NCBI GenBank assembly: GCA_030428785.1
Contig: JAUIEF010000007.1
Location: 1,333 to 65,332 of the forward strand
Length of the DNA stretch: 64,000 nt
Direction of reading: 5' to 3'
Source: a bacterium
Lineage (GTDB): Bacteria > Planctomycetota > B15-G4
The translations under genes were made by a program, and so were the position numbers. Below, in pieces: positions 1 to 64,000 of this stretch. The notes beneath the pieces are model-generated. The model had not been told where the DNA came from. It made no database searches and saw only the letters and a program-made list of their open reading frames with translations. How positions within the stretch are numbered: position 1 is the stretch's first letter; the number at the start of each line of letters is the position of its first letter.

Positions 1-2073
1 CCCGCTCGAGGGCAGGGCGTGGAGCTCCACGGCGGGCGCGCCGGGATCCAGGCGCACGACGAGGTCGCGGCCCGTCTGCGGCTGCGGGCCGCTCACGTAG
101 AGCGTGCCGAACGGGTCGACCGCGACCCCCTCCGGCCGCAGGCCGAGGCTCGTCCCCCCGGCACCGGCGGTGCCGAGGAGTTCGGTCACGGCACCGCCGG
201 CCGACCGGTGGAAGAGCGTCCGGCTCTCCCACCCGCCGACGTAGAGGTCCCCGTCGAAGCCCACCGCGAGCGCGCGCGGGTCGTCGAGCACGTGGCCGAG
301 CCCGTCCCCCGTCGCGTCGAGCACCTGTTCGATCGCGCCCGCGGCGCTCACGCGGAACACGTTGTCCGACTCGTTGCCGACCACGAACAGCGCGCCGGCG
401 CCGTCCACGGCGAGCGCCGTCGGCCGTTGCAGGGCGTGACCCTGCTGGTCGCCGCTCGCGTCCATGACGAGGTCCACCGTGCCGTCGGGCGCGATGCGGA
501 ACACGTTGTGGCTGGAGCTCCCGGCCACGAAGACGTTGCCGAACGGGTCGACGGCCAGGCCGGCGGGCTGCAGGAGCGGCTGCGCGGGCCCCGTCCCGTC
601 CGGACCCAGCACCTCGGTGATCGTGCCGTCGGGCGAGAGGCGCAGCACGTTGCGGCTGACCAGGCCGGTCACGTAGACCTCGCCCGACGGGGCGACGACC
701 GCCGAGACGGGTCGCTCGAGGACGTGACCGGCGCCGTCGCCCTCAGGGCCGATGAGCACGCGCGCCGACCGTGGACCGTCCAGCTCGAGGAGGCGGCTCT
801 CCGCCTCGTCGCACACGAGCAGCGTGCCCGCGGCGGTGCGCGCCGGGCCCGAGGGCCGCTGGGCCGTCGGCACGAGGGAGTCCGGTCCCAGGACGAGTCC
901 GGGTGCGGCGCCCGGGCGGCCGCGCAGGACCGCGCTCGTGACCCGGCTGCTCGCGAGGACGGCGCCGTCGGCCGTGAGCGCGAGCGCGTGCGGCGGCCAG
1001 AACGCGTCCGTCGCCAGGACGCGCCCCGCACCGTCGCCCGTCGCGTCGATGACCCGCGTGATGGCGCCCGAGGCCGCGCGATGCCAGACGGACATGGGCA
1101 GGACGACCTCCGGCGGAGCGAAGGGCCCGGGCGCCGGGACGTCCCACCACCAGACGCCCGAGGCGCCCGCCTCGACGCCGGAGAACCACCGGCCCGTCGA
1201 CGCGGGCACGGCGTGGTGCGTGGTGATCGCGCCGCCCGGCGAGACCTCGATGAGATGGGCATCGCCTTCGGGCAGTCCGCGACCCGTCGCCCAGACGTGC
1301 CCCGCCGGATCCACGTCGATGTCGGACGGTCGGAACACGCCCGTGGGCACCACGGTGCGCGTGCCGTCCGGCGCGACGAAGCGGAGCGCGTGCTCCCCCC
1401 GGAAGAGCACCACGACCGTGCCGCCGGGCGCGACGGCGACATCGGCGACGTCGATCGACGGCAGACCGAGCGAGGCCGCGGTCAACACCGGGGAGATGCC
1501 GCCGCCCGGCAGCGCCCGCCGCACCGCCTTCCCGTCGACGATGAAGACCTCGTCGCCGTCCGCGAGCACGAAGGGATCATCGACCCCCGACGGGATGAGC
1601 GACACCTGCCCCGAGGGCGCGATGCGGAAGATGTTGTCGCTCGTCCTCCCGGTGACCCAGACGTGGTCCGCCGCGTCGACCGCGAGGCCGCTCGGGTCGT
1701 GGAAGGGGTCGAGCGGTGCCGTGCCCTTGCTGTCCAGGAGCTGCGTGACCGTCCCGTCCGGGGCGATGCGCACGACCTGGCTGAGCGCCCCGCTCCCGGC
1801 GGCGGCGTAGACGTTGCCCGGACCATCGGTGGCGAGCTGCCCGAACGAGATGCCGGAGGACGGTGGGCCGGCCCACACGAGGTCGGCCGTGCCGTCCAGG
1901 GCCACGCGCGAGACGCCCCCCGAGGCGGAGAGCACGTAGACGTCGCCCGCCGGATCCTGCACCGGTGCGCCGGGGAGCAACAGCACGGTCTCGAGGCTCG
2001 GCCAGGGTTCGGCAGTCTGCGCCCCGACGCCGGTCGCGACGACCAGCAGGGCGACGACGGGGAGACGACGCAT
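1..2073 (-). CDS. secreted beta-propeller repeat protein (NHL/SMP-30-like repeats); 3' end lies beyond the window
   Basis: Not in the ORF track because it stays open to the window edge. My translation from ATG 2071-2073 gives MRRLPVVALLVVATGVGAQTAEPW (signal peptide). About 40-aa repeats follow, e.g. ESDNVFRVSAAGAIEQVLDATGDGLGHVLDDPRALAVGFDGDLYVGG. The frame is stop-free down to nt 1. GGAGGG lies upstream of the ATG. Paralog of 4478..6934. The + strand 827-aa track ORF here is an Arg/Ala-rich antisense artefact. Confidence 0.7.
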   Translation of the reverse strand, partial: MRRLPVVALLVVATGVGAQTAEPWPSLETVLLLPGAPVQDPAGDVYVLSASGGVSRVALDGTADLVWAGPPSSGISFGQLATDGPGNVYAAAGSGALSQVVRIAPDGTVTQLLDSKGTAPLDPFHDPSGLAVDAADHVWVTGRTSDNIFRIAPSGQVSLIPSGVDDPFVLADGDEVFIVDGKAVRRALPGGGISPVLTAASLGLPSIDVADVAVAPGGTVVVLFRGEHALRFVAPDGTRTVVPTGVFRPSDIDVDPAGHVWATGRGLPEGDAHLIEVSPGGAITTHHAVPASTGRWFSGVEAGASGVWWWDVPAPGPFAPPEVVLPMSVWHRAASGAITRVIDATGDGAGRVLATDAFWPPHALALTADGAVLASSRVTSAVLRGRPGAAPGLVLGPDSLVPTAQRPSGPARTAAGTLLVCDEAESRLLELDGPRSARVLIGPEGDGAGHVLERPVSAVVAPSGEVYVTGLVSRNVLRLSPDGTITEVLGPDGTGPAQPLLQPAGLAVDPFGNVFVAGSSSHNVFRIAPDGTVDLVMDASGDQQGHALQRPTALAVDGAGALFVVGNESDNVFRVSAAGAIEQVLDATGDGLGHVLDDPRALAVGFDGDLYVGGWESRTLFHRSAGGAVTELLGTAGAGGTSLGLRPEGVAVDPFGTLYVSGPQPQTGRDLVVRLDPGAPAVELHALPSSG

Positions 2074-2250
2074 GACGACACCCTCCACGGGGGCCGGGCC
2101 CGCGCGTCGGAGTCGAGGGCGACGCGCCGGGCGACCGGGGTCCTTTCTACACGGAGACGGAGGCGGGGTGACGCGTCCGTCGGGGAATCGCGGGTCGGGT
2201 CACGCGGTGGGTCGGAGGGCGGCCGTCGCCGCGACGCGAGCCGTCCGGCC

Positions 2251-2457
2251 TCAGAGCATCCGCACGAGCAGGTGGAAGCCGCCGCCGAGCACCGCGGTGC
2301 CGAGCGCGAACATGACCCAGCGCTTGAGGCCGCGTTGCACGGCCACGCCGACGGACTCGACGCGCAGGCCGTCGTAGACGAGGCACAGCACGAGCGTCAG
2401 CAGGAAGAACCAGAAGACGTGCTCGCCGAAGCTCATGGGGCCGACGGTCGCGAGCAT
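2251..2457 (-). CDS. small hydrophobic membrane protein (68 aa), function unknown
   Basis: Distal part of track ORF 2251..2700. The ATG at 2457 overlaps the upstream stop (ATGA). Two hydrophobic segments (FWFFLLTLVLCLVY, WVMFALGTAVLGGGFHLLV). An alternative ATG lies at 2436. Confidence 0.5.
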   Translation of the reverse strand: MLATVGPMSFGEHVFWFFLLTLVLCLVYDGLRVESVGVAVQRGLKRWVMFALGTAVLGGGFHLLVRML

Positions 2458-2831
2458 CAGGCCGGCGTCCCCTCGAGCGCGTCGCGGCGGGCCGTCTCGT
2501 AGGCGTCCACGACGACGATGATGTTGAGGATGCCGGCCACCGTCGTCATGACGAGGCCCAGCTCGAGGCGGTCGACGGTGTGGCCGAGCGGCGCCTCGCC
2601 GATCCAGCTCGCGACGAGCGCCGGGAGGCCCGCGCCGTACTGGCCGTAGACGTGGTACGGGAAGCGCGCCGCGGAGACGCTGCCGCCGTCGCCGAGCCAC
2701 ACGCCGAGCGCGTAGGTGCCCATGACGAGCACGCCGAAGTAGACGGCCTTGGCCACGCGCCCGAGGACGACGTGCCCCAGCCCGGGCACGGCCCAGGCGC
2801 AGACGGCGGCGAGGAGGGCGCGGGCGTCCAT
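2457..2831 (-). CDS. membrane protein, function unknown (124 aa)
   Basis: Track ORF 2457..3059 trimmed to ATG 2831 (MDARALLAAVCAWAVPGLGHVVLGR...). Several hydrophobic segments. Coupled by a 4-nt overlap to the downstream small ORF. Confidence 0.5.
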   Translation of the reverse strand: MDARALLAAVCAWAVPGLGHVVLGRVAKAVYFGVLVMGTYALGVWLGDGGSVSAARFPYHVYGQYGAGLPALVASWIGEAPLGHTVDRLELGLVMTTVAGILNIIVVVDAYETARRDALEGTPA

Positions 2832-2990
2832 CCCGGCATCATGCGGATGGGAGCGCCTTGCGGCGACGCCGTTTTTTGCCGAATCTGCGGCGTCGCCGGG
2901 ACGCGGCGAGCGCGCGCGGGCCGGCCTCCCGCCGCCCTCGTGATGCACGCCGCCCCGCGCCGATCCGCCGCCCGAAGGAGCCCCGCCCCC

Positions 2991-3476
2991 ATGTCCGAGT
3001 CCCGCGTCGCCATCCGCCCGCGCTACGGCGAGGTCGACCGGATGGGGGTCGTCTACCACGCGAACTACCTCCTCTACTTCGACATCGGGCGCACGGACTA
3101 CCTGCGGCAGCGCGGCATCCCGTACGCGGAGGTCGAGGAGCGCGGCTACCTGCTCTCCGTGGTCGACGTGGGCGTGAAGTACAAGCGCTCCGCGCGGTAC
3201 GACGAGGACCTCGAGCTCGTGACGCGGCTCGCGCGCTTCACGAAGGCGACGGTGCTCTTCGAGTACGAGCTCTTCGGCCCGGACGGGCGGCTGCTCACGA
3301 CGGGCTTCACGAAGCTCGCCTGCCTCGACAAGCGCGACAACCGGCCGACGATGCTGCCGGCCGACCTGCGCGCGCTCCTCGAGCGGTCGGCGACGGAGGG
3401 CGGCGGGACGCCCGGAGGCCCGTCGGGGAGTTCCCCGGGAAGGAAGGCGGCCCGCGCGCCGTCCGAGACCGCATGA
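2991..3476 (+). CDS. acyl-CoA thioesterase, YbgC/4HBT hot-dog family
   Basis: Track ORF 2580..3476 trimmed to ATG 2991, with GAAGGAG 11 nt upstream. Carries YGEVDRMGVVYHANYLLYFDIGRTDYLR, typical of the YbgC/4HBT N-terminus. Confidence 0.8.
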   Translation: MSESRVAIRPRYGEVDRMGVVYHANYLLYFDIGRTDYLRQRGIPYAEVEERGYLLSVVDVGVKYKRSARYDEDLELVTRLARFTKATVLFEYELFGPDGRLLTTGFTKLACLDKRDNRPTMLPADLRALLERSATEGGGTPGGPSGSSPGRKAARAPSETA

Positions 3477-4468
3477 CGCTCCGCCCCCGCTCCGTCCCCA
3501 CGGCGACCGACCGCCCCGCGGCTCCCGGCCGCGTGCGCGCCGCCCGGCGGCTCGCGCCGCTGCTCGGCCTGCTCGCCGCCCTCGCCGTCGGCTGCTCCTC
3601 GACCCCCGAGCGCCGCCCGCCCCTGCCGCCGGAAGAGGCCGAGGAGATCGACGTCGTGAACCGGCTCTCCGAGTACCTCGCGACGGCGCCGCCCGAGTCG
3701 CCGGAGGTCGTGCTCAACAGCATCGAGCGCCTCATGGTCTCGTGGCAGCGCGAGCAGCGGCAGGGTCGCGAGAAGCCCATCGAGCACCTCGTGAACCGCA
3801 AGGTCATCGCGAACTACGAGGCGGTGGCGGAGGCGTTCCGGAGCGGCACGCACGAGCGCAAGCTCGTCGCGGCGTGGGCGCTCGGGTTCTCGCGCGTGCC
3901 GGAGAACCCGATCGGCATCGCGTCGCGGCACGAGGAGGCGGTCGCGCTGCTCGTGCCCGCGCTCCAGGACGCGCCCGACGACATCCTCAACAACGTCATG
4001 ATCGCGCTCTGGGAGCTCGGCGATCCGTCGACGCCGCTCCAGCCGCTCGTCGACATCGCGGTGAACCACCACGTCGCCGAGGTGCGCGCGAACGCGATGC
4101 TCGCGCTGTCGACGGTGCTCACGGCGAAGACCGCGCCCCAGGCGCGCGACGCCGTGCTCGTCGCGCTCACGGACCACGAGGCGAAGGTGCGGCTGCACGC
4201 GGCGAGCCTCGCGGCGCTCCACCCCCACCGCCTCACGACGCAGCGCATCCTCGCGCTGCTGCCCGACGAGGAGAGCCCGCTCGTGCGCGCCGGCATGGCC
4301 AAGGCGCTCGGCGCGGCGCAGGACCCCGTGTCGACGCCGCTCCTCGCGCGCATGCTCCGCAGCCCGCGCGGCGTGGAGCGGACGTGGGCGCACGCGGCGC
4401 TCGTCGCGATCTACGGCGTGGACCGCGGCCTCGACGCCGAGGGCTGGATGGCGCTCATGCCGCGGTAA
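3473..4468 (+). CDS. HEAT-repeat lipoprotein
   Basis: Same frame as track ORF 2858..4468. ATG 3473 overlaps the thioesterase stop (ATGA). Lipobox LLAALAVGCSS. Repeated helical HEAT-like units (VRANAMLAL, VRLHAASLAAL, LVRAGMAKALG). Confidence 0.65.
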   Translation: MTLRPRSVPTATDRPAAPGRVRAARRLAPLLGLLAALAVGCSSTPERRPPLPPEEAEEIDVVNRLSEYLATAPPESPEVVLNSIERLMVSWQREQRQGREKPIEHLVNRKVIANYEAVAEAFRSGTHERKLVAAWALGFSRVPENPIGIASRHEEAVALLVPALQDAPDDILNNVMIALWELGDPSTPLQPLVDIAVNHHVAEVRANAMLALSTVLTAKTAPQARDAVLVALTDHEAKVRLHAASLAALHPHRLTTQRILALLPDEESPLVRAGMAKALGAAQDPVSTPLLARMLRSPRGVERTWAHAALVAIYGVDRGLDAEGWMALMPR

Positions 4469-4477
4469 GCGCGGCGC

Positions 4478-6934
4478 TCAGGGCGTCGTCTGCCGCGTGC
4501 CGTTCGAGAGCGTGAAGCCGTCCGGCACGCTCGGGTCCTCGACGACGAACTGCAGGAAGATGTCGAGGCCGGCCGCGATGCCCGGCGGCCAGGTCACGGA
4601 GAGGTCGGCGCGGCCCTGGGAGTCCGCGAGGAAGGGCAGCTGCACCGTCGGCGGGAACGCGTGCACCGTGCCGCCCGCCGCGGGGAGCGGCGTCGACGCG
4701 AAGGAGATCCACGCGAGGAGCTGCGCGCCGGGCGGCGCGCCCGTGAGCAGCCGGTCCATGCTCGTGCCCGCGTCGAGCGTGCCGTTGCAGAGAAGCTGCG
4801 GCTGGCCGAGCTGGCCGACGGCCGCTCCGCCCAGGTCCGCCCAGCGCTCCGGCGGCTCCGCGCGGAACACGTTGGAGCTCGCGGCGCCGGAGACGAAGAC
4901 CGTGCCGAGCGCGTCGGCGGCGAGGCCCGACGGCACGCCGAGCGTCGCGCCCTGCCCGTCGCCCGCGCTGTCGACGACGAGGCTCACCGTCCCGCCCGGG
5001 TCGATCTCGAAGACGTTCGTGCTCGTGCGGCAGGCGACGAAGACGTTGCCCAGCGCGTCCACCGCGACGTCCTCGGGGCGGATCATGATGTTGCCCTGAC
5101 CGTCGCCGGTCGCGTCCGCGAGCAGCGTGACCTGCCCGAAGGGCGTGATCCGGAACACGTTGTCGCTGTCGAAGCCCGCGACGTACGCGTTGCCCTGCGC
5201 GTCGCAGGCGACGCCGCGCGGACAGAGCAGCGGGTTGCCGAGGCCGTCGCCGTCCTTCGTGGCCATGAGGAAGATCGAGCCGGCGGGCGTGACGCGCCAC
5301 ACGTTGTCGCTCGCGCCGCCCGTGACCCAGAGGTCGCCGCCCGGACCGACGGCGAGCCCCTCCGGCGCGTCGAGCAGGTCGCCGGCCGAGTTGCCGTTCT
5401 CGTCGATCACGAGCGTCACGACGTCGGTCGGCGAGACGCGGAAGACGTTGTCGCTCGTCTTGCCGGCGACGAAGACGTTGCCCGCCGCGTCCGTCGCGAG
5501 GTCGCTCGGGTCGAGGAGCACGTTTCCCAGGCCGTCGCCGGCCGGACCGACGATCTCGGAGATGACGCCGTCGGGCGTGATGCGGAAGACGTTGTCGCTG
5601 TCCTCGCCGGCGGCGTAGGCGTTGCGGAACGGGTCCTCGGCGACGGCCGTCGTCTTGAGCAGGCGCGTGTTCGTGCCGATGCCCTCGCCGCGGTAGTCGA
5701 TGATCTCCGTCACCGCGCCGTCGACGTCGATGCGCATGGCGTTGTCGCTCTGGTGCCCCGCGACGTACACGCTGCCCGCGACGCCCACCGCGACGTCCTC
5801 GGGCACGATGAGGTCGAGGCCCGGCCGGTCGAGGATCTCGGTGACGACGCCCGCCGGCGTGACGGAGAACGCGTTGTGGCTGAAGTACCCGGCGACGTAG
5901 AGCACGTCCTGGTCGTCGGTGACGAGCTTGTACGGGCCGTCGAGGATGTTGCCCTGGCCGTCGCCCGTGACGTCCATGATCTGCGTGATGACGCCCGCGG
6001 GCGTGATCTTGAAGACGTTGTTGCTCAGCGCGCCGCCGACGTAGACGTTGCCCTGCCCGTCGAAGGTGATGCCGTTGGGCGCGAAGAGCGGGTGAACGCC
6101 GTCGCCGCTCGCGTCGATGATCTGCGTGACGACGCCCGACGGCGAGACGTGGTAGGCGTTGTCGCTCACCGTGCCGCAGACCCACACGTTGCCGGCCGCG
6201 TCCGCCGCGATGCTCGAGGCGACGGAGAGCGTGTTCGTCCCCGTGCCGTCGCCCGTCGCGTCGACGAGCTGGAGGATCTGCCCCCACGGCTTGACGACGT
6301 ACGCGCCGCTGCCGCGCGCGATGAACACGTCGCCCGAGTCGTTGCAGGTGAGGTCCGTCGACGCGGTGAAGACGCGCGTGATCGTGCCGTCCGGGTCCAC
6401 GCGGAAGGTGTTGCTCCCGCCCACGAAGACCGCGCCCGTGAGCTCGTCGTGCGCGATGGCCTTGGGGAAGTCGAGCGACCAGCCGGAGCCGTCCGCGTCG
6501 TGGTCGATGATCTCGGTGACGACGCCGGCCGGCGTGCGCACGAAGGCGTTGTCGCTCTCGGCGCCGACGATGTAGAGGTTGCCGGCGAGGTCGACGTCCA
6601 TGCCCCACGGGTTGAGGAGCTGCGTGCCCGCGCCGTCGCCGCTCTTGTCCATGATCTCGGTCACCGCGCCGGACGGCGTGACCATGAACGCGTTGTGGCT
6701 GATGTAGCCGTCGACGTAGACGTTGCGCTGGCTGTCGACGCAGACGGTGTAGGGCCGGATGAGCGGGCTGATGAGGCTCGCGGCGAGCTCCTCGACCTTC
6801 TGCGCGGGCGCGGGGCCGGCGAGCAGGGCGGACGCGGCGAGCGCGGCCGCGGCGAGGCGGGCGGGCGCGGCGCGCGACGTGCGGCGGTCGGCGGTGGACG
6901 GACCGTGGGCGAGGGACAGGCGATCGGCGTGCAT
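4478..6934 (-). CDS. secreted beta-propeller repeat protein (about 14 NHL/SMP-30-like blades) with a distinct C-terminal domain
   Basis: Track ORF 4478..7045 trimmed to ATG 6934 (GGAAGGAG 5 nt upstream). N-terminus has an RR-containing signal, RRTSRAAPARLAAAALAASALLAGPAPAQ. About 14 repeats of xSDNVFRITPxGxVTxIxDxxGDGxGNxLxxPxGxAxDAxGNVYVAG. Confidence 0.8.
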   Translation of the reverse strand: MHADRLSLAHGPSTADRRTSRAAPARLAAAALAASALLAGPAPAQKVEELAASLISPLIRPYTVCVDSQRNVYVDGYISHNAFMVTPSGAVTEIMDKSGDGAGTQLLNPWGMDVDLAGNLYIVGAESDNAFVRTPAGVVTEIIDHDADGSGWSLDFPKAIAHDELTGAVFVGGSNTFRVDPDGTITRVFTASTDLTCNDSGDVFIARGSGAYVVKPWGQILQLVDATGDGTGTNTLSVASSIAADAAGNVWVCGTVSDNAYHVSPSGVVTQIIDASGDGVHPLFAPNGITFDGQGNVYVGGALSNNVFKITPAGVITQIMDVTGDGQGNILDGPYKLVTDDQDVLYVAGYFSHNAFSVTPAGVVTEILDRPGLDLIVPEDVAVGVAGSVYVAGHQSDNAMRIDVDGAVTEIIDYRGEGIGTNTRLLKTTAVAEDPFRNAYAAGEDSDNVFRITPDGVISEIVGPAGDGLGNVLLDPSDLATDAAGNVFVAGKTSDNVFRVSPTDVVTLVIDENGNSAGDLLDAPEGLAVGPGGDLWVTGGASDNVWRVTPAGSIFLMATKDGDGLGNPLLCPRGVACDAQGNAYVAGFDSDNVFRITPFGQVTLLADATGDGQGNIMIRPEDVAVDALGNVFVACRTSTNVFEIDPGGTVSLVVDSAGDGQGATLGVPSGLAADALGTVFVSGAASSNVFRAEPPERWADLGGAAVGQLGQPQLLCNGTLDAGTSMDRLLTGAPPGAQLLAWISFASTPLPAAGGTVHAFPPTVQLPFLADSQGRADLSVTWPPGIAAGLDIFLQFVVEDPSVPDGFTLSNGTRQTTP

Positions 6935-7114
6935 GGAGACTCCTTCCTCCCGGTCGCCCCGTGCGGGGGCGTCGCTGCGCGCCGACCGGCTCCTCCTCCG
7001 GGGCGCACGGGGGATGGTATCCGGGTCGGTCGTCTCCGGTGACACGATCCGGGGCGACGATCTTCGCGCCGGCGCGCGGAGCGGTGGGTCGTGCTGCGCG
7101 GACGCGCGCTCCCG

Positions 7115-8059
7115 CTACCCGGACGCGGCCTTGCCCTCCCAGAGCAGCTCGTGCCGGCGCAGGCCCTTCGTGAGGCGCGCGCGCACGTCGCGCAGGAGGG
7201 CGGCGCGGCCGGACGCGGCGTCGGCGGGCGCGCCGTACGCCGCGACGAACGCGTGCACGACGCGCGGCAGCGCCGCAAGCCGCGGCGTTCCGGACGTGCC
7301 CGGGAGCACGCCGTTCTTCACGAGCGAGCGGGCGAAGCGCGCGAGGGCCTGCACGCGCTCGGCGCGCACGGGCGGCTCGCCGAGCTCGCAGCGGTCGAGG
7401 TCGAGCACGACGAGCGGCGCGTCGGAGGCGGAGCGGCCGCCGACCTCCGACGCCGGTCCGTCGACGTCGGGGCCGGGCGGCGACTCGTCGCCCCCCGGCA
7501 CGAGGAGGTTCTTCACCTGGAGGTCGCGGTGGTGCAGGCCCTCGTCGTGGAGGCGACGCAGCGTGCGGCCGGCGTCGCGCGCGAGCGCCGCGAGGCGCGC
7601 CGGGTCGTCGCGCGCGTCGCGCACCGCGTCGAGCAGGTCGCGCGCGCCGGGCACGCGCGCCGTCGCGATCTCGAGCCGGTACAGGCCGCCGGCCCCGCGC
7701 GTCGCGCGCGCCGCGACGACCGGCGGCGTCGGGCACCCGCGCCGGACGAGCTCCTCGCACACGACGGCCTCGCGCAGCGGGCGCTCCCAGTCCGCGTACC
7801 ACCGGCGGAGCAGCGCGCCGATGACGCCGCCGCGGCTGTAGGACTTCGCGACGATCTCGCCGCGCGGCGTCCGCAGCACGTGCACCGCGCCGCGGCCGAC
7901 GAGCCCGTGGTCGACGGGCTCGCCCCACGTCTCGAGGCCGGCGCCGTCGAGCAGCGCGTCCGTCGGGAGCGCCTCGCGCCAGTCGCGCCGGACGAGCACG
8001 CGCACCGTCCCCCGCTCGAGGAGCTCGTGCGTGTCGGCGAGGGCGTCGGCGGCGTCCAC
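7115..8059 (-). CDS. lipopolysaccharide/Kdo kinase family protein
   Basis: Carries LHDEGLHHRDLQVKNLLV (catalytic loop) and VVLDLDRC, typical of the Kdo/WaaP/InaA kinase family. Divergent from the GT9 gene. Confidence 0.7.
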   Translation of the reverse strand: MDAADALADTHELLERGTVRVLVRRDWREALPTDALLDGAGLETWGEPVDHGLVGRGAVHVLRTPRGEIVAKSYSRGGVIGALLRRWYADWERPLREAVVCEELVRRGCPTPPVVAARATRGAGGLYRLEIATARVPGARDLLDAVRDARDDPARLAALARDAGRTLRRLHDEGLHHRDLQVKNLLVPGGDESPPGPDVDGPASEVGGRSASDAPLVVLDLDRCELGEPPVRAERVQALARFARSLVKNGVLPGTSGTPRLAALPRVVHAFVAAYGAPADAASGRAALLRDVRARLTKGLRRHELLWEGKAASG

Positions 8060-8216
8060 GACGCCATGATCGCCGACGGCCCGCGCCGTTCCAACGCGGC
8101 GTCGACCGCGCCCGCCGGCCCGGCGCGCGTCGCCCGCCGCGCGCCGCCGTCCGGGGAGCCGGATGCGCCGCCCACGGCACTGGAGACCCCGCGGCGCCGC
8201 CTGCTAGCCTGACCCC

Positions 8217-9245
8217 GTGGCCGACTCCGCCTCCCTCCTCGTCGTGCGGTTGTCGTCCCTGGGCGACGTGCTCTTCGCGCTGCCGGCCGTGCAGGCCGTG
8301 CTCGCGAGCGGCCGCTTCGAGCGCGTGTCCTGGCTCGTCGAGGACCGCGCCGCCGCGCTCGTCCGCGAGCTGCCCGGGCTGCACGAGGTCGTCGTCTTCC
8401 CGCGGCGCGACAAGGGGCGCTGGCCGGCCCACGCGAAGCAGCTCCGCGCGCGCCGCGACGACGTCGTCCTCGACCTCCAGGGCAACCTCAAGAGCCGGCT
8501 CCAGCTCATGCTCCTGCGCGCGCCGTTGAAGCTCGGCTTCGACGCGCCGCTCGCGAAGGAGGGCGCGCAGAAGGCGCTCACCGAACGCTGGCTCCCGCCG
8601 GGCGACGTGAAGCACCGCGTGCACGCCAACCTCGCGATCCTCGCGCGGCTCGGCATCGACCCGCCGCCCGCGTCGCGCCCCGACGTGCCGCTCGGCACGG
8701 GCCGCGGCGCGCCGCGCGACGACGACCGCCCGCGCATCGTGCTCCACCCGGGGACGAGCGCGTTCGGGCAGCTCAAGCGCTGGGCGCCCGAGCGGTTCGC
8801 GGCGCTCGGTGACCGGCTCGCATCCGCGCTCGACGCCGAGGTCCTCGTGAGCGGCGGGCCGGACGAGCAGGACCTCGTGCGCGCGGTCGTCGACGGCATG
8901 CACGCGCCGTCGGGCGCGCTGCGGACGGGCAGCCTCGGCGAGCTCGCCGACGCGCTGCGCGGCACGGACCTGCTCGTCGCCGCCGACTCGCTGCCGCTGC
9001 ACCTCGCCAACGCGCTCGGCACGCCGGTGCTCGGGCTCTACGGACCGAAGGACCCCGCGGTGACCGGCCCCGCCTTCGACCGCAGCGCCGTCGTGCGCGC
9101 GGGCGTCGCGTGCAGCCCGTGCACGCTGCGCCGCTGCCGCGACCGCATCTGCATGGAGCGGCTGGAGGTCGACGCCGTGGAGGCCGCCGCCCGCGACCTC
9201 CTCGCGCGGTTCCGCGCGCCGTCGCGCGGGGAGGCGCGCCCGTGA
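8217..9245 (+). CDS. glycosyltransferase family 9 (LPS heptosyltransferase-like)
   Basis: N-terminal LLVVRLSSLGDVLFALPAVQAV. C-terminal LVAADSLPLHLANALGTPVLGLYGP, the GT9 signature region. Confidence 0.8.
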   Translation: MADSASLLVVRLSSLGDVLFALPAVQAVLASGRFERVSWLVEDRAAALVRELPGLHEVVVFPRRDKGRWPAHAKQLRARRDDVVLDLQGNLKSRLQLMLLRAPLKLGFDAPLAKEGAQKALTERWLPPGDVKHRVHANLAILARLGIDPPPASRPDVPLGTGRGAPRDDDRPRIVLHPGTSAFGQLKRWAPERFAALGDRLASALDAEVLVSGGPDEQDLVRAVVDGMHAPSGALRTGSLGELADALRGTDLLVAADSLPLHLANALGTPVLGLYGPKDPAVTGPAFDRSAVVRAGVACSPCTLRRCRDRICMERLEVDAVEAAARDLLARFRAPSRGEARP

Positions 9246-12235
9246 GCACGCCGCCCTCCGTCGCGCGCATCGCGGCCGACCGCCGCACGGGCGTCCTCGA
9301 CGGCGACGCCTGCCGCGACGCCCTCGCGCGTGCCGGCTTCGACGACCCCGTCGCCGCGCGCTCCGCCCTCGACCACCTGCTCGCCGCGCCCGACGTCGAG
9401 TTCGACGTCGGCGTGCTCCTCGAGGGCTGCGTCGCCTCGCCCGACCCGCCGCGCGCGCTCAACAACACGGCGCGCCTGCTCGGCGAGCGGGAGCGCCCGC
9501 GCAGCCCGGTCCCGCCCGACGAGCTCACGTGGTTCCTCGGCGCGAGCCAGCACATGGCGGACCTCCTCGCGAGCCGCCCGGAGCTGCTCGGCACGCTCGG
9601 CCGCTGGTTCGACCCGGCGACGGCCGGCGAGCGCTACCTCGCGACCGGCGCGCGCGACGACGCCGAGCGCGCGCTCCGCCACGCGCAGCACGAGGACCTG
9701 CTCGCCATCGCCTGGCAGAACCTCGTGCTCGACCTCGACGTCGAGCAGACGACCATCCTGCTCTCGCGCCTCGCGGACGCCGTCATCGAGGGCGCGGGCC
9801 GCGGGCTCGGCGCCGACCGGCACTTCGCGGTCATCGGGCTCGGGAAGCTCGGCGGCCTCGAGCTCAACTACAGCAGCGACATCGACCTCGTGTTCGTGCG
9901 GCCCGAGGACGCGCGCGACCAGGCGACGGCGGACGGCGTCGCGCGGCGGCTCGTCGCCCTGCTCGGCCGGCAGACCGTCGACGGCCACCTCTACCGCGTC
10001 GACATGCGGCTGCGCCCCGAGGGCGCGGCGGGCACGCTCACGCGCACCGTGTCGAGCTGCCTCCAGTATTACCGCACGATCGGCCGGCCGTGGGAGCGCC
10101 AGATGCTCACGAAGGGCCGCGCGATCATGGAGTCCGTCGCGGGCGAGGACGGGCTCGGCGCGGGCGAGGCGTTCCTGCAGGGCACGCGGCAGTGGACGCT
10201 CGAGTGCGGCATGGACGCGGGCGCCGTGCGGCAGTTCAAGCGGCTCAAGACCGCGACGGAGGACCGCTACAGGACGGGCAAGGGCGAGGGCACGGACGTC
10301 AAGCAGGCGCCCGGCGGCATCCGCGACGTCGAGACGATCGCGCAGTTCCTCGCGCTCATCCACGCGAGCAAGAACCCGTGGCTGCTCTGCAACTCGACGC
10401 TCCACGGGCTCGAGCGGCTGCGCCTCGCCGGCGCGCTCACGAGCCTCGAGACGGCGCGGCTGCGTCGCGCGTACCTCTTCCACCGGCGCATCGAGAACCT
10501 GCTGCAGGTCATGCACCGCGTGCAGACGCACCGCCTGCCCGTCGACCGCAAGCCGCTCACGAAGCTCATGGGGATCAAGGACGTCGCGACCTTCGACGAG
10601 GAGCTCGCCGAGCACCGCACCCGCGTGCGCGCGATCTTCGAGCGGCACTTCGAGGCGGCGTTCCCGCAGGCCGAGGGTGCGGTCGAGCGCATCCCGCACC
10701 TGCTCATGGAGGCCGAGCCCGACGAGGAGACCTTCGAGGCGACGCTCCGCGACGCGGGGCTGCACCGCCCGAAGGCGTCCGTCGAGGTGCTGCGCCGCGC
10801 GGCCAAGCCCGTGTCGCGCTTCCTGCCCGAGAGCCCGCGCCTCGTGTCGAGCTTCGCGAACGTGCTCCCGGCGCTGCTCGACCGGCTGTCGCTCACGGGC
10901 GACGCGGACGCGGCGCTCGACCGCTTCGAGCGCATGACCCGCGGCGTCGGCGCGCGCGAGATCCTCTACGCGCAGCTCCAGGAGGAGCCCGAGCTGCTCG
11001 ACATGCTGTGCCACCTCGCGGACGGCTCGCCGCTGCTCTCCGAGATCCTCGAGCACGAGCCGCAGCTCTTCGACGCGTTCATGGACGCGCTGCTCACGGG
11101 CGTGCGCGGGCGGCGCGGCCGGCGCGCGCGGCTCGCCGAGCTCCACGGCGACCCGTGGCTCGCGCTCTCCGACTACAAGAAGCTCGAGATGCTCCACACG
11201 GGCGTGCGCGACCTCGCGGGCCGCATCGACACGCCGGCCGTGCTCTCCGAGCTGAGCCACCTGTGCATCGACATCCTGCGGCGCGCGTACGAGCTCGTGC
11301 TCGAGGAGGCCCTGCGCGAGCAGGGCACGCCGCAGACGATCCGCGGCGTCTCGGCGAAGGTGCGCGCGCACATGGTCGTCATCGCGCTGGGCAAGGTGGG
11401 CGGCCTCGAGGCGAACTACGGCAGCGACGCCGACGTGCTCTTCGTCTACAGCGGCGACGGCGAGACGGACCGCGGCGTCGCGAACAGCGTGTTCTTCGGG
11501 CACGTCGCGGGCGAGTTCATGGCGCGCCTCGGCGGCAGCCGCGCCAGCCCGCGGCTCTACAAGATGGACGCGCGCCTGCGCCCCGAGGGCAACAGCGGCC
11601 CGCTCGTGACGAGCCTGCGCGCGTTCGAGACGTACTACCGCTCGCCGCGCGCCGCGCTCTTCGAGCACCAGGCCATGCTCAAGGCGCGCGTCGTCGCGGG
11701 CGACGCGGAGCTCGGGCAGAAGGTCATCGCGTCCATCCGCAACACGATCCGCCGGCTGACGCTCCCGCCGACGCTCGCCGCGGACATGCGCGTCATGCGC
11801 GACAAGATCGAGGCCAAGGCGACCGGCCACGACCTCAAGCACGGCACGGGCGGCATGGTGGACATCGAGCAGCTCACGCAGTTCCTTCAGCTGAGGCACG
11901 CCGCCGCGGAGCCGGCCGTGCTCGTGCAGGAGACGCCGCGCGCGCTCGAGATGCTCGCCGACCACGGCGCCCTCGCCGAGGACGAGGCGAAGTGGCTCGC
12001 CGACACCTACCTCTTCTTCCGGCGCGTCGAGACGCGGCTCCAGATCGCGCTGGGCCTCGACACGAAGCAGGTGCCCTCGGACGCCGAGGCGCTGCGCCGG
12101 CTCGGGCTGCGCATGGGCTTCGCCGACACCGCGGAGGGCGACGCGGGCCACATCCTGCTCAGCGAGCTCGAGGAGCTCACGGCCTCGACGCGCAAGCGCT
12201 ACGAGCGGCTCGTCGTCGGGGACGAGGAGACCTAG
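9242..12235 (+). CDS. glnE: bifunctional glutamine synthetase adenylyltransferase/adenylyl-removing enzyme
   Basis: Same frame as track ORF 9110..12235. GTG 9242 overlaps the GT9 stop (GTGA). Two nucleotidyltransferase halves (GKLGGLELNYSSDIDLVF and GKVGGLEANYGSDADVLF). Each is followed by a GGIRDVE or GGMVDIE motif. Confidence 0.85.
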   Translation: MSTPPSVARIAADRRTGVLDGDACRDALARAGFDDPVAARSALDHLLAAPDVEFDVGVLLEGCVASPDPPRALNNTARLLGERERPRSPVPPDELTWFLGASQHMADLLASRPELLGTLGRWFDPATAGERYLATGARDDAERALRHAQHEDLLAIAWQNLVLDLDVEQTTILLSRLADAVIEGAGRGLGADRHFAVIGLGKLGGLELNYSSDIDLVFVRPEDARDQATADGVARRLVALLGRQTVDGHLYRVDMRLRPEGAAGTLTRTVSSCLQYYRTIGRPWERQMLTKGRAIMESVAGEDGLGAGEAFLQGTRQWTLECGMDAGAVRQFKRLKTATEDRYRTGKGEGTDVKQAPGGIRDVETIAQFLALIHASKNPWLLCNSTLHGLERLRLAGALTSLETARLRRAYLFHRRIENLLQVMHRVQTHRLPVDRKPLTKLMGIKDVATFDEELAEHRTRVRAIFERHFEAAFPQAEGAVERIPHLLMEAEPDEETFEATLRDAGLHRPKASVEVLRRAAKPVSRFLPESPRLVSSFANVLPALLDRLSLTGDADAALDRFERMTRGVGAREILYAQLQEEPELLDMLCHLADGSPLLSEILEHEPQLFDAFMDALLTGVRGRRGRRARLAELHGDPWLALSDYKKLEMLHTGVRDLAGRIDTPAVLSELSHLCIDILRRAYELVLEEALREQGTPQTIRGVSAKVRAHMVVIALGKVGGLEANYGSDADVLFVYSGDGETDRGVANSVFFGHVAGEFMARLGGSRASPRLYKMDARLRPEGNSGPLVTSLRAFETYYRSPRAALFEHQAMLKARVVAGDAELGQKVIASIRNTIRRLTLPPTLAADMRVMRDKIEAKATGHDLKHGTGGMVDIEQLTQFLQLRHAAAEPAVLVQETPRALEMLADHGALAEDEAKWLADTYLFFRRVETRLQIALGLDTKQVPSDAEALRRLGLRMGFADTAEGDAGHILLSELEELTASTRKRYERLVVGDEET

Positions 12236-12285
12236 GTCCCCGGCACGCGCGACGGGTCATGCGCCGCCGCGGCGATCGCCGTCTC

Positions 12286-13380
12286 TCAGCTCCCCGGCTC
12301 GCCGAAGGCGCCGCGCGCCTCCGCGCAGATCGGGTTGAAGCGCGGGCGCTCGCTGAGCTGCCAGCTCACGTCGCCGCGCAGCGTGACGCGGAACACGATG
12401 CGCCAGTCGACGCCGCCCAGCACCTCGTCGCCGCGGACGAGCACGGACTGGATGTCGCTCACGATGCGCATGTCGTGCAGGTCCTCGAAGGCCTCGGCGG
12501 TCGTGTCGAGGCGCGGCGCGACGCCGTCCGCGACGAGCGCCGTCTCGTGGAACGCGAGCTGCGGTCCGCGCGGCATCTTCCGCCAGCCGAGGTCGTCGAC
12601 GATCGTGTAGCCGCGGTGCACGCGGTGCCGGATCGCCTGGAGCACGCGCACGCCCTGCGGACGCTCGCCGTCCAGGCTCTTGAGCACGAGCTTCGCGCGC
12701 GGCTCGGGCGTGCCCTCGGCGCCGCCCACGTAGAGGATGAGCCGGCCGCCGAGCGCGTCGTCCGCGCCGGGCACGCCGAAGGTCGAGAAGACCTGCACGA
12801 GCTCCACGAAGCCGATCGCGTCGCGCTGCGCCCGGTTCTCCAGCTCGCCGAGCCGCACCTCGGCGCGCAGCGACTCCACGAAGGAGGTGATCGCGTTGTC
12901 GACGAGCACGTCGCCCGTCGCGCCCTGGTCGAGCGGGGACCGCCGGCCGACGAGCTCCTCGGCGCGCGCGACGGCGCGCCGCGTCGCCTCGTCCTGGAGC
13001 GTCGAGAGCGCGTCGATGGCCTCGGCGAAGAGCTCGCGCACGGACGCCTGGTAGGCCTTCCACTCCTGCTCGTGCCAGGTCCGCAGCACGCGGTCGTCCG
13101 TGGCGAAGCGCTCCGGCACGACGAGCTCGGCGAGCCGTTCGTCGAGGGCCTCGCGCACGTCGCGCGCCTGCTCGAGGGCGCCCGTGAGCTCCGACGAGAG
13201 CTCGACCTCGAGGTCGCGCACGCGCTCCCGGGCGAAGGCCGCGTAGGGCGGCGGGCCGAGGTCGCGGTCGCGGTCGGCCGGCGCCTCGGACCGCGTCTGC
13301 TGCGCCACGGGCGTGCAGGCGGCCAGCAGGAGCGCCGGCAGGGCGAGGCGGGCGAGGGCGGTCGGGCGTCGGCGGCTCAT
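12286..13380 (-). CDS. lipoprotein, function unknown
   Basis: Complete track ORF. Lipobox LPALLLAACTP. Codon usage looks consistent with coding. No family recognised. Confidence 0.6.
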   Translation of the reverse strand: MSRRRPTALARLALPALLLAACTPVAQQTRSEAPADRDRDLGPPPYAAFARERVRDLEVELSSELTGALEQARDVREALDERLAELVVPERFATDDRVLRTWHEQEWKAYQASVRELFAEAIDALSTLQDEATRRAVARAEELVGRRSPLDQGATGDVLVDNAITSFVESLRAEVRLGELENRAQRDAIGFVELVQVFSTFGVPGADDALGGRLILYVGGAEGTPEPRAKLVLKSLDGERPQGVRVLQAIRHRVHRGYTIVDDLGWRKMPRGPQLAFHETALVADGVAPRLDTTAEAFEDLHDMRIVSDIQSVLVRGDEVLGGVDWRIVFRVTLRGDVSWQLSERPRFNPICAEARGAFGEPGS

Positions 13381-13465
13381 CGGATCGGCCCCTTGGACGG
13401 GGGGTGCGGTGCGGGTCGTCCCGGAAAACCGGTCGGGGCCGGGCCGCGGTCGGTCGCGGGGCGGC

Positions 13466-14500
13466 TCAGGCCAGGAGGCCCGAGGTTCGCATCCAGGACA
13501 CGGTCTCCTCCAGGCCTTCCTGGAAAGGACGCGCCGCGTAGCCCCAGTCCTCGCGCGCGAGGTCGGAGGAGTAGGCCCACGCGTGGCTGTCCATCGCGAA
13601 GCGCTCCTTGCCGCGCTCGTCGTGCCCGCCGCCGAGGAGCTTGCCGAAGAGGCCGCCCTGCTTCTTGACGGTCCTGGGCGGCGCGACGCCGGCGGCCGCG
13701 GAGAACGCCGCGAAGAGGTCCGCCGCGCGGACGTTCTCGCCGCCGCAGATGTAGTGCCAGTGGCCCCAGCGCGGGGGCGGCCAGCCGCCGAGGTCCTCGG
13801 CGTCCATGACCGCGCGGTGCGCGCGCGCCACGTCCGCGACGTGCACGAGGTTCCAGAGCTGGCTGCCGTCGCCGGGGATGCCCGGGTACCGCCCGGCCGC
13901 GTGGTCGGCGAGCATGCGCACGATGCGCGCGCCGGGCCGCAGGTCGTCGACGCCGCGCACGGCGCCGAGCTGCGGGCCGTACATCATGGTCGGGATGAGC
14001 GCGAGCACGGGCTCGCCGAGCGACACGCGCTGGTTGAGCGAGTTCTCCGCGTCGTACTTGCTCTGCTCGTGGGCGTCGTGCATGTCGCCCGGGTCGTGCG
14101 TCCAGTACTCGTCGTTGACGAAGTCCTTGGCGCTGCGCGGCTCGCCCGACCGGCCGATGGCGAAGTAGTGCGACGTGTGGACGAAGCGCTCGACGCCGCG
14201 CGACGAGGCGAGCTCGAGGAACGCGGTGACGGCGCGGTGGTTCACGGCGTCGTAGCGCTGCGCCGGCTGCCCGTCGCGCGTCTCGGCCGCGAGGTGGAAC
14301 ACGCGGTTCGCGCCCTCGAGCGCGCGCTCGAGCGAGCCCGTGTCCGTGATGTCGCCCTCCACGACGTCCGCGCCGTCGAGCCCGTCGCGCGCGCTCCCCG
14401 GGCGGACGAGCACGCGGACCTCGCGGCCGTCCTCGAGGAGCTGCGCGACGAGGTGCCGGCCCAGGTAGCCGGTGCCGCCCGTGACGAGGTGCAGGGTCAC
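13466..14500 (-). CDS. NAD-dependent epimerase/dehydratase (SDR family)
   Basis: N-terminal Rossmann motif VTGGTGYLGRHLV. Extended SDR length. Lies 1 nt downstream of the AlkP-family gene, so probably in the same operon. Confidence 0.8.
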   Translation of the reverse strand: MTLHLVTGGTGYLGRHLVAQLLEDGREVRVLVRPGSARDGLDGADVVEGDITDTGSLERALEGANRVFHLAAETRDGQPAQRYDAVNHRAVTAFLELASSRGVERFVHTSHYFAIGRSGEPRSAKDFVNDEYWTHDPGDMHDAHEQSKYDAENSLNQRVSLGEPVLALIPTMMYGPQLGAVRGVDDLRPGARIVRMLADHAAGRYPGIPGDGSQLWNLVHVADVARAHRAVMDAEDLGGWPPPRWGHWHYICGGENVRAADLFAAFSAAAGVAPPRTVKKQGGLFGKLLGGGHDERGKERFAMDSHAWAYSSDLAREDWGYAARPFQEGLEETVSWMRTSGLLA

Positions 14501-14501
14501 G

Positions 14502-16976
14502 TCAGCGCCCGGCGATCGGCAGCGCGACGCCGTCGACGTCGGTGGTCCCGAGGTCGACGCCGTAGCGCGCGAGCACGGTCGGGCCGATGTCGAGCAGGCT
14601 GCTGCGCGCGGGCTCGGCGAGCTTGCGGTTCGCGAAGAAGATGCCCGCGACGTGCTGCGGATCCACCGAGACGTGGCCGCCGCTCCAGTGCTTCGTGTTG
14701 TCGACGATGGACGCCTTGTCGAGGCCGCCCAGCGTGTTCGCCCACGAGACGCGGTAGTACGGCGCGTAGCCCAGGAAGATGTCCGCGAAGCCGTCGTGCT
14801 CGACGGTCTCGGTGACGCCGTAGGCCGTGCGCTCGGAGGAGCCCTCCTTCACCCACGGTCCGGCGAAGAGGTCCTCGCGCCACGTGGCGCTCGTCACGAC
14901 GCGCGGGCCGCCCGGGCCGTCCGTCACCCCGAGCAGCGCGTCCTGGATCGCCTTCACCGTCGCGGCGTAGTCCTTCTCCTCGACGATGCCCTTGGGCTCG
15001 CGGCCCTTCTTGTTGATGAAGACCTTGCCGAGGCCCAGCGAGTACGCCTTCGTGCGCGACCAGTCGACGTAGGTGAGCAGGTCCGCGCCGCCGCTCGCGA
15101 GCACCTCCTCGAGCGACTTGCCGTCCTTGAACGCCATGAAGCCCAGCTCGTGGAGCAGGTTGTTGAGGTTCACGCCGCGACGGAACGACGTGAAGCCGTG
15201 GTCGGCGACGAGCATGAGCAGGCAGTCGTCGCCCAGCGCGCCCGACTCGATCTTCTCCATCATGCCGCCGACGATGCGGTCGGCCTGCATGTAGACCTCG
15301 GGCAGCGCCTCCTTCAGCGGGAACTTGCGTCCCCACGCCATGACCTCCTGGTTCGCGTAGGCGGCGTCGTAGAGCGGGTGCTCCGGGTCGTACTCGCGGT
15401 AGAGCATGTGCCCGATGCGGTCGGTCGTGCTGAAGACCTGGTAGTACACGTCCCACTGCTTCGAGTTCTTCATCGCCCAGTCGAGGAGCTCCTCGCGGCG
15501 GCTCATCGTGAAGACGATGTCGTCCATGAAGGACTGCGCCTCGAAGTGGCTGTCCTCGACGTCCTTGAGCGGGTTCGTCATGCACGCCCAGCCGAGCGTC
15601 TCGTACGCGTGGCCGATGCCGTGCGCGAGCTCCGCGCTGAACTCCGGCGGCGAGCTGATGGGCAGGTACGGCGCCGGCTCGTACGGGTCGATGTTCACCG
15701 GCGGCACGAAGATGCGCACCTCCTCCTCGTCGCAGCGGATGAGGTGGAAGCGCACGATCGCGTGCGCGGCGAACATCTCGTTGAACACGTACTTGATGCG
15801 GACGAACTCGCTCCAGCCGCCCTCCTCGAGCGTGAAGCGCTCGCCGCCCACGTCGAAGGACAACGTGCCCGCGTCCCGGTCGACGTCGCAGGTGAACTGC
15901 ACCGTCGTCTCCTGCCCGCCGCGGCGCCACTTGTCGTAGGCCGCCTTCTCCTCGCGGTAGCGCTCCTCGAGCGCCTCGGTCTCGGCCTGCGTGTTGTCGC
16001 GGTGCTCCTTGGCCTCCTCGAGCACGTCGAGCTTGTGCTTGTACTGGCTCTCGAGCAGCCAGTTCTTCGGGCCCGGCAGGTCGATGACGGCGCGCGTCTC
16101 GCCCTGCTGGTCGAAGTTGATCTTCACGATCTTGCCGGCGGTGTCCGTGCCGTGCGACCACGACCACGGGTCGTCCGTGAAGACGTACCAGCTGCCGGGC
16201 GAGCCGCCGATGTCCTTGACGCCGAGTCCGGAGAGCAGCTTGGTCTGCGGGCCCTCGTCGTCCGGCGGGAAGGTCGACGCGATCTGCAGGCCCATGAGCC
16301 GCACGCCGTCCTCGTCGAGGTGCTTCCACCAGTTGGTGCCCTGCATGGGGTTCACCTCGTAGGGCACCATGCCGTCGCCGGGGAGCTGCGCCGTGTAGTC
16401 CGTCGCCCAGTACCAGCCGCCCGCGCCGCCCGCGATCCCGAGCACGACGGCGATCCCGACGTGCAGCTTGAAGAGCAGCTTGAACAGCAGGAAGACGACG
16501 AGCAGCGGGACGACGCCCGCGAGGATGCGGAACATCTCCGGCTTCTCGAGCGCCATCGGGAAGGGCACGAAGGCGTCGGCCGGGATCTCGTGCGGGAAGC
16601 CGAGCATGGGCTGGGGCAGCGGGTTGCCGAAGCGCTCGCCGTCCTTGCGCGCGAAGGTCCGGCTCACGAAGCCGCCGACGCCCGTCTTGCCCGGGTTGGC
16701 GCCCGTGTTGAAGACCGCCCAGGACACGGGCGACTGGGCCGGGTTGCTCGTCTCGAGGCGCTGGAAGGTGCCCTGCTCCGCGAGCTTCGCGAGGTTGGGC
16801 AGGAGCCCCTGCTCCATGAACGTCCGGGTGAGCCCGTGGTCCATGCCGTCGAAGCCCAGGATGATCGTCTTGGGGGTGTCGGCGGCGGGCGCGGGTCCCG
16901 GGGCCGTCGTCGCGGCGAGCGCCGGGGCCTCGGCGACGAGGGCGAGGGCGAGGAGGCAGACGAGAGCGCGTGGCAT
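14502..16976 (-). CDS. alkaline-phosphatase-superfamily enzyme (type I phosphodiesterase/nucleotide pyrophosphatase-like) with an inserted TM hairpin
   Basis: Signal peptide MPRALVCLLALALVAEAPALA. Carries ILGFDGMDHG, SNPAQSPVSWAVFNTGANPGKTG, LMLVADHGF and HWSGGHV metal-ligand-like motifs. Two hydrophobic segments lie near residues 150-195. Confidence 0.7.
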   Translation of the reverse strand: MPRALVCLLALALVAEAPALAATTAPGPAPAADTPKTIILGFDGMDHGLTRTFMEQGLLPNLAKLAEQGTFQRLETSNPAQSPVSWAVFNTGANPGKTGVGGFVSRTFARKDGERFGNPLPQPMLGFPHEIPADAFVPFPMALEKPEMFRILAGVVPLLVVFLLFKLLFKLHVGIAVVLGIAGGAGGWYWATDYTAQLPGDGMVPYEVNPMQGTNWWKHLDEDGVRLMGLQIASTFPPDDEGPQTKLLSGLGVKDIGGSPGSWYVFTDDPWSWSHGTDTAGKIVKINFDQQGETRAVIDLPGPKNWLLESQYKHKLDVLEEAKEHRDNTQAETEALEERYREEKAAYDKWRRGGQETTVQFTCDVDRDAGTLSFDVGGERFTLEEGGWSEFVRIKYVFNEMFAAHAIVRFHLIRCDEEEVRIFVPPVNIDPYEPAPYLPISSPPEFSAELAHGIGHAYETLGWACMTNPLKDVEDSHFEAQSFMDDIVFTMSRREELLDWAMKNSKQWDVYYQVFSTTDRIGHMLYREYDPEHPLYDAAYANQEVMAWGRKFPLKEALPEVYMQADRIVGGMMEKIESGALGDDCLLMLVADHGFTSFRRGVNLNNLLHELGFMAFKDGKSLEEVLASGGADLLTYVDWSRTKAYSLGLGKVFINKKGREPKGIVEEKDYAATVKAIQDALLGVTDGPGGPRVVTSATWREDLFAGPWVKEGSSERTAYGVTETVEHDGFADIFLGYAPYYRVSWANTLGGLDKASIVDNTKHWSGGHVSVDPQHVAGIFFANRKLAEPARSSLLDIGPTVLARYGVDLGTTDVDGVALPIAGR

Positions 16977-17068
16977 GGGACGGGGATCCGGGACGTCGGA
17001 GGGGTCGGGCTCGGGACAGGAGCCGTCGGCAAGATAAGGTGCAGCAGACCACGCTTCCAGCGAGCCCC

Positions 17069-18148
17069 ATGACGAGCGCCAACCGTCGAGACCGATACGT
17101 CCTCGCAGCGATCGTCGCCGGCACGTCGGTGGTGCTCGTCCTGGCGTGGGTCCTGTGGACGCTCTCCGGCGATCCGACGTTGGACGGGGAGCGCGGCGGC
17201 GGGCGCGTCGTGACCTGGTCGGGCGGCGGCGGCGGCGCCTCTCCGGACCTCCCCGTCGCGCGGGAGGAGCGCGGCGGCGCGCGCCCCGCGACGCGCCCGC
17301 GCGAGCTCGCCACGGAGGAGCCCGCGCCGCAGGGACCGGAGGGCGTGCTGGGCCTCGTCGTGGACGCCGCGGACGGCGCGCCGATCCCCGTGTTCCAGGT
17401 GCACGTGCTCGAGGCGGACCAGGCAGACCCGCTCGACCGCCTCGACGACACCGTGAGCCGACCGTTCCACGTGCGCACCGGCGTGTTCCTCGTCGAGCAG
17501 CCGGAGGGCGTGTGGGACGTCGTCGTGCAGGCGCCCGGCTACGAGCCCGGCGTGCTGCGCGCCGTGCGCACGCCGGCGCCGGACCGCGCGCCGCACCGCG
17601 TCGAGCTCCGCCGCGGGCCGGGCATCGTGGGCCTCGTCGTCGACGGGCGGCTCGCGCCGGTCGAGGGCGTGCCGGTCTTCCTCGAGGTCGTCGAGCTCTT
17701 CTCGCCCGAGGCCTCGCCGCCGCGCATCCGCACCGCGAAGACCGGCGCCGACGGGCGCTTCAGCTTCTCGCCGCTGCCGGACGGCGAGTACGCCGTCGCG
17801 CTCCTCGAGCCGACGAACCGCGTCGACCGCCAGGCCGGGCTGCGCGTCGCCGGCGACACGCTGACGACCGAGATCGTGCTCACGCCGCGCCACGAGCTCA
17901 CCGTGAACGTCCAGGGCGAGGACGGCCTGCCCGTCGAGGGCGCGCTCGTCGAGGTCCGGAGCCGGGAGGCCCACTTCGCGCGCGGCCGCTCGAACGACCG
18001 CGGCATGGTGCTGCTCGAGCACCTGCCGGACGGGCAGTACACGCTCACCGCGACGCCGCGGCGCGGCCCGGCCGTCCGCGAGGAGTTCGAGCTCTACGGA
18101 GGCACGGGGCAGCAGGTGCGCTGGGTGACGGTGACCGAGCGGCCGTGA
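17069..18148 (+). CDS. membrane-anchored carboxypeptidase-regulatory-like (CarboxypepD_reg) repeat protein
   Basis: Track ORF 16970..18148 trimmed to ATG 17069. N-terminal TM segment YVLAAIVAGTSVVLVLAWVLW. Repeated GxVVDxxGxPVxGAxV...DGRFxFxxLPDGxY units. Confidence 0.65.
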   Translation: MTSANRRDRYVLAAIVAGTSVVLVLAWVLWTLSGDPTLDGERGGGRVVTWSGGGGGASPDLPVAREERGGARPATRPRELATEEPAPQGPEGVLGLVVDAADGAPIPVFQVHVLEADQADPLDRLDDTVSRPFHVRTGVFLVEQPEGVWDVVVQAPGYEPGVLRAVRTPAPDRAPHRVELRRGPGIVGLVVDGRLAPVEGVPVFLEVVELFSPEASPPRIRTAKTGADGRFSFSPLPDGEYAVALLEPTNRVDRQAGLRVAGDTLTTEIVLTPRHELTVNVQGEDGLPVEGALVEVRSREAHFARGRSNDRGMVLLEHLPDGQYTLTATPRRGPAVREEFELYGGTGQQVRWVTVTERP

Positions 18149-18270
18149 CCCCCGTGTGGCCCCCGAGCGACCGAGGCCGACGGGCGACCGTGCCCGACGG
18201 GCGGCCGTAGCCCCGCGAGGCCGGCTTTGCCTATCATCCCCCGTTCCCTCGTCCGACCGCGGAGGCCCCC

Positions 18271-18759
18271 GTGCCGGCCATGAGTGCCAAGCTGCTCGCC
18301 GATCCGATGGAGTGGGTGGACGCGCCCGTCGTGTTCGACCAGGCCGCCGTCCACGAGCGCATCCCCCAGCGTCACGAGATGGCGCTGCTCCAGGCCGTCG
18401 TGCACCACGACCCGCAGGAGCACCTCGCCGTCGGCTACCACGACACGACGGCCGAGGACTTCTGGGTGCGCGGGCACATCCCCGGGCGGCCGCTCATGCC
18501 GGGCGTCGTCATGGTCGAGGCCGCCGCGCAGCTCTCCGCCTTCGTGTCGTCGTTCATCGTGCAGCAGTCGGACGGACGGTTGTTCGGCTTCGCGGGCCTC
18601 GAGAAGGCGCGCTTCCGCGGGCAGGTCGTGCCCGGAGACCGGCTGCTCATCATGGCGCGCGCCGTGCGCGTCCGCCGCTCGCTCGCGACCTTCGCCACGC
18701 AGTGCTTCGTGAAGGACCGGCTCGTCTTCGAGGGCGACATCATCGGAGCCAGCATCTGA
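18271..18759 (+). CDS. 3-hydroxyacyl-ACP dehydratase, FabZ/FabA-like hot-dog fold
   Basis: Carries HIPGRPLMPGVVMVEAAAQ (the catalytic His/Glu region of FabZ-type dehydratases). 162 aa. Confidence 0.75.
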   Translation: MPAMSAKLLADPMEWVDAPVVFDQAAVHERIPQRHEMALLQAVVHHDPQEHLAVGYHDTTAEDFWVRGHIPGRPLMPGVVMVEAAAQLSAFVSSFIVQQSDGRLFGFAGLEKARFRGQVVPGDRLLIMARAVRVRRSLATFATQCFVKDRLVFEGDIIGASI

Positions 18760-18884
18760 CCGGCGGGCCGCCGCGGGGGGAGACGCGCCGCGCGTCCGCG
18801 CGCCGTCGCGCGGCCCCGTAGCCGCCGCCGACCGCACCGTCCGCCGCACCACCGCCCCCACCTCCCGCCGACCGCCGCCCCGCC

Positions 18885-19718
18885 GTGTACCCCATCCTGT
18901 TCCGGTTCCCCGAGGCCTGGCCGATCGTCGGCGGGTTCCCGCTCCGCTCGTTCAGCGTCATGGTGCTCGTCGGCGTGCTCATGGCCGCGTGGTGGGCCGG
19001 GCGCGCGTTGAAGAAGCAGGGCGTCGAGGCGCCGGGCGCCGTCGACCACCTCCTGCGCAACGCGCTCATCGCCGGCTTCCTCGGCGCGCGCCTCCTGTAT
19101 CTCGTCGTGCACCCGGAGGCGTACCACAGCCTCATCTCGCTCATCGCCGTCTGGGAGGGCGGCATCGTGTCGTACGGCGGCTTCTTCGGCGGCGCGTTCG
19201 GCGCGTGGCTCTTCGCGCGCGCGTGGAAGATCCCGTTCACGCGGCTCGGCGACGGCGTCCTCCCCGCGCTCTTCCTCGGGCAGGTGTTCGGGCGCATCGG
19301 CTGCCTGCTCGTGGGCGACGACCACGGCGCGCCGTGGGACGGACCGTGGGCGGTGACCTTCACGGGCGTGCCGGAGAGCCTCATCCCGCCGGACCTCGTG
19401 GGCGTGCCGCTGCACCCGAGCCAGATCTACCTCTCGCTCATGAACCTCGTGCTCTTCCTCGTGTGCGTCGCGGTCGGCAAGCGGCGCTCCTTCGACGGGC
19501 AGGTGTTCGGGCTCGGGCTGATCCTCTACGCGATCGGCCGCTTCCTCGTCGAGATGACCCGCGGCGACGACACGGCGCGCGGCATCTACGGCGCGCTGAG
19601 CACGTCGCAGTGGGTGAGCGTCGGCACCGCCGTCATCGGCGTCGCCATGCTCGTGCGGCTGCGCGGCGGCGAGGTGACGCACGGCGCGACGCCGCCCAAG
19701 GGAGTGCAGCCGGCGTGA
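18885..19718 (+). CDS. lgt: prolipoprotein diacylglyceryl transferase
   Basis: GTG start. Carries WEGGIVSYGGFFGG and GQVFGRIGCLLVGDDHG, characteristic Lgt motifs. Multi-TM protein. Confidence 0.85.
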   Translation: MYPILFRFPEAWPIVGGFPLRSFSVMVLVGVLMAAWWAGRALKKQGVEAPGAVDHLLRNALIAGFLGARLLYLVVHPEAYHSLISLIAVWEGGIVSYGGFFGGAFGAWLFARAWKIPFTRLGDGVLPALFLGQVFGRIGCLLVGDDHGAPWDGPWAVTFTGVPESLIPPDLVGVPLHPSQIYLSLMNLVLFLVCVAVGKRRSFDGQVFGLGLILYAIGRFLVEMTRGDDTARGIYGALSTSQWVSVGTAVIGVAMLVRLRGGEVTHGATPPKGVQPA

Positions 19719-20674
19719 CCGTCGTCGCGGGCATCGACGAGGCCGGCTACGGCCCGTTCACCGGCCCGCTCGTGGTGGCCGCCGCCGCCTACCGCCTCGA
19801 TGAGGGCGCGCGCGAGAGCGACCTCGACCGCATCGTCCGCGAGAAGCGCGTCCGCGAGCAGGGGCTGCCCACCGCGGACAGCAAGTCGCTCTACACCTCG
19901 GGCGGCTCGCTCGTGCGCATCGAGACGTCGACGCTCGGACACCTCGCGCTCGCGCGCGGCGCCCTGCCCGTGCGCGTCGACAACCTCGTGGCCGGCGCCG
20001 TCGACCTCTCGCGCGACGAGGTCGAGGAGCTGCCGTGGTACGCCGGGCGGCTGCTCGCGACGCGGCTGCCGCGCGTCGCGTCGCTCGACGACGTGCTCGC
20101 GCGCACGGACTGGCACGGCGCCCACCTCGCGCGGCGCGGCGCCCGCTTCCTCGACCTGCTCGTCGCGCCGGTGCTCGTGCCGCGCTTCAACCGCCTGACG
20201 ACCGCCGCGGGCAGCAAGGCGTGGACGCTCTTCCACACGACCGGCCGGCTCATCGAGCAGCTCGTCGCGCGCTTCCCCGACGACGACCTCGTGATCCACG
20301 TCGACCGGCAGGGCGGGCGCATCCACTACGGCGACCTGCTCCAGACGCACTTCCCCATGGCGCCGCTGAGCACCGTGCGCGAGCGCCGCGACAGCTCCGT
20401 CTACCGGCTCGCGTGGCCCGGACGCAGCCCCGTGCAGATCGACTTCCGCGTCAAGGCCGACGACCGCCGCGCGCCCGTCGCGCTCGCGTCCGTCGCGGCG
20501 AAGACCGTGCGCGAGCTCTTCATGATCTCGCTCAACGGTTGGTTCACCGAGGCCGTCGAGGGGCTCGAGCCGAGCGCCGGATACGGCACGGACGGCCGCC
20601 GCTTCCTCACGGAGGTGCTCGGCGCCGGCCGCGAGTTCGCGAGGTACCGCCCGCTGCTGGAACGCTGCCGGTGA
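19715..20674 (+). CDS. RNase HII-family protein, divergent long form (319 aa)
   Basis: Same frame as track ORF 18989..20674. GTG 19715 overlaps the lgt stop (GTGA). Carries GIDEAGYGP, ADSKSLY, HVDRQGG and VALASVAAKTVRE, which parallel the RNase HII D-E-D-D blocks. Confidence 0.5.
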   Translation: MTVVAGIDEAGYGPFTGPLVVAAAAYRLDEGARESDLDRIVREKRVREQGLPTADSKSLYTSGGSLVRIETSTLGHLALARGALPVRVDNLVAGAVDLSRDEVEELPWYAGRLLATRLPRVASLDDVLARTDWHGAHLARRGARFLDLLVAPVLVPRFNRLTTAAGSKAWTLFHTTGRLIEQLVARFPDDDLVIHVDRQGGRIHYGDLLQTHFPMAPLSTVRERRDSSVYRLAWPGRSPVQIDFRVKADDRRAPVALASVAAKTVRELFMISLNGWFTEAVEGLEPSAGYGTDGRRFLTEVLGAGREFARYRPLLERCR

Positions 20675-20720
20675 CGCGCCGCATCGCGACCGCGGGACGC
20701 CCACCGCGCGCCGCCGCGCC

Positions 20721-21791
20721 GTGCCGCGCCCCGTCGCGCGCGGGGGCGACGCCGTGAGCGAGCGCTTCGTGCGCCAGGAGCGCCTGCCCCAGGTCGGCGC
20801 CGAGGGCCAGGCCCGCCTCGCCGCCTCGCGCGTCGCGATCGTCGGCTGCGGCGCGACGGGCAGCCACCTCGCCGCGATCCTCGGACGCTCCGGCGTCGGG
20901 AGCGCGGCGGGCGGCGCGGACGGCGGGCTCCTGCGGCTGATCGACCGCGACGTCGTCGAGCTCAGCAACCTCCCGCGGCAGACGCTCTTCACCGCCGCCG
21001 ACGTCGAGGCCGTGCGCCCCAAGGCCGAGGCCGCCGCCGACGCGCTCCGCGCCGTCGACCCCGAACTCCGCGTCGAGCCCGCCGTCACCGACCTCGTCGC
21101 CGACAACGCCCAGGCGCTCCTCGGCGACGTCGACCTCGTGCTCGACGGCACCGACAACTTCCCGACGCGCATGCTCGTCAACGACCTCTGCGTCCGGGAC
21201 GGCACGCCCTTCGTCTACTGCGGCGTCGTCGGCATCGAGGGCCAGCTGCTCGTCGTGCGGCCCGGCGGCCCGTGCCTGCGCTGCTACGTCCCCGAGCTCC
21301 CCGCCCCCGGCGCGCTCCCCACCTGCGACACCGCCGGCGTCCTCGGCAGCGTCGTGTCGCTCGTCGCCTCCCTCGCCGCGGGCGAGGCCCTGAAGATCCT
21401 CCTCGGCTCCGACGACGTGCGCGACGGCGAGGTCCTCGTCGTCGACGGCTGGCGCAACGACGTCCGCGCCGTCGGCCTGCCCGTCGACCCCGACTGCGCC
21501 TGCTGCGGCCGACACGACACAGCCTTCCTCGACCGCCCCGCCGCCGCCACGCCCACCGCGCTCTGCGGCCGCGACGCCGTCCAGCTCCCGCCCACCGGCG
21601 CGCCCGTCGACCTCGACGCCGCCGCCGAACGGCTCGCCGCCGAGGGCGAGGTCACGCGCACGCGCTTCCTCGTGCGGGTCGACACGCCGGACCGACGCGT
21701 GCTGCTCTTCGCGGACGGACGGGTCATCGTCGGCGACACGAAGGACGCGAGCGAGGCGCGGTCGGTGCGGGCGCGGCTGCTCGGGGAGTAG
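20721..21791 (+). CDS. ThiF/MoeB/HesA-family E1-like adenylyltransferase
   Basis: Carries [15 protein letters not shown] (nucleotide-binding loop), [15 protein letters not shown] and DGTDNFPTR. Cys pairs PCLRCYVP and DCACCG. An alternative GTG start at 20754 ([11 protein letters not shown]) is equally plausible. Confidence 0.8.
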
Positions 21792-21823
21792 GCGCGACGG
21801 GCGAGGGGAACGGGATCGCGTTT

Positions 21824-22093
<270 letters not shown>

Positions 22094-22201
22094 TCCTCTC
22101 GCTTCGCGAGAGTTCGGCGGCCGCTCACTTCGTGAGCGCCCCACAAGACTCCGGGGACACGACGTCGGTGGTCACCCGGCTGCGTGCTCGACGCACTGGG
22201 C

Positions 22202-22273
22202 GGGACTCCTTTCCTGGAATCGGGCGGGGCCCCCACTGGGCGTCACCCCACCCGATTCCAGGAAAGGAGTCCC
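22202..22273 (+). promoter_or_regulatory. perfect 23-bp hairpin sequestering the RBS of the four-helix-bundle gene
   Basis: GGGACTCCTTTCCTGGAATCGGG (22202-22224) is the exact reverse complement of CCCGATTCCAGGAAAGGAGTCCC (22251-22273). After one mismatch, 4 more bp pair (22226-22229 with 22246-22249), leaving a 16-nt loop. The 3' arm contains AGGAAAGGAG and ends 4 nt before ATG 22278. Confidence 0.7.
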
Positions 22274-22277
22274 TCAC

Positions 22278-22598
22278 ATGTTCGACGTCCTCGAGATCGC
22301 GATCCGCATGGTGGCCTCGCTTCGCTCGCCGTTGGCGACGCTCCAGGTGTGTGATCGCGACATGCACCGCCAGGTTCGGAGAGCTGCTGCCTCGGTGACC
22401 CTCAACATCTCCGAGGGTCAGCGTCGCGGCGGGAAGGATCGCCGGCATCACTGGCGCGTTGCGGCAGGTTCGGCGGACGAGGTGCGGACCGCGTTGCGTA
22501 CCGCGGTGGCGCTGGGTGACCTGCGCGAGGAGGACCTCGCCGAATCCTTCGAGCTCCTCGACCGCGTGCTCGCCATGCTCTGGAAGCTCACGCACTGA
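22278..22598 (+). CDS. four-helix-bundle protein (23S rRNA intervening-sequence protein / Avd-like family)
   Basis: Carries [42 protein letters not shown]. This matches the family hallmark xLRRAAxSIxxNIAEGxGR....F..IA.GSxxE. 106 aa, predicted all-helical. Confidence 0.8.
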
Positions 22599-22607
22599 CG
22601 AAGCGCC

Positions 22608-22636
22608 CCGCCCCGGCGGTCGAACCGCCGGGGCGG
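22608..22636 (+). terminator. GC-rich stem-loop after the four-helix-bundle gene (candidate intrinsic terminator)
   Basis: CCGCCCCGGCGG (22608-22619), loop TCGAA, CCGCCGGGGCGG (22625-22636). The stem is a perfect 12 bp and begins 10 nt after the stop. It is followed by TTCCGGTTTCGGTTTCGG, the T-richest stretch locally and the start of array 2. Confidence 0.45.
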
Positions 22637-22744
22637 TTCCGGTTTCGGTTTCGGTTCCGGTTTCCGATCCGGCTTCGGGTTCCGATTCGGCTTCGGTTTC
22701 GGCTTCGGCTTCGGCTTCGGCTTCGGCTTCGGCTTCGGCTTCGG
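22637..22744 (-). repeat. hexanucleotide array 2: 18 units NTTCGG/NTTCCG, inverted relative to array 1
   Basis: Counted directly. The 5' units are degenerate. The last 7 units are perfect CTTCGG (22703-22744). 22698-22744 is the exact reverse complement of 21828-21874. Confidence 0.95.
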
Positions 22745-22905
22745 AGCCGAGCGCGCCAGATCCCGTCATGGGACACCCGAATTCCGAGCACCCGTCCCGG
22801 CGCGGATCACTCCCGCCCCGCCCGCCGTAACCGCCACGGCACCCCGCCTGTTCACGCGGACCCGGTAGAATCCCCGCTCCCATCGCCGCCCGAAGGAGGA
22901 GAGCC

Positions 22906-23523
22906 ATGTCCGTCCGCGCCCCCGTCGTCCTCGCGCTGCTCGTCGCGACGTCGATCGCCTGCTCGACGCAGTACCACGCCACGGTGTCGAAGGACTTCAC
23001 CGTGCCGCAGACCGTCGCCGTCGTCGCCGTGGTCGACGCGCAGAACGCGGAGGGCTCGTTCCTCGTGGCGGGCATGTCGAAGGCGTTCCCGTTCGACGAG
23101 GACCTGCTCTCCGACAAGCTCACCCGCTACCTCGTGGGCCAGCGGCTCTACTCGGTGGTCGAGCGTGCATCCATCTCGCAGGCGATCCAGGAGCTGTCGC
23201 TCACGACGAGCGAGCTCTTCGACAACCGCGAGGCGCAGCAGAAGCTCGGCGTGCTGTGCAAGGCGGACCACATCGTCATCGCCCGCGCGTCGATGAGCTC
23301 CGGCTGGCTCGTGCTGCCGCCGATCTGGTGGAAGTACGCCGTGCTCGAGGCCCGGGCGATCGACGTGGAGTCCGGCCGCATCATGTGGGCGGCCCACGCC
23401 GGCGGCTGGAACTACTACGTCCTCTCGTCCGACGCGCACCTGGAACGACTCGTCGGCGACCTCTTCCACGAACTCGACGAGGGCATCGAGAACGTGCGCG
23501 CGCAGGAGGCGGCGGGCGGCTGA
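22906..23523 (+). CDS. lipoprotein, CsgG/LpoB-like fold suspected
   Basis: Strong RBS GAAGGAGGAG ends 5 nt upstream of the ATG. Lipobox LLVATSIACST. The pattern VAVVAVVD...LxDKLTRYLVGQRLYSVVERASISQAIQEL...GVLCKADHIVIARAS resembles CsgG/LpoB-type periplasmic lipoproteins. This is a by-eye assignment. Confidence 0.6.
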   Translation: MSVRAPVVLALLVATSIACSTQYHATVSKDFTVPQTVAVVAVVDAQNAEGSFLVAGMSKAFPFDEDLLSDKLTRYLVGQRLYSVVERASISQAIQELSLTTSELFDNREAQQKLGVLCKADHIVIARASMSSGWLVLPPIWWKYAVLEARAIDVESGRIMWAAHAGGWNYYVLSSDAHLERLVGDLFHELDEGIENVRAQEAAGG

Positions 23524-23565
23524 GGCGGATCCGCCGCCCCCACCGGCTCGAGGCCGCCCCATCGC

Positions 23566-23721
23566 GACCGCGGGTTCGACCGCGGGTTCGGCCTCGGCTT
23601 CGGGTTCCGCCTCGGCTTCGGGTTCGGCTTCGGCTTCGGGTTCGGGTCCGGCTTCGGCACCGGCTTCGGGTTCGGCTTCGGCACCGGCTTCGGGTTCGGC
23701 ACCGGGTTCGGGTTCGGGTTC
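23566..23721 (-). repeat. hexanucleotide array 3: degenerate GGSTTC units in the same orientation as array 2
   Basis: Begins with a tandem 12-mer GACCGCGGGTTC x2 (23566-23589). GGCTTC/GGGTTC units follow, interspersed with GGCACC and CGCCTC. Starts 43 nt after the lipoprotein stop. Confidence 0.9.
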
Positions 23722-23877
23722 GCTCCCCATCGGCGTCATGCCCAGGATCCACCGATGGACCGTTCAGCGGCCGCGGGCGCCCACCCCCTCCACGCCTCCC
23801 CCCGACACCCCCGCCCGCGGTCCGCTGCGAGGGCCGCGAGTCGAAGAAAGCCCCCCCAACCGACCCGCGCCCAGACC

Positions 23878-25284
23878 TCAGAACTGGAAATAAAGGAAGG
23901 GCTGGTAGTCCCGAGCCGCGAACTGCAGCGCGAGGGCGGAGCCCGCGCCGAGCACGCCGTACGCGACCCAGGTCGGTGCGCGTTCCCAGGCGGTCGCGAA
24001 GGTGCGTCGCCACGCGAGGAGGTGGACGACGGCGAGCGCGGGGAAGAGCCACGCGAAGCCCGTCTCGAGGCGCAGGGTGCCGGCCGTGTCGAGGAGCGCG
24101 TACGCGCGGAGCGCCTCGAGGGTCGGCGCGAGCCCGCTCGGCCGGAACACGATGAGCGTGCCGGCGAAGAACCAGAAGGTGAGCAGGACGCCGACGAGGT
24201 CGGCGAGCGGTCGGGAGGCGTCCGTCGCGTTGCGGTGCGCGCGCCACTCGACGCGGGCGATGACGGCGGCGGCGTGCAGCGCGCCGAAGACGATGTAGTT
24301 CCAGCCGGCGCCGTGCCAGAAGCCGCAGAGCACGAGGGTGAGCGTGAGGTTGCGGTAGGTGAACGGTCGCGAGCCGCGGTTGCCGCCGAGCGGGATGTAG
24401 AGGTAGTCGCGCAGCCAGGACGACAGGCTCACGTGCCAGCGCCGCCAGAAGTCGCCGATGTTCGTGGCGAAGAACGGGAAGCGGAAGTTGATGCAGAGCT
24501 CGTACCCGAGCAGGCCCGCGGAGGCGATGGCCATGTCGGAGTAGCCGGAGAAGTCGCAGTAGATCTGGACCGCGTAGTAGAAGGTCGCCTGCCAGGAGGA
24601 GACGACGTCGTACGCGGCCGGTGACGCGAAGTACTCGTCGACGACGACCGCGAGGTTGTCCGAGACGCACGCCTTCTTGACGAACCCGATGAGGAAGAGC
24701 GTCAGGCACGCGCGGACGTCGACGCCGGCGAGGCGGCGCGGCACGGAGAGCTGCGGCAGGAAGTCGACGGCGCGGACGATGGGCCCGGCCACGAGCTGCG
24801 GGAAGAAGCCGACGAAGAGCGCGAAGTCGCGCAGGCTCGTCACGGGCCGCAGGTTCCCGCGGTAGATGTCGATCGTGTAGCTGAGGGTCTGGAAGGTGTA
24901 GAAGCTGATGCCGACGGGCAGGACGATGTCGAGCGTCCGCGCCGGGAAGTCCAGGCCCAGCCACGTGAAGAGCCCCTCGCCGGACTCCACGAAGAAGTTG
25001 TAGTACTTGAAGAAGCCCAGCAGCCCGAGGTTCGCGCACACGCTGAGCGTGACCCACAGCCGGCGGCGCGTCGCCTGGTCCGGCCGCACGAGCATGCGGC
25101 CGCAGTTGTAGTCGATGAACGTCGACAGCAGGATGAGCGAGCAGAAGCGCCAGTCCCACGCGCCGTAGAACACGTAGCTGCACAGGAGCAGCCAGTTCTT
25201 GCGGGCGCCGTCGCGCTTCAGGCCCCAGTGGACCGCGAAGGCGACGAGGAAGAAGGCGAGGTAGCGGAACTCGGTGAAGAGCAT
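23878..25284 (-). CDS. MBOAT-family membrane O-acyltransferase (AlgI/DltB-like)
   Basis: 468 aa, multi-TM. Carries FWRRWHVSLSSWLRDYLYIPLGGNRG, which contains the conserved MBOAT His region. Confidence 0.85.
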   Translation of the reverse strand: MLFTEFRYLAFFLVAFAVHWGLKRDGARKNWLLLCSYVFYGAWDWRFCSLILLSTFIDYNCGRMLVRPDQATRRRLWVTLSVCANLGLLGFFKYYNFFVESGEGLFTWLGLDFPARTLDIVLPVGISFYTFQTLSYTIDIYRGNLRPVTSLRDFALFVGFFPQLVAGPIVRAVDFLPQLSVPRRLAGVDVRACLTLFLIGFVKKACVSDNLAVVVDEYFASPAAYDVVSSWQATFYYAVQIYCDFSGYSDMAIASAGLLGYELCINFRFPFFATNIGDFWRRWHVSLSSWLRDYLYIPLGGNRGSRPFTYRNLTLTLVLCGFWHGAGWNYIVFGALHAAAVIARVEWRAHRNATDASRPLADLVGVLLTFWFFAGTLIVFRPSGLAPTLEALRAYALLDTAGTLRLETGFAWLFPALAVVHLLAWRRTFATAWERAPTWVAYGVLGAGSALALQFAARDYQPFLYFQF

Positions 25285-25293
25285 CCGCGCGCC

Positions 25294-26412
25294 TCAGTCG
25301 TCGTCCCGGGCCATCGTGTTCGCGAAGATCCGGCTGAAGACCTCGGCGCCCCGTCGGTTGAGGTGCGAGTCCCAGCGGGTCTCCAGCGTGAAGAGCTGCG
25401 GGTGGCGCTGCGGGTCGTTGAACACGGGCGGATCGTTGGGCAGGTGCCCGCCCTCGGCGAGCGGCGCGACCCACTGCGTGGGGTGCATCGCGGGCGGCAC
25501 GAAGTAGCGCGGCTCCGCGCCCGCCGCCCGCACGACGTCCAGCTGCGCCTCGAGCGCGCCGAAGTCGTAGTGCGACAGGTCGTCGACGATCCGGTTGCGC
25601 TTGACGAGGTGGCGCACGCGCTGCGGCAGGCCCTCCTCGGCGTTCTCGGCGAAGCGCTCGCGGCGGATGCGCGCCTCCGTGGTGTCCACCTCTTCCGCCG
25701 CCTGGAACCCGCGCTCGCGGTCGATCTCCTCCTGCGTGAGCGGCTGCGGCTCGCGGTGCCCGAGCAGGGAGCGGACGATGCGCCGGCCCTGCCCGTAGCT
25801 CGTCGCGCGCAGCCACCCGTTGCGCAGGTGCATCCAAGCGAGCTCGACCCGGTCCCGCCACGGCTCGTCGAGGTACACGAGCCGGCGCAGCATGCGCGCG
25901 ACCTGCCGCGGCGTGTGCCAGTTCACGGAGCGGTTCGTGTCCATGTTCTCGTCGACCGCGCTGCGCCACACCCAGTCGGGCGTCTCGATCCAGACGGTGT
26001 CGAGCTGCAGCCCGTCGAGCTCGAGCACGGTGCGCAGGACGTGGTCGATCTCGCAGTCGCTCATGCCCTCCGCGCCCATGTTGAAGGAGCGGGTCGGGCG
26101 GCCGCGTTTCTCGAGCACCTCGTCGACGACCGGCGGCACGAACGAGCGGAAGACATGGCTCTTGCCGATGAACAGCGTGTCGACGGCGTCCGGGTGCTCG
26201 CGGAGCCACGCGAGCTTCGGCGTGACGGCGAAGTCCTCGGGCCACGGCGTGAGCGCGCGCCCCGCGGCGGCGACGAGCGCGAAGCCGACGAGCCACGCGA
26301 TCGCGGCGACGACCCGGCCCCCGCCAGCGCCCCGTGCGTCGGCGGCTGCGGTGGTGGACTCGTCGTCGGTCGGCATCGTCGAGAACCTACCAGCCTCTCG
26401 GTCGGCGATCAC
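25294..26412 (-). CDS. membrane-anchored protein partnered with MBOAT (possible SGNH/AlgJ/DltD-like role)
   Basis: Ends 9 nt upstream of the MBOAT start. One N-terminal TM segment (VVAAIAWLVGFALVAAAG). FIGKSHVF resembles SGNH block I, but the assignment is weak. An alternative ATG lies at 26376. Confidence 0.55.
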   Translation of the reverse strand: MIADREAGRFSTMPTDDESTTAAADARGAGGGRVVAAIAWLVGFALVAAAGRALTPWPEDFAVTPKLAWLREHPDAVDTLFIGKSHVFRSFVPPVVDEVLEKRGRPTRSFNMGAEGMSDCEIDHVLRTVLELDGLQLDTVWIETPDWVWRSAVDENMDTNRSVNWHTPRQVARMLRRLVYLDEPWRDRVELAWMHLRNGWLRATSYGQGRRIVRSLLGHREPQPLTQEEIDRERGFQAAEEVDTTEARIRRERFAENAEEGLPQRVRHLVKRNRIVDDLSHYDFGALEAQLDVVRAAGAEPRYFVPPAMHPTQWVAPLAEGGHLPNDPPVFNDPQRHPQLFTLETRWDSHLNRRGAEVFSRIFANTMARDDD

Positions 26413-26435
26413 GGACCTGCTACCGTGTCCCGGTC

Positions 26436-28442
26436 ATGCCCTCCGCCGTCGTCCTCTTCGTGCTGCACAACGGGGCGGCGGCCTGGCTCGCGGCGCGCTG
26501 GTCGCGGCGCCTGCTCCCCGGCGCGCACGGCGCCGAGCGCGTGCTCGCGGGGCTCGTGTGCTTCGCCGGGATCGTGCAGGTCGTGCTGCTCGCGACGGGG
26601 CTCGCCGGCGCCTTCGCCGCCTGGCCGGTCGCGGGCGTCCTCGCCGGGCTGCTGGTGCTCGACCTCGCGCTCGGCCGCCGCGCCCCCGACGCGGCGCCGC
26701 CGGGGGCCGACCGGCCCGCGCCCTGGCCCCGGCCGGCGATCGCGCTCACGGCGCTCGCCGTGCTCGTCTCCGCCTGGAACGTCGTCGCGACGGGCACGCG
26801 CTTCGGCTTCGACATCCTCACCTACCACGCGGTCGCGCCCGCGTGGTGGATCCGGCGCGGCGTCCTCGAGCTCACGCCGTTCAACTACCAGTCCTACTAC
26901 CCGATGAACGCGGAACTCCACGCGGGCTGGTTCATGCTCGCGCCGGGCACCGACGCGCACGCGTCCCTGCCGATGCTCGTGTGGCTGGGCATCCTCGTCT
27001 CGGCGTGGGTCGTGCACGCGCGTCGCCTCGGGCAGGTCTCGTGGCTCGCGGCCGCGGCGCTCGCGTGCGCCCTGCTCGCGCCCGACATGCAGGAGCGCAT
27101 GCCGTTCTTCACGTCCGGCGACCTCGCGATGGCGTGCCTGCTCGTCGGGATGCTCGCGTTCGCGTGGGTGCCCGAGGGCGGACGCGCGCTGCCGCGGGCG
27201 TTGCTGGCGGGCCTCGCCGGCGGGCTCGCGCTGGGCATGAAGCCGACGGCGGCGCCGCAGATCGCGATCGCAGGGGTCGCGTTCCTGCTCCCCCGGCGCG
27301 CGGGCGGCGGCGCGTCGGTCGTCGCGCGCGGCGGCGTCTTCGCGCTCGCGGTCGCCGCCACAGGCGGCTGGTGGTACGTGCGCAACCTCTGGGTCACGGG
27401 CAACCCGCTGTTCCCGGCGCAGGTGGGGCCCTTCGAGGGTCCGTTCACCAAGGAGGTGCAGTACGCGACGACGCAGCTCCGCATCCTCGCGGAGAGCGGC
27501 TGGACGGAACCCGAGACGTGGCGCGTCTTCTTCTCCGAGCACCTCGACTGGCCGCTGCCGCTCGGTGTGCTCGCGCTCGCCGGCGGGCTCGGCGGTCTCC
27601 GGGCGACGGTGCGCGAGCCGGACGCCGCGCGCCGCGCGCACCTGCGCCTGCTCCTGCTGTGCGGCGTCGTGTTCGCGCTCCTGTTCCCCATGCAGCCGTT
27701 CTCGGGGACGGTCAACCGGCCGGACGCGGGCGCCAACTACCTCGTCCGCTACGTGACCTTCCCGTTCGTCCTCGGGCTGCTCGTGCTGCCGTCGGCGCTC
27801 CCGTGGCGGCGTCGCGCGGCGCCCGCGACGAGCGACAGGCGGTGGTCGCCCCGGCTCGTCGTCGCGGTCGTCGGCGCGCTCGTCCTGGGGCTCGCGCTCT
27901 CGACGCCGTGGCGGCAGGGGCTCGCCGACGAGAACCTCTACGCGTTCCGGGAGGCCTTGGAGCGCGGCTGGCGCGCGGTCGACGAGCTCCCCGACGGCGC
28001 GCACCTCGCGGTCTACTCGATGGACCCCCCGAGCCACGTGCTGACCTACCCCACCTTCGGGCGCCGCCTCCAGCACGTCCCGATCCCGACGGAGAAGGAC
28101 GGCACGCTCCGGAAGCCGCTCCACGAGCACTGGCGCGAGCCCGGCCACGAGTGGTGGTCACGCTTCGACGACGACGTGCGGATCCCCGGCGACGAGGTGG
28201 TCGCCAACCTGCGGGCGGCCGGCGTGGAGCTCGTCGTCCTGCACAGTTGGCCGCCGCCCCCGGAGGGTATGCTCGAGCGGCCGTTCTACTTCCGACGACG
28301 GCTCGCGACGACCCTCCACGTGCGCCGCTGCTACCACGCCGACGTCGCCACGGAGATCTGGGACCTCACGGGCCGCTTCGAGGGCCGCGTCAAGGGCGCC
28401 ATCCGGGGCACCGGCGCCTACTTCCGCACCCCCGACCGCTGA
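26436..28442 (+). CDS. polytopic membrane protein, GT-C-type glycosyltransferase-like (ArnT/PMT-like)
   Basis: Track ORF 26334..28442 trimmed to ATG 26436. About 12 hydrophobic segments precede a roughly 180-aa soluble C-terminal domain. The family call rests on architecture only. Confidence 0.5.
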   Translation: MPSAVVLFVLHNGAAAWLAARWSRRLLPGAHGAERVLAGLVCFAGIVQVVLLATGLAGAFAAWPVAGVLAGLLVLDLALGRRAPDAAPPGADRPAPWPRPAIALTALAVLVSAWNVVATGTRFGFDILTYHAVAPAWWIRRGVLELTPFNYQSYYPMNAELHAGWFMLAPGTDAHASLPMLVWLGILVSAWVVHARRLGQVSWLAAAALACALLAPDMQERMPFFTSGDLAMACLLVGMLAFAWVPEGGRALPRALLAGLAGGLALGMKPTAAPQIAIAGVAFLLPRRAGGGASVVARGGVFALAVAATGGWWYVRNLWVTGNPLFPAQVGPFEGPFTKEVQYATTQLRILAESGWTEPETWRVFFSEHLDWPLPLGVLALAGGLGGLRATVREPDAARRAHLRLLLLCGVVFALLFPMQPFSGTVNRPDAGANYLVRYVTFPFVLGLLVLPSALPWRRRAAPATSDRRWSPRLVVAVVGALVLGLALSTPWRQGLADENLYAFREALERGWRAVDELPDGAHLAVYSMDPPSHVLTYPTFGRRLQHVPIPTEKDGTLRKPLHEHWREPGHEWWSRFDDDVRIPGDEVVANLRAAGVELVVLHSWPPPPEGMLERPFYFRRRLATTLHVRRCYHADVATEIWDLTGRFEGRVKGAIRGTGAYFRTPDR

Positions 28443-28447
28443 TCGAG

Positions 28448-29965
28448 ATGCCGCGAGACCGCACCCCCGCCGACACGCCGCGCGCCGCCGCGCGCCGCAC
28501 GTCCCCGTCCCGTCGCGCCGCCGCGGGGCTCGCCGCGCTCGTGCTCGCGGTCGCCTGCGGCCCGGCGGACGGGCCCGCCGCGCCGGACGCGCCGCGGCGG
28601 AACCTCGTCGTCGTGCTCGTCGACACGCTGCGCGCCGACCACCTCGGGTTCCACGGCTACGCGCGCGACACCTCGCCCTTCCTCGACGAACTCGCCGCCG
28701 AGGGCGTCGTGTTCGAGCGCGCGTACTCGCCGTCGGCCTTCACGCGCGAGTCGGTCGCGGCGCTGCTCACGGGGCGGCTCCCGTCGCTGAGCGGCAGCCT
28801 CGGCTGGTACGCGGCGCCCTCCGACGACCTGCCGACGCTCGGCGAGAGCTACCAGGCCGCCGGCTACCGCACGGGCTTCTTCACGACGACGATCATGCTC
28901 GGCAACGAGCGCTTCACGCGCGGCTTCGACGACGTCGACCAGATGGTCGAGAAGGGCGGCGTGAGCGGCATGGGCCACGAGCTCACGGAGCGCGCGCTGC
29001 GCTTCGTGCGCGACGCCGGCGACGAGCCGTTCATGATGTACGTGCACTACTTCGACCCGCACGGTCCGTACGAGCCGCCGGAGGCGCTCTACACGCGCTT
29101 CGCCGACGAGGTCTTCGCCGACCCGATCGGGCTCTACACCGAGCTGCGGCCGCGCGTGCCCGAGTACGTCGCGCAGGGCTTCGGCCCCGGCGACCCGCGC
29201 TACGAGGACCAGCAGGTGCGCTACGACGCCGAGATCGTCGACACGGACGACGCGATCCGAGCCCTCGTCGACGGCCTGCGCGAGGCGGGCGTCGCGGACG
29301 ACACGACCCTCGTGCTCACGTCGGACCACGGCGAGGAGTTCCTCGAGCACGGCTTCGTGGAGCACGCGTGGACGCTCTACGAGGAGTCCGTGCACGTGCC
29401 GCTCGTCGTGTGGGACCCGAGCCGCCTGCCGCCCGCGCGCGTCTCGCGGCCGGTCTCGCTCGTGGACGTCGTGCCGACGGTCACCGCGCTGCACGGCGTG
29501 TCGCGCGACGGCCGCCCCACCGACGGCCACGTGCTGCTCGACGTGTCGGGCGCGCCCTCGCCGCCGGCCGTGCCGGTCGTGAGCGAGCTGCTCGTCCAGC
29601 ACCGCAACGTCGTGCGCAGCGTGGTCGTCGGCCCGTGGAAGTACCTCCAGGCGCGGCGCTGGCTGAACCCCGTCCAGCGCTCGGTGATCTGCCGCGCCGA
29701 GCGCAAGCACGAGCTCGCCGCGCAGGAGCGGCCGTTCGACCCGTGGTCGCCCGTGGTGCACGAGGAGCTCTACGACCTCTCGCAGGACCCCGGCGAGCGC
29801 CGCGACCTCTCGGGGACCGAGCCGACGCAGCTCGCCCGCATGCGCGAGGTGCTCGCGGCGCTCGAGCGGCGCGCGAAGGAGGTCGCGCCCGGTCAGCAGG
29901 GCCGCGCGGACGAGCAGGAGATGGACCAGGAGATGCTCGACGCGATCAAGGCCATCGGGTACTGA
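28448..29965 (+). CDS. sulfatase-like hydrolase/transferase lipoprotein (alkaline phosphatase superfamily)
   Basis: Same frame as track ORF 25820..29965. ATG 28448 lies 5 nt after the preceding stop. Lipobox LVLAVACGP. Carries VVVLVDTLRADHLG, LVLTSDHGEEF and EHAW. The canonical C/S-x-P-x-R sulfatase motif is not evident (the sequence is YSPSAFTRES). Confidence 0.75.
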   Translation: MPRDRTPADTPRAAARRTSPSRRAAAGLAALVLAVACGPADGPAAPDAPRRNLVVVLVDTLRADHLGFHGYARDTSPFLDELAAEGVVFERAYSPSAFTRESVAALLTGRLPSLSGSLGWYAAPSDDLPTLGESYQAAGYRTGFFTTTIMLGNERFTRGFDDVDQMVEKGGVSGMGHELTERALRFVRDAGDEPFMMYVHYFDPHGPYEPPEALYTRFADEVFADPIGLYTELRPRVPEYVAQGFGPGDPRYEDQQVRYDAEIVDTDDAIRALVDGLREAGVADDTTLVLTSDHGEEFLEHGFVEHAWTLYEESVHVPLVVWDPSRLPPARVSRPVSLVDVVPTVTALHGVSRDGRPTDGHVLLDVSGAPSPPAVPVVSELLVQHRNVVRSVVVGPWKYLQARRWLNPVQRSVICRAERKHELAAQERPFDPWSPVVHEELYDLSQDPGERRDLSGTEPTQLARMREVLAALERRAKEVAPGQQGRADEQEMDQEMLDAIKAIGY

Positions 29966-29987
29966 CCGGCCGTCGCGACGCGCGCCC

Positions 29988-32528
29988 TCAGGGTCCGACG
30001 TCGAACGGCAGCCAGCCCGCCCAGAAGAGCGGGTGCGTCCGGTCGACGAGGCCCTCGCCCTCCGCGCCCGCGACGAAGAGCCGCTGCGCGTGGCCGATGA
30101 GCGACCAGAGCGGGCGGCTCCCGTCGGCGCCCGCCTGGAGGCGCTCGAGCATGCCGTCGCGGAGCGTGTCGGGGAGCGGCCAGCGCGTGAGGAGCACCTG
30201 GCGCGCGCCGCCCGCGACGAGCGCGGCCGCGGCGTGCGCGGCGCCGTGCCGCACGTCGGACGGGTCGAAGCGCGTGCGGTCGAGGACGACGTCCGCGCCG
30301 ATGGGCGACCCCGCGAGCCGTCGCCACGGGAGGAGCCCGGCCGCCGCGTCGCCGCGCGGGGCGGACGCGTCCGGCGCGAGGAGCAGGCCGCCGAGCCGGT
30401 CGCCGCCGACGCCGGGCACGGAGAGCTCGACGACCGCGGCGTCGCGCAGCGCGTCGAGCACCGCCGCCGTCGTGCACGCGTCGCCCCGCACGGGCTCCGG
30501 CTCGCCCGACCGCAGCGTGCCCGTCGCGAGCGCGCCGCTCCCGAACGCGCCGCGCGCCGCGGCCGCCGCGAGCGAGAGCTCGTCGACGTCGAGCGCCGGT
30601 TCGCCGAAGCGCGCCCAGCGACCGTCGCCCGCGGGCGCCGCCGGCGCGAGCCCCCGCTCGCCGAGGCCCTCCGGCGCGACGTACGGCATGAGGCGCACGT
30701 CGTGGTCGCGCAGCAGCCACGCCACGGGCCCGCCGGACCAGCGCCGCGTGACCCACATGCCGGGCGGCACGCCCGTGAGCTCGTCGGGGAGCAGCAGCGT
30801 CCAGAGCGTGCGACCCTCGAGGTCGGCGAGCGCGCGCTCGTCGAGCAGCTTGGTGTAGAGGTCGTGCGACGCGTGCGCCACCGCGTCGAGCCGGCCGCCG
30901 CGCATCGCGTCGACGACGGCCTCCGTCGCGCCGAGCAGGGACGCTCCCGGCGGAAGCCCGAAAGTCGTGCCGCCCAGGTCGGAGGTGAAGATCACGAGGT
31001 AGCTGTGGCGCACGCCGGGCAGCACCGCGACGACGGCCTCCTCCGGCGGGAGCCCGCCGGCGAGCCAGCCGCGCACGCGCTCCTCGGAGTCGACGAGCGC
31101 GGCGTCCGGCCGCCGCCCGAGGACGGCCTCGAGCGTCTCGGAGGCCTGCCAGCGCAGCGCCGCGACGATGCCGTCGTCGAGGCGCGCGTCGGCGGCGGCG
31201 TCCTGCCCGATGGCGCGCAGCCGGTCCGCGTCGGAGAGCGCGAGGTGCAGCGCGAGCCACGCGGGGCCGGGCAGCGGCTCGGGGCAGGTGCGGCGCAGCA
31301 CCGACAGCGAGGCGTCGTCCGCGTCGTCGGTCGCGGGGTCGAGCCGCGGCAGGAGCTCGGCGGCCGTCGCGCTCGTGTCGGGCACGACGTCGAGCAGCCA
31401 GCCGTGGAGCACCGTGCGCGCGAGCGAGTCGGGCAGCGCCGCGAGGACGTCGAGCGCCTCGTCGGGGCGCGCCGACTTGACGAGCGCGACGGCCTCGATC
31501 CAGCCGGCCTGCTGCGCGAGGAGCTCGTCGGCCGCGGCGGTCCGCGCCGAGCGCGCGAGCTCCGCGGCGGCGGGCGCGTCGCCCTCCGTGAGCTCGAGCC
31601 GCGCGGCCACGAGCTCGAAGGGCGCGCGCGACACCGGGTCGTCCGCGCCGGCGAGCACCGCGTCGAGCTCGCGACGACAGGCCTCGAGCTGCCCCGAGAG
31701 GAGGAGCTCGCCGAAGCTCAGTGCGAGCGCCTGGTCGCGCGCGCCGTCGCGGCGGTCCGCCTCGCCCTCGAACGCGCGCGCCGCGGCGAGCGCCGTCTCG
31801 GCCGCCTCGGCGTGGAGCCCGAGCAGCGCGAGCTGCTGCGCGCGGTTCGCGAGCGTCGTCGCCGCGTCGCCGCCGGCGTCCCACGCCGCGAGCGCGCCGA
31901 GGTCGTCGCCGAGCCGGAGCAGCGCGGCGCCCTTCTGCCGGTGGAGCGCGGCCGTGCGGTCGTCGTCGCCGAGGTCCAGCACGGCCTGCCGCGCGAGCGC
32001 CTCGTCGAAGCGGCGCACGGCCTCCTCCGGACGGCCGAGCCGGTCGACGAGCACCGCCGCCTGCTCGCGCGTGAGGATCTCGGTGCGCTCGTCGGCGTGC
32101 TCGACGCTGAACGCGACGAGCTCGTCGAGGTAGCCGAGCGCCGCCTCGAGGTCGTCGGACATGCTCTCGATGCGCGCCATGTTCCCGAGGGCGAGGCCCT
32201 CGACGCGCGCGAGGCCCAGCGCGCGGGCGCGGGCCAGGGCGGGCTCCATGAGCGCGCGCGCCTCGTCGATGCGGTCGAGCATCTTGAGGCAGACGCCGCG
32301 CTGCGCGCGCGCCGCGACGACGCCCGCCTCGTCGCCGGCCTCGCGCGCGAGCTCCTCGATGCGCAGCCAGGCCGCCGCGGAGGCCTCGTGGTCGCCGGCG
32401 TCGTACGCGGCCTGGGCGTCGCCCTCGAGCGCCGCGCGCCGCGCCGCCGGGTCGTCGGACGCGGAGGAGGACCACCACCAGAGGCCCGCGCCCAGCGCGA
32501 GCACGAGGACGACGACGAGCCTCTTCAC
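29988..32528 (-). CDS. TPR repeat protein with a C-terminal CHAT-like domain
   Basis: Same frame as track ORF 29988..33563. GTG 32528 overlaps the rnd stop. N-terminal TM segment (KRLVVVLVLALGAGLWWW). TPR-like helical repeats follow. The C-terminal region has CHAT-like blocks (LVAGGARQVLLTRWPLPD). Confidence 0.65.
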   Translation of the reverse strand: MKRLVVVLVLALGAGLWWWSSSASDDPAARRAALEGDAQAAYDAGDHEASAAAWLRIEELAREAGDEAGVVAARAQRGVCLKMLDRIDEARALMEPALARARALGLARVEGLALGNMARIESMSDDLEAALGYLDELVAFSVEHADERTEILTREQAAVLVDRLGRPEEAVRRFDEALARQAVLDLGDDDRTAALHRQKGAALLRLGDDLGALAAWDAGGDAATTLANRAQQLALLGLHAEAAETALAAARAFEGEADRRDGARDQALALSFGELLLSGQLEACRRELDAVLAGADDPVSRAPFELVAARLELTEGDAPAAAELARSARTAAADELLAQQAGWIEAVALVKSARPDEALDVLAALPDSLARTVLHGWLLDVVPDTSATAAELLPRLDPATDDADDASLSVLRRTCPEPLPGPAWLALHLALSDADRLRAIGQDAAADARLDDGIVAALRWQASETLEAVLGRRPDAALVDSEERVRGWLAGGLPPEEAVVAVLPGVRHSYLVIFTSDLGGTTFGLPPGASLLGATEAVVDAMRGGRLDAVAHASHDLYTKLLDERALADLEGRTLWTLLLPDELTGVPPGMWVTRRWSGGPVAWLLRDHDVRLMPYVAPEGLGERGLAPAAPAGDGRWARFGEPALDVDELSLAAAAARGAFGSGALATGTLRSGEPEPVRGDACTTAAVLDALRDAAVVELSVPGVGGDRLGGLLLAPDASAPRGDAAAGLLPWRRLAGSPIGADVVLDRTRFDPSDVRHGAAHAAAALVAGGARQVLLTRWPLPDTLRDGMLERLQAGADGSRPLWSLIGHAQRLFVAGAEGEGLVDRTHPLFWAGWLPFDVGP

Positions 32529-33676
32529 GAGCGGGCCTTGGCCAGGACCTCCAGGATGTCCTCGCCGTACTCGCGGACGCGCCAGGGCTCGACGCCCTCG
32601 ACCGCGCCCAGCTCCTCGAGCGAGGACGGGGCGGCCTGCGCGATCGTCATGAGGAGGCTCGTCGTGGCGACGCGGGAGACGTCCACGCCGCGCGCCTTCG
32701 CCCGGACGACGCGCCACTTGCGCAGCGCGTCGAACACGCCCTCCTGCTCCGGCGTGAGGCGGCCGTCGCCGTTGGGCTCCCAGGGCTTGCGCCGCCCCTT
32801 GCCGCGCGGCACCGGGATCTCGCCCACCTCCGCGCCGCGACGGACCGCGTCGAGCAGCGCGTCGACGTCCTGCTTCCCGAGGTGCCGGTTGACGCCCCGC
32901 AGCCGGCGGTAGGCGTCCTCGGACTTCGGGCGCTTCTTCGCGAGCTCGAGGATGGCGCTGTCGTGCAGCACGCGGTACGGCGCGCGGTCGAGCCGCTTGG
33001 CGATCGCGTCGCGCGCGATGTAGAGCTCCTTGACGAGCCCGCGCGACTTGGCCGGGAGGTCGCGGCTGCCCTTGACCCGCACCCAGCTGTCCGGGTCGAA
33101 CGGCTTCTCCGGGATGTTCGCCGATGCGATGCGCGCGAACTCGCACTCCGCCTCCTCGACGCGGTCCAGCTCCTCGAGCTCCGCGAGCAGCGTCTCGCGC
33201 AACGGGATGAGGTAGCGCACGTCGAGCCGTGCGTACTCCGCCTGCTCCTCGGGGAGCGGGCGGACGCGCCAGTCGGCCTTCTGGAACTTCTTGCTCACGT
33301 GCACGTCGAACTGGCGCTTGAGCACGGCGGCCAGGCCGACGCCGTCGTGACCGAGGATCTGCGAGGCCGCCATGGTGTCGAAGGTGTTGCTGAAGTCGAA
33401 CCCCCAGTGGGCGCGCATGAGGCCGATGTCGTTCTCGCCGCCGTGGAAGATCTTGACCTTCCGCGGGTCGGCGAAGAGCGCGCCGAGCCGCGCGCGGTCC
33501 ATGTCGACGAGGCCGTCGATGAGGGCCTCCTCGTCGGCGCCCCAGCCGACCTGCACGAGGCACAGGCTCGTGCCGTACGCGTACATCGAGTCCATCTCGC
33601 AGTCGATGGCGAGGACGGGCTGCTTCTCCAGCCGGTCGATGAGCGCGTCGAGGGCCTCCTGGGTGTCGATGAGCAT
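32525..33676 (-). CDS. rnd: ribonuclease D
   Basis: Track ORF 32525..34360 trimmed to ATG 33676. DEDDy exonuclease motifs (AIDCEMDS, FHGGENDI, YARLDVRYL). HRDC-like C-terminal region. Confidence 0.85.
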   Translation of the reverse strand: MLIDTQEALDALIDRLEKQPVLAIDCEMDSMYAYGTSLCLVQVGWGADEEALIDGLVDMDRARLGALFADPRKVKIFHGGENDIGLMRAHWGFDFSNTFDTMAASQILGHDGVGLAAVLKRQFDVHVSKKFQKADWRVRPLPEEQAEYARLDVRYLIPLRETLLAELEELDRVEEAECEFARIASANIPEKPFDPDSWVRVKGSRDLPAKSRGLVKELYIARDAIAKRLDRAPYRVLHDSAILELAKKRPKSEDAYRRLRGVNRHLGKQDVDALLDAVRRGAEVGEIPVPRGKGRRKPWEPNGDGRLTPEQEGVFDALRKWRVVRAKARGVDVSRVATTSLLMTIAQAAPSSLEELGAVEGVEPWRVREYGEDILEVLAKARS

Positions 33677-33796
33677 CGCGGGGGATTCTATCAGCCGACG
33701 CGCGCGGAGACCCGCGCCGAAGACGACGCGGATCGGCTCCGGGACTCGCGGCGGGCGCGGGCGTCGGCCGCCGCCGCTTGCTACCGTGGGCGCCCC

Positions 33797-34477
33797 ATGA
33801 CCACCCCCGACTGGCGACGACTCGGCTTCCTCACCCCCGACGCGATGGAGTGCCAGCAGGACGTCTGGGCGCTCCAGGCCCGCTGGCGCACGGCGCTGGG
33901 CGACGTGCTCGCGGACCTCGCGGCCCGGACGGCCGAGCCGACCTGGGGCGCCTCGCTCGAGGAGGGCGCGCAGCGGAACCGTGGGCTCGCGGACGAGCTG
34001 CGCGGCGAGGCCGGCGAGGAGGCCGGCGTGCGCGTGGACGACGACGTCGTCGTGCGCGAGTTCGACGCCGTGCTGGGCGAGGTCGTCACGAGCGGGCACG
34101 TGCCGTCGCTCGTGACGACGGGCTTCGCGGTGCTCGGCGAGCTCTCCGCGCTGCCCGTGCGGCTGCTCGACGACGTCGCGGGGCCGCACGCGCGCATGCT
34201 CACGGGGCGCATCGTCGCGGAGGACGGCCACCGGCTCCTGGGCCGGCTGCTCCCCATGCTGCACCTCACGCCGAACGACCGCACGCAGCTGCGCCGCCTG
34301 CTGCGGCACCTCAACGGCGGGCTGCACTCGGTGCACGCGAGCTGGCGGCAGACCTTCCACACGCTGGGGGTCGACGGGGAGACGCTCGTCGAGGAGAGCA
34401 CCGCGACGGCGCGCGGCGCCTACGAGGCCCTCGAGCTCACCGCGACGAAGGCGGACCTCGGCGTCTTCGACGCCTGA
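33797..34477 (+). CDS. hypothetical protein (226 aa)
   Basis: Same frame as track ORF 32882..34477, trimmed to ATG 33797. The composition looks protein-like. No family recognised. Confidence 0.45.
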   Translation: MTTPDWRRLGFLTPDAMECQQDVWALQARWRTALGDVLADLAARTAEPTWGASLEEGAQRNRGLADELRGEAGEEAGVRVDDDVVVREFDAVLGEVVTSGHVPSLVTTGFAVLGELSALPVRLLDDVAGPHARMLTGRIVAEDGHRLLGRLLPMLHLTPNDRTQLRRLLRHLNGGLHSVHASWRQTFHTLGVDGETLVEESTATARGAYEALELTATKADLGVFDA

Positions 34478-34522
34478 CCGCGCGACGTCGCGCCCGGCCG
34501 CCGCACGCGCCCCGCTCCGGGT

Positions 34523-35980
34523 TCAGCGCTTCCAGGCGAGCGGCAGGAGCAGCACGAGCACCGAGTAGAACTCGAGCCGGCCGAGCAGCATGGCGACCAT
34601 GAGCAGGAGCTTCGTCGCCGGCTCGAAGTGCGCGTAGTTGGAGGTCGGCCCCACCTCGCCCAGGCCCGGGCCGATGTTCGAGAGGCAGGCGATGATGGCG
34701 GAGAGCGACGTCGAGCCGTCGTGGCCCTCGGCCATGAGCACGAGCGTGAGCACCGCGGTGATCGCGACGTAGATCACGAAGAAGCCCGCGGTCTTGAACA
34801 CGACCTGGTCCGTGAGCGGCCGCGGCCCGACCTTGACGACGAAGACGGCCTTGGGGCGCAGCAGGCGGCGCACCTCGCGGAAGCCGGTCTTGAGCGCGAC
34901 GATGCAGCGGATGACCTTGGCGCCGCCGCCCGTCGAGCCGGCGCAGGCCCCGCACACCATGATGACGAGCAGCAGGCCGTGGAGCCCCACGGGCCACACC
35001 TCGTAGTCGGCGGTCACGAAGCCCGTCGACGTGAGCAGCGAGACGACGGTGAACGCCGAGTCGCGGAGCAGCGGCTCGAAGCCCACGGGCGCGCCCGGCC
35101 GCCCGGCCGTCGCCGCGAGGCACAGGAGCGTCGCCACGACGACGATGCCCGTGTAGACGCGCACCTCCGTGTTCCCGATCGCGACGCGGAAGCGACCCTT
35201 CATGGCGTTGAGCAGCATGACGAAGTTCACGCCCGCCAGGAACATGAAGAGCACGACGACCCACTGCACCGCCGGCCCGAAGGAGGCGAGGGAGTCGGCG
35301 CGGGTGCCGAACCCGCCCGTGGCCACCGTCGCGAAGGTGTGGCAGATGGAGTCGAAGGGCGTCATGCCCGCCGCCCACAGCAGCACGAACTGCGTGACGG
35401 TGAGCGTGAGGTAGAGCGTCCACAGCAGCTTCGCGGTGGACGAGATGCGCGGCAGGAGCTTCTCGGACTCGGGGCCGGGGACCTCGGCCTGGAAGAGGAA
35501 GTTGCCGCCCGCGCCGAGCGCCGGCAGCACGGCGACGGACAGCGCGACGATGCCCATGCCGCCGACCCAGTGCGTCATGGCGCGCCAGAGGAGCAGCGGC
35601 CGGTCGAGCACCGCGGGGTCCGGCAGGATCGACGCGCCCGTCGTCGTGAAGCCGGAGAGCACCTCGAAGCACGCGTCGACGACGGACGGGATGCGCCCCG
35701 TGATGACGAACGGCATCGCGCCGAGCGCGGTGAACAGGATCCACGTGGACGTGACGGTCGCGAACGCCTCGCCGAAGCCGAAGCGGTCCTGCTCGAACTC
35801 GAAGGAGAGCTGGAGCGCGACGCCGAGCCCGAGGCTCACCACCGAGGACACGATGAACGCGTTGGCGGTCGGCGTGCCCAGGCCGCCCTCCGCGAGGCAC
35901 AGCAGCAGCGGCGACGCGATGAGCACCGCGAGCAGCGTGCAGAGGCGACCGAGGATGTAGAGGACGACGCCGATGTTCAC
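34523..35980 (-). CDS. trkH: Trk-type potassium uptake protein TrkH (copy 2 in the operon)
   Basis: GTG start. 485 aa, polytopic. Carries [11 protein letters not shown] and [11 protein letters not shown], the selectivity-filter-like repeats of TrkH/KtrB. Confidence 0.85.
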
Positions 35981-35983
35981 GGG

Positions 35984-37441
35984 TCAGCGCCTCCAGGCGA
36001 GCGGCGAGAGGAGCACGAAGATCGCGAAGAACTCGAGACGCCCGAGGAGCATGGCGACCATGAGCAGGACCTTGCCGGCCTCGGGGACCGCCGCGAAGTT
36101 GCTCGTCGGCCCCACGGCGCCGAGCCCCGGGCCCACGCCGGAGAGGCAGGTGATCATGGAGCTGAAGCTCTCCGTGCCGCCCATGTCGAGGAGCGTCAGG
36201 AGGAGCGTACCGAGGCAGGCCGTGCCGAGGTAGAAGAGCAGGAACGAGACGCTGCGCGTGACGACCTGCTCCGGCACCTGTCGTCCCTCGACCTTGACGA
36301 CGAAGACGGCGGTCGGACGCAGCAGGCGCTTGAGCTCGCGCGCGGCGGCCTTGGCCCACATGAGGTGGCGCGCGATCTTGGCGCTGCCGCTCGTGGAGCC
36401 GGCGCAGGCGCCCCCGACCATGAGCAGCAGCAGCACGACGTGCAGCGACACGGGCCACTGCCCGAAGTCGACGGTGGCGAAGCCCGTCGTCGAGCTCACG
36501 GACGCCACCGTGAACGCCACGCCGCGCACGAGCGGCTCGAGGCCGTCCGGCGCGCCGTCACGCGCCCGGAGCACGGCGCACCCGATGACCGTGGACACGA
36601 GCAGGATCGTGAGCCACAGGCGCGCCTCGGTGCTGCGCCACAGCGCGCCGGGCCGGCCGAGCAGCGCGCTGAAGAGCAGCACGTAGTTGAGCCCGGCGAG
36701 CACCATGAAGACCGTGACGACCCACTGGATGGCCGGGCTGTACGAGGCGAGCGAGTCGGGCTGCGTCCCGAAGCCGCCCGTGGCGACCGTCGCGAAGCTG
36801 TGGCAGATCGCGTCGAACAGCGGCATGCCCGCGACGACGAGCGCGATCGTCTCGGCGACCGTGAGCCCCAGGTAGATGCCCCACAGCAGCTTCGCGACGT
36901 CGCGGATGCGCGGGAGCTGCTTGTCCTTGCTGGGGCCCGACGCCTCCGCGCGGTAGAGGAAGTTGCCGCCCGCGCCGAGCGCCGGGAGGATCGCGACGCT
37001 CAGGGCGACGATGCCCATGCCGCCGACCCAGTGCGTGAGCGCGCGCCAGAAGAGCAGCGGCCGTCCGAGCGCGGACGGGTCCGACAGGATCGACGCGCCC
37101 GTCGTCGTGAGGCCGCTGAGCGTCTCGAAGAGGCCGTCCGTGTAGCCGGGCACCGCGTCCGCGAGCACGTACGGCACGGCGCCGAGCAGCGAGAACGCGA
37201 GCCAGCTGAACGTGACGACCGCGAAGCCCTCCTCGAAGTCGAACTCCTCGCGCACGAAGCGGAAGCTGAGCTGGAGCCCGAAGCCCACCGCGGCGGTCAC
37301 GGCCGCCGCGACGACGAAGGCGTGCGGCACGGGCCCCCACCCGCCGCCGTCGGCGAGCCACACGACGAGCGGCAGGAGCAGCAGCCCGGCGTAGACGGCG
37401 CACAGCCGCCCCACGACGTGGAAGACGGAGGAGACGCTCAC
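35984..37441 (-). CDS. trkH: Trk-type potassium uptake protein TrkH (copy 1 in the operon)
   Basis: GTG 37441 overlaps the trkA stop (GTGA). 485 aa. Carries [11 protein letters not shown] and GSTSGSAKIAR. Colinear paralog of 34523..35980. Confidence 0.85.
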   Translation of the reverse strand: MSVSSVFHVVGRLCAVYAGLLLLPLVVWLADGGGWGPVPHAFVVAAAVTAAVGFGLQLSFRFVREEFDFEEGFAVVTFSWLAFSLLGAVPYVLADAVPGYTDGLFETLSGLTTTGASILSDPSALGRPLLFWRALTHWVGGMGIVALSVAILPALGAGGNFLYRAEASGPSKDKQLPRIRDVAKLLWGIYLGLTVAETIALVVAGMPLFDAICHSFATVATGGFGTQPDSLASYSPAIQWVVTVFMVLAGLNYVLLFSALLGRPGALWRSTEARLWLTILLVSTVIGCAVLRARDGAPDGLEPLVRGVAFTVASVSSTTGFATVDFGQWPVSLHVVLLLLMVGGACAGSTSGSAKIARHLMWAKAAARELKRLLRPTAVFVVKVEGRQVPEQVVTRSVSFLLFYLGTACLGTLLLTLLDMGGTESFSSMITCLSGVGPGLGAVGPTSNFAAVPEAGKVLLMVAMLLGRLEFFAIFVLLSPLAWRR

Positions 37442-38910
37442 GCGTCGTCGGGCTGCTCGTCGTCGCGGTCACGCCCGCGCAGGACGCCGCTGGGCGCCCG
37501 GTCGGGCCTCCGCTCCTCGGGCTCCGTCACGGCGGACGCCGAGGAGTCCCCGGCGAAGTGCAGGCCGCCGCGCCGCGCGAACATGCGCTCGATGCGGTCC
37601 CGCAGGCCCGGCAGCACGAAGCACACGACGACGTCGCCCTCCTTGACCTCGGTGCGGCCGTGCGGGATGAACGCCTCCTTGTCGCGCATGATCGCGCCGA
37701 CGAGCGCGCCGTGCGGGAGCTTGAGGTCCTTGAGCATGATGCCGACGGCCTTCGCGCCGTGGCGCACGACCATCTCCATGACCTCAGCCGTGCTCTCGCC
37801 GATCTTCTGCACGGCCTGCACGCGGCCGCCGCGCGCGTAGCGCAGCAGACGGCCCACCATGGTGAGGCGCGGGTTGATGACCGCGTCGATGTCCAGGCTG
37901 TCGAGCAGCGACACGATGTCCGGGTCCGCCGTCACGACGATGTTGCGGCGCGCGCCGCGCTTCTTCGCGAGCAGCGCGAGCACGAGGTTGTGCTCCTCGT
38001 TGCGGCCGGCGCTGATGAAGAAGTCGGCGGAGGTGAGGCGGCCCTGGCCCTGGATGTCGCTGTCGTTGGGCGAGCCGTTGAGGACGAGCGTGTCGTCGAG
38101 CTCGGCGGCCGCCTGCTGGCAGCGGTCGCGGTCCTCGTCGATGAGCACGACGTTCGTGCGCTTCTGCAGCCGCTGCGCCACGGCGATGCCGAGCCGCTCG
38201 GCGCCGTACACGACGACGCGCTGCACGCGGTCGGTGCCCGACACGACCTTGCGGAACGTCGGCAGCGAGCGCTCGGTCATGAGCATGAAGACGCGGTCGC
38301 CCGGCTCCATGGCGTCGTCGCCCTTGGGCACGATGTGCTGGCCGCCGCGCTGGATGGACGCCACGAGGAACTCCTGCCCCGAGTAGTCCTCCTTGAGGCG
38401 GTGCAGCGGCCGCCCGCAGAGCACGGAGTTCTCCTCGAGGTCGAACGAGCGCAGGAAGATGCGCCCGCCGGCGAAGTCGCCCACGTCGATGGAGCCCGGC
38501 GCGTCGACGAGCGCGACGATGCTGTCGACCGCGATCTCGTCGGGGTTGATGAAGCGCGTGATGCCGAGCTTCACCGGGTCGACGAGCGGCGACTCCGACA
38601 CGAAGTCCGGGTTGCGCACGCGCGCGAGCGTCCGGCGCACGCCCATGCCGTGCGCGGCGGCGCACGCGAGCATGTTCACCTCGTCCTGGTTCGACACGGC
38701 GATGAACAGGTCCGCGTCCGCGGTGCCCGCCGCGGTGAGCGACGAGCCGGCCGTCGCGCCGCCCTGCACGGTGAGCACGTCCAGCCGGTCGCGCAGGTAC
38801 TCGAGCTTCTCGGCGTCCACGTCGATGATCGCGATGTGGTGCCCCTCGACGCCGAGCTCGCGCGCGAGGTGGAAGCCCACCGCGCCCGCGCCGGCGATGA
38901 CGATCTTCAT
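37438..38910 (-). CDS. trkA: Trk system NAD-binding subunit TrkA
   Basis: Same frame as track ORF 37438..41607, trimmed to ATG 38910 (MKIVIAGAGAVGFHLAREL). Two RCK/Rossmann halves (the second is VVVYGAERLGIAVAQRL). Charged C-terminal tail. Confidence 0.85.
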   Translation of the reverse strand: MKIVIAGAGAVGFHLARELGVEGHHIAIIDVDAEKLEYLRDRLDVLTVQGGATAGSSLTAAGTADADLFIAVSNQDEVNMLACAAAHGMGVRRTLARVRNPDFVSESPLVDPVKLGITRFINPDEIAVDSIVALVDAPGSIDVGDFAGGRIFLRSFDLEENSVLCGRPLHRLKEDYSGQEFLVASIQRGGQHIVPKGDDAMEPGDRVFMLMTERSLPTFRKVVSGTDRVQRVVVYGAERLGIAVAQRLQKRTNVVLIDEDRDRCQQAAAELDDTLVLNGSPNDSDIQGQGRLTSADFFISAGRNEEHNLVLALLAKKRGARRNIVVTADPDIVSLLDSLDIDAVINPRLTMVGRLLRYARGGRVQAVQKIGESTAEVMEMVVRHGAKAVGIMLKDLKLPHGALVGAIMRDKEAFIPHGRTEVKEGDVVVCFVLPGLRDRIERMFARRGGLHFAGDSSASAVTEPEERRPDRAPSGVLRGRDRDDEQPDDA

Positions 38911-41681
38911 CGGTGGGTCGTCCCCCCGGGGTCGGTCTCCGTGGCGGTGCCGCCGGGCGCCTCCTCGCCGCCGGCGGCCTCGTCGCCGGTCGGCGCGGCC
39001 GGCGTGTCGTCCGCGATCGTGTCGTCGTCGGTCGCGGCCGGCTCGACGCCGGTGTCCGGAGCGCCGCCGTCCGCGGGCGCGTCGTCGCCCGAGCTGTCGT
39101 CGCCCGTGCCCCCGTCGGCGGTCGCGCCGTCGTCCGGGACCCCGTCCACGGCCGCCCCGTCGACGGTCGCGTCGCCGGCGCTCTCCCCGGCCGGCGCCCC
39201 GTCCTCGGACGGCACGGTGCCCGTCGCGGGCAGCGCGTCCTCCGCGGCGATCGCGGGCTCGAGCTCGGCGAGCAGCACCTCGACCTCGGCGCGCAGCGCG
39301 TCGCCCTCGTCGGGGACGCGCGCCTGGAGCCGGCGCAGCGTCGCGACGGCGGCGTGGTCGCGTCCCAGCCCGGCCTGCACGCGCGCGAGCCGGAACATGA
39401 CGTCGTTGTCGGTCGGGTCGAGGTCGTGGAGCTCCGTGACGAGCGGCAGCGCCTCCTGCCAGCGGCCCGCCCCCATGAGCCCGCGCACGGCGCCGCGCTG
39501 CGTCTCGAGGCGCGTCGCGTCGCCCTCGGCGAGCTCGTCGAGGCGCTCGAGGTACCAGTCGGCGGCCTCGCTCGTCCTGCCGAGCTGCTCGCTCGTGCGC
39601 GCGAGGAGCTCGAGGCGCATGCGCGGCGCGGGGTACGGCGCGCCGGCCTCGTGGAGCTCGACGAGCATCTGGTAGGCCTCGGCGGCCTGGCCGTTGAGGC
39701 ACAGCACCTCGGCGAGGTGACCGCGCGCGAGCGACACGACGTCGCGCGAGCCCGGGTCGCCCTCGTGCCGCAGGAGGATCTCGCGCAGCGCCCACGCGGC
39801 GAGGCCGGGGTTGCCGACCTCCTGGAGCGTGCCGGCCATCTCGAGCCAGCCGTCCGCCGCGACGCCCTCGCCGAGCACGAGCAGCGCGCGGCGCGCGGCG
39901 TCCACGAGCTCGGCGGCGCTGTCGCCCGTCCACGACGAGAGCACGCGCCCGATGACGCCGACGCCCTCGCGCTCGCCGATCTCGCCGAGCGCCGTGACGA
40001 TGCGCACCATGACGCCCGCGTCCGTCTCCGCGCGCGACCGCCGGTCGAGCTGCGCGAACGCGTCCGCGCCGCCCGCCTCGCCGACCGAGCTCGCGGCCTC
40101 GGCGCGCACCGACGCGTCGACGTCGTCGAGCAGCCGGCCGAGGAGCGCGAGCACCTGCGGGCGCGCCGGGTCGTCGCCGGGGATCGTCCGCGCGCGGTCG
40201 CCGAGCGCCTTGGCGAGCGCGTAGCGCACGTCGCGCACGTCCTCGTTGCCGGCCACGGACTCCACCGCGGCGAGCGCGGCGGGCAGCTCGGCGGACGCCA
40301 TGATCGCGGCGACGGCCGCCGCGCGCACCGTCGCCGAGTGCGCGGGGTCGAGCCAGGCCGCGAGCCGGTCGAGCACGCCGGACGGCTGGTTGCTCGCGAC
40401 GACGCGCAGCACGGTGACGAGCGTCCCCTCGGTGACGGGCGATCGCTCGACGTAGTCCAGCAGCGGGTCGACGACCTCCGGGTGGTCGCGCAGCCGCTCG
40501 AAGGCCGCGGCCGCCACGGCCGCGATGCCGGGGTCGCCGGAGCGCAGCTCGGAGAGCAGCACGTCCTGCACGGCGGCGTTGCCGCGGCCGAGCACGCCGA
40601 GCGTCGCGACGAGCGCGGCGCGCACCTGCGGGTCGGCCTCGCCGCGCCCGCCGGCCTCGCCCTGCCCGTTCGTGCCGCCGTCGCCGTTCACGTAGCCGTG
40701 ACCGTTCGCGCCGTAGCCGAGCCGGTCGAGCAGCACGGGGATGGCCGTCGCGGCCTGCTCGCCGTTCGGGTGCGAGGCGAGCCGCTGCGCGCTCGCGAGG
40801 CGCACCGCCGCGTACTCGTCGGAGAGCCCGCCGATGAGCTGGTCGACGTCCGACCCCATGAGCCGGATGCGCATCTGCACGATCTCCTCGCGCATGCGCG
40901 ACTCGGTCTCCGTGCGCGCCTCGCGCTCGGAGGCGAGGCTGCGCTCGAGGAGGACGTCGCGGCCGAGGTCGCGCGAGCGGTCCCAGAAGGAGCGCCACGC
41001 GAGACGGTCGTTGCCGAAGGCGTGCCCGGTGAGCTCCTCGAGGGCGCGCCGCGCGGGGTCGCCGAGCGCGCCGTCCACCCGGTCGACGAGCGGGTCGACC
41101 GCGCGCAGGTCGCGCGACTTGCCGAGCACGCGCACGATGGTCACCTGCGCGGCGTGCGGCAGGTCGGCCGCGACGAGCCGCGCGACGAGGCGCTCCGTGA
41201 CGTCGGACTGCCCGCGCGCGAGACGCACGAGGTAGTCGAGCGTGAGCCGGGAGATCTCCGGGTCCTCGGCCTTCGACGCGAGCACGATGCTCTCGGGGAG
41301 CAGCGCGACGGAGGTCGTCGTCTGGAGCGCCTGGAGGATGCCGAGGATCGCCTCCCGGTCGGAGCCGGCCATGACCTCGGCGAGGGTCCGGACGTCGCCC
41401 GCGTCGAGCAGGCGCGTCGCGTGGATCGCGAGGACGGGCACCTCCTCCGTGCCGTCCCGGAGCGCGCGCCGCGAGGCGCGGACCTGCGGCGACGCGTCCT
41501 CGTCGTCCGCGGCCCCGCCCCGCCCGGCGCCCGCCTCCTGCGCGGGCTCCCCGTCCTGCACGCGCAGAGCGGCGCGCGCGGACGGCGCCGTCAGGGCCGC
41601 CCCGCACAGCGCGGCGACCGCCAGGAGCCTGGCCGTCGTCGCGATCCGCGGGCGGAGGGGATCGTCACCGAGTGCTGTCAT
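38907..41681 (-). CDS. secreted HEAT/TPR repeat protein with an acidic low-complexity C-terminal tail
   Basis: Track ORF 38907..41882 trimmed to ATG 41681. Signal peptide ARLLAVAALCGAALTAPSARA. HEAT-like repeats (VRAAAVAAI, VRAEAASSVGE) and TPR-like helices. The last 110 aa or so are rich in D, G, A, T and P. The stop overlaps the trkA ATG. Confidence 0.6.
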   Translation of the reverse strand: MTALGDDPLRPRIATTARLLAVAALCGAALTAPSARAALRVQDGEPAQEAGAGRGGAADDEDASPQVRASRRALRDGTEEVPVLAIHATRLLDAGDVRTLAEVMAGSDREAILGILQALQTTTSVALLPESIVLASKAEDPEISRLTLDYLVRLARGQSDVTERLVARLVAADLPHAAQVTIVRVLGKSRDLRAVDPLVDRVDGALGDPARRALEELTGHAFGNDRLAWRSFWDRSRDLGRDVLLERSLASEREARTETESRMREEIVQMRIRLMGSDVDQLIGGLSDEYAAVRLASAQRLASHPNGEQAATAIPVLLDRLGYGANGHGYVNGDGGTNGQGEAGGRGEADPQVRAALVATLGVLGRGNAAVQDVLLSELRSGDPGIAAVAAAAFERLRDHPEVVDPLLDYVERSPVTEGTLVTVLRVVASNQPSGVLDRLAAWLDPAHSATVRAAAVAAIMASAELPAALAAVESVAGNEDVRDVRYALAKALGDRARTIPGDDPARPQVLALLGRLLDDVDASVRAEAASSVGEAGGADAFAQLDRRSRAETDAGVMVRIVTALGEIGEREGVGVIGRVLSSWTGDSAAELVDAARRALLVLGEGVAADGWLEMAGTLQEVGNPGLAAWALREILLRHEGDPGSRDVVSLARGHLAEVLCLNGQAAEAYQMLVELHEAGAPYPAPRMRLELLARTSEQLGRTSEAADWYLERLDELAEGDATRLETQRGAVRGLMGAGRWQEALPLVTELHDLDPTDNDVMFRLARVQAGLGRDHAAVATLRRLQARVPDEGDALRAEVEVLLAELEPAIAAEDALPATGTVPSEDGAPAGESAGDATVDGAAVDGVPDDGATADGGTGDDSSGDDAPADGGAPDTGVEPAATDDDTIADDTPAAPTGDEAAGGEEAPGGTATETDPGGTTHR

Positions 41682-42219
41682 CTGCGGGCCGTGGGGGCCA
41701 ACGAGCGAGGACGGCCAGTATAGGATCCGGCCCCTCGACGGAAATCGTGCTGTCGGCCGCCGCCCGGTAGAGCGGATCGCGCCGCGCGAGGAGGGCGGCG
41801 ACCTCCGCGGCGGGCGGGAGGCCGGTGAGCGGGGGTCGCGGGCGGGCCGCCGAGCGGGCGACGAGCGTCTCGACCGACGCATGGAGGTAGACCACGAACG
41901 CGGGCCGCGCCAGGGCCTCGAAGGCCTCGCCGCCGAGGACCGCCCCCCCGCCCGTGGCGACGACGTGGTCGCGGAGGTCGGCGGCCGCGAGGAGCACGGC
42001 CTGTTCGTGGGCCCGGAAGGCGTCCTCGCCGTCCTCCGCGAGGACGGCGTCGGCGCCGCGCCCCGCGCGGGCGGCGAGCGCCTCGTCGAGGTCGACGAAG
42101 GGCCGGCCGGCGCGGCGGGCGACCTCCCGGCCGAGGGTCGTCTTGCCGCACGCCCGGAGCCCGATGAGGACGAGGTTGCCGGAGCCGTCGTCGGGGCTCG
42201 TGGGCCGCCCGGGGGTCAT
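41665..42219 (-). CDS. aroK: shikimate kinase
   Basis: Same frame as track ORF 41665..44010, trimmed to ATG 42219. Walker A LIGLRACGKTTLG, then VVATGGGAV. 184 aa. The 3' end overlaps the next gene's start by 17 nt. Confidence 0.75.
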   Translation of the reverse strand: MTPGRPTSPDDGSGNLVLIGLRACGKTTLGREVARRAGRPFVDLDEALAARAGRGADAVLAEDGEDAFRAHEQAVLLAAADLRDHVVATGGGAVLGGEAFEALARPAFVVYLHASVETLVARSAARPRPPLTGLPPAAEVAALLARRDPLYRAAADSTISVEGPDPILAVLARWPPRPADDSTR

Positions 42220-42290
42220 GCGCAGTCTGGAGCCGGGGGCCGGTCTCCCCGGGGCGCCGGAACCGGCGTCGCGCGCGGGGAGGGGGGAGT

Positions 42291-42368
42291 TGGTAGTCCC
42301 AAGGGGATTCGAACCCCTGTCTGGTGCGTGAGAGGCACCTGTCCTAGACCTGACTAGACGATGGGACC
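42291..42368 (-). tRNA. tRNA-Glu (anticodon CUC), CCA encoded
   Basis: The reverse complement reads GGTCCCA TC GTCT AGTCAGGTCT AGGAC A GGTGC CTCTCAC GCACC AGAC AGGGG TTCGAAT CCCCT TGGGACT A CCA. This is a full cloverleaf and closely parallels canonical bacterial tRNA-Glu. Confidence 0.9.
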
Positions 42369-42484
42369 ACCGGCAAACAGAGCGGGGGATTTTCGTAGAG
42401 GGGGGCGCGAATTCCAAGCAGAATCCTGGGCCCCTCCCGGCCGCGCCCCCGCTCCGCAGCGCCGCCCCCCGCCCCCGCTCCCCC

Positions 42485-44419
42485 ATGGCCGCCCGACGCT
42501 CCCCGATCCTGCCGATCCTCGCCGGTCTCGCGGCCGTCACGGCCCTCGCGGCGGCCGTCTTCCTGCTGCTCGAGGACACGCCGGAGGTCGCGCCGGCGGA
42601 GCCGCAGCCCGTCGTGGCGGAGCCCGCGCCGGAGCCCGAGGCGCCCGCCGAGCCGTCGCTGCCGGTGTACGTCCCGGAGGAGCGTGAGCAGCCGCCCGCC
42701 GCGGAGGAGGCGCCCACCGCCGCCGTGTCCGGGCGCCTCGTGACGCCCGAGCGGCTGCCCGTGACGCGCGGCCGGGTCACGATCCTCGCCGGGCGGCGCT
42801 CGGTCTTCCTCGCGGGCGGCGCGCACCTCGAGCCCGTCGACGTCGACCCGGTGGAGGTGGACGGGGAGGGGCGCTTCCACGTCGCCGGGCTGCCGATCCG
42901 CGGCGACCTCGTGCTGCGCGTCGACGGCGACGCGTTCGTGCGCGCGGAGTTCGGGCCGTACGTGCTGCAGCCGGGCGAGACGCTCGACGCGGGCGACCTC
43001 GTCGTCGAGGCGGGGTACACGCTCGTGGGCACCGTGTTCGGCGCGACGCAGCGCGAGCTGCCGGGCGCGCAGGTCGCGCTGTCGTACGGCACGCTCGCCG
43101 AGGCGTTCTCCGACGGCGAGGGCTGGTCGCGTCCGGAGCGCATCGTGATCACGGACGACGAGGGCGCGTTCCGCATCGAGCACGCGCCGCGGTTCCCGTT
43201 CCTGATCGCGGTGACCGCGGACGGGCACGCGAACACCGTCGTGCAGGGCGGCACGGCGACGGGCGACGACCTCGCCGAGCAGCGCTTCACGATCGTGCTC
43301 GAGCAGGCGCGCTCGCTCTCGGGACGCGCGGTGTCCAAGGAGGACGACGCGCCCGTTGCCGGGCTCACGGTCATCGTGCAGTGCGAGGGTCTCAAGCCGG
43401 GGCGCGGCGTCGCGACGACCGGGAAGGACGGGCGCTTCACGGTCGGCGACCTCGGGCCCGGTCCGTACCGCATCGACGCGGACGCCAAGGGCTGGTCGCG
43501 TCGGATGGTCGACGTCATGGACCCGGAGGAGGAGGTGCTGCTCGTCATGACGCCGGAGGGCGCGGTGCGCGGGCGCATCGTCGACCCGGAGGGCGAGCCC
43601 GTCACGGCCTTCGACCTGCGCGTGCTCCACGGGCCCAAGAAGACCGTCACGACGACGCCCCTGGGCGGCACGCGACGCATCCGCGACGGCGAGGGGCGCT
43701 TCGAGCTGCGCGACGTCGAGACGGGCTGGATCCGGCTCGAGGCGTGGGCGCGCGGCTTCGCGCTCACGACGTCGGAGCCCGTCCGCGTGCGACCCGGCGC
43801 GGACGTCGGCGGCGTCACGCTCACGCTCCAGTACGGCGCGACGATGCGCGGACGCGTCGTCGACGACCTCGACCAGCCGATCGCCGGCGCGAAGATCACG
43901 CTGCACGAGAACAAGCTCGCCAACGTGGAGTTCCTGCGCAGCCGGCAGTGGCCGCGCTCGTGGCAGGCCGTGCAGGGCGTGACGGACTCCGACGGCGTGT
44001 TCCAGCTCACGGACGCGACGGAGCGCGTGTACCAGGTGCAGGTGGACCACCCGGACTATCCCGTCTACCTCGTCGACGACGTCGAGGCGACGGCGGGCGC
44101 GCTCACGGAGATGCCGACGCTCGTCGTGCCGCGGCCGGGGACGATCCGCGGCACGGCGATGGCCGCCGACGGCCAGGCGCTGCGGCGCGGCACGGTGTTC
44201 CTCGGCGGGCCGGAGAACCGGCAGGCGCAGACGGACGGCGAGGGGCGCTTCGTCTTCCGGCGGCTGCTGCCCGGGGACTACCACCTCGACGCGCGGCCCG
44301 ACAAGCGGAGCGCGGGATTCGACTTCGCGCTCGAGGTGAAGCGCGCGCTCGAGAGCGTGCCGGTCCGCGTCGGTCCGGGCGAGGAGACCACGACGACGGT
44401 CGTCGCGCCGACGCTCTGA
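42485..44419 (+). CDS. membrane-anchored protein with about 6 carboxypeptidase-regulatory-like (CarboxypepD_reg) domains
   Basis: N-terminal TM segment ILPILAGLAAVTALAAAVFLL. Six repeats of the form xxGRVVDxxGxPxxGAxV...TDxxGxFxxxxLxPGxYxL. Confidence 0.7.
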   Translation: MAARRSPILPILAGLAAVTALAAAVFLLLEDTPEVAPAEPQPVVAEPAPEPEAPAEPSLPVYVPEEREQPPAAEEAPTAAVSGRLVTPERLPVTRGRVTILAGRRSVFLAGGAHLEPVDVDPVEVDGEGRFHVAGLPIRGDLVLRVDGDAFVRAEFGPYVLQPGETLDAGDLVVEAGYTLVGTVFGATQRELPGAQVALSYGTLAEAFSDGEGWSRPERIVITDDEGAFRIEHAPRFPFLIAVTADGHANTVVQGGTATGDDLAEQRFTIVLEQARSLSGRAVSKEDDAPVAGLTVIVQCEGLKPGRGVATTGKDGRFTVGDLGPGPYRIDADAKGWSRRMVDVMDPEEEVLLVMTPEGAVRGRIVDPEGEPVTAFDLRVLHGPKKTVTTTPLGGTRRIRDGEGRFELRDVETGWIRLEAWARGFALTTSEPVRVRPGADVGGVTLTLQYGATMRGRVVDDLDQPIAGAKITLHENKLANVEFLRSRQWPRSWQAVQGVTDSDGVFQLTDATERVYQVQVDHPDYPVYLVDDVEATAGALTEMPTLVVPRPGTIRGTAMAADGQALRRGTVFLGGPENRQAQTDGEGRFVFRRLLPGDYHLDARPDKRSAGFDFALEVKRALESVPVRVGPGEETTTTVVAPTL

Positions 44420-44425
44420 GCGCGC

Positions 44426-45532
44426 TCAGCCGGCGCGCACCTGCTCGACGGTCGCGCGCAGGCAGGCGTCGAGGTCGCCGGGCACGACGCCCAGCTCGCG
44501 CTCGGCGCGCCCCGTGTCGAACCACATCCAGCGTCCGAACACGGCGAGCATGTCCGGCGTGAACCACACGCGGTCCGGGACCCACGGCTCGACGAGCTCG
44601 GCGAGGGCGCGCGCGACGCCGCCGAGCCGCGTCGGCAGGAGGCGCGGCGCGAGGTCGAGCCCGCCCGCGGCACCGACGCGCTTCACGAGCTCGTGCAGCC
44701 AGAGGTTCTCGCCGCCGAGGATGTAGCGGCGCCCCGTGCGGCCGCGCGCAGCGGCGGCGAGGCAGCCCTCGACGACCGTGTCGAGCGGCACGACGTTCAC
44801 GCCCGACGGCGGCACGAGGCCCAGGCGCCCGGCGAGGATCTGCCGCACGACGTTCGAGGAGTTCGCCGGCACCTGCGACGGACCGTAGATCGCGGCGGGG
44901 TTCACGAGGACCGCGTCGAGGCCGCGCGCGAGGCCGCGGCGCACCTCGCCCTCCGCCTCGTGCTTCGTGTCGAAGTAGGCGGCGTCGAGGACGCCCGCGG
45001 TCCAGTCGGCGTCCTCGTCGAGGAGCACGGGCTCGTCGGTGACGCCGACCGCGGCGATGCTGCTCACGTGGAGCAGGCGCGGGACGTCCGCCGCGAGGCA
45101 GGCGTCGACGACGCGGCGCGTGCCGCCGACGTTCGTGCGCGCCATGAGCCCGCGCTGGCGGCGCCGGTAGCCGATGACGGCCGCCGAGTGGACGACGAGG
45201 TCGTGGCCGTCGACGGCGCGCGCGAGGGCGTGCGGGTCGGCGCGGTCCGCGGCGAGGTCGCCCTCGACGAGCGTCACGCCGAGGTGCCGCAGCCAGCGCC
45301 GGGTGGCGCGCGCGGACGTCGCCCGCGCGAGGCCCGAGACGGTCGCGCCCTCGTCGACGAGCCGCTTCGCGAGCGCCGTGCCGAGGAAGCCGGTGACGCC
45401 GGTCACGAAGACGCGCGCGCCGGCGACGTCGACGCCGCCCGTCGGCGCGGGCCCGCCGTCGTCGTGCGCGGTGCGCGACCCGCGCCCCGCGGAGTTGCCC
45501 GGCTGCGTCTCGCTCGCCATGATGCCCGCCAT
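44426..45532 (-). CDS. NAD-dependent epimerase/dehydratase (SDR family)
   Basis: Track ORF 44426..45736 trimmed to ATG 45532 (an alternative is at 45520). Carries VTGVTGFLGTALA and YFDTKHEAE (YxxxK). Confidence 0.75.
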   Translation of the reverse strand: MAGIMASETQPGNSAGRGSRTAHDDGGPAPTGGVDVAGARVFVTGVTGFLGTALAKRLVDEGATVSGLARATSARATRRWLRHLGVTLVEGDLAADRADPHALARAVDGHDLVVHSAAVIGYRRRQRGLMARTNVGGTRRVVDACLAADVPRLLHVSSIAAVGVTDEPVLLDEDADWTAGVLDAAYFDTKHEAEGEVRRGLARGLDAVLVNPAAIYGPSQVPANSSNVVRQILAGRLGLVPPSGVNVVPLDTVVEGCLAAAARGRTGRRYILGGENLWLHELVKRVGAAGGLDLAPRLLPTRLGGVARALAELVEPWVPDRVWFTPDMLAVFGRWMWFDTGRAERELGVVPGDLDACLRATVEQVRAG

Positions 45533-46178
45533 GATCCTGAAGACCATCCCCGTCGGCCCGCTGCAGTGCAACTGTTCCATCCTGGGGGACGAGGCGAGCG
45601 GCACGGCCATCGTCGTCGACCCGGGCGACGACGCCCCGCGCATCGCGGCGCTCGTCGAGGAGCTCGGGCTGCGCGTCACGCACATCGTCCACACGCACGC
45701 GCACATCGACCACATCGGCGGGAGCGCCGAGTTCAAGCGGCTGTGCGGCGGCGAGGCGTCGCTCCACGAGGGCGACCAGTGGCTCTACGAGCACCTCGAC
45801 ATGCAGGCGCAGATGATCGGCCTGCGCGCGACGGAGGCCGTGGCGCTCGACGCCAGGCTCGAGGAGGGCGACCGCTTCGACCTGGGCGGCGACAAGCTCG
45901 AGGTGCTCCACACGCCGGGGCACACGCCGGGGAGCTGCACCTTCGTGCTCGAGCGCGAGGGTCGGCAGATCGTGTTCGCGGGCGACACGCTCTTCCAGGG
46001 CAGCATCGGGCGGACGGACCTCTGGGGCGGCGACTCGGCGCAGATCCTGAAGAGCCTGCGCGGCAAGCTCATGGAGCTCGACGACGACGCGGAGGTCATC
46101 ACCGGGCACGGCCCGTCGACGACCATCGGGGTCGAGCGGCGCACGAACCCGTTCATCACCGGCGAGCTCCGGCTCTGA
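45531..46178 (+). CDS. MBL-fold metallo-hydrolase (glyoxalase II-like)
   Basis: Same frame as track ORF 45174..46178. ATG 45531 (alternatives at 45519 and 45522). Carries HTHAHIDHIGG (HxHxDH), TPGHTPGS and GDTLFQGSIGRTD. Confidence 0.8.
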   Translation: MILKTIPVGPLQCNCSILGDEASGTAIVVDPGDDAPRIAALVEELGLRVTHIVHTHAHIDHIGGSAEFKRLCGGEASLHEGDQWLYEHLDMQAQMIGLRATEAVALDARLEEGDRFDLGGDKLEVLHTPGHTPGSCTFVLEREGRQIVFAGDTLFQGSIGRTDLWGGDSAQILKSLRGKLMELDDDAEVITGHGPSTTIGVERRTNPFITGELRL

Positions 46179-46182
46179 GCGC

Positions 46183-46881
46183 ATGACGACGCGCGTCGCG
46201 CACTACCCGTTCACGTCGCGGCAGGCGTGCGTGCTCGTGCCCGCCGAGGAGCGGGCGTCGGGCGCGCGGCCGCCGCTGCTCGTCGTCGTGCACGGCTACG
46301 CGCAGACGGGCGACCGTCAGCACCGCTGGATGGGACGCGCCGTGCCGCCGGCCTTCGCGGCGGCGTTCCCCGACGGCTTCCACCCGTTCGAGGTGCGCAA
46401 GCAGGGTCGCCCGCCGCGCATCGGCTACGCGTGGTACGTCTTCAGCGGCGACCGACCGGCGTTCCTCGCGAGCCTCGCGCGCGCGAGCGAGGCGCTGTGG
46501 GAGCTCGTCGACCGCCTCGCCGACGACCTCGACGCCGACGCGTCGCGCGTCTTCCTCGCGGGCTTCTCGCAGGGCGCCTACCTGGTCAACCACGCGGCGA
46601 TGACGCGCCCCGACCGTTGCGCCGGCTGGATCGCGCAGTGCGGCAACTTCCGCGAGGACTACCTGCAGGGCGCCGTGCCGGACCTCGCCGGCACGCCCGT
46701 GCTGCTCCAGTACGGAGAGCACGACACGGCGCTGCCCGAGGGCGCCGCGGAGTCCTGCCGCGAGCTCATCACGGGCTTCGGCGCGGACGTCACGACCTCC
46801 GTCCACGACGCCCCCCACGCGATCACGCCCGGCATGGCGGACGAAGCGCGGGACTGGCTCGCCGCGCACGCGGGCGGGTAG
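46183..46881 (+). CDS. alpha/beta hydrolase (phospholipase/carboxylesterase-type esterase)
   Basis: Carries LLVVVHGY and the nucleophile elbow GFSQGA. The C-terminal end has a D...H arrangement (HDTALP, DAPHAI). Confidence 0.7.
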   Translation: MTTRVAHYPFTSRQACVLVPAEERASGARPPLLVVVHGYAQTGDRQHRWMGRAVPPAFAAAFPDGFHPFEVRKQGRPPRIGYAWYVFSGDRPAFLASLARASEALWELVDRLADDLDADASRVFLAGFSQGAYLVNHAAMTRPDRCAGWIAQCGNFREDYLQGAVPDLAGTPVLLQYGEHDTALPEGAAESCRELITGFGADVTTSVHDAPHAITPGMADEARDWLAAHAGG

Positions 46882-47091
46882 CGCACGGCGCGTGACGCGC
46901 GGCGCCCGACCCGGAGCTCACTCGCGCGTTCGCTCGTCTCCCCGCCCGACGTCCGACGTTCCCGCACGCGCGACCCACCGTCTCGCGCGGCGCCCGACGC
47001 CTTGCCTCCCCGCACGCCGAGCGCGCCTCCCCGCCTCACGCGGCGCCCGACGCCCAGGCTCCGCCCGCTCGTTCGCGCGACACGTCCCCAG

Positions 47092-47361
47092 CGAGCGCGG
47101 GGGTGTGGGACGCCGTCCCCACCGAGTCCCCGTGCACGAGCCGCGTCCGACGTGCCGGGTGCGAGGGGAGGGTCCCCCCGAACGCATGGAGACGAGCCGA
47201 AGAGCAGCCGCGACCGGGCCGCAGGCCCGGAGCGGCGGAGGCAGCGAGCACGCGTCCCCGAGCGGCCGCGGGCGGGGGGACCCTCCCCTCGCACCCGGCC
47301 GCCACCGACGCCTCGCCCCCACCCACTCGCCGCGAGCGGCGCCCCACGATCCCGTCGCGAG
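47092..47361 (-). repeat. structured 3'-end element, type 1, copy 1a (270 nt)
   Basis: Aligns with 47969-48258 in the flanks and loop. The stem arms are 47155-47179 and 47274-47298, 25 bp and all Watson-Crick. The loop is 94 nt. The right end abuts the yjbQ stop codon (47362-47364). Strand is the inferred sense, co-oriented with the upstream gene. Confidence 0.85.
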
Positions 47362-47781
47362 TCACTCCCCCGTCAGGTGCAGCACGATCGACCGCCGATG
47401 AGCCCGCGTCCGGTGCTCGGCGACGAAGAGCCCCTGCCACGTGCCGAGGGCGAGCGCGCCGTCGACGACGGGGATCGTCTCGCTCGTGCTCGTGACGGCC
47501 GCGCGGAGGTGCGCGGGCATGTCGTCGGGGCCTTCGGCGGTGTGCGTGTGCGCGGGGTCGCCGTCGGGCGCGAGCCGGCCGAGCCAGGCGACGAGGTCGC
47601 GGGTTGCGGAGGGGTCGGCGTTCTCCTGGATGAGCAGGCTCGCCGAGGTGTGCCGGCAGAACACGGTGAGCAGCCCGGTGCGGATCCCCGAGCCGCGTAC
47701 GAAGTCCGCGACCTCGCGGGTGATCTCATGGAGCCCGCGCCCGGGCGTCCGCACCTCGAGGATGGTCTGGGCGTGGGTCAC
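47362..47781 (-). CDS. yjbQ: YjbQ/UPF0047 family protein (secondary thiamine-phosphate synthase family)
   Basis: GTG start. 139 aa. Carries HEITREV, LLTVFCRHTSASLLIQENADPS, DDMPAHLRAA and LGTWQGLF, the family hallmarks. Confidence 0.85.
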   Translation of the reverse strand: MTHAQTILEVRTPGRGLHEITREVADFVRGSGIRTGLLTVFCRHTSASLLIQENADPSATRDLVAWLGRLAPDGDPAHTHTAEGPDDMPAHLRAAVTSTSETIPVVDGALALGTWQGLFVAEHRTRAHRRSIVLHLTGE

Positions 47782-47968
47782 GGTTCAGGCAGCGGGTGAG
47801 GGTCGGCGGACGAGCGGTGAGAGCGTAACCGCGCGCCGCCTGGTCCGAGTGACCGATCCGCCGCGCGAGCCTCCCGCGCGAGCACGAGCTCCCCCGCGAC
47901 TCCATGACCGTCCCACGCGGCACCCGCCGTCGCCACCCCCGAGCCCCCCTCGCGCGCCCTCCCCCGGT

Positions 47969-48258
47969 GAGCGCCGGGGTGTGGGCCGCCTCACCCACCG
48001 GGTCCCCGTGCACGGTGCTCGTCCGACGTGCCGCGGGCGCGGAGAGGCTCGACCCTCCCTCCCCGGGAGACTTGAGTCGAGCCGAGTGGCAGCCGCGATC
48101 GGGCCGAAGGCCCGGAGCGGCGGAGGCAGCTGACCGAGGTTCCCGAGCGGCCCTGTCGGACGGGGAGGGAGGGTCGAGCCTCTCCGCGCCCGCGGCCGCC
48201 ACCGACTCCCCCCCCGCGCCCCCGCGCGGCGCTCAGCGTCCCACGATCCGGACGCGAG
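47969..48258 (-). repeat. structured 3'-end element, type 1, copy 1b (290 nt)
   Basis: The stem arms are 48031-48064 and 48162-48195, 34 bp and all Watson-Crick. Their sequence is unrelated to the arms of copy 1a. The loop is 97 nt and its core is conserved with copy 1a. The right end lies 3 nt from the tRNA-Gln 3' end. Confidence 0.85.
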
Positions 48259-48261
48259 CGA

Positions 48262-48335
48262 TGGTTCCCGAACTAGGACTCGAACCTAGATTACCTGATC
48301 CAGAGTCAGGCGTCCTGCCATTGGACGATTCGGGA
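48262..48335 (-). tRNA. tRNA-Gln (anticodon CUG), CCA encoded
   Basis: The reverse complement reads TCCCGAA T C GTCC AATGGCA GGAC G CCTGA CTCTGGA TCAGG TAAT CTAGG TTCGAGT CCTAG TTCGGGA A CCA. Full cloverleaf with a U1-A72 pair, as in many tRNA-Gln. Confidence 0.88.
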
Positions 48336-48486
48336 AACCGGGTCGAGATCGGCATGATTATGGGGCTCGCGGGGCGCGGGTCAACGCCCGGCGGGGTCCC
48401 TCCCGCTCCCGCCCCGCCGACCGCTCGCCGCACGTCGTCACGCACCACGTCCCGTACCTCTTACCGAACCGGGATCCGGGGACCCC

Positions 48487-49380
48487 ATGTCCGACACCGC
48501 GTCCACCTTCCTCGGCCTGCCGGACGCCGGCGAGGCCGCCGACATCTGTCTCGTCTGCGCGCCGTACGACCTCACGAGCACGTACGGCAAGGGCGCCGAC
48601 CGCGGTCCCGAGGCGTTGCTCGCGGCGTCGGGGAGCGTGGAGACCTGGGAGGAGGAGACGGGCTTCGACCTCGAGACGATGCGCTACACGGTGCGTCGGC
48701 CGGAGGACGCGGCGGCGTTCGGGCGGCTCCCGCCGGAGGAGATGGTCGCGGTGCTGCGTCGGCTGCACGACGAGGTGCTCGACGCGGGGATGATCGGGCT
48801 CGGGCTGGGCGGCGAGCACTCGATCACGTACGGGCAGTTCGCGGCCTTGCAGGCGCGGCACCCGCGGCTCGCGGTGCTGCAGATCGACGCGCACCTCGAC
48901 CTGCGGGACAGCTACGACGGCAGCAAGCACAACCACGCGTGCATCGCGGCGCGGTTCCTCGAGGACGGCGCGCCGCTCGTGCAGGTCGGCATGCGCAGCT
49001 GCAGCCGCGAGGAGGCGGCGTTCGTGGAGGCGCGCGGGTTGACGCCGTTCTGGGCGCGGCACGTCGCGGGCAAGGTCGCGTACCACCGCGAGGTGCTCGA
49101 CCGGCTCGCGGGCCGGCCGGTGTTCGTGACGGTGGACCTCGACGGCTTCGATCCGTCGGTCGTGCCGTCGACGGGGACGCCGGAGCCGGGCGGGCTCGAC
49201 TGGTACGACGTCGCGCGGCTGCTCGCGACGGTCGGGCGGCACTGCGAGGTCGTGGGCGCGGACATCACGGAGCTCGCGCCGACGGAGGGCGCGCACAACC
49301 GGCCGAGCGAGTTCCTCGCGGCGCGGCTCGCGTCGAAGATGGTCGCGTGGTTCTGGGCGCCGGGGCGGCCGCGGACCTGA
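48487..49380 (+). CDS. speB: agmatinase / arginase-family ureohydrolase
   Basis: Mn-binding motifs GGEHSITY, DAHLDLRD, VTVDLDGFDPS and ADITELAP. The symbol is tentative, because substrate cannot be read from the sequence. Confidence 0.75.
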   Translation: MSDTASTFLGLPDAGEAADICLVCAPYDLTSTYGKGADRGPEALLAASGSVETWEEETGFDLETMRYTVRRPEDAAAFGRLPPEEMVAVLRRLHDEVLDAGMIGLGLGGEHSITYGQFAALQARHPRLAVLQIDAHLDLRDSYDGSKHNHACIAARFLEDGAPLVQVGMRSCSREEAAFVEARGLTPFWARHVAGKVAYHREVLDRLAGRPVFVTVDLDGFDPSVVPSTGTPEPGGLDWYDVARLLATVGRHCEVVGADITELAPTEGAHNRPSEFLAARLASKMVAWFWAPGRPRT

Positions 49381-49382
49381 CG

Positions 49383-49434
49383 CGCGCGGGAGGCGCGGCG
49401 ACATGCCGCCGCGCGCGAGCGACGCCTCCGCGCG
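49383..49434. terminator. GC-rich nested hairpin between convergent genes (possible bidirectional terminator)
   Basis: The outer stem is about 12 bp with one bulge (49383-49395 paired with 49423-49434). It encloses a 5-bp inner hairpin (49395-49399 with 49405-49409). No U-tract. Confidence 0.3.
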
Positions 49435-49455
49435 GTCGGCGCGGGGCGCGTGCGG

Positions 49456-49965
49456 TCAGGGCCGGTCGGACTCGAGCTCGCGGTACGGCGAGCGCGACGC
49501 GAGCCAGCAGAGGACGAAGCCCGCGAGGCAGAGCCAGGTGAGGACGGCCGGCGTGCCGCCCGAGATGAGGGCGGCGAGCGGCCGGCCGTCGGACACCTCG
49601 CCGCCGGACCAGCGCACGGCGAGCGCGGCCCACTGCACGGTGCCGAGCAGGAACCCGCGTCGGACGACGACGAGCACGCGGCCCGTGTCGTGCGAGAGCC
49701 CCCAGCTCGCGACGGCCCACACGAGGAGGAAGCAGCCGGCCGCGGACCACTCGCGGAGGACGTCGCCGACGCCGAAGCCCAGCGCGAGCACGGCGAGCAC
49801 CGCCGCGACCGCGCCGAGGAACACGCCCGCGAGGAGCGCCTCGGGAGACGCCGGCGCCGTGCTGACCTGCGAGACGTGCGGGTCGTCCGCGACGCTCGTC
49901 GGCGGCGCCGTCGGGACGAGGCGACCGCCCGCCGCCCGTTCGTGGATGCGTGCCTGACCGCTCAT
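49456..49965 (-). CDS. membrane protein, function unknown (169 aa)
   Basis: Complete track ORF. GGGAGGG lies upstream of the ATG. Four hydrophobic segments (e.g. LLAGVFLGAVAAVLAVLALGFGV, PAVLTWLCLAGFVLCWL). Confidence 0.5.
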   Translation of the reverse strand: MSGQARIHERAAGGRLVPTAPPTSVADDPHVSQVSTAPASPEALLAGVFLGAVAAVLAVLALGFGVGDVLREWSAAGCFLLVWAVASWGLSHDTGRVLVVVRRGFLLGTVQWAALAVRWSGGEVSDGRPLAALISGGTPAVLTWLCLAGFVLCWLASRSPYRELESDRP

Positions 49966-50290
49966 GCCCGTTGCCCTCCCTGACCGGTCGTGGACGACAC
50001 CACGACCCTGTTTCGTTCACCGCCGAACGATGACAGCCGACCATCGGGACCCGACCGCCGGCCCGGGAGGTGCGTCTGGACGACCGGCTTGCAGGGATCT
50101 CGTCTCCCGAGACACTGCCTGTCGGACAGGCCCGGTGCAAGCACGGATCGCGCGTTCCCGGACGCGTCCACGGAAACGCATGACCGGGAGCGGATGGAAA
50201 CGGTGCTGCGGGTGCAGGTGGAGCGTGTCCGGCGCGGGGACGTGGGGGCGAGCCGGTGTCCTCGGAGCGCGGGCGGTCGCCGCAGGCCCG

Positions 50291-51124
50291 TCAGGTCGAG
50301 GCCGCGTCCGCCGCGGCGACCTCGCCGCCGCTCTCCTTGGAGCGCAGGGCGAGCGTCGCGAGGACCAGGGCGCCGGCGCCGATGCCGGCGATCGTCGCGA
50401 TCGAGGCGCTCAACGGCAGCGGCTCCACGGCGAGCAGGTTGGTCGTCGGCAGGCGGAACATGTCCATGCCCGTGACCTGGAAGAGGATGTTGCGCGCCTG
50501 GAAGCTCATCGAGAAGGCCGCGAAGCTCTGCGGCAGGTTCGCGGTGAGCATCTCGAACAGGAAGACGTAGACGAAGGACGTCATGACCGCGCGGCGCAGG
50601 AACACGCCGAAGAGCTGGAACACCGCCGCGTACGCGAGGACGAGGAAGCACACGACGAGCACGACCGAGGCGAGCTCGGGGAGATAGTGCGTGAGCGCGT
50701 CCTCGAAGCCGAGCAGCGAGGTCACGTAGAAGACGAGCAGCGGCGGCAGCACGAAGAGCAGGCCGCGACGCGCCGCCGCGAACCAGCGCCCGACGACGAG
50801 CGCGGCGCGCGAGACGGGCAGGCCGACGACGTAGTGCGCCGTGCCGCTCGCCCACTCGTCGCCGAAGGCCGCCGTGCCGAGGAAGATCATCGTGAGCGGC
50901 ACGATGAACGCGAGGTAGATGCCGGTGACGCCCTGCGCGAAGCCGGCGAAGCCCGCGCCGCGCGACGAGTCGGAGAGCGTGAGCCGCAGGATCTGCACGA
51001 GGACGGGCAGCCACGCGAGGAGCACCATGCCGACGAGGCGTCGCCCGCGCGGGGCGCCGGAGGCGGTGGTGCGCGCGGCGGCGAGCGCGGCGGCGAGACC
51101 GCGGGGCGGGGTCGGGCGGGTCAT
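50291..51124 (-). CDS. ABC-2-type transporter permease
   Basis: 277 aa with about 6 TM segments. The start overlaps the upstream ATPase stop by 4 nt. Confidence 0.65.
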   Translation of the reverse strand: MTRPTPPRGLAAALAAARTTASGAPRGRRLVGMVLLAWLPVLVQILRLTLSDSSRGAGFAGFAQGVTGIYLAFIVPLTMIFLGTAAFGDEWASGTAHYVVGLPVSRAALVVGRWFAAARRGLLFVLPPLLVFYVTSLLGFEDALTHYLPELASVVLVVCFLVLAYAAVFQLFGVFLRRAVMTSFVYVFLFEMLTANLPQSFAAFSMSFQARNILFQVTGMDMFRLPTTNLLAVEPLPLSASIATIAGIGAGALVLATLALRSKESGGEVAAADAAST

Positions 51125-52068
51125 GACGCCTCCCGGGACTGCGTGAGGTAGGCGAAGACGGAGCGCAGGTCCTCGTCGAGCGGCTCGATGGTGCGCACCC
51201 GGAGCTCGCCCGCGGCGGCGGCGCGCCCGAGGAAACGGGTGAGCCGGTCGGGGTGCATCGTCTCGACGACGACGGCCTCCGGCTCGAGGGTCAGGCCGAC
51301 GAGCAGGCCCTCCTCCGGCTCCTCGAGCAGACGGCGCGCGAAGGCGCGCGGGTCGGCGGCGGCGAGCCGGATGCGGCGCGCGTGCGTGTCGAGCGTGTCG
51401 CGGATCTCCGTGACCGTGCCCTCGGCGAGCACCTGTCCGTGCCGCATGAGCACGATGGAGTCGGTCATCGCCTCGATCTCGTGCAGCACGTGGCTGCTCA
51501 CGACGACGGTCTTGCCCTCGTCGCCGAGCTCGCGGATGACGCGGATGTAGTCGCGCCGCATGACCGGGTCGAGGCCGGTGAGCGGCTCGTCGAGCACGAG
51601 GACGTCCGGCTCGTGGAGCATGGCCTGCGCGAGCTTGAGGCGCTGGCGCATGCCCTTGCTGAAGCCGCCCGAGCGGCGTTCGATCGCGTCCGGCAGGCCG
51701 ACGCGCTCGAGGACCTCGACGGCGCGCTTCGACGCCGCGGCGGCGTCGAAGCCGCGCATGACCGCCTGGTCCTCGAGGAAGCGCTTGGCGGTGACGTCGT
51801 CGTAGAGCGCGTCCGCGTCGGCGACGTAGCCGATGCGCGCGAGCGACGGCAGGTGGTTGCGCACGGGCTCGCCGTCGAGCAGCACGCGCCCGCTGCCCGG
51901 CGACGCGAGGCCGACGATGAGCCGGATGAGCGTCGTCTTGCCGGCGCCGTTCGGGCCGAGCAGGCCCGTGACGCCGGGCCCGAGCTCGAGGTCCACCGCG
52001 TTGAGCGCGATGACGTCGCCGAACCAGCGGCTCACCTTCTCGAGCTTCACGAGGCCGCGCGCCGTCAC
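51121..52068 (-). CDS. ABC transporter ATP-binding protein
   Basis: Same frame as track ORF 51121..52926. GTG 52068 overlaps the upstream stop. Walker A GPNGAGKTT, signature FSKGMRQRL, Walker B VLVLDEP. Confidence 0.85.
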   Translation of the reverse strand: MTARGLVKLEKVSRWFGDVIALNAVDLELGPGVTGLLGPNGAGKTTLIRLIVGLASPGSGRVLLDGEPVRNHLPSLARIGYVADADALYDDVTAKRFLEDQAVMRGFDAAAASKRAVEVLERVGLPDAIERRSGGFSKGMRQRLKLAQAMLHEPDVLVLDEPLTGLDPVMRRDYIRVIRELGDEGKTVVVSSHVLHEIEAMTDSIVLMRHGQVLAEGTVTEIRDTLDTHARRIRLAAADPRAFARRLLEEPEEGLLVGLTLEPEAVVVETMHPDRLTRFLGRAAAAGELRVRTIEPLDEDLRSVFAYLTQSREAS

Positions 52069-52991
52069 GCCACGATCTCCACCGGGCGCACGCGGCGCAG
52101 CACGACGGCGAGGCACAGGAGCGTCCAGCCGCCGAGGATGCCGGCCGACCACGCGACGGGCATGTCCGGGTAGCGCGCGAGCTCGACCTGGTTGTCGAGG
52201 ATCCACGCCATGCAGCGCGAGAGGTTGAAGTGCAGCGAGACGAGGTGCACCTCCGGATTCAGGAACGCCTCCTGGAGGTTGCCGCGCAGCAGGCCCTCGA
52301 CCATGACGAGGAAGCCGACCCACAGGATCGACGCGTTGCGCGCGCGCTTGCTGAGCGCGGACGCCGCCGTCACGAGCACCGAGAGGAACGCGACGAACAC
52401 CGTGCCGGCCACGATCGAACGCCAGAAGAGCCCGGCCAGCTCGGCCGTCTGCCCCGGCTCGAAGCCCACGAGGAACGCCTGCACGAGGATGAGCAGGCAC
52501 ACGGGCAGCACGGTGATGAGCGTCAGGAAGAACCCGATGATGCCGAGCTTGCCGAGCACGTACTGCCACACGGAGAGCGGCCGGCTCAGGTACATCTCGA
52601 GCGCGTTCGTGCGGCGGTCCTCCGCGACGAGTCCCGCCCCCACGACGACGCACAGGATGAGGCACACCCAGATCTGCAGCTCGAGGAAGTAGCCCCACAC
52701 GTTGTCCGCGGTGGGCGACACGAGCTGGAGGATGCCGGACTGCTCGATGCCCTGCGCGATCTCCGGGTAGGTCGCGACGTTCGCGCGGAAGTAGAACGCG
52801 AGGTACAGCGCGCCGAGCGCGAAGAGGAACGGGCCGAACGCCCAGAAGCTCAGCAGCTGCCCGAAGATCTTGCGCTTGAAGATCGCCGCGAGCCCCGTCG
52901 AGACGCCGCGGTCCATGATGACCCACACGCCGCGTACCGGCTTGTCGCGGTCGCCGTCCCAGCGCGCGTAGCTCCTGTCGTGGACGACCAT
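52065..52991 (-). CDS. ABC-2-type transporter permease
   Basis: Same frame as track ORF 52065..53618, trimmed to ATG 52991 (ATGA overlap with the upstream ATPase stop). About 6 TM segments. Confidence 0.65.
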   Translation of the reverse strand: MVVHDRSYARWDGDRDKPVRGVWVIMDRGVSTGLAAIFKRKIFGQLLSFWAFGPFLFALGALYLAFYFRANVATYPEIAQGIEQSGILQLVSPTADNVWGYFLELQIWVCLILCVVVGAGLVAEDRRTNALEMYLSRPLSVWQYVLGKLGIIGFFLTLITVLPVCLLILVQAFLVGFEPGQTAELAGLFWRSIVAGTVFVAFLSVLVTAASALSKRARNASILWVGFLVMVEGLLRGNLQEAFLNPEVHLVSLHFNLSRCMAWILDNQVELARYPDMPVAWSAGILGGWTLLCLAVVLRRVRPVEIVA

Positions 52992-53917
52992 CAGCGACCG
53001 CCCAGCACGTCGATGAGCGCGTCCTCGAGGCTCACGCGCACGGGCGTGAGCCGGCGCACGATGACCTCGCTCTCCTCCGCCGCGCGGAAGAGCGGCTGCG
53101 TGTCGGCCGCGAGCGAGACGCCCAGCTGGAGGTGCTGGTCGCGCGTCTGCATCACGGGGATCCCGTGGCGCTCGCACGCCGCGCGGAAGGCCTCGACCGG
53201 CCCGGCGACGGTGACCTGGCACGCGTCCTCGGTCGCGGCCTGCAGCTCGGCGACCGTCGCGGAGCGCACGACCGTCCCCTGCCGCATGACGACGACGGAC
53301 GTGCAGACCTCCTCGACGTCGCGCAGCAGGTGGCTCGAGAGCACGACGTGGATGCCCTTGTCGCGGGACAGCGTCCGCACGAGCCCGAGCATCTCGGCGC
53401 GGCCCTGCGGGTCGAGGCCGTTCGTCGGCTCGTCGAGGAAGAGCAGGTCCGGGTCGTGCACGAGCGCCTGCGCGAGCTTGATGCGCTGCCGCATGCCCGT
53501 GCTGTACGTCGAGACCATGCGGTACCGCGCCTCCTCCATGCCGGCGAAGAGCAGCACCTCGTGCGCGCGACGGCGGGCGTCCGCGTCGGGCATGCCGGAG
53601 AGACGCCCCGCGTACCACGTCGCCTGGAAGCCCGTCATGTCCGGGAAGGCCGCGTCGCGCTCCGGCATGTAGCCGACGCGTCGGCGCAACGTCGACGCGC
53701 GCCGTGACACCTTGCGCCCGAGCAGCGTCGCGCGTCCCTTGTGGAGCGGCACGAGCCCGAGCAGCATCTTGATGAGCGACGACTTGCCCGCGCCGTTCGG
53801 GCCGAGCAGACCCACCGCGCCGCCCCCCACCGTCGTCGTGACGTCGTGGAGCGCGACGTGCTTGCCGTAGCGGACCTCGACGTCCGTGAGCTCGAGGATG
53901 GGCGCGGAGTCCGTCAC
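52991..53917 (-). CDS. ABC transporter ATP-binding protein
   Basis: Track ORF 52991..53992 trimmed to GTG 53917, which overlaps the upstream stop. Walker A GPNGAGKSS, signature YSTGMRQRI, Walker B LLFLDEP. Confidence 0.85.
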   Translation of the reverse strand: MTDSAPILELTDVEVRYGKHVALHDVTTTVGGGAVGLLGPNGAGKSSLIKMLLGLVPLHKGRATLLGRKVSRRASTLRRRVGYMPERDAAFPDMTGFQATWYAGRLSGMPDADARRRAHEVLLFAGMEEARYRMVSTYSTGMRQRIKLAQALVHDPDLLFLDEPTNGLDPQGRAEMLGLVRTLSRDKGIHVVLSSHLLRDVEEVCTSVVVMRQGTVVRSATVAELQAATEDACQVTVAGPVEAFRAACERHGIPVMQTRDQHLQLGVSLAADTQPLFRAAEESEVIVRRLTPVRVSLEDALIDVLGGR

Positions 53918-54198
53918 GCGGCGGCCCCCGAGGCGTCGCCCGCGAACGGACCGCCCGGCCGGCGGAGCAGCGCGACGACGCTCGACAGGCACCAGAAGCC
54001 CTCGAGCCCGACGAACACCGGCTCGTCGATGCGGCCCGAGTACGCGGCGAGCAGCCCGGCGCCGAGCGCGTTCGCCGTGAGGTATCGCACCGAGTCCGGC
54101 CGGCAGCGCCCCGTCTGGTTCACGAGGTACGCCCCCACCAGGAACAGGAACCCGACCACGGAGAGGGTCTTCCAGACCATCCCGGGCTCGTCGGGCAT
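53914..54198 (-). CDS. small membrane protein (94 aa), first gene of the ABC cluster
   Basis: Track ORF 53914..54510 trimmed to ATG 54198. Three hydrophobic segments (VVGFLFLVGAYLV, LGAGLLAAYSG, GFWCLSSVVALL). Confidence 0.45.
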   Translation of the reverse strand: MPDEPGMVWKTLSVVGFLFLVGAYLVNQTGRCRPDSVRYLTANALGAGLLAAYSGRIDEPVFVGLEGFWCLSSVVALLRRPGGPFAGDASGAAA

Positions 54199-54427
54199 GC
54201 CGTTCCTCTCCTCGGACCTCGCTGGTCGCACGCGAGGGGGCAGTCTACCGACGCGCCCTCTCCCGATGAATGGCCGGCCCGTGTCCGCATGGCGCGGTTG
54301 TTGGGCGAGCGACCGTCGGCGTTGCAGCGCGACCCCGCGGCCACCTCGTCCCGCGGCGTGCGCCCTCCGGTCCGCCCCGCCCCGCCGTTGGCCCGGCGCC
54401 CCCCGATCCGGCATCATCCACCGGATC

Positions 54428-55855
54428 ATGAGCTTCCACCTGTACGACTCGATGCGCCGCGAGAAGGTCCCCTTCGAGCCCCTCATCCCGGGCAAGGTGG
54501 CCATGTACAACTGCGGCCCGACGGTCTACAGCGCCGCGCACATCGGCAACTTCCGATCGTTCCTCTTCGCCGACGTCCTGCGCCGCTGGCTCGAGGTCTC
54601 CGGCTACGAGGTCACCCAGGTGATGAACATCACCGACGTGGGCCACCTCCGCGACGACGACCCCGAGCAGGGCGCCGACAAGATGGAGGAGGCCGCGAAG
54701 AAGGAGCAGCTCGACCCCTGGAAGATCGCCGAGAAGTACACGGCGCTCTTCTTCGAGGACCTCGACACGCTGCGCATCCAGCGCGCCCACCAGTACCCCC
54801 GCGCCACGGACCACATCCCGCAGATGATCGAGCAGATCCAGCAGCTGCTCGACTCCGGCCACGCCTACGAGGCCAGTGGCGCCGTCTACTACGACGTCTC
54901 GAGCTTCCCCGCCTACGGCCGCCTCTCCGGCAACACCGGCGACGACCTCATCGCCGGCGCGCGCGTCGCCGTCGCCGAGGAGAAGAAGGACCCGCGCGAC
55001 TTCGCCCTCTGGAAGAGCGACCCCCACCACCTCATGCAGTGGGACTCGCCCTTCGGCCGCGGCTTCCCCGGCTGGCACATCGAGTGCTCCGCCATGAGCC
55101 AGTCCATCCTCGGCGAGACGCTCGACCTCCACACCGGCGGCGAGGACAACGTCTTCCCCCACCACGAGTGCGAGATCGCGCAGGCCGAGGGCGCCACCGG
55201 CAAGCCCTTCGTCCGCCACTGGATGCACGCGCGCCACCTCATGCTCGACGGCGGCAAGATGAGCAAGTCGCTGGGCAACCTCTACACCATCGGCCAGCTC
55301 GCCGAGATGGGGCACGACCCCGTCGCCGTCCGCTTCGCCCTGCTCCGCGTCCAGTACCGCCAGGTGCTCAACTTCACGCTGCCCGGCCTCGAGGAGGCCG
55401 CGACCGCCGTGCGCCGCCTGCGCCTCTTCGCCACCGACATGGAGGAGGCCGCCGCCGGCGCCGAGCCCGGCGACCCGCCCGCGTGGCTCACCGCCGCCGT
55501 GCAGCGCTTCGACGAGTCCATGGACGACGACCTCAACACCTCCGGCGCGCTCGACGGCGTCTTCACGCTCATGAACGAGGCGAACCGCCGCAAGGTGACC
55601 GGCCCCGACGCCGCCGCGGCCCTCGCCGCCCTGCGCCGGATGGACCGCGTGCTCGACGTCGTCCGCGAGGACGCCCCCGAGGACCTCGACGCCGAGGTCG
55701 AGGACCTCGTCCGCCGCCGCACCGAAGCACGCGCGGCGAAGGACTGGGCCACCGCCGACGAGATCCGCGACCGCCTCGCCGAGCTGGGAATCGAACTCCT
55801 CGACGGCAAGGACGGCAAGGTGCGGTGGCGACGCACGGGCGCGGGCGCGAGCTGA
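54428..55855 (+). CDS. cysS: cysteine--tRNA ligase
   Basis: Same frame as track ORF 53741..55855, trimmed to ATG 54428. Carries MYNCGPTVYSAAHIGN (HIGH motif), GWHIECS and KMSKSLGN (KMSKS motif). Confidence 0.92.
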   Translation: MSFHLYDSMRREKVPFEPLIPGKVAMYNCGPTVYSAAHIGNFRSFLFADVLRRWLEVSGYEVTQVMNITDVGHLRDDDPEQGADKMEEAAKKEQLDPWKIAEKYTALFFEDLDTLRIQRAHQYPRATDHIPQMIEQIQQLLDSGHAYEASGAVYYDVSSFPAYGRLSGNTGDDLIAGARVAVAEEKKDPRDFALWKSDPHHLMQWDSPFGRGFPGWHIECSAMSQSILGETLDLHTGGEDNVFPHHECEIAQAEGATGKPFVRHWMHARHLMLDGGKMSKSLGNLYTIGQLAEMGHDPVAVRFALLRVQYRQVLNFTLPGLEEAATAVRRLRLFATDMEEAAAGAEPGDPPAWLTAAVQRFDESMDDDLNTSGALDGVFTLMNEANRRKVTGPDAAAALAALRRMDRVLDVVREDAPEDLDAEVEDLVRRRTEARAAKDWATADEIRDRLAELGIELLDGKDGKVRWRRTGAGAS

Positions 55856-55898
55856 GGGGCCGACTTTCCCGGTCGGTGGACTGCGTGCGCGGGACGGT

Positions 55899-56114
55899 GG
55901 GAGCGTTCCGCTCGGGCGGGCGCGGCGGGCCGGACGCGCTGGCCGAGAGTCGGTGGCGCCGACCGTGAGGAGACACATGGGCCCCGTGCTCAGACAAGTC
56001 CTCGGGCCTTCGGCCCTGCGGGAGATAACTGCGCGCGGGGCCCATGTGTCTCCTCACGTCGCATCCGGAACGGTTTCCACGGCGCGTCCGGCCCGTCGCG
56101 ACCTTCCTCGCTGC
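55899..56114 (+). repeat. structured 3'-end element, type 2, copy 2A (216 nt)
   Basis: Reverse-complement homolog of 56499-56729. The stem arms are 55965-55985 and 56037-56057, 21 bp and all Watson-Crick. The loop is 51 nt and contains GGGCCTTCGGCCC. It begins 43 nt after the cysS stop. Confidence 0.85.
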
Positions 56115-56498
56115 ACTCACACCGCGACCCGCGGGGATGGGTCCGCGCGGAGAGGGACGCCGGCGGACGACACCCGCGGGGAGACGACGTCGCGTGTGGC
56201 CGTGCATCGCGCGTTCCGCGCTCGCACTCGTCGGCGGAAATCAGGCAGGACGCCGAGTGCCGGGAGCCCATCGGCGTCGCGAACAGCAGGCGTCATGCCG
56301 GCGGTCAGCCGTCACGTCGGGAGCGAAGCGATCCGACTTCACGTGGTCCGTGACGAGCCGAGCGGTTCTCTCGCGCGTTCCCCGCGCGGCGTCGGCTTCC
56401 GTGCCCCGACCCGCTCCATGCCGCCGGCCCGCCCGCACGGATCGGTGCGGTCCGTGCGCCGACCCATCGACGCCTCCCACTCGCGTCACGATGGGAGC

Positions 56499-56729
56499 GC
56501 AGCGAGGGAGGACGCGTCGGGACGGACGCGCCGTGGAAGTCGTTCCGGATGCGACGTGAGGGCATGTCTGCGGCCCACGCGCAGTTATCTCCCGCAGGGC
56601 CGAAGGCCCGAGGACCTCTTCGATCATAGGCCCCTTCTTGAGCATGGGCCGCAGACATGCCCTCACGGTCGGCGCCACCGACCCCACCCCAGCGCGTCCG
56701 TCCCGCCGCGACCGACCGAGCGGAGCGCC
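56499..56729 (-). repeat. structured 3'-end element, type 2, copy 2B (231 nt)
   Basis: The stem arms are 56556-56577 and 56645-56666, 22 bp and all Watson-Crick. Beyond the first GTGAGG, the arm sequence differs from copy 2A. The loop is 67 nt and shares GCGCAGTTATCTCCCGCAGGGCCGAAGGCCCGAGGAC with the reverse complement of 2A. It ends 7 nt from the stop of gene 56737..59160. Confidence 0.85.
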
Positions 56730-56736
56730 CTGGACG

Positions 56737-59160
56737 TCACCCGTCGCCGAGGTAGCCGAGCGCCTTGAGCTCCGCGAGCGCCGCCCCGGCCGCGTCGCTC
56801 CCCACCGCGTGGCCGCCCTCCGGCGCCGTGTACCGTCCGAGGAACCACGCGAGGCGGCGTCGCAGCTCGGCGACGTCGTCGGGGCGGACCGCCGCGACGT
56901 CCTCGTGCTCGCCGGGGTCGTCGGTGAGGTCGTAGAGCGAGGCGGGTGACGCGGCGTCGTCCGTGCGCGGGCCGATGAGCTTGGTCCCGTCGCTGAGCAC
57001 GGCGCGGCGGTCGTCCGATTCCGCGACGCGCACGTCGGGGCGCGCCGTGTCGACGGCGGCACCGCGCGGCTCGCGGCCGCCGCTCCGCGCGTCGCCGCCT
57101 TCGGTCGGCGTCGTGCCGCGGTGTGCTCGCAGCGAGCGGCCCGGCAGGTCATCGGGGACCGGCAGGCCGACGACGTCGAGCACCGTCGGCACGAGGTCGA
57201 GGCCCGAGACGGGGACGTCGCTCGCGCCGGGGCGGGCGTCCGGGTAGCGCACGACGAGCGGCACGCGGAGCTGCTCGGCGTGGAGCGAGGCGCCGTGGCC
57301 CAGGTGGCCGTGCTCGAGGAAGCCCTCCCCGTGGTCGCTCGTGAAGAGCACGAGCAGCGGCTCGTCGCCGACGCGCGCCTCGAGCTCGCGCAGGAAGGCG
57401 GCGACGTGCGCGTCCATGCCGGTCACGAGGCCGTCGTAGAGCGCCTCGACCCAGGCGGCGTCGGCGGGGTCGAGCGACAGCTCGCCGCGGTTGCACGGGT
57501 CGAGGACGTTGTGCGTGTCGACCTCGAGGTCGCGCAGCGGACCGGCGTAGGCCGGGTCGGTCCAACGGTCCGTGCGCTCGTAGGGCGCGTGGACGGCGTA
57601 GGTGTGCAGGAAGAGGAAGACCGGCCGCTCGCTGTCGCGCGCGGCGACGAAGTCGAGCGCGGCGCTCCAGTCGAGATCCTTGGGGTCGCGCGTGTCGTAG
57701 CGCTCGAAGCCCGCGTCGCAGCCGTAGACCGGGCGCAGGTAGCCGCCGCCCGTCAGCGCGCGGGTCTCGTAGCCGGCGTCGGCGAGGCGCGACGCGAGGG
57801 TCGTCGCCGTGTCGCCGAGCGCGGCGCTCGCGCGGTCGACGCCGTGCTGGTGCACCGCGAGGCCCGTGAGGAAGGAGACCGTCGACGGCAGCGTCCAGGG
57901 CGCGGTCGACACGGAGTCCGTGTAGACGACGGCGCGCTCGGCGGCCCACGCGTCGAGCGCGGGCGTCGTCGCGCGCGCCGCACCGTAGGCCGCGAGGCGG
58001 TCGGCGCGCAGGGTGTCGACGTCGACGAGCACGACGTGCGGTCGGTCGGGCACGCGCGCCGCGCCTCCGCGGAGGCGCAGGTCGGCCCAGAGGCCGTAGT
58101 CGTGGAGCGCGTCGCCGGCGGGCCCCGGCTCCGTGACGAGCCGCAGCGCCACGCGGCGTCCGCGGAAGCGCGCGAGGTCGACGACGGCCTCGGTCCACGC
58201 CTCGCCGACGTCGTCCGCGCCGACGGTCGCGCTCCACACGCGCTCGACGGTCGCCGTCGCGGAGCCTGAGTCCGGCGCACCGCCGGCCCCGTCGACCGCG
58301 CCGCCTCCCGCCCGTCCCTCGACGACGACCTCCACCGCGAAGGTCGCGCCGTCGCCGCGGCGGGGCGCGCGGCGCACGACGCCGTCCTCGATCGTCCAGC
58401 CCTCGGGCGAGACGCCGACCGCGACGTGCAGCCGGTCGGCGCGCAGGACGCCCGCCGGCAGCTCGAGCACGGACGGCGCGGCGAGCAGCACCGCGTCGCG
58501 CGTCACGTCGTCGAGCGTCGCCCGCGTGCGCAGGTCCGCCGGCGCCGGCTCGTGCCCCGTGAGCGCGCGCCCGCGCTCGACCCGCGCGAACTCCGCGACG
58601 GCCGGCACGCTGCCCACGAGGCTCACGCCCCGCGGCGGCCCCTCCGACACGGCGAGCACCATGTGCTGCCCGCGGTACCAACCCGCGAAGCGCTCGGGCA
58701 CGGGCGCCGCGTCGCCGAAAGACCAGCGCGGAACGTCGCGGCCGTCGACGCGCGCGACGGGCTCCGGCGCGCCCTCCACGAGCGGCAGCGGCGGTCGCGC
58801 CCACCAGAGGTCGCCGCGGCCGTGCGCCTCGAGCGTCGCGACCCACTCCGGCGGCATGGCCTCGGCGCGCTGCCACGCGAGCGGCGGCATGGGGACCTCG
58901 ACGCGCACGGGACCGCCGAGCGTCTCCGCGACGTCCGGCGGCAGCGCGTGCGCGGGCGCCGCGAGGAGTCGCGCGCCGTCGAGGCGCTCGAGCAGCCCGT
59001 CACCCGGTCGCCACTCGCCGTCGGTGCGCGCGACGGGTACCGCGCGCTCCCCGCCCGGCGCGGCGATCGTGCCCGGCACGTCCCCGCCGCACGCGACGAC
59101 GGCAAACGCGACGACGCACGCGACGAGTCCCCGTCGCGCGCGCCGCGCCCCGCCCGTCAC
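56737..59160 (-). CDS. sulfatase-like hydrolase/transferase lipoprotein (alkaline phosphatase superfamily) with a large N-terminal domain
   Basis: GTG 59160 overlaps the rbfA stop. Lipobox AFAVVACGG. The C-terminal half carries VVLVDVDTLRADRL, LVLFTSDHGEGFLEHGHLGHG. No clear CxPxR motif. Confidence 0.75.
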   Translation of the reverse strand: MTGGARRARRGLVACVVAFAVVACGGDVPGTIAAPGGERAVPVARTDGEWRPGDGLLERLDGARLLAAPAHALPPDVAETLGGPVRVEVPMPPLAWQRAEAMPPEWVATLEAHGRGDLWWARPPLPLVEGAPEPVARVDGRDVPRWSFGDAAPVPERFAGWYRGQHMVLAVSEGPPRGVSLVGSVPAVAEFARVERGRALTGHEPAPADLRTRATLDDVTRDAVLLAAPSVLELPAGVLRADRLHVAVGVSPEGWTIEDGVVRRAPRRGDGATFAVEVVVEGRAGGGAVDGAGGAPDSGSATATVERVWSATVGADDVGEAWTEAVVDLARFRGRRVALRLVTEPGPAGDALHDYGLWADLRLRGGAARVPDRPHVVLVDVDTLRADRLAAYGAARATTPALDAWAAERAVVYTDSVSTAPWTLPSTVSFLTGLAVHQHGVDRASAALGDTATTLASRLADAGYETRALTGGGYLRPVYGCDAGFERYDTRDPKDLDWSAALDFVAARDSERPVFLFLHTYAVHAPYERTDRWTDPAYAGPLRDLEVDTHNVLDPCNRGELSLDPADAAWVEALYDGLVTGMDAHVAAFLRELEARVGDEPLLVLFTSDHGEGFLEHGHLGHGASLHAEQLRVPLVVRYPDARPGASDVPVSGLDLVPTVLDVVGLPVPDDLPGRSLRAHRGTTPTEGGDARSGGREPRGAAVDTARPDVRVAESDDRRAVLSDGTKLIGPRTDDAASPASLYDLTDDPGEHEDVAAVRPDDVAELRRRLAWFLGRYTAPEGGHAVGSDAAGAALAELKALGYLGDG

Positions 59161-59687
59161 GGCCGGGGGTCCTCGGAGGCCTCGTCGACGGGGTCGCCGC
59201 CGGCACCCGTCGCGTCGTCGACGTCACCCGCCGCGGCGGCGCGCTCGGCGTCCCCGTCCGGGTCGCCGTCGGGCTCCGGCGCCTCCGCGCCCTCGCCGCC
59301 CTCCGCGGCGCGCCGCGCGGCCTCCTCCGCCTCACGCGCCTCGCGCTCCGCGGTGACCTCCGCGATGAGGTCGCGGACCTTGCTCTCCTTCTCGACCTGC
59401 GCGTCGAAGATGAACCGCAGCTCGGGCATGGTCCGCATGCGCAGCGTCGGCGCGAGCAGCTCCTGCACGCGTCCGCGCCCGTCGTGCAGCGCGCGCTGCG
59501 TCGCGCGGATCTGCCCCTCGCTGCCGAGCGCGGTGTAGAAGACCTTCGCGATCTTCTTGTCCTTGCTCAGCTCGACCTTCGTGATGGTCACGAAGCCGAT
59601 GCGCGGATCGGCGAGGCGCTCGCACACGATGACGGCGATCTTCTCGCGGAGGATCGCCTCCTGCCGCAGCTTCCGGTCCCAGGACAT
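59157..59687 (-). CDS. rbfA: ribosome-binding factor A with an acidic C-terminal extension
   Basis: Carries RIGFVTITKVELSKDKKIAKVFY and MPELRFIFD, typical of RbfA. A tail of about 60 aa follows, rich in E, A, D and G. Confidence 0.85.
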   Translation of the reverse strand: MSWDRKLRQEAILREKIAVIVCERLADPRIGFVTITKVELSKDKKIAKVFYTALGSEGQIRATQRALHDGRGRVQELLAPTLRMRTMPELRFIFDAQVEKESKVRDLIAEVTAEREAREAEEAARRAAEGGEGAEAPEPDGDPDGDAERAAAAGDVDDATGAGGDPVDEASEDPRP

Positions 59688-59697
59688 GGCGCGGGCC

Positions 59698-62607
59698 TCA
59701 GCCCTCGGAGGTGGACGACTCGAGCGTGCGCTTCACCTCGGTGACGGTGAAGGCCTCGATGACGTCCTCCTCCTTGATGTCGTTGTACCCGGCGATGTGG
59801 AGACCGCACTCGTAGTTCTCGCGGACCTCCTTCACGTCGTCCTTGAAGCGCTTGAGGCTGTCGAGGCGACCCGTGTGGATCACCGAGCCGTCGCGCACGA
59901 GGCGGATGTGGCAGTCGCGGGTGAGGATGCCGTCCGTGACGTAGCAACCGGCGATCGTGCCGTACTTGCTCGCCTTGAACGTCGCGCGGATCGTCGCGTG
60001 ACCGATGACCTCCTCCACCGACTCCGTGCCGAGCTGGCCCTCGATGGCCTTCTCGAGGTCCTCGGTGATCTCGTAGATCACGTCGTAGAACTTCACGTCG
60101 ATGCCGGTGCGCTGCACGGCCTGCCGCGCCCGCGTGTCGGGCACCACGCCGAAGCCGATGATGAACGCGTCGGAGGCGCTCGCGAGCAGCACGTCGTCCT
60201 CGGTGATGCCGCCCACGCCGGTGCGCAGCACCTTGAAGCGCACCTCGGGGTGGCTCACGTCCTCGACGGTCTGCCGCACGACCTCCATCGAGCCCATGTT
60301 GTCCGCCTTCACGAGCACGTTGATCTCGGTGACGTTCTGGGACTCGATGGTGTCGAACAGGTTCTCGAGCGTGACCGCGTCGGACGCCGGGGTGATGTCC
60401 TCGCGCGACTCCTCCTTGCGCTCGGCGGCCACCTCGCGGGCGGTGTTGATGTCCTCGACGGCGAGGAAGCGCGCGCCGGCGGCCGGCGGCTCGTCGAAGC
60501 CGACAATCTGCACGGGCATGGACGGCCCGGCCTCGTTGATGCGCTTGCCGCGGTCGTCCAGCAGCCAGCGCACGCGGCCCACGGTGGTCCCGGCGATGAT
60601 CGGGTCCTTGGGACGCAGCGTGCCCGACTGCACGACGGCCGTGCAGACGACGCCCATGTTCTTGTCCTTGGTGGAGTCGATGACGACGCCGCGCGCGGGC
60701 ACGCCCGGGTCGGCGGTCAGCTCCAGGAGCTCGGTCTCGAGCGCGAGGCGCTCCAGCAGGTCGTCCAGGCCCTGGCCGGTGGTCGCCGAGACCTCGACGA
60801 CACCCACCTCGCCGCCGTAGTCCTCGACGAGGACGCCGGCGCTCGCGAGCTGCTGGCGCACCTTCATCGGGTCGGCGTTGGGCCGGTCGCACTTGTTGAT
60901 CGCGACGACCATCGGCACCTCGCCGGCGACGGCGTGGTCGATGGCCTCCTGCGTCTGCTCCATGACGCCGTCGTCCGCCGCCACGACGAGCACCGCGACG
61001 TCCGTGAGCTGCGTGCCGCGGGCGCGCATCTCGGTGAACGCCTTGTGGCCCGGCGTGTCGAGGAAGGTGACGTGCGCGCCGCTCTTCGTCTCGACGGAGT
61101 ACGCGGACGTCTTCTGCGTGATGCCGCCCGCCTCCTTCGCGGCGACGCGGCTCTTGCGCAGCGTGTCGAGCAGCGTCGTCTTGCCGTGGTCGACGTGACC
61201 CATGACGGCCACGACGACCGGGCGCGGCTTCTCGCCCTTCGCCATGCCCTCGGCGCGCTCGGACTCGCGGTCCTTCATGCGCGCCTCGGCGCTGTCCGGC
61301 GGGAGGATGTGGACCTCGCGCTCGAGCGCGACGCCCAGCTCGAGGAGCTGCTCCTCGTCGAAGACCGCGTTCTTGACCGCGTTCTTGTCGCGCGGATCGA
61401 TGTCCGGGCGGTGCGAGAGGATCTCGCGCGTCTTGATGCCCAGCTCCTCCGAGAGCTCCCGGATGCCGATGGGCGGACGCACGGTGATCGGGTGCGTCGG
61501 GCGCGGCACGTTGCGCGCGGCGCGGCGCGACCGGCCGAAGCGCGAACGGCGCGGAGGCGGGCGACGCGGCGGCGGACGACGCCGGCCCGCGAAGTGGCCG
61601 AGCCGGATGGCCGAGAGCGCCGTGTTGTCCTCGGGGTCGAAGACGAAGTCCCCGCCGCCGGGCTTGCCGGACTTGCCGCGGACGCGCTCGCCCTCGCCGC
61701 GCCGCGTGGCGCCGCTGTCGCGGCTCTTCGCCGCCGGCATGGCGCGCGTCGGGTCGAGCGGGTCGTACGCCGGCGCGGAGCCGCCGCCGCGACGGCGCGG
61801 CTCGGTGTCCTGCGTGGGCAGGTCGATCTTGCCGAGGATCTTCGCGCCGCGACGCTTCACGCGGTCGGGCACGTTGGGCACGCCGATCGGGCGCACCTCG
61901 TCGTCCTCGCCGGCGGCCTCGGGCGCGTCGCCGCCGCCCTCCTCGTCGCCGGAGGCGTCGGTCGCGGGCTCCGCGGTCTCGTCGTCGGAGGGCGCGGCCT
62001 GGCCGCCGAAGGTCACGACGACCTGCTTCTCGTCGTCGGCGGTCTCCTCGGCGCCTTCGTCCGCGACGGTCTCCGCGGGCGCGGCCTCCTCGGCCGGCGC
62101 GTCGCCCTCGGCGGCCGCCTCCACGGGCGCGGCCTCGGCCTCGGCGGGCTCGGCCACGGTCTCGGCGGCGGCGGCCTGCTCGGCCTCGGCCGCGGCGGCG
62201 GCCTCCGCGGCCGCGGCCTCGGCGGCGGCCGCCTCGGCCTGCTCGCGCTCCTCGTCCGCGGGCGTGCGGATGCGCACGGTCACCGAGATGTCCGGGTCGC
62301 CGGCGCCGTCACCGGCCGCGACGGTCTCGGTCACCGCGTCGTCGGCCGGGGCCTCCGCGTCGGAGTCGGTCGCCGCGTCGTCGTCGCCCGCCTCCGCGGC
62401 GGCGGCGGCGGCGGCCTTCGCGGCCTTGCGCGCGGCCTTCTCCTCCTGCTCCTTGACCTCCTCGAGCCAGGCGGCCCGGAGGATGCCCTCAGTACCCTTG
62501 GGCAGGTTCGACGAGTGGGACTTCACGCCAAGGCCCAGTTCCTTGGCGATGGCAAGCATGCGCTTGCTGTCCGCGTCGAGTTCCTTGGAGAGTTCGTGCA
62601 GTCTCAA
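59698..62607 (-). CDS. infB: translation initiation factor IF-2
   Basis: TTG start at 62607, with GGAG about 9 nt upstream and an in-frame TGA immediately before it. G-domain motifs [19 protein letters not shown] and NKCD. Long Ala/Glu-rich N-terminal region. Confidence 0.95.
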
Positions 62608-62613
62608 GGGACA

Positions 62614-63696
62614 TCACTCCGACCGTGCCTCGGGGTCGCCCGCGGCGCCCGCGCTGCCGGCTCCCTCCGGGGAGCCCTCGGCTGCGGGGGCGTCGACGCC
62701 GGCCGGTCCGGCCTCACCAGGAGGCGGTCCCAACGGCTGCCCGTTCTCGTCACGGGCGCTGTGCGGCATCTGGGTCACACCTTCGATCTTGATGTCCCAG
62801 CCGGTCAGGCGGGTGGCCAACCGGACGTTCTGCCCCTTGCGCCCGATCGCCAGCGCGAGCTGGTCGTCGGGCACCACGACGCGGCAGATCTTCGTCTCCT
62901 GCTCCATGTTCAACGAGGCGATCTGCGCGGGGCGCAGCGCGTTGATGATGAGATCCTCGTCCGAGTCGCTCCAGCGGATGATGTCGATCTTCTCGCCGTT
63001 GAGCTCGTCGGTGATGGCCTTGATGCGGGTGCCGCGGATGCCCACGCAGGCGCCGACGCAGTCGACGCGCGGGTCCGTGCTGTGCACCGCGATCTTCGTG
63101 CGGTAGCCCGGCTCGCGGGCGATGCGACGGATCTCGATGATGCCGTCCGCGACCTCGGGCACCTCGAGCTCGAAGAGCCGGCGCACGAGCTCGGGGGACA
63201 CGCGCGACAGGATGATCTTCACGCGCGTGCCGACGCGCTTCACCTCGGTGATGATCGCGCGGATGCGGTCGCCGGGGCTGTAGACCTCGCCGCGGACGCG
63301 GTCGGCGCGCGGGATGATGGCCTCCGCGCGGCCGATGTTCACGATGATGGCGCCGCCCTCGATGCGCTGGACCTGCCCGAGGATGAGCTCGCCCACCCGA
63401 CCCTCGAAGTCGGAGAAGACGACCGCGTTCTCGGCGTCGCGCAGCGACTGGATGATGACCTGCTTGGCCGTCTGCGCCGCGATGCGGCCGAGGTCGATCG
63501 CGCCGTGGTCCTGGTCGCTCGTCACCGACAGCTCGCCCGTCTTGCGGTCGAGCGTGCAGTGGATCGTGACCTCCTCGCCCACCTTCTTCTGGATCGCCGC
63601 GACCATCGCCTGCTCGATCGTCGTGAAGATCAATTCACTCTCGATGTCCTTCTCGAGGTGGATCGCTTCGATGATGCGCAGCAGTTCGCTGTTCAT
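62614..63696 (-). CDS. nusA: transcription termination/antitermination factor NusA (short form, 360 aa)
   Basis: N-terminus MNSELLRIIEAIHLEKDI. S1 domain and two KH domains (GTRIKAITDEL, GRKGQNVRLATRLTG). No AR1/AR2 acidic repeats. Confidence 0.92.
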   Translation of the reverse strand: MNSELLRIIEAIHLEKDIESELIFTTIEQAMVAAIQKKVGEEVTIHCTLDRKTGELSVTSDQDHGAIDLGRIAAQTAKQVIIQSLRDAENAVVFSDFEGRVGELILGQVQRIEGGAIIVNIGRAEAIIPRADRVRGEVYSPGDRIRAIITEVKRVGTRVKIILSRVSPELVRRLFELEVPEVADGIIEIRRIAREPGYRTKIAVHSTDPRVDCVGACVGIRGTRIKAITDELNGEKIDIIRWSDSDEDLIINALRPAQIASLNMEQETKICRVVVPDDQLALAIGRKGQNVRLATRLTGWDIKIEGVTQMPHSARDENGQPLGPPPGEAGPAGVDAPAAEGSPEGAGSAGAAGDPEARSE

Positions 63697-63948
63697 GACG
63701 CGGACGCCGACGACCCGGGCGGGCCGCGGCGCCCCCCGTGAGTCGTGGGAAGGGCCGTGGGTTGTCGCGCACGGCGACCCCGCGGAGGCGGGGCCGGACG
63801 TGCCTCACCGCGGACCGCCCGCGAGCGCGCCGGAATTGAAACAAGTGGGCCGAACCGCGCGGCGCGTCCGCATCCTGCGAACGGCGCCGCCGACGGGCCG
63901 GGATCCCACTTGTCGCCACGCGAACACGAGAAGCCGGGTGAACCGCCT

Positions 63949-63978
63949 ACTATGGTCCCCGCCGGATCCGGATGTCAA
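63949..63978 (-). promoter_or_regulatory. candidate sigma-70-type promoter for the nusA operon
   Basis: On the minus strand there is a perfect TTGACA (63978-63973), an 18-nt spacer, and CATAGT (63954-63949). This is conspicuous in such GC-rich DNA. It would give a leader of about 245 nt before the nusA ATG at 63696. Confidence 0.35.
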
Positions 63979-64000
63979 GGATTCGGGGCCTCAGCGGGGG

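Follow-up and report, generated by a model that had tools for sequence, protein, structure and literature searches.

Four perfect helices at the core of rod-like units

The question raised by this locus is why intergenic spacers of one bacterial genome should hold four long hairpins with flawlessly paired stems, and what kind of element these hairpins represent. All four hairpins of the first-pass annotation were recovered in the window, i.e. the whole 64-kb stretch of DNA that was analyzed. Measured as maximal perfect Watson-Crick arms, the inner helices comprise 27 bp in c1 (arms 47154-47180/47273-47299, apical domain of 92 nt at 47181-47272), 36 bp in c2 (48030-48065/48161-48196, apical domain of 95 nt at 48066-48160), 23 bp in c3 (55964-55986/56036-56058, apical domain of 49 nt at 55987-56035) and 23 bp in c4 (56555-56577/56645-56667, apical domain of 67 nt at 56578-56644). 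Arms of 25, 34, 21 and 22 bp had been given before, each 1-2 bp off, and of the earlier loop sizes (94, 97, 51 and 67 nt), that of c4 stands while the others are replaced by the above values. The absence of mismatches and G-U pairs from the stems, on the other hand, holds across all 109 bp of the four inner helices. Such perfect stems exceed chance expectation, with five perfect hairpins of at least 16 bp (loops of up to 130 nt) being found in the window, as compared to 0-1 (mean 0.13) in each of 30 dinucleotide shuffles, and none comparable in 52 kb of syntenic DNA from relatives.

The hairpins are not, however, free-standing elements. Each is the core of a rod-like imperfect palindrome of 255-355 nt, where an imperfect outer helix containing G-U pairs leads into the perfect Watson-Crick inner helix of 23-36 bp and then into a conserved apical domain that carries a GGGCC-NNN-GGCCC hairpin. 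The units of the first type (type A) are c1 (47064..47361, with the minus strand as sense) and c2 (47905..48258, minus strand), while those of type B are c3 (55886..56140, plus strand as sense, outer stem 55888-55939/56082-56133) and c4 (56483..56738, minus strand as sense, outer stem 56493-56536/56687-56730). Over the outer palindrome we counted 245 Watson-Crick, 26 G-T/A-C and 93 other mismatch positions, with about one third of the outer stems being non-Watson-Crick and the outer arms being 73-75% complementary. Pairing is best internally and the unit ends are not sharply defined.

The 26 G-T/A-C positions are distributed unequally between the strands, 24 corresponding to G-U on the gene-sense strand and 2 on the opposite strand. 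In all four copies, the sense strand contains more G than C and more U than A, forms more pairs and has a minimum free energy lower by 11-24 kcal/mol; folding z-scores range from -4.5 to -8.6, with neither strand clearly favored. The G-U asymmetry of the outer helix suggests that the units fold as RNA (or as a single strand) from the sense strand of the upstream gene, rather than as a purely double-stranded DNA cruciform. We infer this orientation from composition and G-U asymmetry, both of which could also be produced by a strand-biased mutation process.

Genomic setting

All four units follow a gene or tRNA, with 0-38 nt between the end of the latter and the 5' end of the unit, and in each the G+U-rich, more stably folding strand is the sense strand of that gene. 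Thus, c1 starts directly after the stop codon (47362-47364) of yjbQ (PF01894; 47362..47781, minus strand), c2 starts 3 nt past the 3' end of tRNA-Gln(CTG) (48262..48335, minus strand), c3 starts about 31 nt past the stop codon (55853-55855) of cysS (54440..55855, plus strand) and c4 abuts the stop codon (56737-56739) of a sulfatase gene (56737..59160, minus strand). An arginase-family gene is also found among the flanking genes. A sigma-70-like promoter at 48384-48357 precedes tRNA-Gln and reads into c2, and the same hexamers are readable in both relatives; no promoter-like site specific to the units was found.

Comparison with relatives revealed empty sites. Two of these (L005 and L006) keep the same neighbor genes, with short spacers in place of the inserts of 480-881 nt seen here. 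The cysS/sulfatase spacer is 881 nt long, as compared to 26 nt or overlapping genes in the relatives, the abhydrolase/yjbQ spacer is 480 nt as compared to 46 nt, and the yjbQ/tRNA-Gln spacer is 480 nt as compared to about 36 nt. In a third relative (L007), a short spacer after cysS is followed by a different gene. The relatives lacking the units share 80-82% CysS identity with this genome, and in a relative that lacks the repeats, yjbQ is found at the corresponding syntenic position. The inserts also contain sequence beyond the rods, with no GC3 periodicity being detected in their ORFs. The spacer between the convergent type B units (56141..56482) is non-coding, without a coding-type GC3 signal, and is missing in relatives. 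The distal non-coding tail of c1 (46891..47062, minus strand) holds three copies of GTCGGGCGCCGCG in repeats of roughly 53-88 nt, this exact 13-mer being confined to the c1 tail within the window. Homology between c1 and c2 extends into the same tail, where 47031-47052 matches 47908-47929.

Two types sharing short motifs

As annotated at first, when the copies are read in a common orientation (the minus strand for c3), every one has GACGTG at its 5' foot; the overlap of this hexamer with the perfect stem is 1 nt in type A and 4 nt in type B. The conserved motif that had been noted 3' of the stem is likewise real, appearing as GCCACCGAC in every copy, 1 nt from the stem in type A and 6 nt from it in type B, and GGGCCGNAGGCCCG in the loop is common to all four as well. 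A 10-mer and a 6-mer sit exactly at the helix foot in both otherwise non-homologous types. The division of the loops into two conserved types is also sound, with same-type loops being 80% (type A) or 94% (type B) identical; c3 and c4 share 38 identical consecutive nucleotides in the apical domain. Overall homology between types A and B was detected neither by nhmmer nor by a type-B covariance model. Because the types are not detectably homologous overall, the single architecture originally ascribed to all four copies rests on the three short motifs and the general layout, and we tentatively read types A and B as two distantly related families.

Divergence of the arms

Within each type, the arms had been called essentially unrelated, as c1 and c2 had been compared out of register. 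When aligned in register, 21 of 27 positions (78%) are identical, with one additional 9-nt indel, which is the same level of divergence as in the flanks (75-77% identity) and the loop (80%). Hypervariability is thus not supported for type A stems, and because their arms diverge like the flanks and loop, their perfection is not due to recent insertion. For type B, it is only weakly supported, with 14 of 23 positions (61%) being identical between c3 and c4, as compared to about 81% in the flanks; the arms nonetheless share a basal CGTGAGG and an apical GGCCC, and the differences fall in a central block of 8-10 bp. Full compensatory replacement of 20-30 bp, as initially claimed, is therefore wrong, since the arms are homologous.

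The idea that the helix itself is maintained fared better, as copies of one type differ within the perfect stems by compensated changes only. Type A presents nine compensated pairs, six of them in the inner helix, together with a 9-bp indel mirrored on both arms, and type B presents 11 compensated pairs, nine within the inner helix, with no uncompensated inner-helix change in either type; it should be considered that these counts derive from two copies per type, all from one metagenome-assembled genome (MAG), and that the mirrored changes may reflect few events. The mirrored indel and the lack of any G-U intermediate favor copying, i.e. arm-to-arm templating, over slow RNA-level compensation alone.

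Database searches

In agreement with the first-pass annotation, no described family was matched (Rfam, REP definitions, attC core sites and retron reverse transcriptase (RT) were considered). Rfam 15 at the gathering threshold returned two tRNAs and nothing else from the whole window, and a scan of both regions at a permissive E-value added only sub-threshold generic miRNA-hairpin matches (31 bits, as compared to a gathering value of 100). The units were not found in GTDB genomes, JGI metagenomes, IMG/VR or plasmids, and a generic pattern retrieved no family member from 185,579 genomes or 241 M metagenome records. No transposase, integrase, RT, Argonaute, Cas or RAYT gene was detected within the 64 kb. 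A search for target-site duplications yielded no consistent direct repeat at the boundaries of c1-c4, where the ends are not base-exact and the spacers of relatives are unalignable. Dispersed near-identical copies were likewise not seen in the 64 kb, which hold one neighboring pair of each type, with 61-94% identity depending on the segment, and comparison of the stem sequences with the rest of the window and with 50,697 phage genomes gave no significant match.

We also considered canonical intrinsic terminators, which require a G+C-rich hairpin with an immediate U-tract. Scans of both regions revealed no terminator-like sites, and the sequence 3' of the stems is G/C-rich. Because no U-tract follows any hairpin and because mycobacterial RNA polymerase, at least, requires one for intrinsic termination (PMC3993855), a terminator role is doubtful.

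Interpretation and alternatives

We tentatively favor, as a reading that is quite possible though short of probable when taken as a whole, that the four copies are non-coding intergenic repeats, palindromic and rod-forming, which belong to two distantly related families specific to a Planctomycetota lineage and form 3'-end RNA rods with a template-switched helix. As such, they add a noteworthy case to the hairpin repeats known from bacterial intergenic DNA and do not amount to a new kind of system. Judging from the sequence, the units are probably co-transcribed as 3'-end RNA rods. As transcribed 3' extensions of the upstream genes, they would serve as structures at RNA 3' ends, with likely roles as a barrier to 3'-to-5' exonucleases, as an RNase III-type processing site or as an insulator between tightly packed or convergent genes. 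The perfection of the inner helix is probably kept by DNA-level arm-to-arm template switching. Replication-associated, intra-strand switching between the closely spaced arms (quasi-palindrome correction) would copy any one-arm change onto the other arm, perhaps with added selection that favors two or more turns of perfect duplex. Template switching can create and maintain perfect stems, with multi-base compensatory changes in a single event (PMC8794818), and can homogenize and expand the arms of inverted repeats (PMC13100816). Such quasi-palindrome mutation, which is a mechanism of mutation and not a family of elements, agrees with the mirrored substitutions of the units as well as with the 9-bp indel found on both arms. 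The sharp edge between 100% inner and about 67% outer pairing is, however, beyond template switching alone, nor does this process explain the foot motifs common to two otherwise non-homologous types, which hint at protein recognition. Because the two copies of each type adjoin (880 and 590 bp apart, with the type B pair c3/c4 being inverted, i.e. convergent), new copies may have arisen mainly by local duplication or short-range movement. Mobility is unproven, because no target-site duplications, dispersed copies or mobilizing enzyme were found, and we infer copy number, mobility and function from two copies per type.

Protein recognition at the foot would be central if the units were instead cis-acting sites in DNA that serve a mobile or recombination system, which we consider unlikely. 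They would then be single-stranded DNA hairpins whose foot (GACGTG ... GCCACCGAC) is recognized by an enzyme with its gene in another part of the genome, with an HUH/Y1 transposase or other recombinase as a candidate, much like REP/REPIN-RAYT, IS200/IS605 ends or attC, and the stem would need structure, not sequence. The 10-mer and 6-mer shared at the helix foot, the status of the units as insertions relative to relatives, the inverted type B pair (as in REP dimers) and the CGTC within CACGTC at the 3' foot, which is the tetranucleotide tag of one REP superfamily, all agree with this, and the strand-specific G-T asymmetry also fits folding of single-stranded DNA. Yet transposase, integrase and RT are absent from the window, target-site duplications were not found, attC core sites are lacking, same-type copies are adjacent and not dispersed, the generic pattern has no family member in the genomes and metagenome records searched, and the units are about 10 times the REP size, with stems and loops far outside REP definitions. 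Distinctly unlikely, in our view, is that the units are independent structured ncRNA genes of a small paralogous family, with function in the conserved apical domain and junction and with the long helix as a sequence-independent spacer under RNA-level selection. The 109 bp of the inner helices are free of G-U pairs, RNA-level selection alone would hardly yield the mirrored 9-bp indel, no unit-specific promoter-like site or Rfam match was found, and the RNA is not conserved, because the units are absent in relatives sharing 80-82% CysS identity; such genes would nonetheless account for the conserved apical domains (80% and 94%, with the 38-nt run), the compensatory changes in several helices, including outer ones, the one-strand concentration of G-U pairs and the folding z-scores.

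Far less probable is a programmable long-dsRNA hairpin, where a constant scaffold of foot motifs and apical domain would carry a perfect duplex that can be exchanged and that either gives rise to small guide RNAs by processing or is renewed by a copying enzyme dedicated to it. Perfect duplexes of at least two helical turns, and a type B stem in which constant motifs enclose a central block exchanged on both arms, are what such a system would present, but the type A stems show plain homology and change no faster than the background, the stems lack significant matches elsewhere in the window and in phage genomes, and Argonaute, Cas and RT genes are absent from the window. That the perfect inverted repeats are assembly or amplification artifacts, such as chimeric snap-back molecules, is barely credible. 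The window does come from a MAG and a Logan contig breaks inside the c2 stem, yet c1 has an identical copy, base for base, in an independent Logan assembly, and conserved asymmetric loops and flanks with mirrored differences in four copies are not expected of artifacts.

Comparison with known systems

REP/REPIN sequences, which are mobilized by RAYT transposases and occur in many copies per genome, resemble the units as extragenic palindromes at gene 3' ends, often found as inverted pairs between convergent genes, with a short conserved tag beside the stem and structure that is conserved while some sequence varies (PMC3733652, PMC3116915). Size separates the two, as REPs are defined by stems of 5-13 bp, loops of 2-20 nt and units of 20-40 nt (PMC3733652), whereas the units have stems of 23-36 bp, loops of 49-95 nt and lengths of 255-355 nt. 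The REP tag is an unpaired GTAG or CGTC at one end of the stem. CACGTC, which includes CGTC, is found at the sense-strand 3' foot in all four copies, although partly inside the helix, and the other features of CGTC-type REPs (a stem of 8-9 bp that starts with two A-T pairs, a loop of 4-5 nt and a CCA tail) are missing. Integron attC sites are also single-strand hairpins 3' of genes, conserved in structure and variable in sequence, and c2-yjbQ-c1 superficially recalls attC-cassette-attC. The units, however, lack R/L core sites (GTTRRRY/RYYYAAC) and extrahelical bases, have perfect stems, exceed 250 nt (as compared to 57-141 nt) and have no intI/integrase in the window. In retron msr-msd, outer inverted repeats likewise close a structure holding a long hairpin that varies in sequence between systems, but here no RT lies beside any copy or elsewhere in the 64 kb, and all four copies occupy housekeeping intergenic spacers. 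MITEs have terminal inverted repeats; the units are imperfect palindromes over their whole length, with partly complementary outer arms and the best pairing inside.

The units also resemble the MITE-like Correia/CREE elements of Neisseria and ERIC/IRU elements of enterobacteria, which are likewise non-coding, intergenic and absent from the empty sites of relatives. These elements measure 100-300 bp, and their co-transcription with neighbor genes yields RNAs with long hairpins. RNase III binds the Correia hairpins, which it either cleaves or protects (PMC2649163). The units differ from both groups in being best paired internally and not terminally, in their perfect inner helix with mirrored indels, in having no target-site duplication, related IS element or transposase in the window, and in being known here from only 2+2 adjacent copies, 61-94% identical by segment. 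A rod shape is also shared with the intervening sequences (IVS) of 23S rRNA. These are rod-like inserts transcribed within the host transcript and removed by RNase III; the units lie outside rRNA and show no sequence similarity to them. Separately, the window also contains an IVS-protein (PF05635) gene, located inside its own inverted-repeat structure.

Four perfect hairpins in the window

The four long hairpins claimed by the first-pass annotation were all recovered, by inverted-repeat searches as well as by an exact-stem scan. They belong to two types, type A (c1 and c2) and type B (c3 and c4). The inner stem of c1 comprises 27 bp (47154-47180/47273-47299) around a loop of 92 nt and that of c2 36 bp (48030-48065/48161-48196; loop 95 nt), while the stems of c3 (55964-55986/56036-56058; loop 49 nt; common orientation on the minus strand) and c4 (56555-56577/56645-56667; loop 67 nt) both comprise 23 bp. 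Pairing is indeed perfect, being Watson-Crick at 109 of 109 bp. Perfect hairpins with stems of 16 bp or more number five in the window, as compared with 0-1 per dinucleotide shuffle (mean 0.13 over 30 shuffles), and the syntenic DNA of three relatives, 52 kb in total, has none. The fifth, at 22202-22273, bears no relation to c1-c4. An assembly artefact is unlikely as the source of the hairpins, because the c1 sequence recurs identically in an independent Logan assembly made from the same organism. The Logan contig stops within c2, the break (contig positions 1-120, window about 47980-48100) falling exactly inside the 36-bp stem. As inverted repeats of this sort fragment short-read assemblies, such elements should be under-represented in contig databases.

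Genomic context and relatives

The host is a Planctomycetota MAG of about 74% G+C, whose CysS is 80-82% identical to its nearest database relatives. The gene order around all three sites is kept in two relatives, L005 (a 5.29-Mb genome contig) and L006 (GCA_029245865.1), and a third (L007) keeps cysS. The spacer between cysS and the sulfatase gene is 26 nt, or the genes overlap, in the relatives, as compared with 881 nt in the window (c3, a 342-nt spacer and c4). Likewise, the abhydrolase-to-yjbQ spacer is 46 nt in the relatives and 480 nt in the window (a tail and c1), and the tRNA-Gln-to-yjbQ spacer is about 36 nt and 480 nt (c2 and about 120 nt), respectively. As the spacers are so much shorter in the relatives, the units are insertions specific to this lineage, placed in intergenic spacers that are otherwise very compact. 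The inserts contain no hidden small ORFs with the GC3 periodicity typical of this genome's real genes, and when the four units, translated in six frames, were compared with 5.8 billion proteins to catch spurious ORFs lying over other copies, there were zero matches at E<=10. The ORFs scanned along the window include none with a transposase, integrase or RT domain, and the remaining genes, identified by synteny, are housekeeping genes. In addition, the window (46881-48358) and L006 (3346-4041) carry yjbQ between tRNA-Gln and the abhydrolase gene, and L005 (3824-4036) lacks it there, a gene-sized indel beside a tRNA gene.

Unit architecture and divergence of the arms

Each of the hairpins occupies the centre of a larger imperfect palindrome that is predicted to fold into a rod, in which an outer helix with roughly two-thirds of its positions paired is followed by the perfect inner helix and by an asymmetric, conserved apical domain holding a GGGCC-NNN-GGCCC hairpin. 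Homology between c1 and c2 spans about 47031/47908 to 47361/48258, and that between c3 and c4 covers about 250 nt. The 5' and tail extensions show no significant homology among the copies, except for a short stretch common to c1 and c2. Between the abhydrolase stop and c1 (46891-47062, minus strand), GTCGGGCGCCGCG occurs three times in repeats of about 53-88 nt, and this exact 13-mer is absent from the remainder of the window.

The stems had been described as hypervariable, with unrelated arms in copies of the same type. While the underlying observation is largely real, this part of it was overstated. In register, the arms of c1 and c2 agree at 21 of 27 positions (78%), in addition to one 9-nt indel. 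As this is close to the identity of the flanks (75-77%) and the loop (80%), type A stems diverge at the background rate. The type B stems are 61% identical, while their flanks reach 80-82% and their loop 94%, which is a modest excess of divergence rather than hypervariability; CGTGAGG at the base and GGCCC at the apex are retained, with a central block of 8-10 bp exchanged. A block-inversion ('flip') origin of this difference was not significant (shuffle P ~0.1). We also considered the stems as spacer-like sequences, yet neither the rest of the window nor phage genomes gave a significant match, the top phage match being 20 nt (E=1) in mycobacteriophages.

The interpretation of a maintained helix, with copying as the probable means, is supported in part, as each difference in one arm is mirrored on the opposite arm. 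Type A presents six double substitutions and a 9-bp indel and type B nine double substitutions, i.e. 15 double substitutions and one mirrored indel in both types together, without any G-U intermediate. Over the whole units, RNAalifold counted 9 (type A) and 11 (type B) compensated pairs, of which a few lie in the outer helices.

Motifs shared by the two types

GACGTG is indeed found at the 5' foot of the stem in all four copies, which also carry (S)CGCCACCGAC directly 3' of the stem and GGGCCGNAGGCCCG within the loop. A pattern joining the latter two motifs matches the window exactly four times, at c1-c4, and has zero matches in shuffles. On the sense strand, the foot motifs read GUCGGUGGCG ... 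CACGUCG, and the helix foot in each of the four units begins with the 8-mer GTCGGTGG. As a window-wide motif, GTCGGTGG was rejected, the surplus of 11 matches over 6.2 expected being explained by the elements themselves. Right after the cysS stop (55857-55882), a small hairpin, CCGAC-TTTCCCG-GTCGG, followed by TGG, provides one more GTCGGTGG, which, given these counts, could be due to chance.

No homology between types A and B was detected by nhmmer with the four units, and a covariance model of type B, which scores c3 and c4 at 154-177 bits, misses c1 and c2 even at E<=10. Nonetheless, the two types have in common, at equivalent places, a 10-mer, a 6-mer and a 13-of-14-mer, the joint chance of which, as estimated from base composition, is well below 1e-6. 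The two types are therefore related, be it through ancient common ancestry or through a constraint that both share at the foot and apex of the helix. The foot motifs are a possible protein-recognition handle and, being common to two otherwise unrelated families, offer a concrete handle for seeking a binding protein or nuclease.

Polarity and strand

One end of each of the four units adjoins a gene end, at a distance of 0 nt from the yjbQ stop (c1), 3 nt from the tRNA-Gln 3' end (c2), about 31 nt from the cysS stop (c3) and 0-3 nt from the sulfatase stop (c4), with about 120-180 nt of non-conserved DNA on the opposite side. The strand of the upstream gene, referred to here as the sense strand, is the reverse complement of the orientation used in the first-pass annotation. 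In composition, it has G>C and U>A; as compared with the other strand, it forms more pairs, including more G-U pairs (8-12 vs 3-6), and its folding is 11-24 kcal/mol more stable. When each left outer arm was aligned to the reverse complement of the right outer arm, 24 of the 26 transition-type mismatches read as G-U on the sense strand and the remaining 2 on the opposite strand. Furthermore, a sigma-70-like promoter of tRNA-Gln, TTGACC-16-CATAAT (48357-48384, minus strand), reads into c2, and both hexamers are also readable upstream of tRNA-Gln in L005 and L006. Taken together, the strand asymmetry, the gene-end position and the promoter point to folding of one specific strand, which would most simply be read-through RNA from the upstream gene. 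A strand-biased mutation process could contribute to the asymmetry, and it should be considered that folding z-scores against shuffles do not discriminate between the strands. A near-consensus sigma-70-type promoter is in itself notable for a Planctomycetota genome of 74% G+C.

Maintenance of the inner helix and function

The key datum for the mechanism is the contrast within a single unit, where the outer helices contain many G-U pairs and mismatches and the inner helix none, despite 22-39% divergence between copies. The inner helix might be kept by compensation at the RNA level through G-U intermediates. Such a process would, however, leave some G-U pairs, of which the inner helix has none, and cannot readily produce the 9-bp indel seen on both arms. 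If one arm is copied from the other, on the other hand, exactly the mirrored pattern results, and the known mechanism for this is replication template switching in quasi-palindromes. Template switching creates and maintains perfect stems and multi-base compensatory changes (PMC8794818), and homogenises and expands inverted-repeat arms (PMC13100816). The mirrored changes without G-U are what a template-switch model predicts for how stems, in RNA and in DNA, arise and are kept. That the inner arms are closer to each other (49-95 nt) than the outer arms fits a distance-dependent copying process, and selection that favours a perfect duplex of two turns or more may sharpen the inner-helix boundary. 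RNase III-type enzymes need two helical turns of duplex, and the shortest of the four stems is 23 bp.

Scans of both regions revealed no U-tract behind the stems. As mycobacterial RNA polymerase requires a U-tract (PMC3993855), a post-transcriptional role, i.e. an exonuclease block or an RNase III site, for which Correia elements provide a precedent (PMC2649163), would be favoured over intrinsic termination. This whole account of mechanism and function is one that we infer. We consider it highly improbable that the units form a scaffolded hairpin system, in which a dedicated protein would recognise the constant foot motifs and the apical domain, while the perfect 23-36 bp duplex would be actively regenerated or exchanged by snap-back copying between the arms and then cut as long dsRNA to small RNAs. 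If true, this would be a bacterial analogue of a pri-miRNA/shRNA cassette, or a self-templating foldback replicator.

Spread and classification

All four units lie within 9.5 kb, the type A copies as direct repeats on either side of yjbQ, 880 bp apart, and the type B copies convergent, 590 bp apart, with no target-site duplications seen. A generic pattern of the three motifs, GGGCCGNAGGCCCGRRG..SCGCCACCGAC (SC being omitted in the viral scan), recovers all four copies; among 185,579 species genomes, in 241 M metagenome records and in IMG/VR, it revealed no further member of the family. Neither nhmmer with the four units nor the type B model found further copies or a cross-type match in the window and the relatives' loci, and a distant-mode similarity search of PLSDB plasmids with two units gave no match. 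With same-type copies being neighbours and no family member found outside, a genome-wide MITE burst seems less likely than local duplication or movement over short distances, confined to a narrow lineage.

The sole GTDB match to the pattern, within an apparently coding Thermoplasmata sequence without a long hairpin, is due to chance. Two matching JGI metagenome pieces (low-GC contig) represent a tRNA-Cys 3' end and duplicated copies beside GC-rich hairpins, at 119-134(-), 282-297(-) and 803-822(+) of L003 and 159-174(+) of L004. The pattern was matched there only through the common 11-mer CCGCCACCGAC. As the pattern forces this 11-mer, and as the discriminator/CCA context differs between c3 and c4, we judge the coincidence with cysS beside type B to be due to chance. 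In L003, the tRNA-Cys(GCA) gene (749-820) is accompanied by extra 3'-end copies (AATCCGCCACCGACCTCAAC) interleaved with GC-rich hairpins and terminators, a layout that resembles att-site duplications from integration at tRNA-Cys.

In function and anatomy, the units come nearest to MITE-like intergenic hairpin repeats (Correia, ERIC) and to REP/REPIN elements. They differ, however, from REP/REPIN in size and format, and from MITEs in showing neither target-site duplications nor, in the window and the collections searched, dispersed near-identical copies. Similarly, they lack the core sites of integron attC, the RT of retrons and the U-tract of intrinsic terminators, and no Rfam model fits them. 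As at least one tested defining feature of every defined family is thus lacking, the units are filed as a new family in the loose known kind of bacterial intergenic palindromic repeats, their notable property being concerted evolution of the inner helix. The sample being four copies from a single MAG, the concerted-arm finding is suggestive rather than general, and there is no evidence for a new kind of system. If this reading is true, the units offer a clean natural case of hairpin arms evolving in concert and of hairpins maintained by template switching, and a Planctomycetota family would join the catalogue of intergenic hairpin repeats shaping transcript 3' ends.

A cassette-like region elsewhere in the window

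Elsewhere in the window, a gene for a 106-aa 23S rRNA intervening-sequence (IVS) protein (22278-22598(+); PF05635, E=5.8e-15) is flanked by inverted hexanucleotide microsatellite arrays, (CCGAAG/CCGAAC)n at 21826-22090 (about 265 nt) and (CTTCGG/TTTCGG)n at 22640-22745 (about 105 nt). A 33-bp hairpin with 91% complementarity (22197-22278) precedes the gene, its 3' arm ending at the ATG, and a GC-rich hairpin lies downstream, at about 22604-22632. The region as a whole (21826-22745) looks like a mobile or IVS-like cassette.

Follow-up and report, generated by a model that had tools for sequence, protein, structure and literature searches.

ERIC/IRU, Correia (NEMIS) and other MITE-like repeats lie in intergenic regions that are transcribed. 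They are imperfect palindromes, 100-300 nt long, that fold as RNA into long hairpins; they are non-autonomous, and whether an orthologous site carries one varies between related strains. Integron attC sites, of 57-141 nt, carry RYYYAAC and GTTRRRY boxes (R''/L''-L'/R') and have an integrase or cassette array nearby, and class C (IIC) group II introns insert after intrinsic terminators. U-tract-poor 'I-shaped' terminator hairpins have often been reported from high-GC bacteria. REP sequences are characterised by an unpaired GTAG or CGTC at the 5' head of the stem, a high genomic copy number and an associated RAYT (Y1/HUH) transposase. The REP/BIME sequences, with their REPIN doublets and GTAG- and CGTC-tagged super-families, have units of 20-40 bp; in the CGTC-tagged families the stem measures 8-9 bp and the loop 4-5 nt. 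Most lie in spacers of convergent or unidirectional ORFs, no more than 20 bp from a 3' end, and inverted dimers are frequent (Di Nocera et al. 2013, PMC3733652).

The window analysed here, a 64-kb stretch of DNA from a GC-rich (74%), uncultured lineage of Planctomycetota, contains four related long-hairpin elements, 1a, 1b, 2A and 2B, each of roughly 250-350 nt, which were located with a repeat finder and blastn; blastn and a motif search of the window returned no further copies. On balance we take them to belong to a previously undescribed, non-autonomous family of palindromic repeats, REP/BIME, ERIC or MITE-like in kind, that colonised one lineage. Family status is assigned from sequence, through the four copies of the window and, in three relatives, copies that are orthologous or related to them. 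Their placement at 3' ends is typical of bacterial palindromic repeats, and the elements are not a new kind of system.

Placement and orientation

Flanking genes were identified with Pfam and the tRNA with ARAGORN/Rfam. Copy 1a (47031-47361, minus strand) consists of a long hairpin at 47086-47361 and a tail of about 55 nt (47031-47085) that is also homologous to 1b, and it lies 0 nt from the stop codon of yjbQ (UPF0047; 47362-47781, minus strand). Upstream of the same gene, copy 1b (47908-48258, minus strand) is separated by a gap of 3 nt from the CCA end of a tRNA-Gln (CTG, CCA encoded; 48262-48335, minus strand), and is also 5' of yjbQ, about 126-180 nt from its start. Copy 2A (55888-56143, plus strand) begins downstream of cysS (54428-55855, plus strand), whose 3' end faces it, about 43 nt from the stop, or 33-48 nt depending on the boundary chosen (55888, 55899 or 55903). 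Copy 2B (56469-56743, minus strand), inverted with respect to 2A, ends 7 nt from the stop of a sulfatase-family gene (56737-59160, minus strand) that has its 3' end towards the element. In all four, the order GTCGGTGGCG, stem, GGGCCTKCGGCCC, stem, CACGTCG is read along the sense strand of the gene immediately upstream. The claim of a first-pass annotation, that the copies sit directly 3' of genes in one relative orientation, thus holds for each of them, at these sites and distances.

The same annotation drew weight from four copies agreeing. The agreement in orientation is complete, but the copies do not amount to four independent trials. Copies 1a and 1b are direct repeats flanking a single gene, and 2A and 2B are one inverted pair within one convergent spacer, so that the four occupy just three intergenic regions as two neighbouring pairs, which makes the statistic a weak one. 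Two of these regions are convergent spacers, that of 1a being shared with an alpha/beta hydrolase gene (Abhydrolase_2; 46183-46881, plus strand) convergent with yjbQ, and in such a spacer any insert is 3' of both genes; the third is a tRNA-to-ORF spacer. With relatives counted, about 3-5 independent events stand behind the orientation rule, which also agrees with what has been published on REP-type repeats (PMC3733652).

Compact sites in relatives

Syntenic relatives have short spacers where the window has long ones. Between the hydrolase gene and yjbQ there are 46-47 nt in relatives L060 and L055-57 as against 480 nt in the window; between tRNA-Gln and yjbQ, 37 nt (L052, L060, L064) or 54 nt (L063) as against 480 nt; and cysS and the sulfatase gene, 881 nt apart in the window, overlap by 22 nt in L060 and are separated by 25 nt in L061. 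Because the relatives are compact at all three sites, the copies are lineage-specific insertions, each having entered, right behind the end of a gene, what had been a very short spacer. Copies 1b, 2A and 2B are confined to the window lineage among the relatives examined, 1b being absent even from the closest one (yjbQ 91% identical). The element after yjbQ, in contrast, is common to four species, with GTCGGTGG upstream of the long stem in the same sense, and in one of these species the spacer has, towards the hydrolase gene and in the sense of that gene, GCGTCGGCTCGGTGGCG and then a second hairpin element.

No recognisable target-site duplication and no master copy was found. Filled sites, when compared with empty ones, showed nothing but CGCG-type strings at both ends, which are uninformative as target-site duplications since GC is 74%. 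No transposase, integrase, reverse transcriptase or HUH gene is present among the about 45 genes of the window, and a mobilising enzyme is thus not encoded in it.

Hairpin architecture

The copies share a common layout of an imperfect outer stem, a junction, a perfect inner stem of 23-36 bp and a GGGCCTKCGGCCC apex, with GTCGGTGGCG at the 5' side of the junction and CACGTCG at the 3' side. GGGCCGMAGGCCC occurs exactly four times where 1.1 occurrences are expected, and CGCCACCGAC five times where 1.2 are expected, four of the five inside copies. The inner stem of 1a (47154-47299, minus strand) has perfect 27-bp arms at 47154-47180 and 47273-47299, and its apical region of 92 nt contains a GGGCCGCAGGCCC mini-hairpin (47216-47228); that of 1b (48030-48196, minus strand) has perfect 36-bp arms at 48030-48065 and 48161-48196, with the apical mini-hairpin at 48101-48113. 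Both family-2 inner stems have perfect 23-bp arms, in 2A (plus strand) at 55964-55986 and 56036-56058 with the apex at 56004-56016 and a GTCGGTGGCGCCGAC mini-hairpin beginning at 55949, and in 2B (minus strand) at 56555-56577 and 56645-56667 with the apex at 56597-56609 and the junction motif at 56673-56682. Apical regions span 49-95 nt overall. According to the repeat finder and folds, the outer arms pair over tens of nucleotides, 55888-55939 with 56082-56133 at 73% in 2A and 56493-56536 with 56687-56730 at 75% in 2B, and these paired arms constitute the terminal inverted repeats by which a MITE is recognised. Fold z-scores of the four copies range from -3.9 to -7.6.

The first-pass annotation had already noticed the homology of 1a and 1b, which is real and longer than it stated: by blastn and alignment, 47031-47361 matches 47908-48258 at 72% over 356 nt. 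The closest relative of every copy is its immediate neighbour (1a/1b 72-80%, 2A/2B 76-80%), and the neighbouring pairs, one direct and one inverted, point to local duplication or short-range movement. Families 1 (1a/1b) and 2 (2A/2B) have just three short motifs and the architecture in common, with a 3-nt shift in the register of CGTC between them, and because they share no more than this we infer, and do not demonstrate, their common descent. The 1a/1b alignment contains 1-nt indels, so the elements are not coding.

The inner stems, of 27, 36, 23 and 23 bp, differ in sequence from copy to copy, and their complementarity is nevertheless perfect, with zero G-U pairs in 109 bp. All inner-stem differences between 1a and 1b are mirrored in the opposite arm, indels included. 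To our knowledge, copy-to-copy variation of a perfect inner stem is not a described feature of the ERIC, Correia or MITE-like families. Over the whole predicted hairpin, one-sided changes break 14 pairs in the 1a/1b comparison and 17 in that of 2A/2B; they sit in the outer stems and apical helices, because perfect inner stems can hold none. What keeps the inner stems perfect is probably, for the most part, a process acting on the DNA, either template switching or conversion of one arm by the other.

Comparison with described systems

The elements resemble REPs in being extragenic palindromes in convergent or unidirectional spacers (here two convergent and one tRNA-to-ORF), 0-43 nt from gene ends, with an inverted dimer in 2A/2B and presumed read-through transcription. 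They are about ten times larger, however, measuring 250-350 nt where REPs have 20-40 nt, with inner stems of 23-36 bp and apical regions of 49-95 nt against the 8-9 bp and 4-5 nt of the CGTC-tagged families, and they differ further in their junction-plus-outer-stem architecture. GTAG is absent; the possible counterpart of the short unpaired REP tag is the CGTC of CACGTCG, which on the sense strand follows the inner stem at its 3' foot. No RAYT was seen in the 64-kb window. With ERIC, Correia and MITE-like repeats they share the imperfect palindrome, the long hairpin, presence or absence at orthologous sites and a non-autonomous character, while sequence similarity, a recognisable target-site duplication and a known related insertion sequence are all lacking.

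Two analogies offered by the first-pass annotation found no support. Class C group II introns likewise insert just downstream of genes in the orientation of transcription, but the elements show neither intron RNA domains nor a reverse-transcriptase ORF, Rfam detects no intron in them, and they abut a stop codon or CCA with no terminator stem before them. Like attC sites they are imperfect palindromes at gene 3' ends with a variable centre, of a kind recognised by structure more than by sequence; they are, however, two to five times longer at 250-350 nt, R/L boxes are missing from their ends, the window has no integrase, and the flanking genes are core and syntenic. What stands of the suggestion that the sequence is mobile is its general form, since the three sites are compact in relatives and the copies are insertions.

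A GC-rich hairpin right after a gene, lacking a U-tract, also recalls the I-shaped terminators. The stems are nevertheless several times longer than those of an intrinsic terminator, with a whole element of about 270 nt, relatives do without the elements, and 1b lies between the tRNA and a probably co-transcribed ORF. At no copy is the stem-loop followed by the U-tract of an intrinsic terminator; no terminator was predicted at any of them, and the sequence after the stems is GC-rich. The first-pass annotation, too, had noted the missing U-tract and set canonical intrinsic terminators aside.

At gathering score, Rfam matched none of the elements, only two tRNAs passing. With E up to 10 it gave generic hairpin matches to miRNA-precursor models (27.6-31 bits, where 85-100 are required) and a cow-rumen-1 match of 14 bits (53.4 required). 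A motif scan of 185,579 species genomes gave single, apparently chance matches, the source genome not being among those recovered, and the public collections searched yielded neither copies of the elements nor a multi-copy genome.

Origin and possible function

For a palindromic repeat family, placement at 3' ends and co-orientation would follow if, the genome being very compact, insertions that hit promoters or coding sequence were selected against, and an additional insertion preference for gene ends may contribute. Read-through from the upstream gene probably transcribes the elements, which would make them part of a 3' UTR, a tRNA trailer or an intercistronic spacer. Any role of the RNA hairpin would then be that of a processing or stability structure, perhaps as a substrate with a long double strand or as a barrier to exonucleases, and not that of a canonical terminator.

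A possible but clearly less probable explanation is that the elements are 3'-end RNA modules selected by the host, acting as non-canonical terminators, as insulators of convergent genes or as stabilising or processing hairpins. The lineage would have recruited and copied hairpins, U-tract terminators being hard to encode at 74% GC, and orientation would be fixed because only one strand gives a functional RNA. In its favour, four species keep the yjbQ element in one and the same orientation, with GTCGGTGG and CGCTCGGG-A conserved, which is no less compatible with a host function than with a selfish repeat. The upstream gene's sense strand is G+T-rich and folds better in 5/5 elements, an asymmetry within the spread of coding control windows (sd 15.6 kcal/mol). 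The conserved junction mini-hairpins and apical GGGCCUUCGGCCC form the pattern of a structured RNA, and 2A and 2B face each other like an insulator pair, the genes on either side being convergent and, in a relative, overlapping. Other syntenic relatives, however, lack elements at all three sites, spacers of 0-47 nt sufficing. The absence of G-U pairs together with the mirrored indels typifies homogenisation at the DNA level more than selection on the RNA, and the one-sided breaking changes show decay in the remainder of the hairpin. The RNA module put forward in the first-pass annotation thus keeps some weak support from the yjbQ element and the folding of the sense strand. Termination is disfavoured, because there is no U-tract and because 1b lies between tRNA-Gln and yjbQ, which appear to be co-transcribed from a promoter-like TTGACC-16-CATAAT (48384-48357) conserved in relatives; a strong terminator there would silence yjbQ.

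It is improbable that the elements are DNA-level recognition sites, single-stranded or cruciform structures for a dedicated enzyme whose gene lies in another part of the genome, for instance a HUH/Y1 transposase (RAYT/IS200 type) or, as with attC, a tyrosine recombinase, with GTCGGTGGCG and CACGTCG as unpaired recognition or cleavage tags. Perfect Watson-Crick inner stems with conserved unpaired flanks are seen in REPs, IS200/IS605 ends and attC, the CGTC at the stem foot recalls CGTC-tagged REPs (PMC3733652), and close relatives are polymorphic for insertion; against this, no such enzyme is among the window genes, the stems are 3-4 times the REP stem length with far larger loops, CGTC lies 3' of the stem and not at a 5' head, and neither attC boxes nor cassettes are present.

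Very improbable is the absence of any rule, with two local duplications in two or three expandable spacers and position and orientation a small-sample coincidence, for although every copy is nearest to its neighbour, only three regions are involved and the genome scan gave chance-like matches, the architecture and three motifs recur in both families across 8 kb, related elements have the same orientation in three other species (the hydrolase-side motif included) and larger divergent spacers of the window (150-230 nt) hold no copy.

Remaining spacer sequence

No similarity was detected between the 325-nt centre separating 2A from 2B (56144-56468) and either the copies or the other sequences compared, and relatives lack this centre. 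In the stretch after the cysS stop (55856-55887, plus strand), CCGAC...GTCGG forms a small hairpin and GTCGGTGG occurs once more, at 55872-55879. In the rest of the tRNA-Gln/yjbQ spacer (47782-47907, minus strand), the final 45 nt or so look by eye like the ancestral spacer, 54 nt long, that the closest relative has; a computed local alignment of that spacer instead placed a weak match inside 1b (score 21). The rest of the hydrolase/yjbQ spacer (46882-47030, minus strand) contains two of three GTCGGGCGCCGCG units, at 46898-46910 and 46986-46998, the third (47039-47051) lying within the 1a tail, and these units are similar to the family-2 junction module GTCGGTGGCGCCGACCGTGAGG.

Four hairpin elements and their flanking genes

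The four elements, each a long hairpin repeat, lie in three intergenic regions between 46.9 and 56.8 kb of the window, which has a G+C content of 74%, and the genes that flank them were confirmed with Pfam, ARAGORN and Rfam. Copies 1a and 1b form family 1 and are direct repeats, one on each side of yjbQ/UPF0047 (47362-47781, minus strand); an alpha/beta hydrolase gene (46183-46881, plus) lies beyond 1a, and tRNA-Gln (48262-48335, minus) and an arginase-family gene (48487-49380, plus) lie beyond 1b. Copies 2A and 2B form family 2, an inverted pair in the spacer between the convergent genes for cysS (plus strand, ending at 55855) and a sulfatase-family protein (56737-59160, minus). The distances from gene ends reported in the first-pass annotation, 0 nt for 1a, 3 nt for 1b, 7 nt for 2B and about 43 nt for 2A, were confirmed. 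By blastn, 1a and 1b are homologous over 47031-47361 and 47908-48258 (72% over 356 nt, longer than had been stated), and 2A and 2B over 55903-56143 and 56469-56728 (76%). Two strings are enriched in the window, GGGCCGMAGGCCC with 4 exact occurrences against 1.1 expected and CGCCACCGAC with 5 against 1.2, while blastn and inverted-repeat searches of the 64 kb gave no fifth copy.

A further candidate copy, the perfect hairpin at 22202-22273 with GTCGGTGG ahead of it, was rejected: it has no more than the 8-nt motif in common with the four and lies over a start codon, and it is counted as a feature of its own. The hydrolase/yjbQ spacer (46882-47361) and the tRNA-Gln/yjbQ spacer (47782-48261) are each exactly 480 nt long; they share just ~330-350 nt of homology, and the equal length may be coincidence.

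Architecture of the elements

Families 1 and 2 have only their architecture and three motifs in common, and blastn detects no link between them. On the sense strand, the one co-directional with the gene directly upstream, every copy runs 5' to 3' from an imperfect outer arm through a junction containing GTCGGTGGCG into a perfect inner arm, and then through an apical region of 49-95 nt, which carries a GGGCCTKCGGCCC mini-hairpin, into the complementary inner arm, CACGTCG and the outer arm. In family 2 the junction with GTCGGTGGCG folds as a small hairpin, GTCGG-TGGCG-CCGAC, and a GGAA-N4-TTCC mini-hairpin stands directly after CACGTCG. Folding z-scores range from -3.9 to -7.6, and the elements are not coding, because 1-nt indels separate 1a from 1b.

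The inner stems are perfect Watson-Crick helices of 27, 36, 23 and 23 bp whose sequence varies from copy to copy, and in the alignment of 1a with 1b all inner-stem substitutions and indels are mirrored in the opposite arm. Over the whole predicted hairpin, one-sided changes break 14 pairs between 1a and 1b and 17 between 2A and 2B; since the inner stems are perfect, the affected pairs belong to the outer stems and the apical helices.

Empty and filled sites in related genomes

The closest named homologues of yjbQ and cysS belong to Planctomycetota metagenome-assembled genomes. The loci compared were L060 (GCA_029245865.1; cysS 82% identical, G+C 60%), L061 (a 5.29-Mb contig; cysS 80%, G+C 65%), L062 (cysS 82%), L055-57 (yjbQ 75%, G+C 60-61%) and those of three further species: S2 (L052-54 and L059; yjbQ 80%, G+C 68-70%), S2b (L064 and L145; yjbQ 92% identical to that of S2) and W2 (L063; yjbQ 91% identical to that of the window). 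Gene order is the same in L060, L061, L055 and the window, across a G+C range of 60-74%.

The hydrolase/yjbQ spacer measures 46-47 nt in L060 and L055-57, where it holds a small GAGCGC-N6-GCGCTC hairpin, against 480 nt in the window. tRNA-Gln and yjbQ are separated by 37 nt in S2, S2b and L060, by 54 nt in W2 and by 480 nt in the window. The window's spacer of 881 nt between cysS and the sulfatase gene corresponds to one of 25 nt in L061 and to a 22-nt overlap of the two genes in L060. Given these compact sites, the four copies are insertions relative to those genomes. Copy 1b is missing even in W2, the closest relative. The final ~45 nt of the window's tRNA-Gln/yjbQ spacer look by eye like the ancestral spacer of W2, unconfirmed by local alignment; if the resemblance holds, the insertion point of 1b would be right at the tRNA end.

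The site 3' of yjbQ is filled in four species, namely that of the window, W2, S2 and S2b. In W2 the first 58 nt after yjbQ are clearly homologous to 1a, and the contig ends thereafter. S2 has a complete hairpin of ~230 nt with an inner stem of 26 bp that contains two mismatches; its 3' junction is GACGTCGG, and its 5' junction, GATGGTGGGGTCG, agrees with the window motif in GGTGG only. In S2b, GGGTCGGTGGGATCG leads into a stem and then the contig end. The elements after yjbQ have in common a CGCTCRGG-A motif where the apical region begins. Next to the hydrolase stop, S2 and S2b carry a second hairpin element, distinct from the first, with GCGTCGGCTCGGTGGCG ahead of it in S2b, in the hydrolase sense. 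This second element (L059 1960-2141; L145 3300-3475) has an AT-containing core, GCTGTTTTC...GAAAACAGC, and is orthologous between the two loci (75% over 122 nt).

Perfect stems of 27-36 bp break short-read assemblies. Logan contigs stop inside or beside the stems, and those retrieved by exact look-ups of window proteins, which occur in run ERR3428548, were all short and broken at the hairpins. Metagenome assemblies and metagenome-assembled genomes therefore probably under-represent elements of this type. Breaks at or before inner stems were found in several samples: contig L001 ends at about window position 48059, those of L052, L053 and L054 end 40-66 nt past yjbQ, and L063 and L064 end likewise.

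Placement and orientation

The first-pass annotation had proposed that every copy lies directly 3' of a gene in the same relative orientation. A generous count gives five independent events (the clade-shared yjbQ side, the S2b hydrolase side, 1b, 2A and 2B), and all five are co-oriented, nominally about 0.03, but a conservative count gives only three, and the orientation rule is suggestive rather than established. With ancestral spacers of 0-54 nt, any insert that spares the genes must lie near a gene end, and two of the three copy-bearing regions are convergent spacers. It is notable that the copies lie right against the upstream gene's end (0, 3, 7 nt) instead of being scattered across the spacer, and also that the larger divergent spacers of the window, 150-230 nt long, are without a copy. 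The window's second tRNA-to-ORF junction, ~70 nt from tRNA-Glu to a shikimate-kinase-like ORF, contains no element; it lies at 42218-42368 on the minus strand, the ORF's ATG following about 70 nt after the tRNA.

The published placement of REP-type repeats is the same as that of the window copies: they occur mostly between convergent and unidirectional ORFs, no more than 20 bp from the upstream ORF's 3' end, and inverted dimers are common (PMC3733652).

Searches for related sequences

At the gathering score the two tRNAs alone match Rfam, and at E up to 10 the additional matches are generic hairpin models far under threshold. A census with the pattern GTCGGTGGCG N45-75 GGGCCTKCGGCCC over 185,579 species genomes, one per species, returned 49 single matches from unrelated phyla, the source genome not among them; these were set aside as chance, for they lack the hairpin architecture and in most cases belong to coding sequence or ordinary terminators. 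The strict three-motif pattern had zero matches in JGI metagenomes, a scan of viral contigs likewise gave zero, and blastn against plasmids left the element unmatched. A degenerate search for the junction motif was too unspecific at 74% GC. Among the matches listed for yjbQ loci in a second metagenome scan, relatives were all at ≤67% identity.

Origin and role of the elements

The most economical account is that these elements are a new family of non-autonomous palindromic repeats, which would have colonised short 3' spacers in this GC-rich lineage, would probably be read through as RNA, and whose inner palindromes would be held perfect by a process at the DNA level. Their placement matches existing knowledge of REP-like elements; as it stands, the sequence is new but the type of genome feature is ordinary. 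The inner stems contain no G-U pair in 109 bp, and the exact arm-to-arm mirroring of their indels counts for a DNA-level process. Quasi-palindrome mutagenesis is well established, and template switching or conversion between the arms would produce such mirrored changes.

The main rival is a 3'-end RNA module that benefits the host; in its favour, four species have kept the yjbQ element. On the sense strand, which is rich in G+T (GC skew +0.02 to +0.06), folding is 4-19 kcal/mol better than on the complement in five of five elements, and 34 G-U pairs form over the four window copies, compared with 18 on the complement. This asymmetry is weak support for an RNA role, because in random coding windows the sense-minus-antisense difference has a standard deviation of 15.6 kcal/mol and correlates with GC skew (r = -0.77); a C-to-T bias linked to transcription would have the same sign. 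Sequence inspection and terminator prediction bear out the earlier observation that no U-tract follows any stem. tRNA-Gln is preceded by a sigma-70-like promoter, TTGACC-16-CATAAT (48384-48357, minus strand), which is AT-containing and the sole such match in 11.5 kb; the promoter's hexamers are kept in a relative (L052 3725-3760). Because yjbQ starts 37-54 nt past the tRNA in relatives, the two are probably co-transcribed, and 1b, which lies inside this unit, is therefore probably no strong terminator, unless a new promoter has arisen for yjbQ.

Less probably, the elements would be the recognition site of a dedicated recombinase or transposase. Among the ~45 predicted window proteins there is no transposase, integrase, reverse transcriptase or HUH enzyme, and the region holds housekeeping genes (among them nusA-infB-rbfA, cysS and trk genes); a comparison for target-site duplication gave just CGCG-type strings and was uninformative. 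We consider it improbable that they represent a new class of structured mobile module, one that homes in fixed orientation to the first few nucleotides downstream of gene ends (stop codons, tRNA CCA) and serves as a transcript 3'-end structure, with insertion linked either to transcript ends or to a protein dedicated to reading the GUCGGUGG/CACGUCG junction, and with placement set by the insertion mechanism and not by selection afterwards. The comparisons first drawn with attC sites and class C introns can be dropped, as the elements have the defining features of neither.

If the palindromic repeat family turns out to be abundant in the lineage, uncultured Planctomycetota would offer a clear example of invasion by such repeats. 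Orthologous sites that are empty, singly or doubly filled across five or six related species make an unusually informative natural series, which could help to separate insertion preference, selection and RNA function as the cause of the 3'-end location, a question that concerns REP-like elements generally.

Other features of the window and its relatives

Three long, non-coding hexanucleotide arrays (CCGAAC x44 at 21828-22090, CGGCTT x17.5 at 22640-22744 and CGGCTT/CGGGTT x about 12 at 23565-23722) together make up the largest non-coding block of the window. They flank the genes for a 23S-rRNA-IVS/four-helix-bundle protein (22278-22598, PF05635) and a CsgG-like lipoprotein (22906-23523). Region 22161-22300 (fold z-score -7.4) contains a perfect 23-bp hairpin with arms at 22202-22224 and 22251-22273 and a loop of 26 nt, which has only GTCGGTGG in common with the elements studied here. 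Its 3' arm holds an AAGGAG Shine-Dalgarno-like sequence 5-10 nt ahead of the four-helix-bundle ATG, and its outer stem, in which GACGUCGGUGG pairs with UUCGACGUC, also covers the start codon; as modelled, the structure looks like a translational lock.

In lower-GC relatives TCGGTGG precedes start codons by 9-40 nt in the sense orientation, with sites at 3824(-), 5549(-) and 9959(+) of L060 and 7008(+) of L055, and at 17125(+) of the window. In L060, 3 of its 10 occurrences fall in the non-coding 7% of the sequence, and the motif may function in 5' leaders independently of the hairpin elements.

Follow-up and report, generated by a model that had tools for sequence, protein, structure and literature searches.

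A family of long palindromic hairpin repeats behind gene 3' ends in a member of the Planctomycetota

The gap between the stop codons of the convergent genes cysS and a sulfatase-family gene (55856-56736) is 881 nt long, does not code for protein and contains two inverted copies of a long hairpin, which we call elements A and B. The two copies belong to a repeat family in which the loops are conserved in sequence and the inner stem is conserved in pairing. The reading that we favour, with slightly better than even confidence, is that of a lineage-specific REPIN/MITE-like family of long-hairpin repeats that are co-transcribed as 3'-end hairpins, and it is for transcription, a role as RNA and mobility that we rely on inference. 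Coordinates are those of the window, i.e. the whole 64-kb stretch of DNA that was analysed. Its GC content is 74%, and its CysS places it in the Planctomycetota, with the closest proteins among 5.8 billion clusters being just 82% identical.

Elements A and B in the cysS/sulfatase gap

The features of the locus, in the order of their coordinates, are these:

54428-55855, + strand: cysS, cysteine-tRNA ligase (475 aa), the upstream gene of element A; assigned from its translation and start and from homologues that are named cysteine-tRNA ligase and carry PF01406
55888-56133, + strand (the better-folding one): element A, a hairpin of ~245 nt defined by repeat finder, alignment and folding (copy 2A of the initial annotation)
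55914-55941, + strand: 5' arm of the outer stem of A, paired with 56080-56107 (columns 20-47 with 204-231 of the consensus structure of the A/B alignment)
55949-55958, + strand: junction motif GTCGGTGGCG in A, common to A, B and the elements C and D described below
55965-55992, + strand: 5' arm of the inner stem of A, paired with 56030-56057 in the consensus structure
55993-56029, + strand: apical region of A, a 100%-conserved loop core that includes the mini-hairpin CGGGCC-UUC-GGCCC (56003-56016)
56134-56492, no strand: spacer between A and B, with no coding signal, no unusual structure and poor conservation in a second composite copy (P0122)
56493-56736, - strand: element B, a hairpin of ~245 nt that begins right after the sulfatase stop codon (copy 2B of the initial annotation)
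56621-56638, - strand: 18 nt that are present in the apical internal loop of B and absent from A (columns 99-116 of the A/B alignment)
56737-59160, - strand: sulfatase-family gene (Pfam PF00884), the upstream gene of element B

The gene coordinates bear out the earlier proposal that the two copies adjoin the 3' ends of cysS and the sulfatase-like gene. The latter is the last member of a nusA-infB-rbfA-sulfatase array (Pfam PF00884, RBFA, IF-2 and NusA), and one relative (L102) has the identical gene order.

Two pairs of inverted arms were returned by the repeat finder, one of 158 nt with 81% complementarity (55979-56136 and 56477-56634) and one of 105 nt with 76% complementarity (55888-55992 and 56639-56743). 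Aligned in the same sense, A and B are 86% identical and share long blocks of 100% identity, so the two inverted copies that the initial annotation had described after cysS are real, and their coordinates were right to within a few bases. An assembly artefact was rejected, given that 14% of positions differ between the copies and that both are internal to the contig. The conservation is uneven: a 38-nt apex and the junction are 100% identical, whereas the adjoining inner stem is changed at 9 of 16 pairs. Within the fully identical blocks lies the 37-nt loop core GCGCAGTTATCTCCCGCAGGGCCGAAGGCCCGAGGAC, which had already been recognised as shared by both copies and is indeed invariant between them; it occurs exactly twice in the window versus 0 expected, and the A/B junction block shows the same pattern of occurrence (two, with none expected).

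The copies differ in length by an insertion in the loop of B. Its presence had been noted before, with a size of about 16 nt; the alignment gives 18 nt, and an insertion of this type is also present in P0122. Weak similarity between A and B extends ~20 nt farther into the spacer on both sides. Hence, the unique part of the spacer is nearer 340-360 nt than the 384 nt originally given, and the remark that it has no credible ORF stands. A segment of 8-9 bp in the inner stem looks flipped in one copy relative to the other (AGACACATG versus CATGTCT), but the signal was too weak to interpret and was abandoned.

The non-coding nature of the gap, also part of the earlier description, was verified in several ways. 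GC content at the three codon phases is ~0.5/1.0/0.75 in cysS and ~0.85/0.95/0.55 in the sulfatase gene and is flat at ~0.7 across the gap, which has no codon periodicity. Pfam gave no match for the 271-aa ORF that crosses the gap and none in any of the six frames of the spacer, and long ORFs across the gap are what chance produces at 74% GC. The gene caller does report a 263-aa product (P0121) in the gap, and two database proteins resemble the gap ORF, both of which speak for a real protein gene (the 263/271-aa ORF at 55953-56768, or another one), but we regard such a gene as virtually out of the question. Besides the flat codon-phase GC and the empty Pfam result in all frames, the ORF reads the reverse-complementary A and B in unrelated frames, its Arg/Pro/Gly-rich composition is that expected of off-frame translation at 74% GC, and P0122, one of the two database proteins, is frame-shifted relative to it, with similarity that is limited to the hairpin units. 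A decayed gene in the spacer, including one of the 23S-rRNA-intervening-sequence protein type that is found at 22.3 kb, was discarded for the same want of a Pfam signal in six frames. A retron ncRNA was dismissed as well, as the gap has no ORF with a coding signal and the neighbouring genes have no RT domain.

Both A and B fold as one long hairpin with inner arms that are 93% complementary. Their MFE values are -152 and -155 kcal/mol, with z = -7.5 and -8.3 relative to dinucleotide shuffles, a stability that 0 of 200 shuffles reached. The z-scores of the spacer are +0.2 and +0.5, i.e. it is not unusually structured. Of the 78 pairs in the A/B consensus fold, none is broken in either copy, and 10 are changed on both sides yet still paired. 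Nine of these 10 fall within the central 16 bp of the inner stem, where again no pair is broken, and four further pairs have one-sided changes that are compatible with wobble (G-U) pairing. As a control, the 3' partners were slid by 1-3 columns, and the A/B pairing dropped from 100% to 36-53%. In other words, the inner stem keeps its pairing and not its sequence, and the loops keep their sequence.

When the whole 871 nt is folded as a single strand, the best fold is one giant A:B hairpin of -612 kcal/mol. The compensated differences between the inner stems nevertheless favour local folding of each unit. The inner stems could also stay perfect by correction of the palindrome at the DNA level, i.e. 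by template switching, for which no selection on RNA is needed.

Related units in the window, in relatives and on other contigs

Two further units, C and D, were located ~8 kb away from A and B by a fold-energy scan of the window combined with shared motifs:

47075-47361, - strand: element C, a hairpin of ~285 nt that begins right after the stop codon of the UPF0047 gene; fold z = -4.1, 32-nt inner arms 94% complementary
47362-47781, - strand: UPF0047 gene, the upstream gene of element C
47955-48258, - strand: element D, a hairpin of ~300 nt whose start lies 3 nt past the tRNA-Gln CCA end; fold z = -6.6, 36-nt inner arms 100% complementary
48262-48335, - strand: tRNA-Gln(CTG) with encoded CCA, the upstream gene of element D

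C and D show 84% identity, and 9 of their 88 predicted pairs are changed on both sides. What connects them to A and B is a set of short motifs. The motif GTCGGTGGCG, just 5' of the inner stem, has five matches in the window versus 1.1 expected, and four of the five are at the equivalent place in A, B, C and D. All four window matches of the apical mini-hairpin CGGGCC-TKC-GGCCC are inside the four units, which also have CACGTCG in common just 3' of the inner stem, and GTCGGTGGCG and CGGGCCTKCGGCCC are found at equivalent relative positions in all of them. Each unit, 245-300 nt in size, has the same layout. An imperfect outer stem leads to a junction with conserved motifs (5' GUCGGUGGCG and 3' CACGUCG), followed by an inner duplex of ~26-45 bp, which is perfectly paired and tolerates changes of sequence that preserve the pairing, and by a conserved apex with CGGGCC-UKC-GGCCC. 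BLAST found no link between C/D and A/B, and the A/B covariance model, which is too specific, gave no match to C or D. From these motifs and the common architecture we take A/B and C/D to be two subfamilies of one family, with less certainty than we attach to the homology of A with B and of C with D.

Two other repetitive features of the window were recorded. The motif CGCGGCGCCCGAC has three exact occurrences in the 193 nt between an esterase gene and element C. Apart from the regions of A, B, C and D, the fold-energy scan pointed to a separate hairpin near 22.1-22.2 kb; a hairpin with a perfect 28-bp stem comes before the small gene of the 23S-rRNA-intervening-sequence protein type (PF05635; 22278-22598), a (CCGAAS)x44 array and the reverse complement of this array lie on either side of the gene, and there is a third array at 23583-23722.

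The A/B locus was compared with those of six relatives, all of them distant (69-82% CysS identity). The cysS/sulfatase junction measures -22, 25, 24, 64 and 24 nt in five of them, versus 881 nt here, and in the sixth cysS has a different neighbour at 102 nt. As the junction is short in the relatives, the ~850-nt A-spacer-B block is a lineage-specific insertion. It is missing from the cysS junction in 6 of 6 relatives, and presence or absence at an orthologous site is a trait of MITEs, as is the combination of terminal inverted repeats with no coding capacity, which the block has as well. Neither BLAST nor the covariance model matched A/B anywhere in the relatives' loci, and ~100 kb of the relatives' DNA contains no comparable long perfect hairpin; a short hairpin spans their 24-25-nt cysS/sulfatase junctions. 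A tight convergent junction (25 nt or overlapping in relatives) can therefore take up an 850-nt structured insert with both genes undamaged.

Copies on other contigs were detected through the spurious gap ORF, with which an exhaustive HMMER search returned two proteins from NCBI assemblies, P0122 and P0123. P0122 is a spurious 248-aa ORF on a 25-kb contig. It starts within an A-like 3' arm (MCHLTSHPERLPRRVRPVASFLAALT), continues through ~120 residues of little similarity (a diverged spacer) and ends in a B-like unit that is ~85% identical at the amino-acid level and has both the matching inner stem and the loop insertion. The A-spacer-B layout therefore recurs in P0122, as read from these translated segments, with the units conserved and the spacer free. 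In P0123, a spurious 85-aa ORF from a contig of 11.7 kb, there is just one unit, which is of the A/B type. The collection contains no CysS with more than 82% identity, and for this reason the two ORFs probably represent loci elsewhere in the same genome, or in a poorly sampled sister genome, rather than the orthologous site. The initial annotation had counted the absence of such blocks from the rest of the genome or clade as evidence against its proposal; related blocks do exist beyond the gap, in the form of C and D at 47-48 kb and of these two copies, which brings the count to four units in 64 kb plus two further contigs.

Other searches were less productive. A six-frame chimeric protein query of the 5.8 billion clusters returned the gap ORF alone, which in view of P0122 and P0123 is a false negative, and a profile search returned P0123 alone. 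A covariance model built from the two copies and run with cmsearch, as had been suggested at the outset, found A and B in both sense and antisense in a search of the window and 38 loci, and no further copies. An exact scan of GTDB species genomes with a 20-mer of the loop gave 0 matches; an exact scan of JGI metagenomes with an 18-mer gave 15, all by chance and with dissimilar flanks, and exact-pattern scans of IMG/VR gave chance matches only. BLAST of the gap against plasmids and phages produced no match. For annotation, the practical consequence is that the family yields spurious ORFs, namely P0121, P0122 and P0123, which should be masked.

Position behind genes, strand bias and competing readings

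All four units begin 0-32 nt past the 3' end of a gene. Element A begins 32 nt past the cysS stop codon, B and C begin at the stop codons of the sulfatase and UPF0047 genes, respectively, and D begins 3 nt past the CCA of tRNA-Gln. In every one of the four units, folding is 10-21 kcal/mol more favourable on the strand of the upstream gene than on the other strand, and G-U pairs are more numerous there (8-12 versus 3-6). The MFE of A is -176.4 kcal/mol on the + strand and -166.6 on the - strand, with 8 and 3 G-U pairs, respectively; that of B is -162.6 kcal/mol on the - strand and -151.3 on the + strand. Isolated mismatches in the stems point in the same direction, with 9 of the G-U type versus 2 of the A-C type on the upstream-gene strand. 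As A and B lie on opposite DNA strands, it is the direction of transcription that the bias tracks, rather than one particular DNA strand. It also changes the picture of the two copies as head-to-head, of which the inversion holds. The better-folding, G-U-rich strand is opposite to the one written in the initial annotation, and as RNAs the copies would be tail-to-tail, each co-directional with cysS or the sulfatase gene. REP sequences have been taken to be transcribed on similar grounds, namely their location after genes and their G-T pairing (Di Nocera et al. 2013, PMC3733652). In our case the excess of G-U pairs is modest and comes from small counts, and copies within a subfamily, having a common ancestor, are not independent; the bias is suggestive of transcription but not conclusive.

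According to the reading that we favour, the units would most likely be transcribed as 3' extensions of their upstream genes. A very stable hairpin at the 3' end would probably limit read-through into the convergent gene, and at A/B it would form a barrier between cysS and the facing, highly expressed nusA-infB-rbfA array. It may also block 3' exonucleases, and its perfect duplex of 26-45 bp would be of the type that is cut by RNase III. As DNA, A-spacer-B would be a REPIN-like inverted doublet whose insertion separated cysS from the nusA-infB-rbfA-sulfatase array and that probably spreads as a non-autonomous mobile element. Inspection of the ends of A, B, C, D and the A-B composite showed no abutting target-site duplication (there is one non-abutting TGGAC), and there is no transposase, integrase, reverse transcriptase or Rep gene among the ~35 genes of the window, which are housekeeping genes. 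With neither a target-site duplication nor a transposase in the window, only the insertion and the extra copies speak for mobility. The window also contains no parent insertion sequence with the same ends, and the plasmids and phages had no match to offer in this respect either.

The same observations have to be weighed against three other explanations. A purely selfish palindrome (a MITE or foldback transposon) with no role as RNA is unlikely in our judgement, and yet a DNA-only element of this kind, kept perfect by template switching, is a serious rival. Its hairpin would be a substrate of transposition as single-stranded DNA or a cruciform, the conserved junction and apex would be transposase binding sites, and hairpin-templated repair would maintain the inner stems. 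It would fit a lineage-specific insertion of ~850 nt with terminal inverted repeats of ~245 nt and no coding capacity, a composite that recurs elsewhere with conserved ends and a diverged spacer, and the folding of the entire block into a giant hairpin, considering that REPINs have been proposed to move as single-stranded hairpins (PMC3116915). However, the missing target-site duplication and the lack of a transposase in the window count against it. Furthermore, there is no evident DNA-only reason why the orientation should track the upstream gene in 4 of 4 units, with A and B on opposite strands, or why mismatches on the transcribed strand should be G-U rather than A-C.

We give less weight to the two remaining explanations than to a DNA-only selfish palindrome. 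That the units are independent genes of a structured ncRNA, trans-acting or bound by a dedicated protein that reads the apex and junction while the variable duplex specifies the identity of the copy, is quite unlikely. Strong covariation around invariant loops and the retention of the same motifs in two subfamilies would agree with it, and so would the Rfam results, which would make it a new class: with all Rfam families considered, 6S, Y RNA, retron msr and ribozymes included, only two tRNAs of the window pass the gathering threshold, with nothing at C and D, and relaxed E-values bring up just hairpin models of plant and animal miRNAs that score far below it. On the other hand, units that start 0-3 nt past a stop codon or tRNA end leave no room for a promoter on the favoured strand, and on the other strand the spacer has no sigma-70-like promoter. 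The fold is essentially one long hairpin with no complex tertiary features, and the units are missing at the orthologous site in all relatives compared. A functional site at the DNA level (recombination, replication or topology), acting as a cruciform or folded single strand in the manner of attC sites, the folded phage attP or single-strand origins, is less probable still. The long palindromes do have conserved unpaired bases in their outer stems, and G-T wobble is tolerated in folded single-stranded DNA too. Against this, there is no integrase or Rep gene nearby and no plasmid or phage similarity, the units are far larger than attC sites, and A and B occupy opposite DNA strands with the same sense relative to transcription. 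The A/B locus also has no GC-skew switch, which in addition disposes of a terminus or dif site.

The covariation and the conservation of motifs are striking, and the architecture of a single long hairpin is typical of mobile repeats. There is also a bolder proposal: the units may constitute an undescribed class of RNA modules on the 3' ends of mRNAs and a tRNA, in which a dedicated protein reads the junction and apex and the co-varying duplex of 16-36 bp is the working part. We regard this as a long shot. If it were true, the duplex could be, for example, a precursor from which RNase III releases small duplex RNAs specific to each copy, or a dsRNA tag by which transcripts are marked or insulated, and the whole would amount to a bacterial hairpin-RNA processing system.

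Comparison with known terminators and repeat families

The position of A and B invites comparison with intrinsic terminators, including bidirectional ones, which also place a GC-rich hairpin right after each of two convergent stop codons. However, no U-tract follows any unit, the sequences that follow being G/C-rich, and a terminator scan of 55500-57100 found no terminator-like site, so the units are not classical intrinsic terminators. Unlike these, A and B are far larger, multi-part hairpins of 245 nt, and their loop sequences are conserved. If they are transcribed, they would represent natural, very stable 3'-end hairpins that have no U-tracts at 74% GC, which bears on how transcripts are both ended and insulated in organisms of this kind.

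The ERIC/IRU elements of enterobacteria are hairpin MITEs that are transcribed into mRNAs. The same is true of the Correia repeat enclosed elements (CREE) of Neisseria, whose hairpins are bound by RNase III, with cleavage in some cases and protection in others, and with altered expression of the adjacent genes (PMC2649163). Like A-D, the elements of both groups are non-coding, imperfectly palindromic and intergenic (100-160 bp in their case), and like A/B they have variants with internal insertions; they are co-transcribed with their neighbours and fold as long RNA hairpins. In contrast to them, the units described here come from another phylum, show no sequence similarity and are about twice as long. 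Neither a TA-type target duplication nor an IHF site was identified in A-D, whose inner duplex is perfect and whose copy differences are compensated.

There is a parallel in organisation with REP sequences and REPINs, the latter being REP doublets that form hairpins (Bertels and Rainey 2011, PMC3116915). In REPINs, the units are conserved and the spacer is less so, and doublet plus spacer make one large hairpin (PMC3116915). The present family shares all of this: its palindromic repeats are extragenic and occur either singly or as an inverted pair around a less-conserved spacer, and the pair with its spacer can fold into a single large hairpin. As with A-D, REP sequences are mostly found after coding regions, between convergent or co-directional genes and in some cases touching the stop codon, and G-T pairing in their stems is read as a sign of transcription. 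The differences concern size, complexity and ancestry. A REP unit is 20-40 nt long, versus 245-300 nt here (~ten times), and each unit in the window is a hairpin of several parts, in which junction and apex are conserved and the inner duplex co-varies. The two are not similar in sequence, and none of the ~35 genes of the window encodes a RAYT, the Y1 transposase whose gene is flanked by REP sequences. REP sequences also have a GTAG or CGTC tetranucleotide tag at one end (PMC3733652), and CGTC is common by chance at 74% GC.

To our knowledge, palindromic repeat families have hardly been described in the Planctomycetota, to which the present units add one that is well defined, strongly co-varying and unusually large. 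In summary, the family resembles REP/REPIN, ERIC and Correia-type repeats and belongs to none of them; it is a new family of a known kind, that of structured palindromic intergenic repeats.

Open reading frames from the hairpin repeats, and weak covariance-model matches

Gene callers render the hairpin repeats as Arg/Pro/Gly-rich ORFs, both in the window (55953-56768, where P0121 is the 263-aa product called across the gap between cysS and the sulfatase-family gene) and on other NCBI contigs (P0122 and P0123), and these repeat-derived ORFs have been deposited in public protein collections. A word-indexed protein search missed them twice, whereas an exhaustive HMMER search recovered them.

The covariance model built from elements A and B gave four weak matches (E 0.3-5) in L024, a Planctomycetota MAG contig, all of them within 700 nt (848-1557). 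They may represent an unrelated GC-rich hairpin region.

Surroundings of the elements

Near element C, the 13-mer CGCGGCGCCCGAC occurs in three exact copies inside 154 nt (46898-47051), in the non-coding interval from the esterase gene stop (46881) to the 3' end of the element. Every remaining match to it in the window carries a mismatch. The sulfatase-family gene facing cysS is the final member of the following array:

56737-63804, minus strand, nusA-infB-rbfA-sulfatase array

Relative L102 also shows the rbfA-infB-sulfatase order, and hence this unusual linkage is kept in the lineage.

A PF05635 gene between inverted repeat arrays

21828-22090, (CCGAAS)x44 hexamer array, on one side of the PF05635 gene
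22203-22275, perfect hairpin with a stem of about 28 bp, GGGACTCCTTTCCTGGAATCGGGCGGGG ... CCCCACCCGATTCCAGGAAAGGAGTCCC
22278-22598, plus strand, gene for a 106-aa four-helix protein of the 23S rRNA-intervening-sequence type (PF05635)
22640-22744, reverse complement of the (CCGAAS) array, on the other side of the gene
23583-23722, third (CCGAAS)-type array

Only 3 nt separate the end of the hairpin from the PF05635 start codon (ATG), and few places in the window are as strongly structured as this hairpin. Flanked on both sides by the hexamer array and its reverse complement, this gene looks like an inserted cassette. A transcript spanning it would fold into a long stem whose loop holds the gene, resembling an rRNA intervening sequence.
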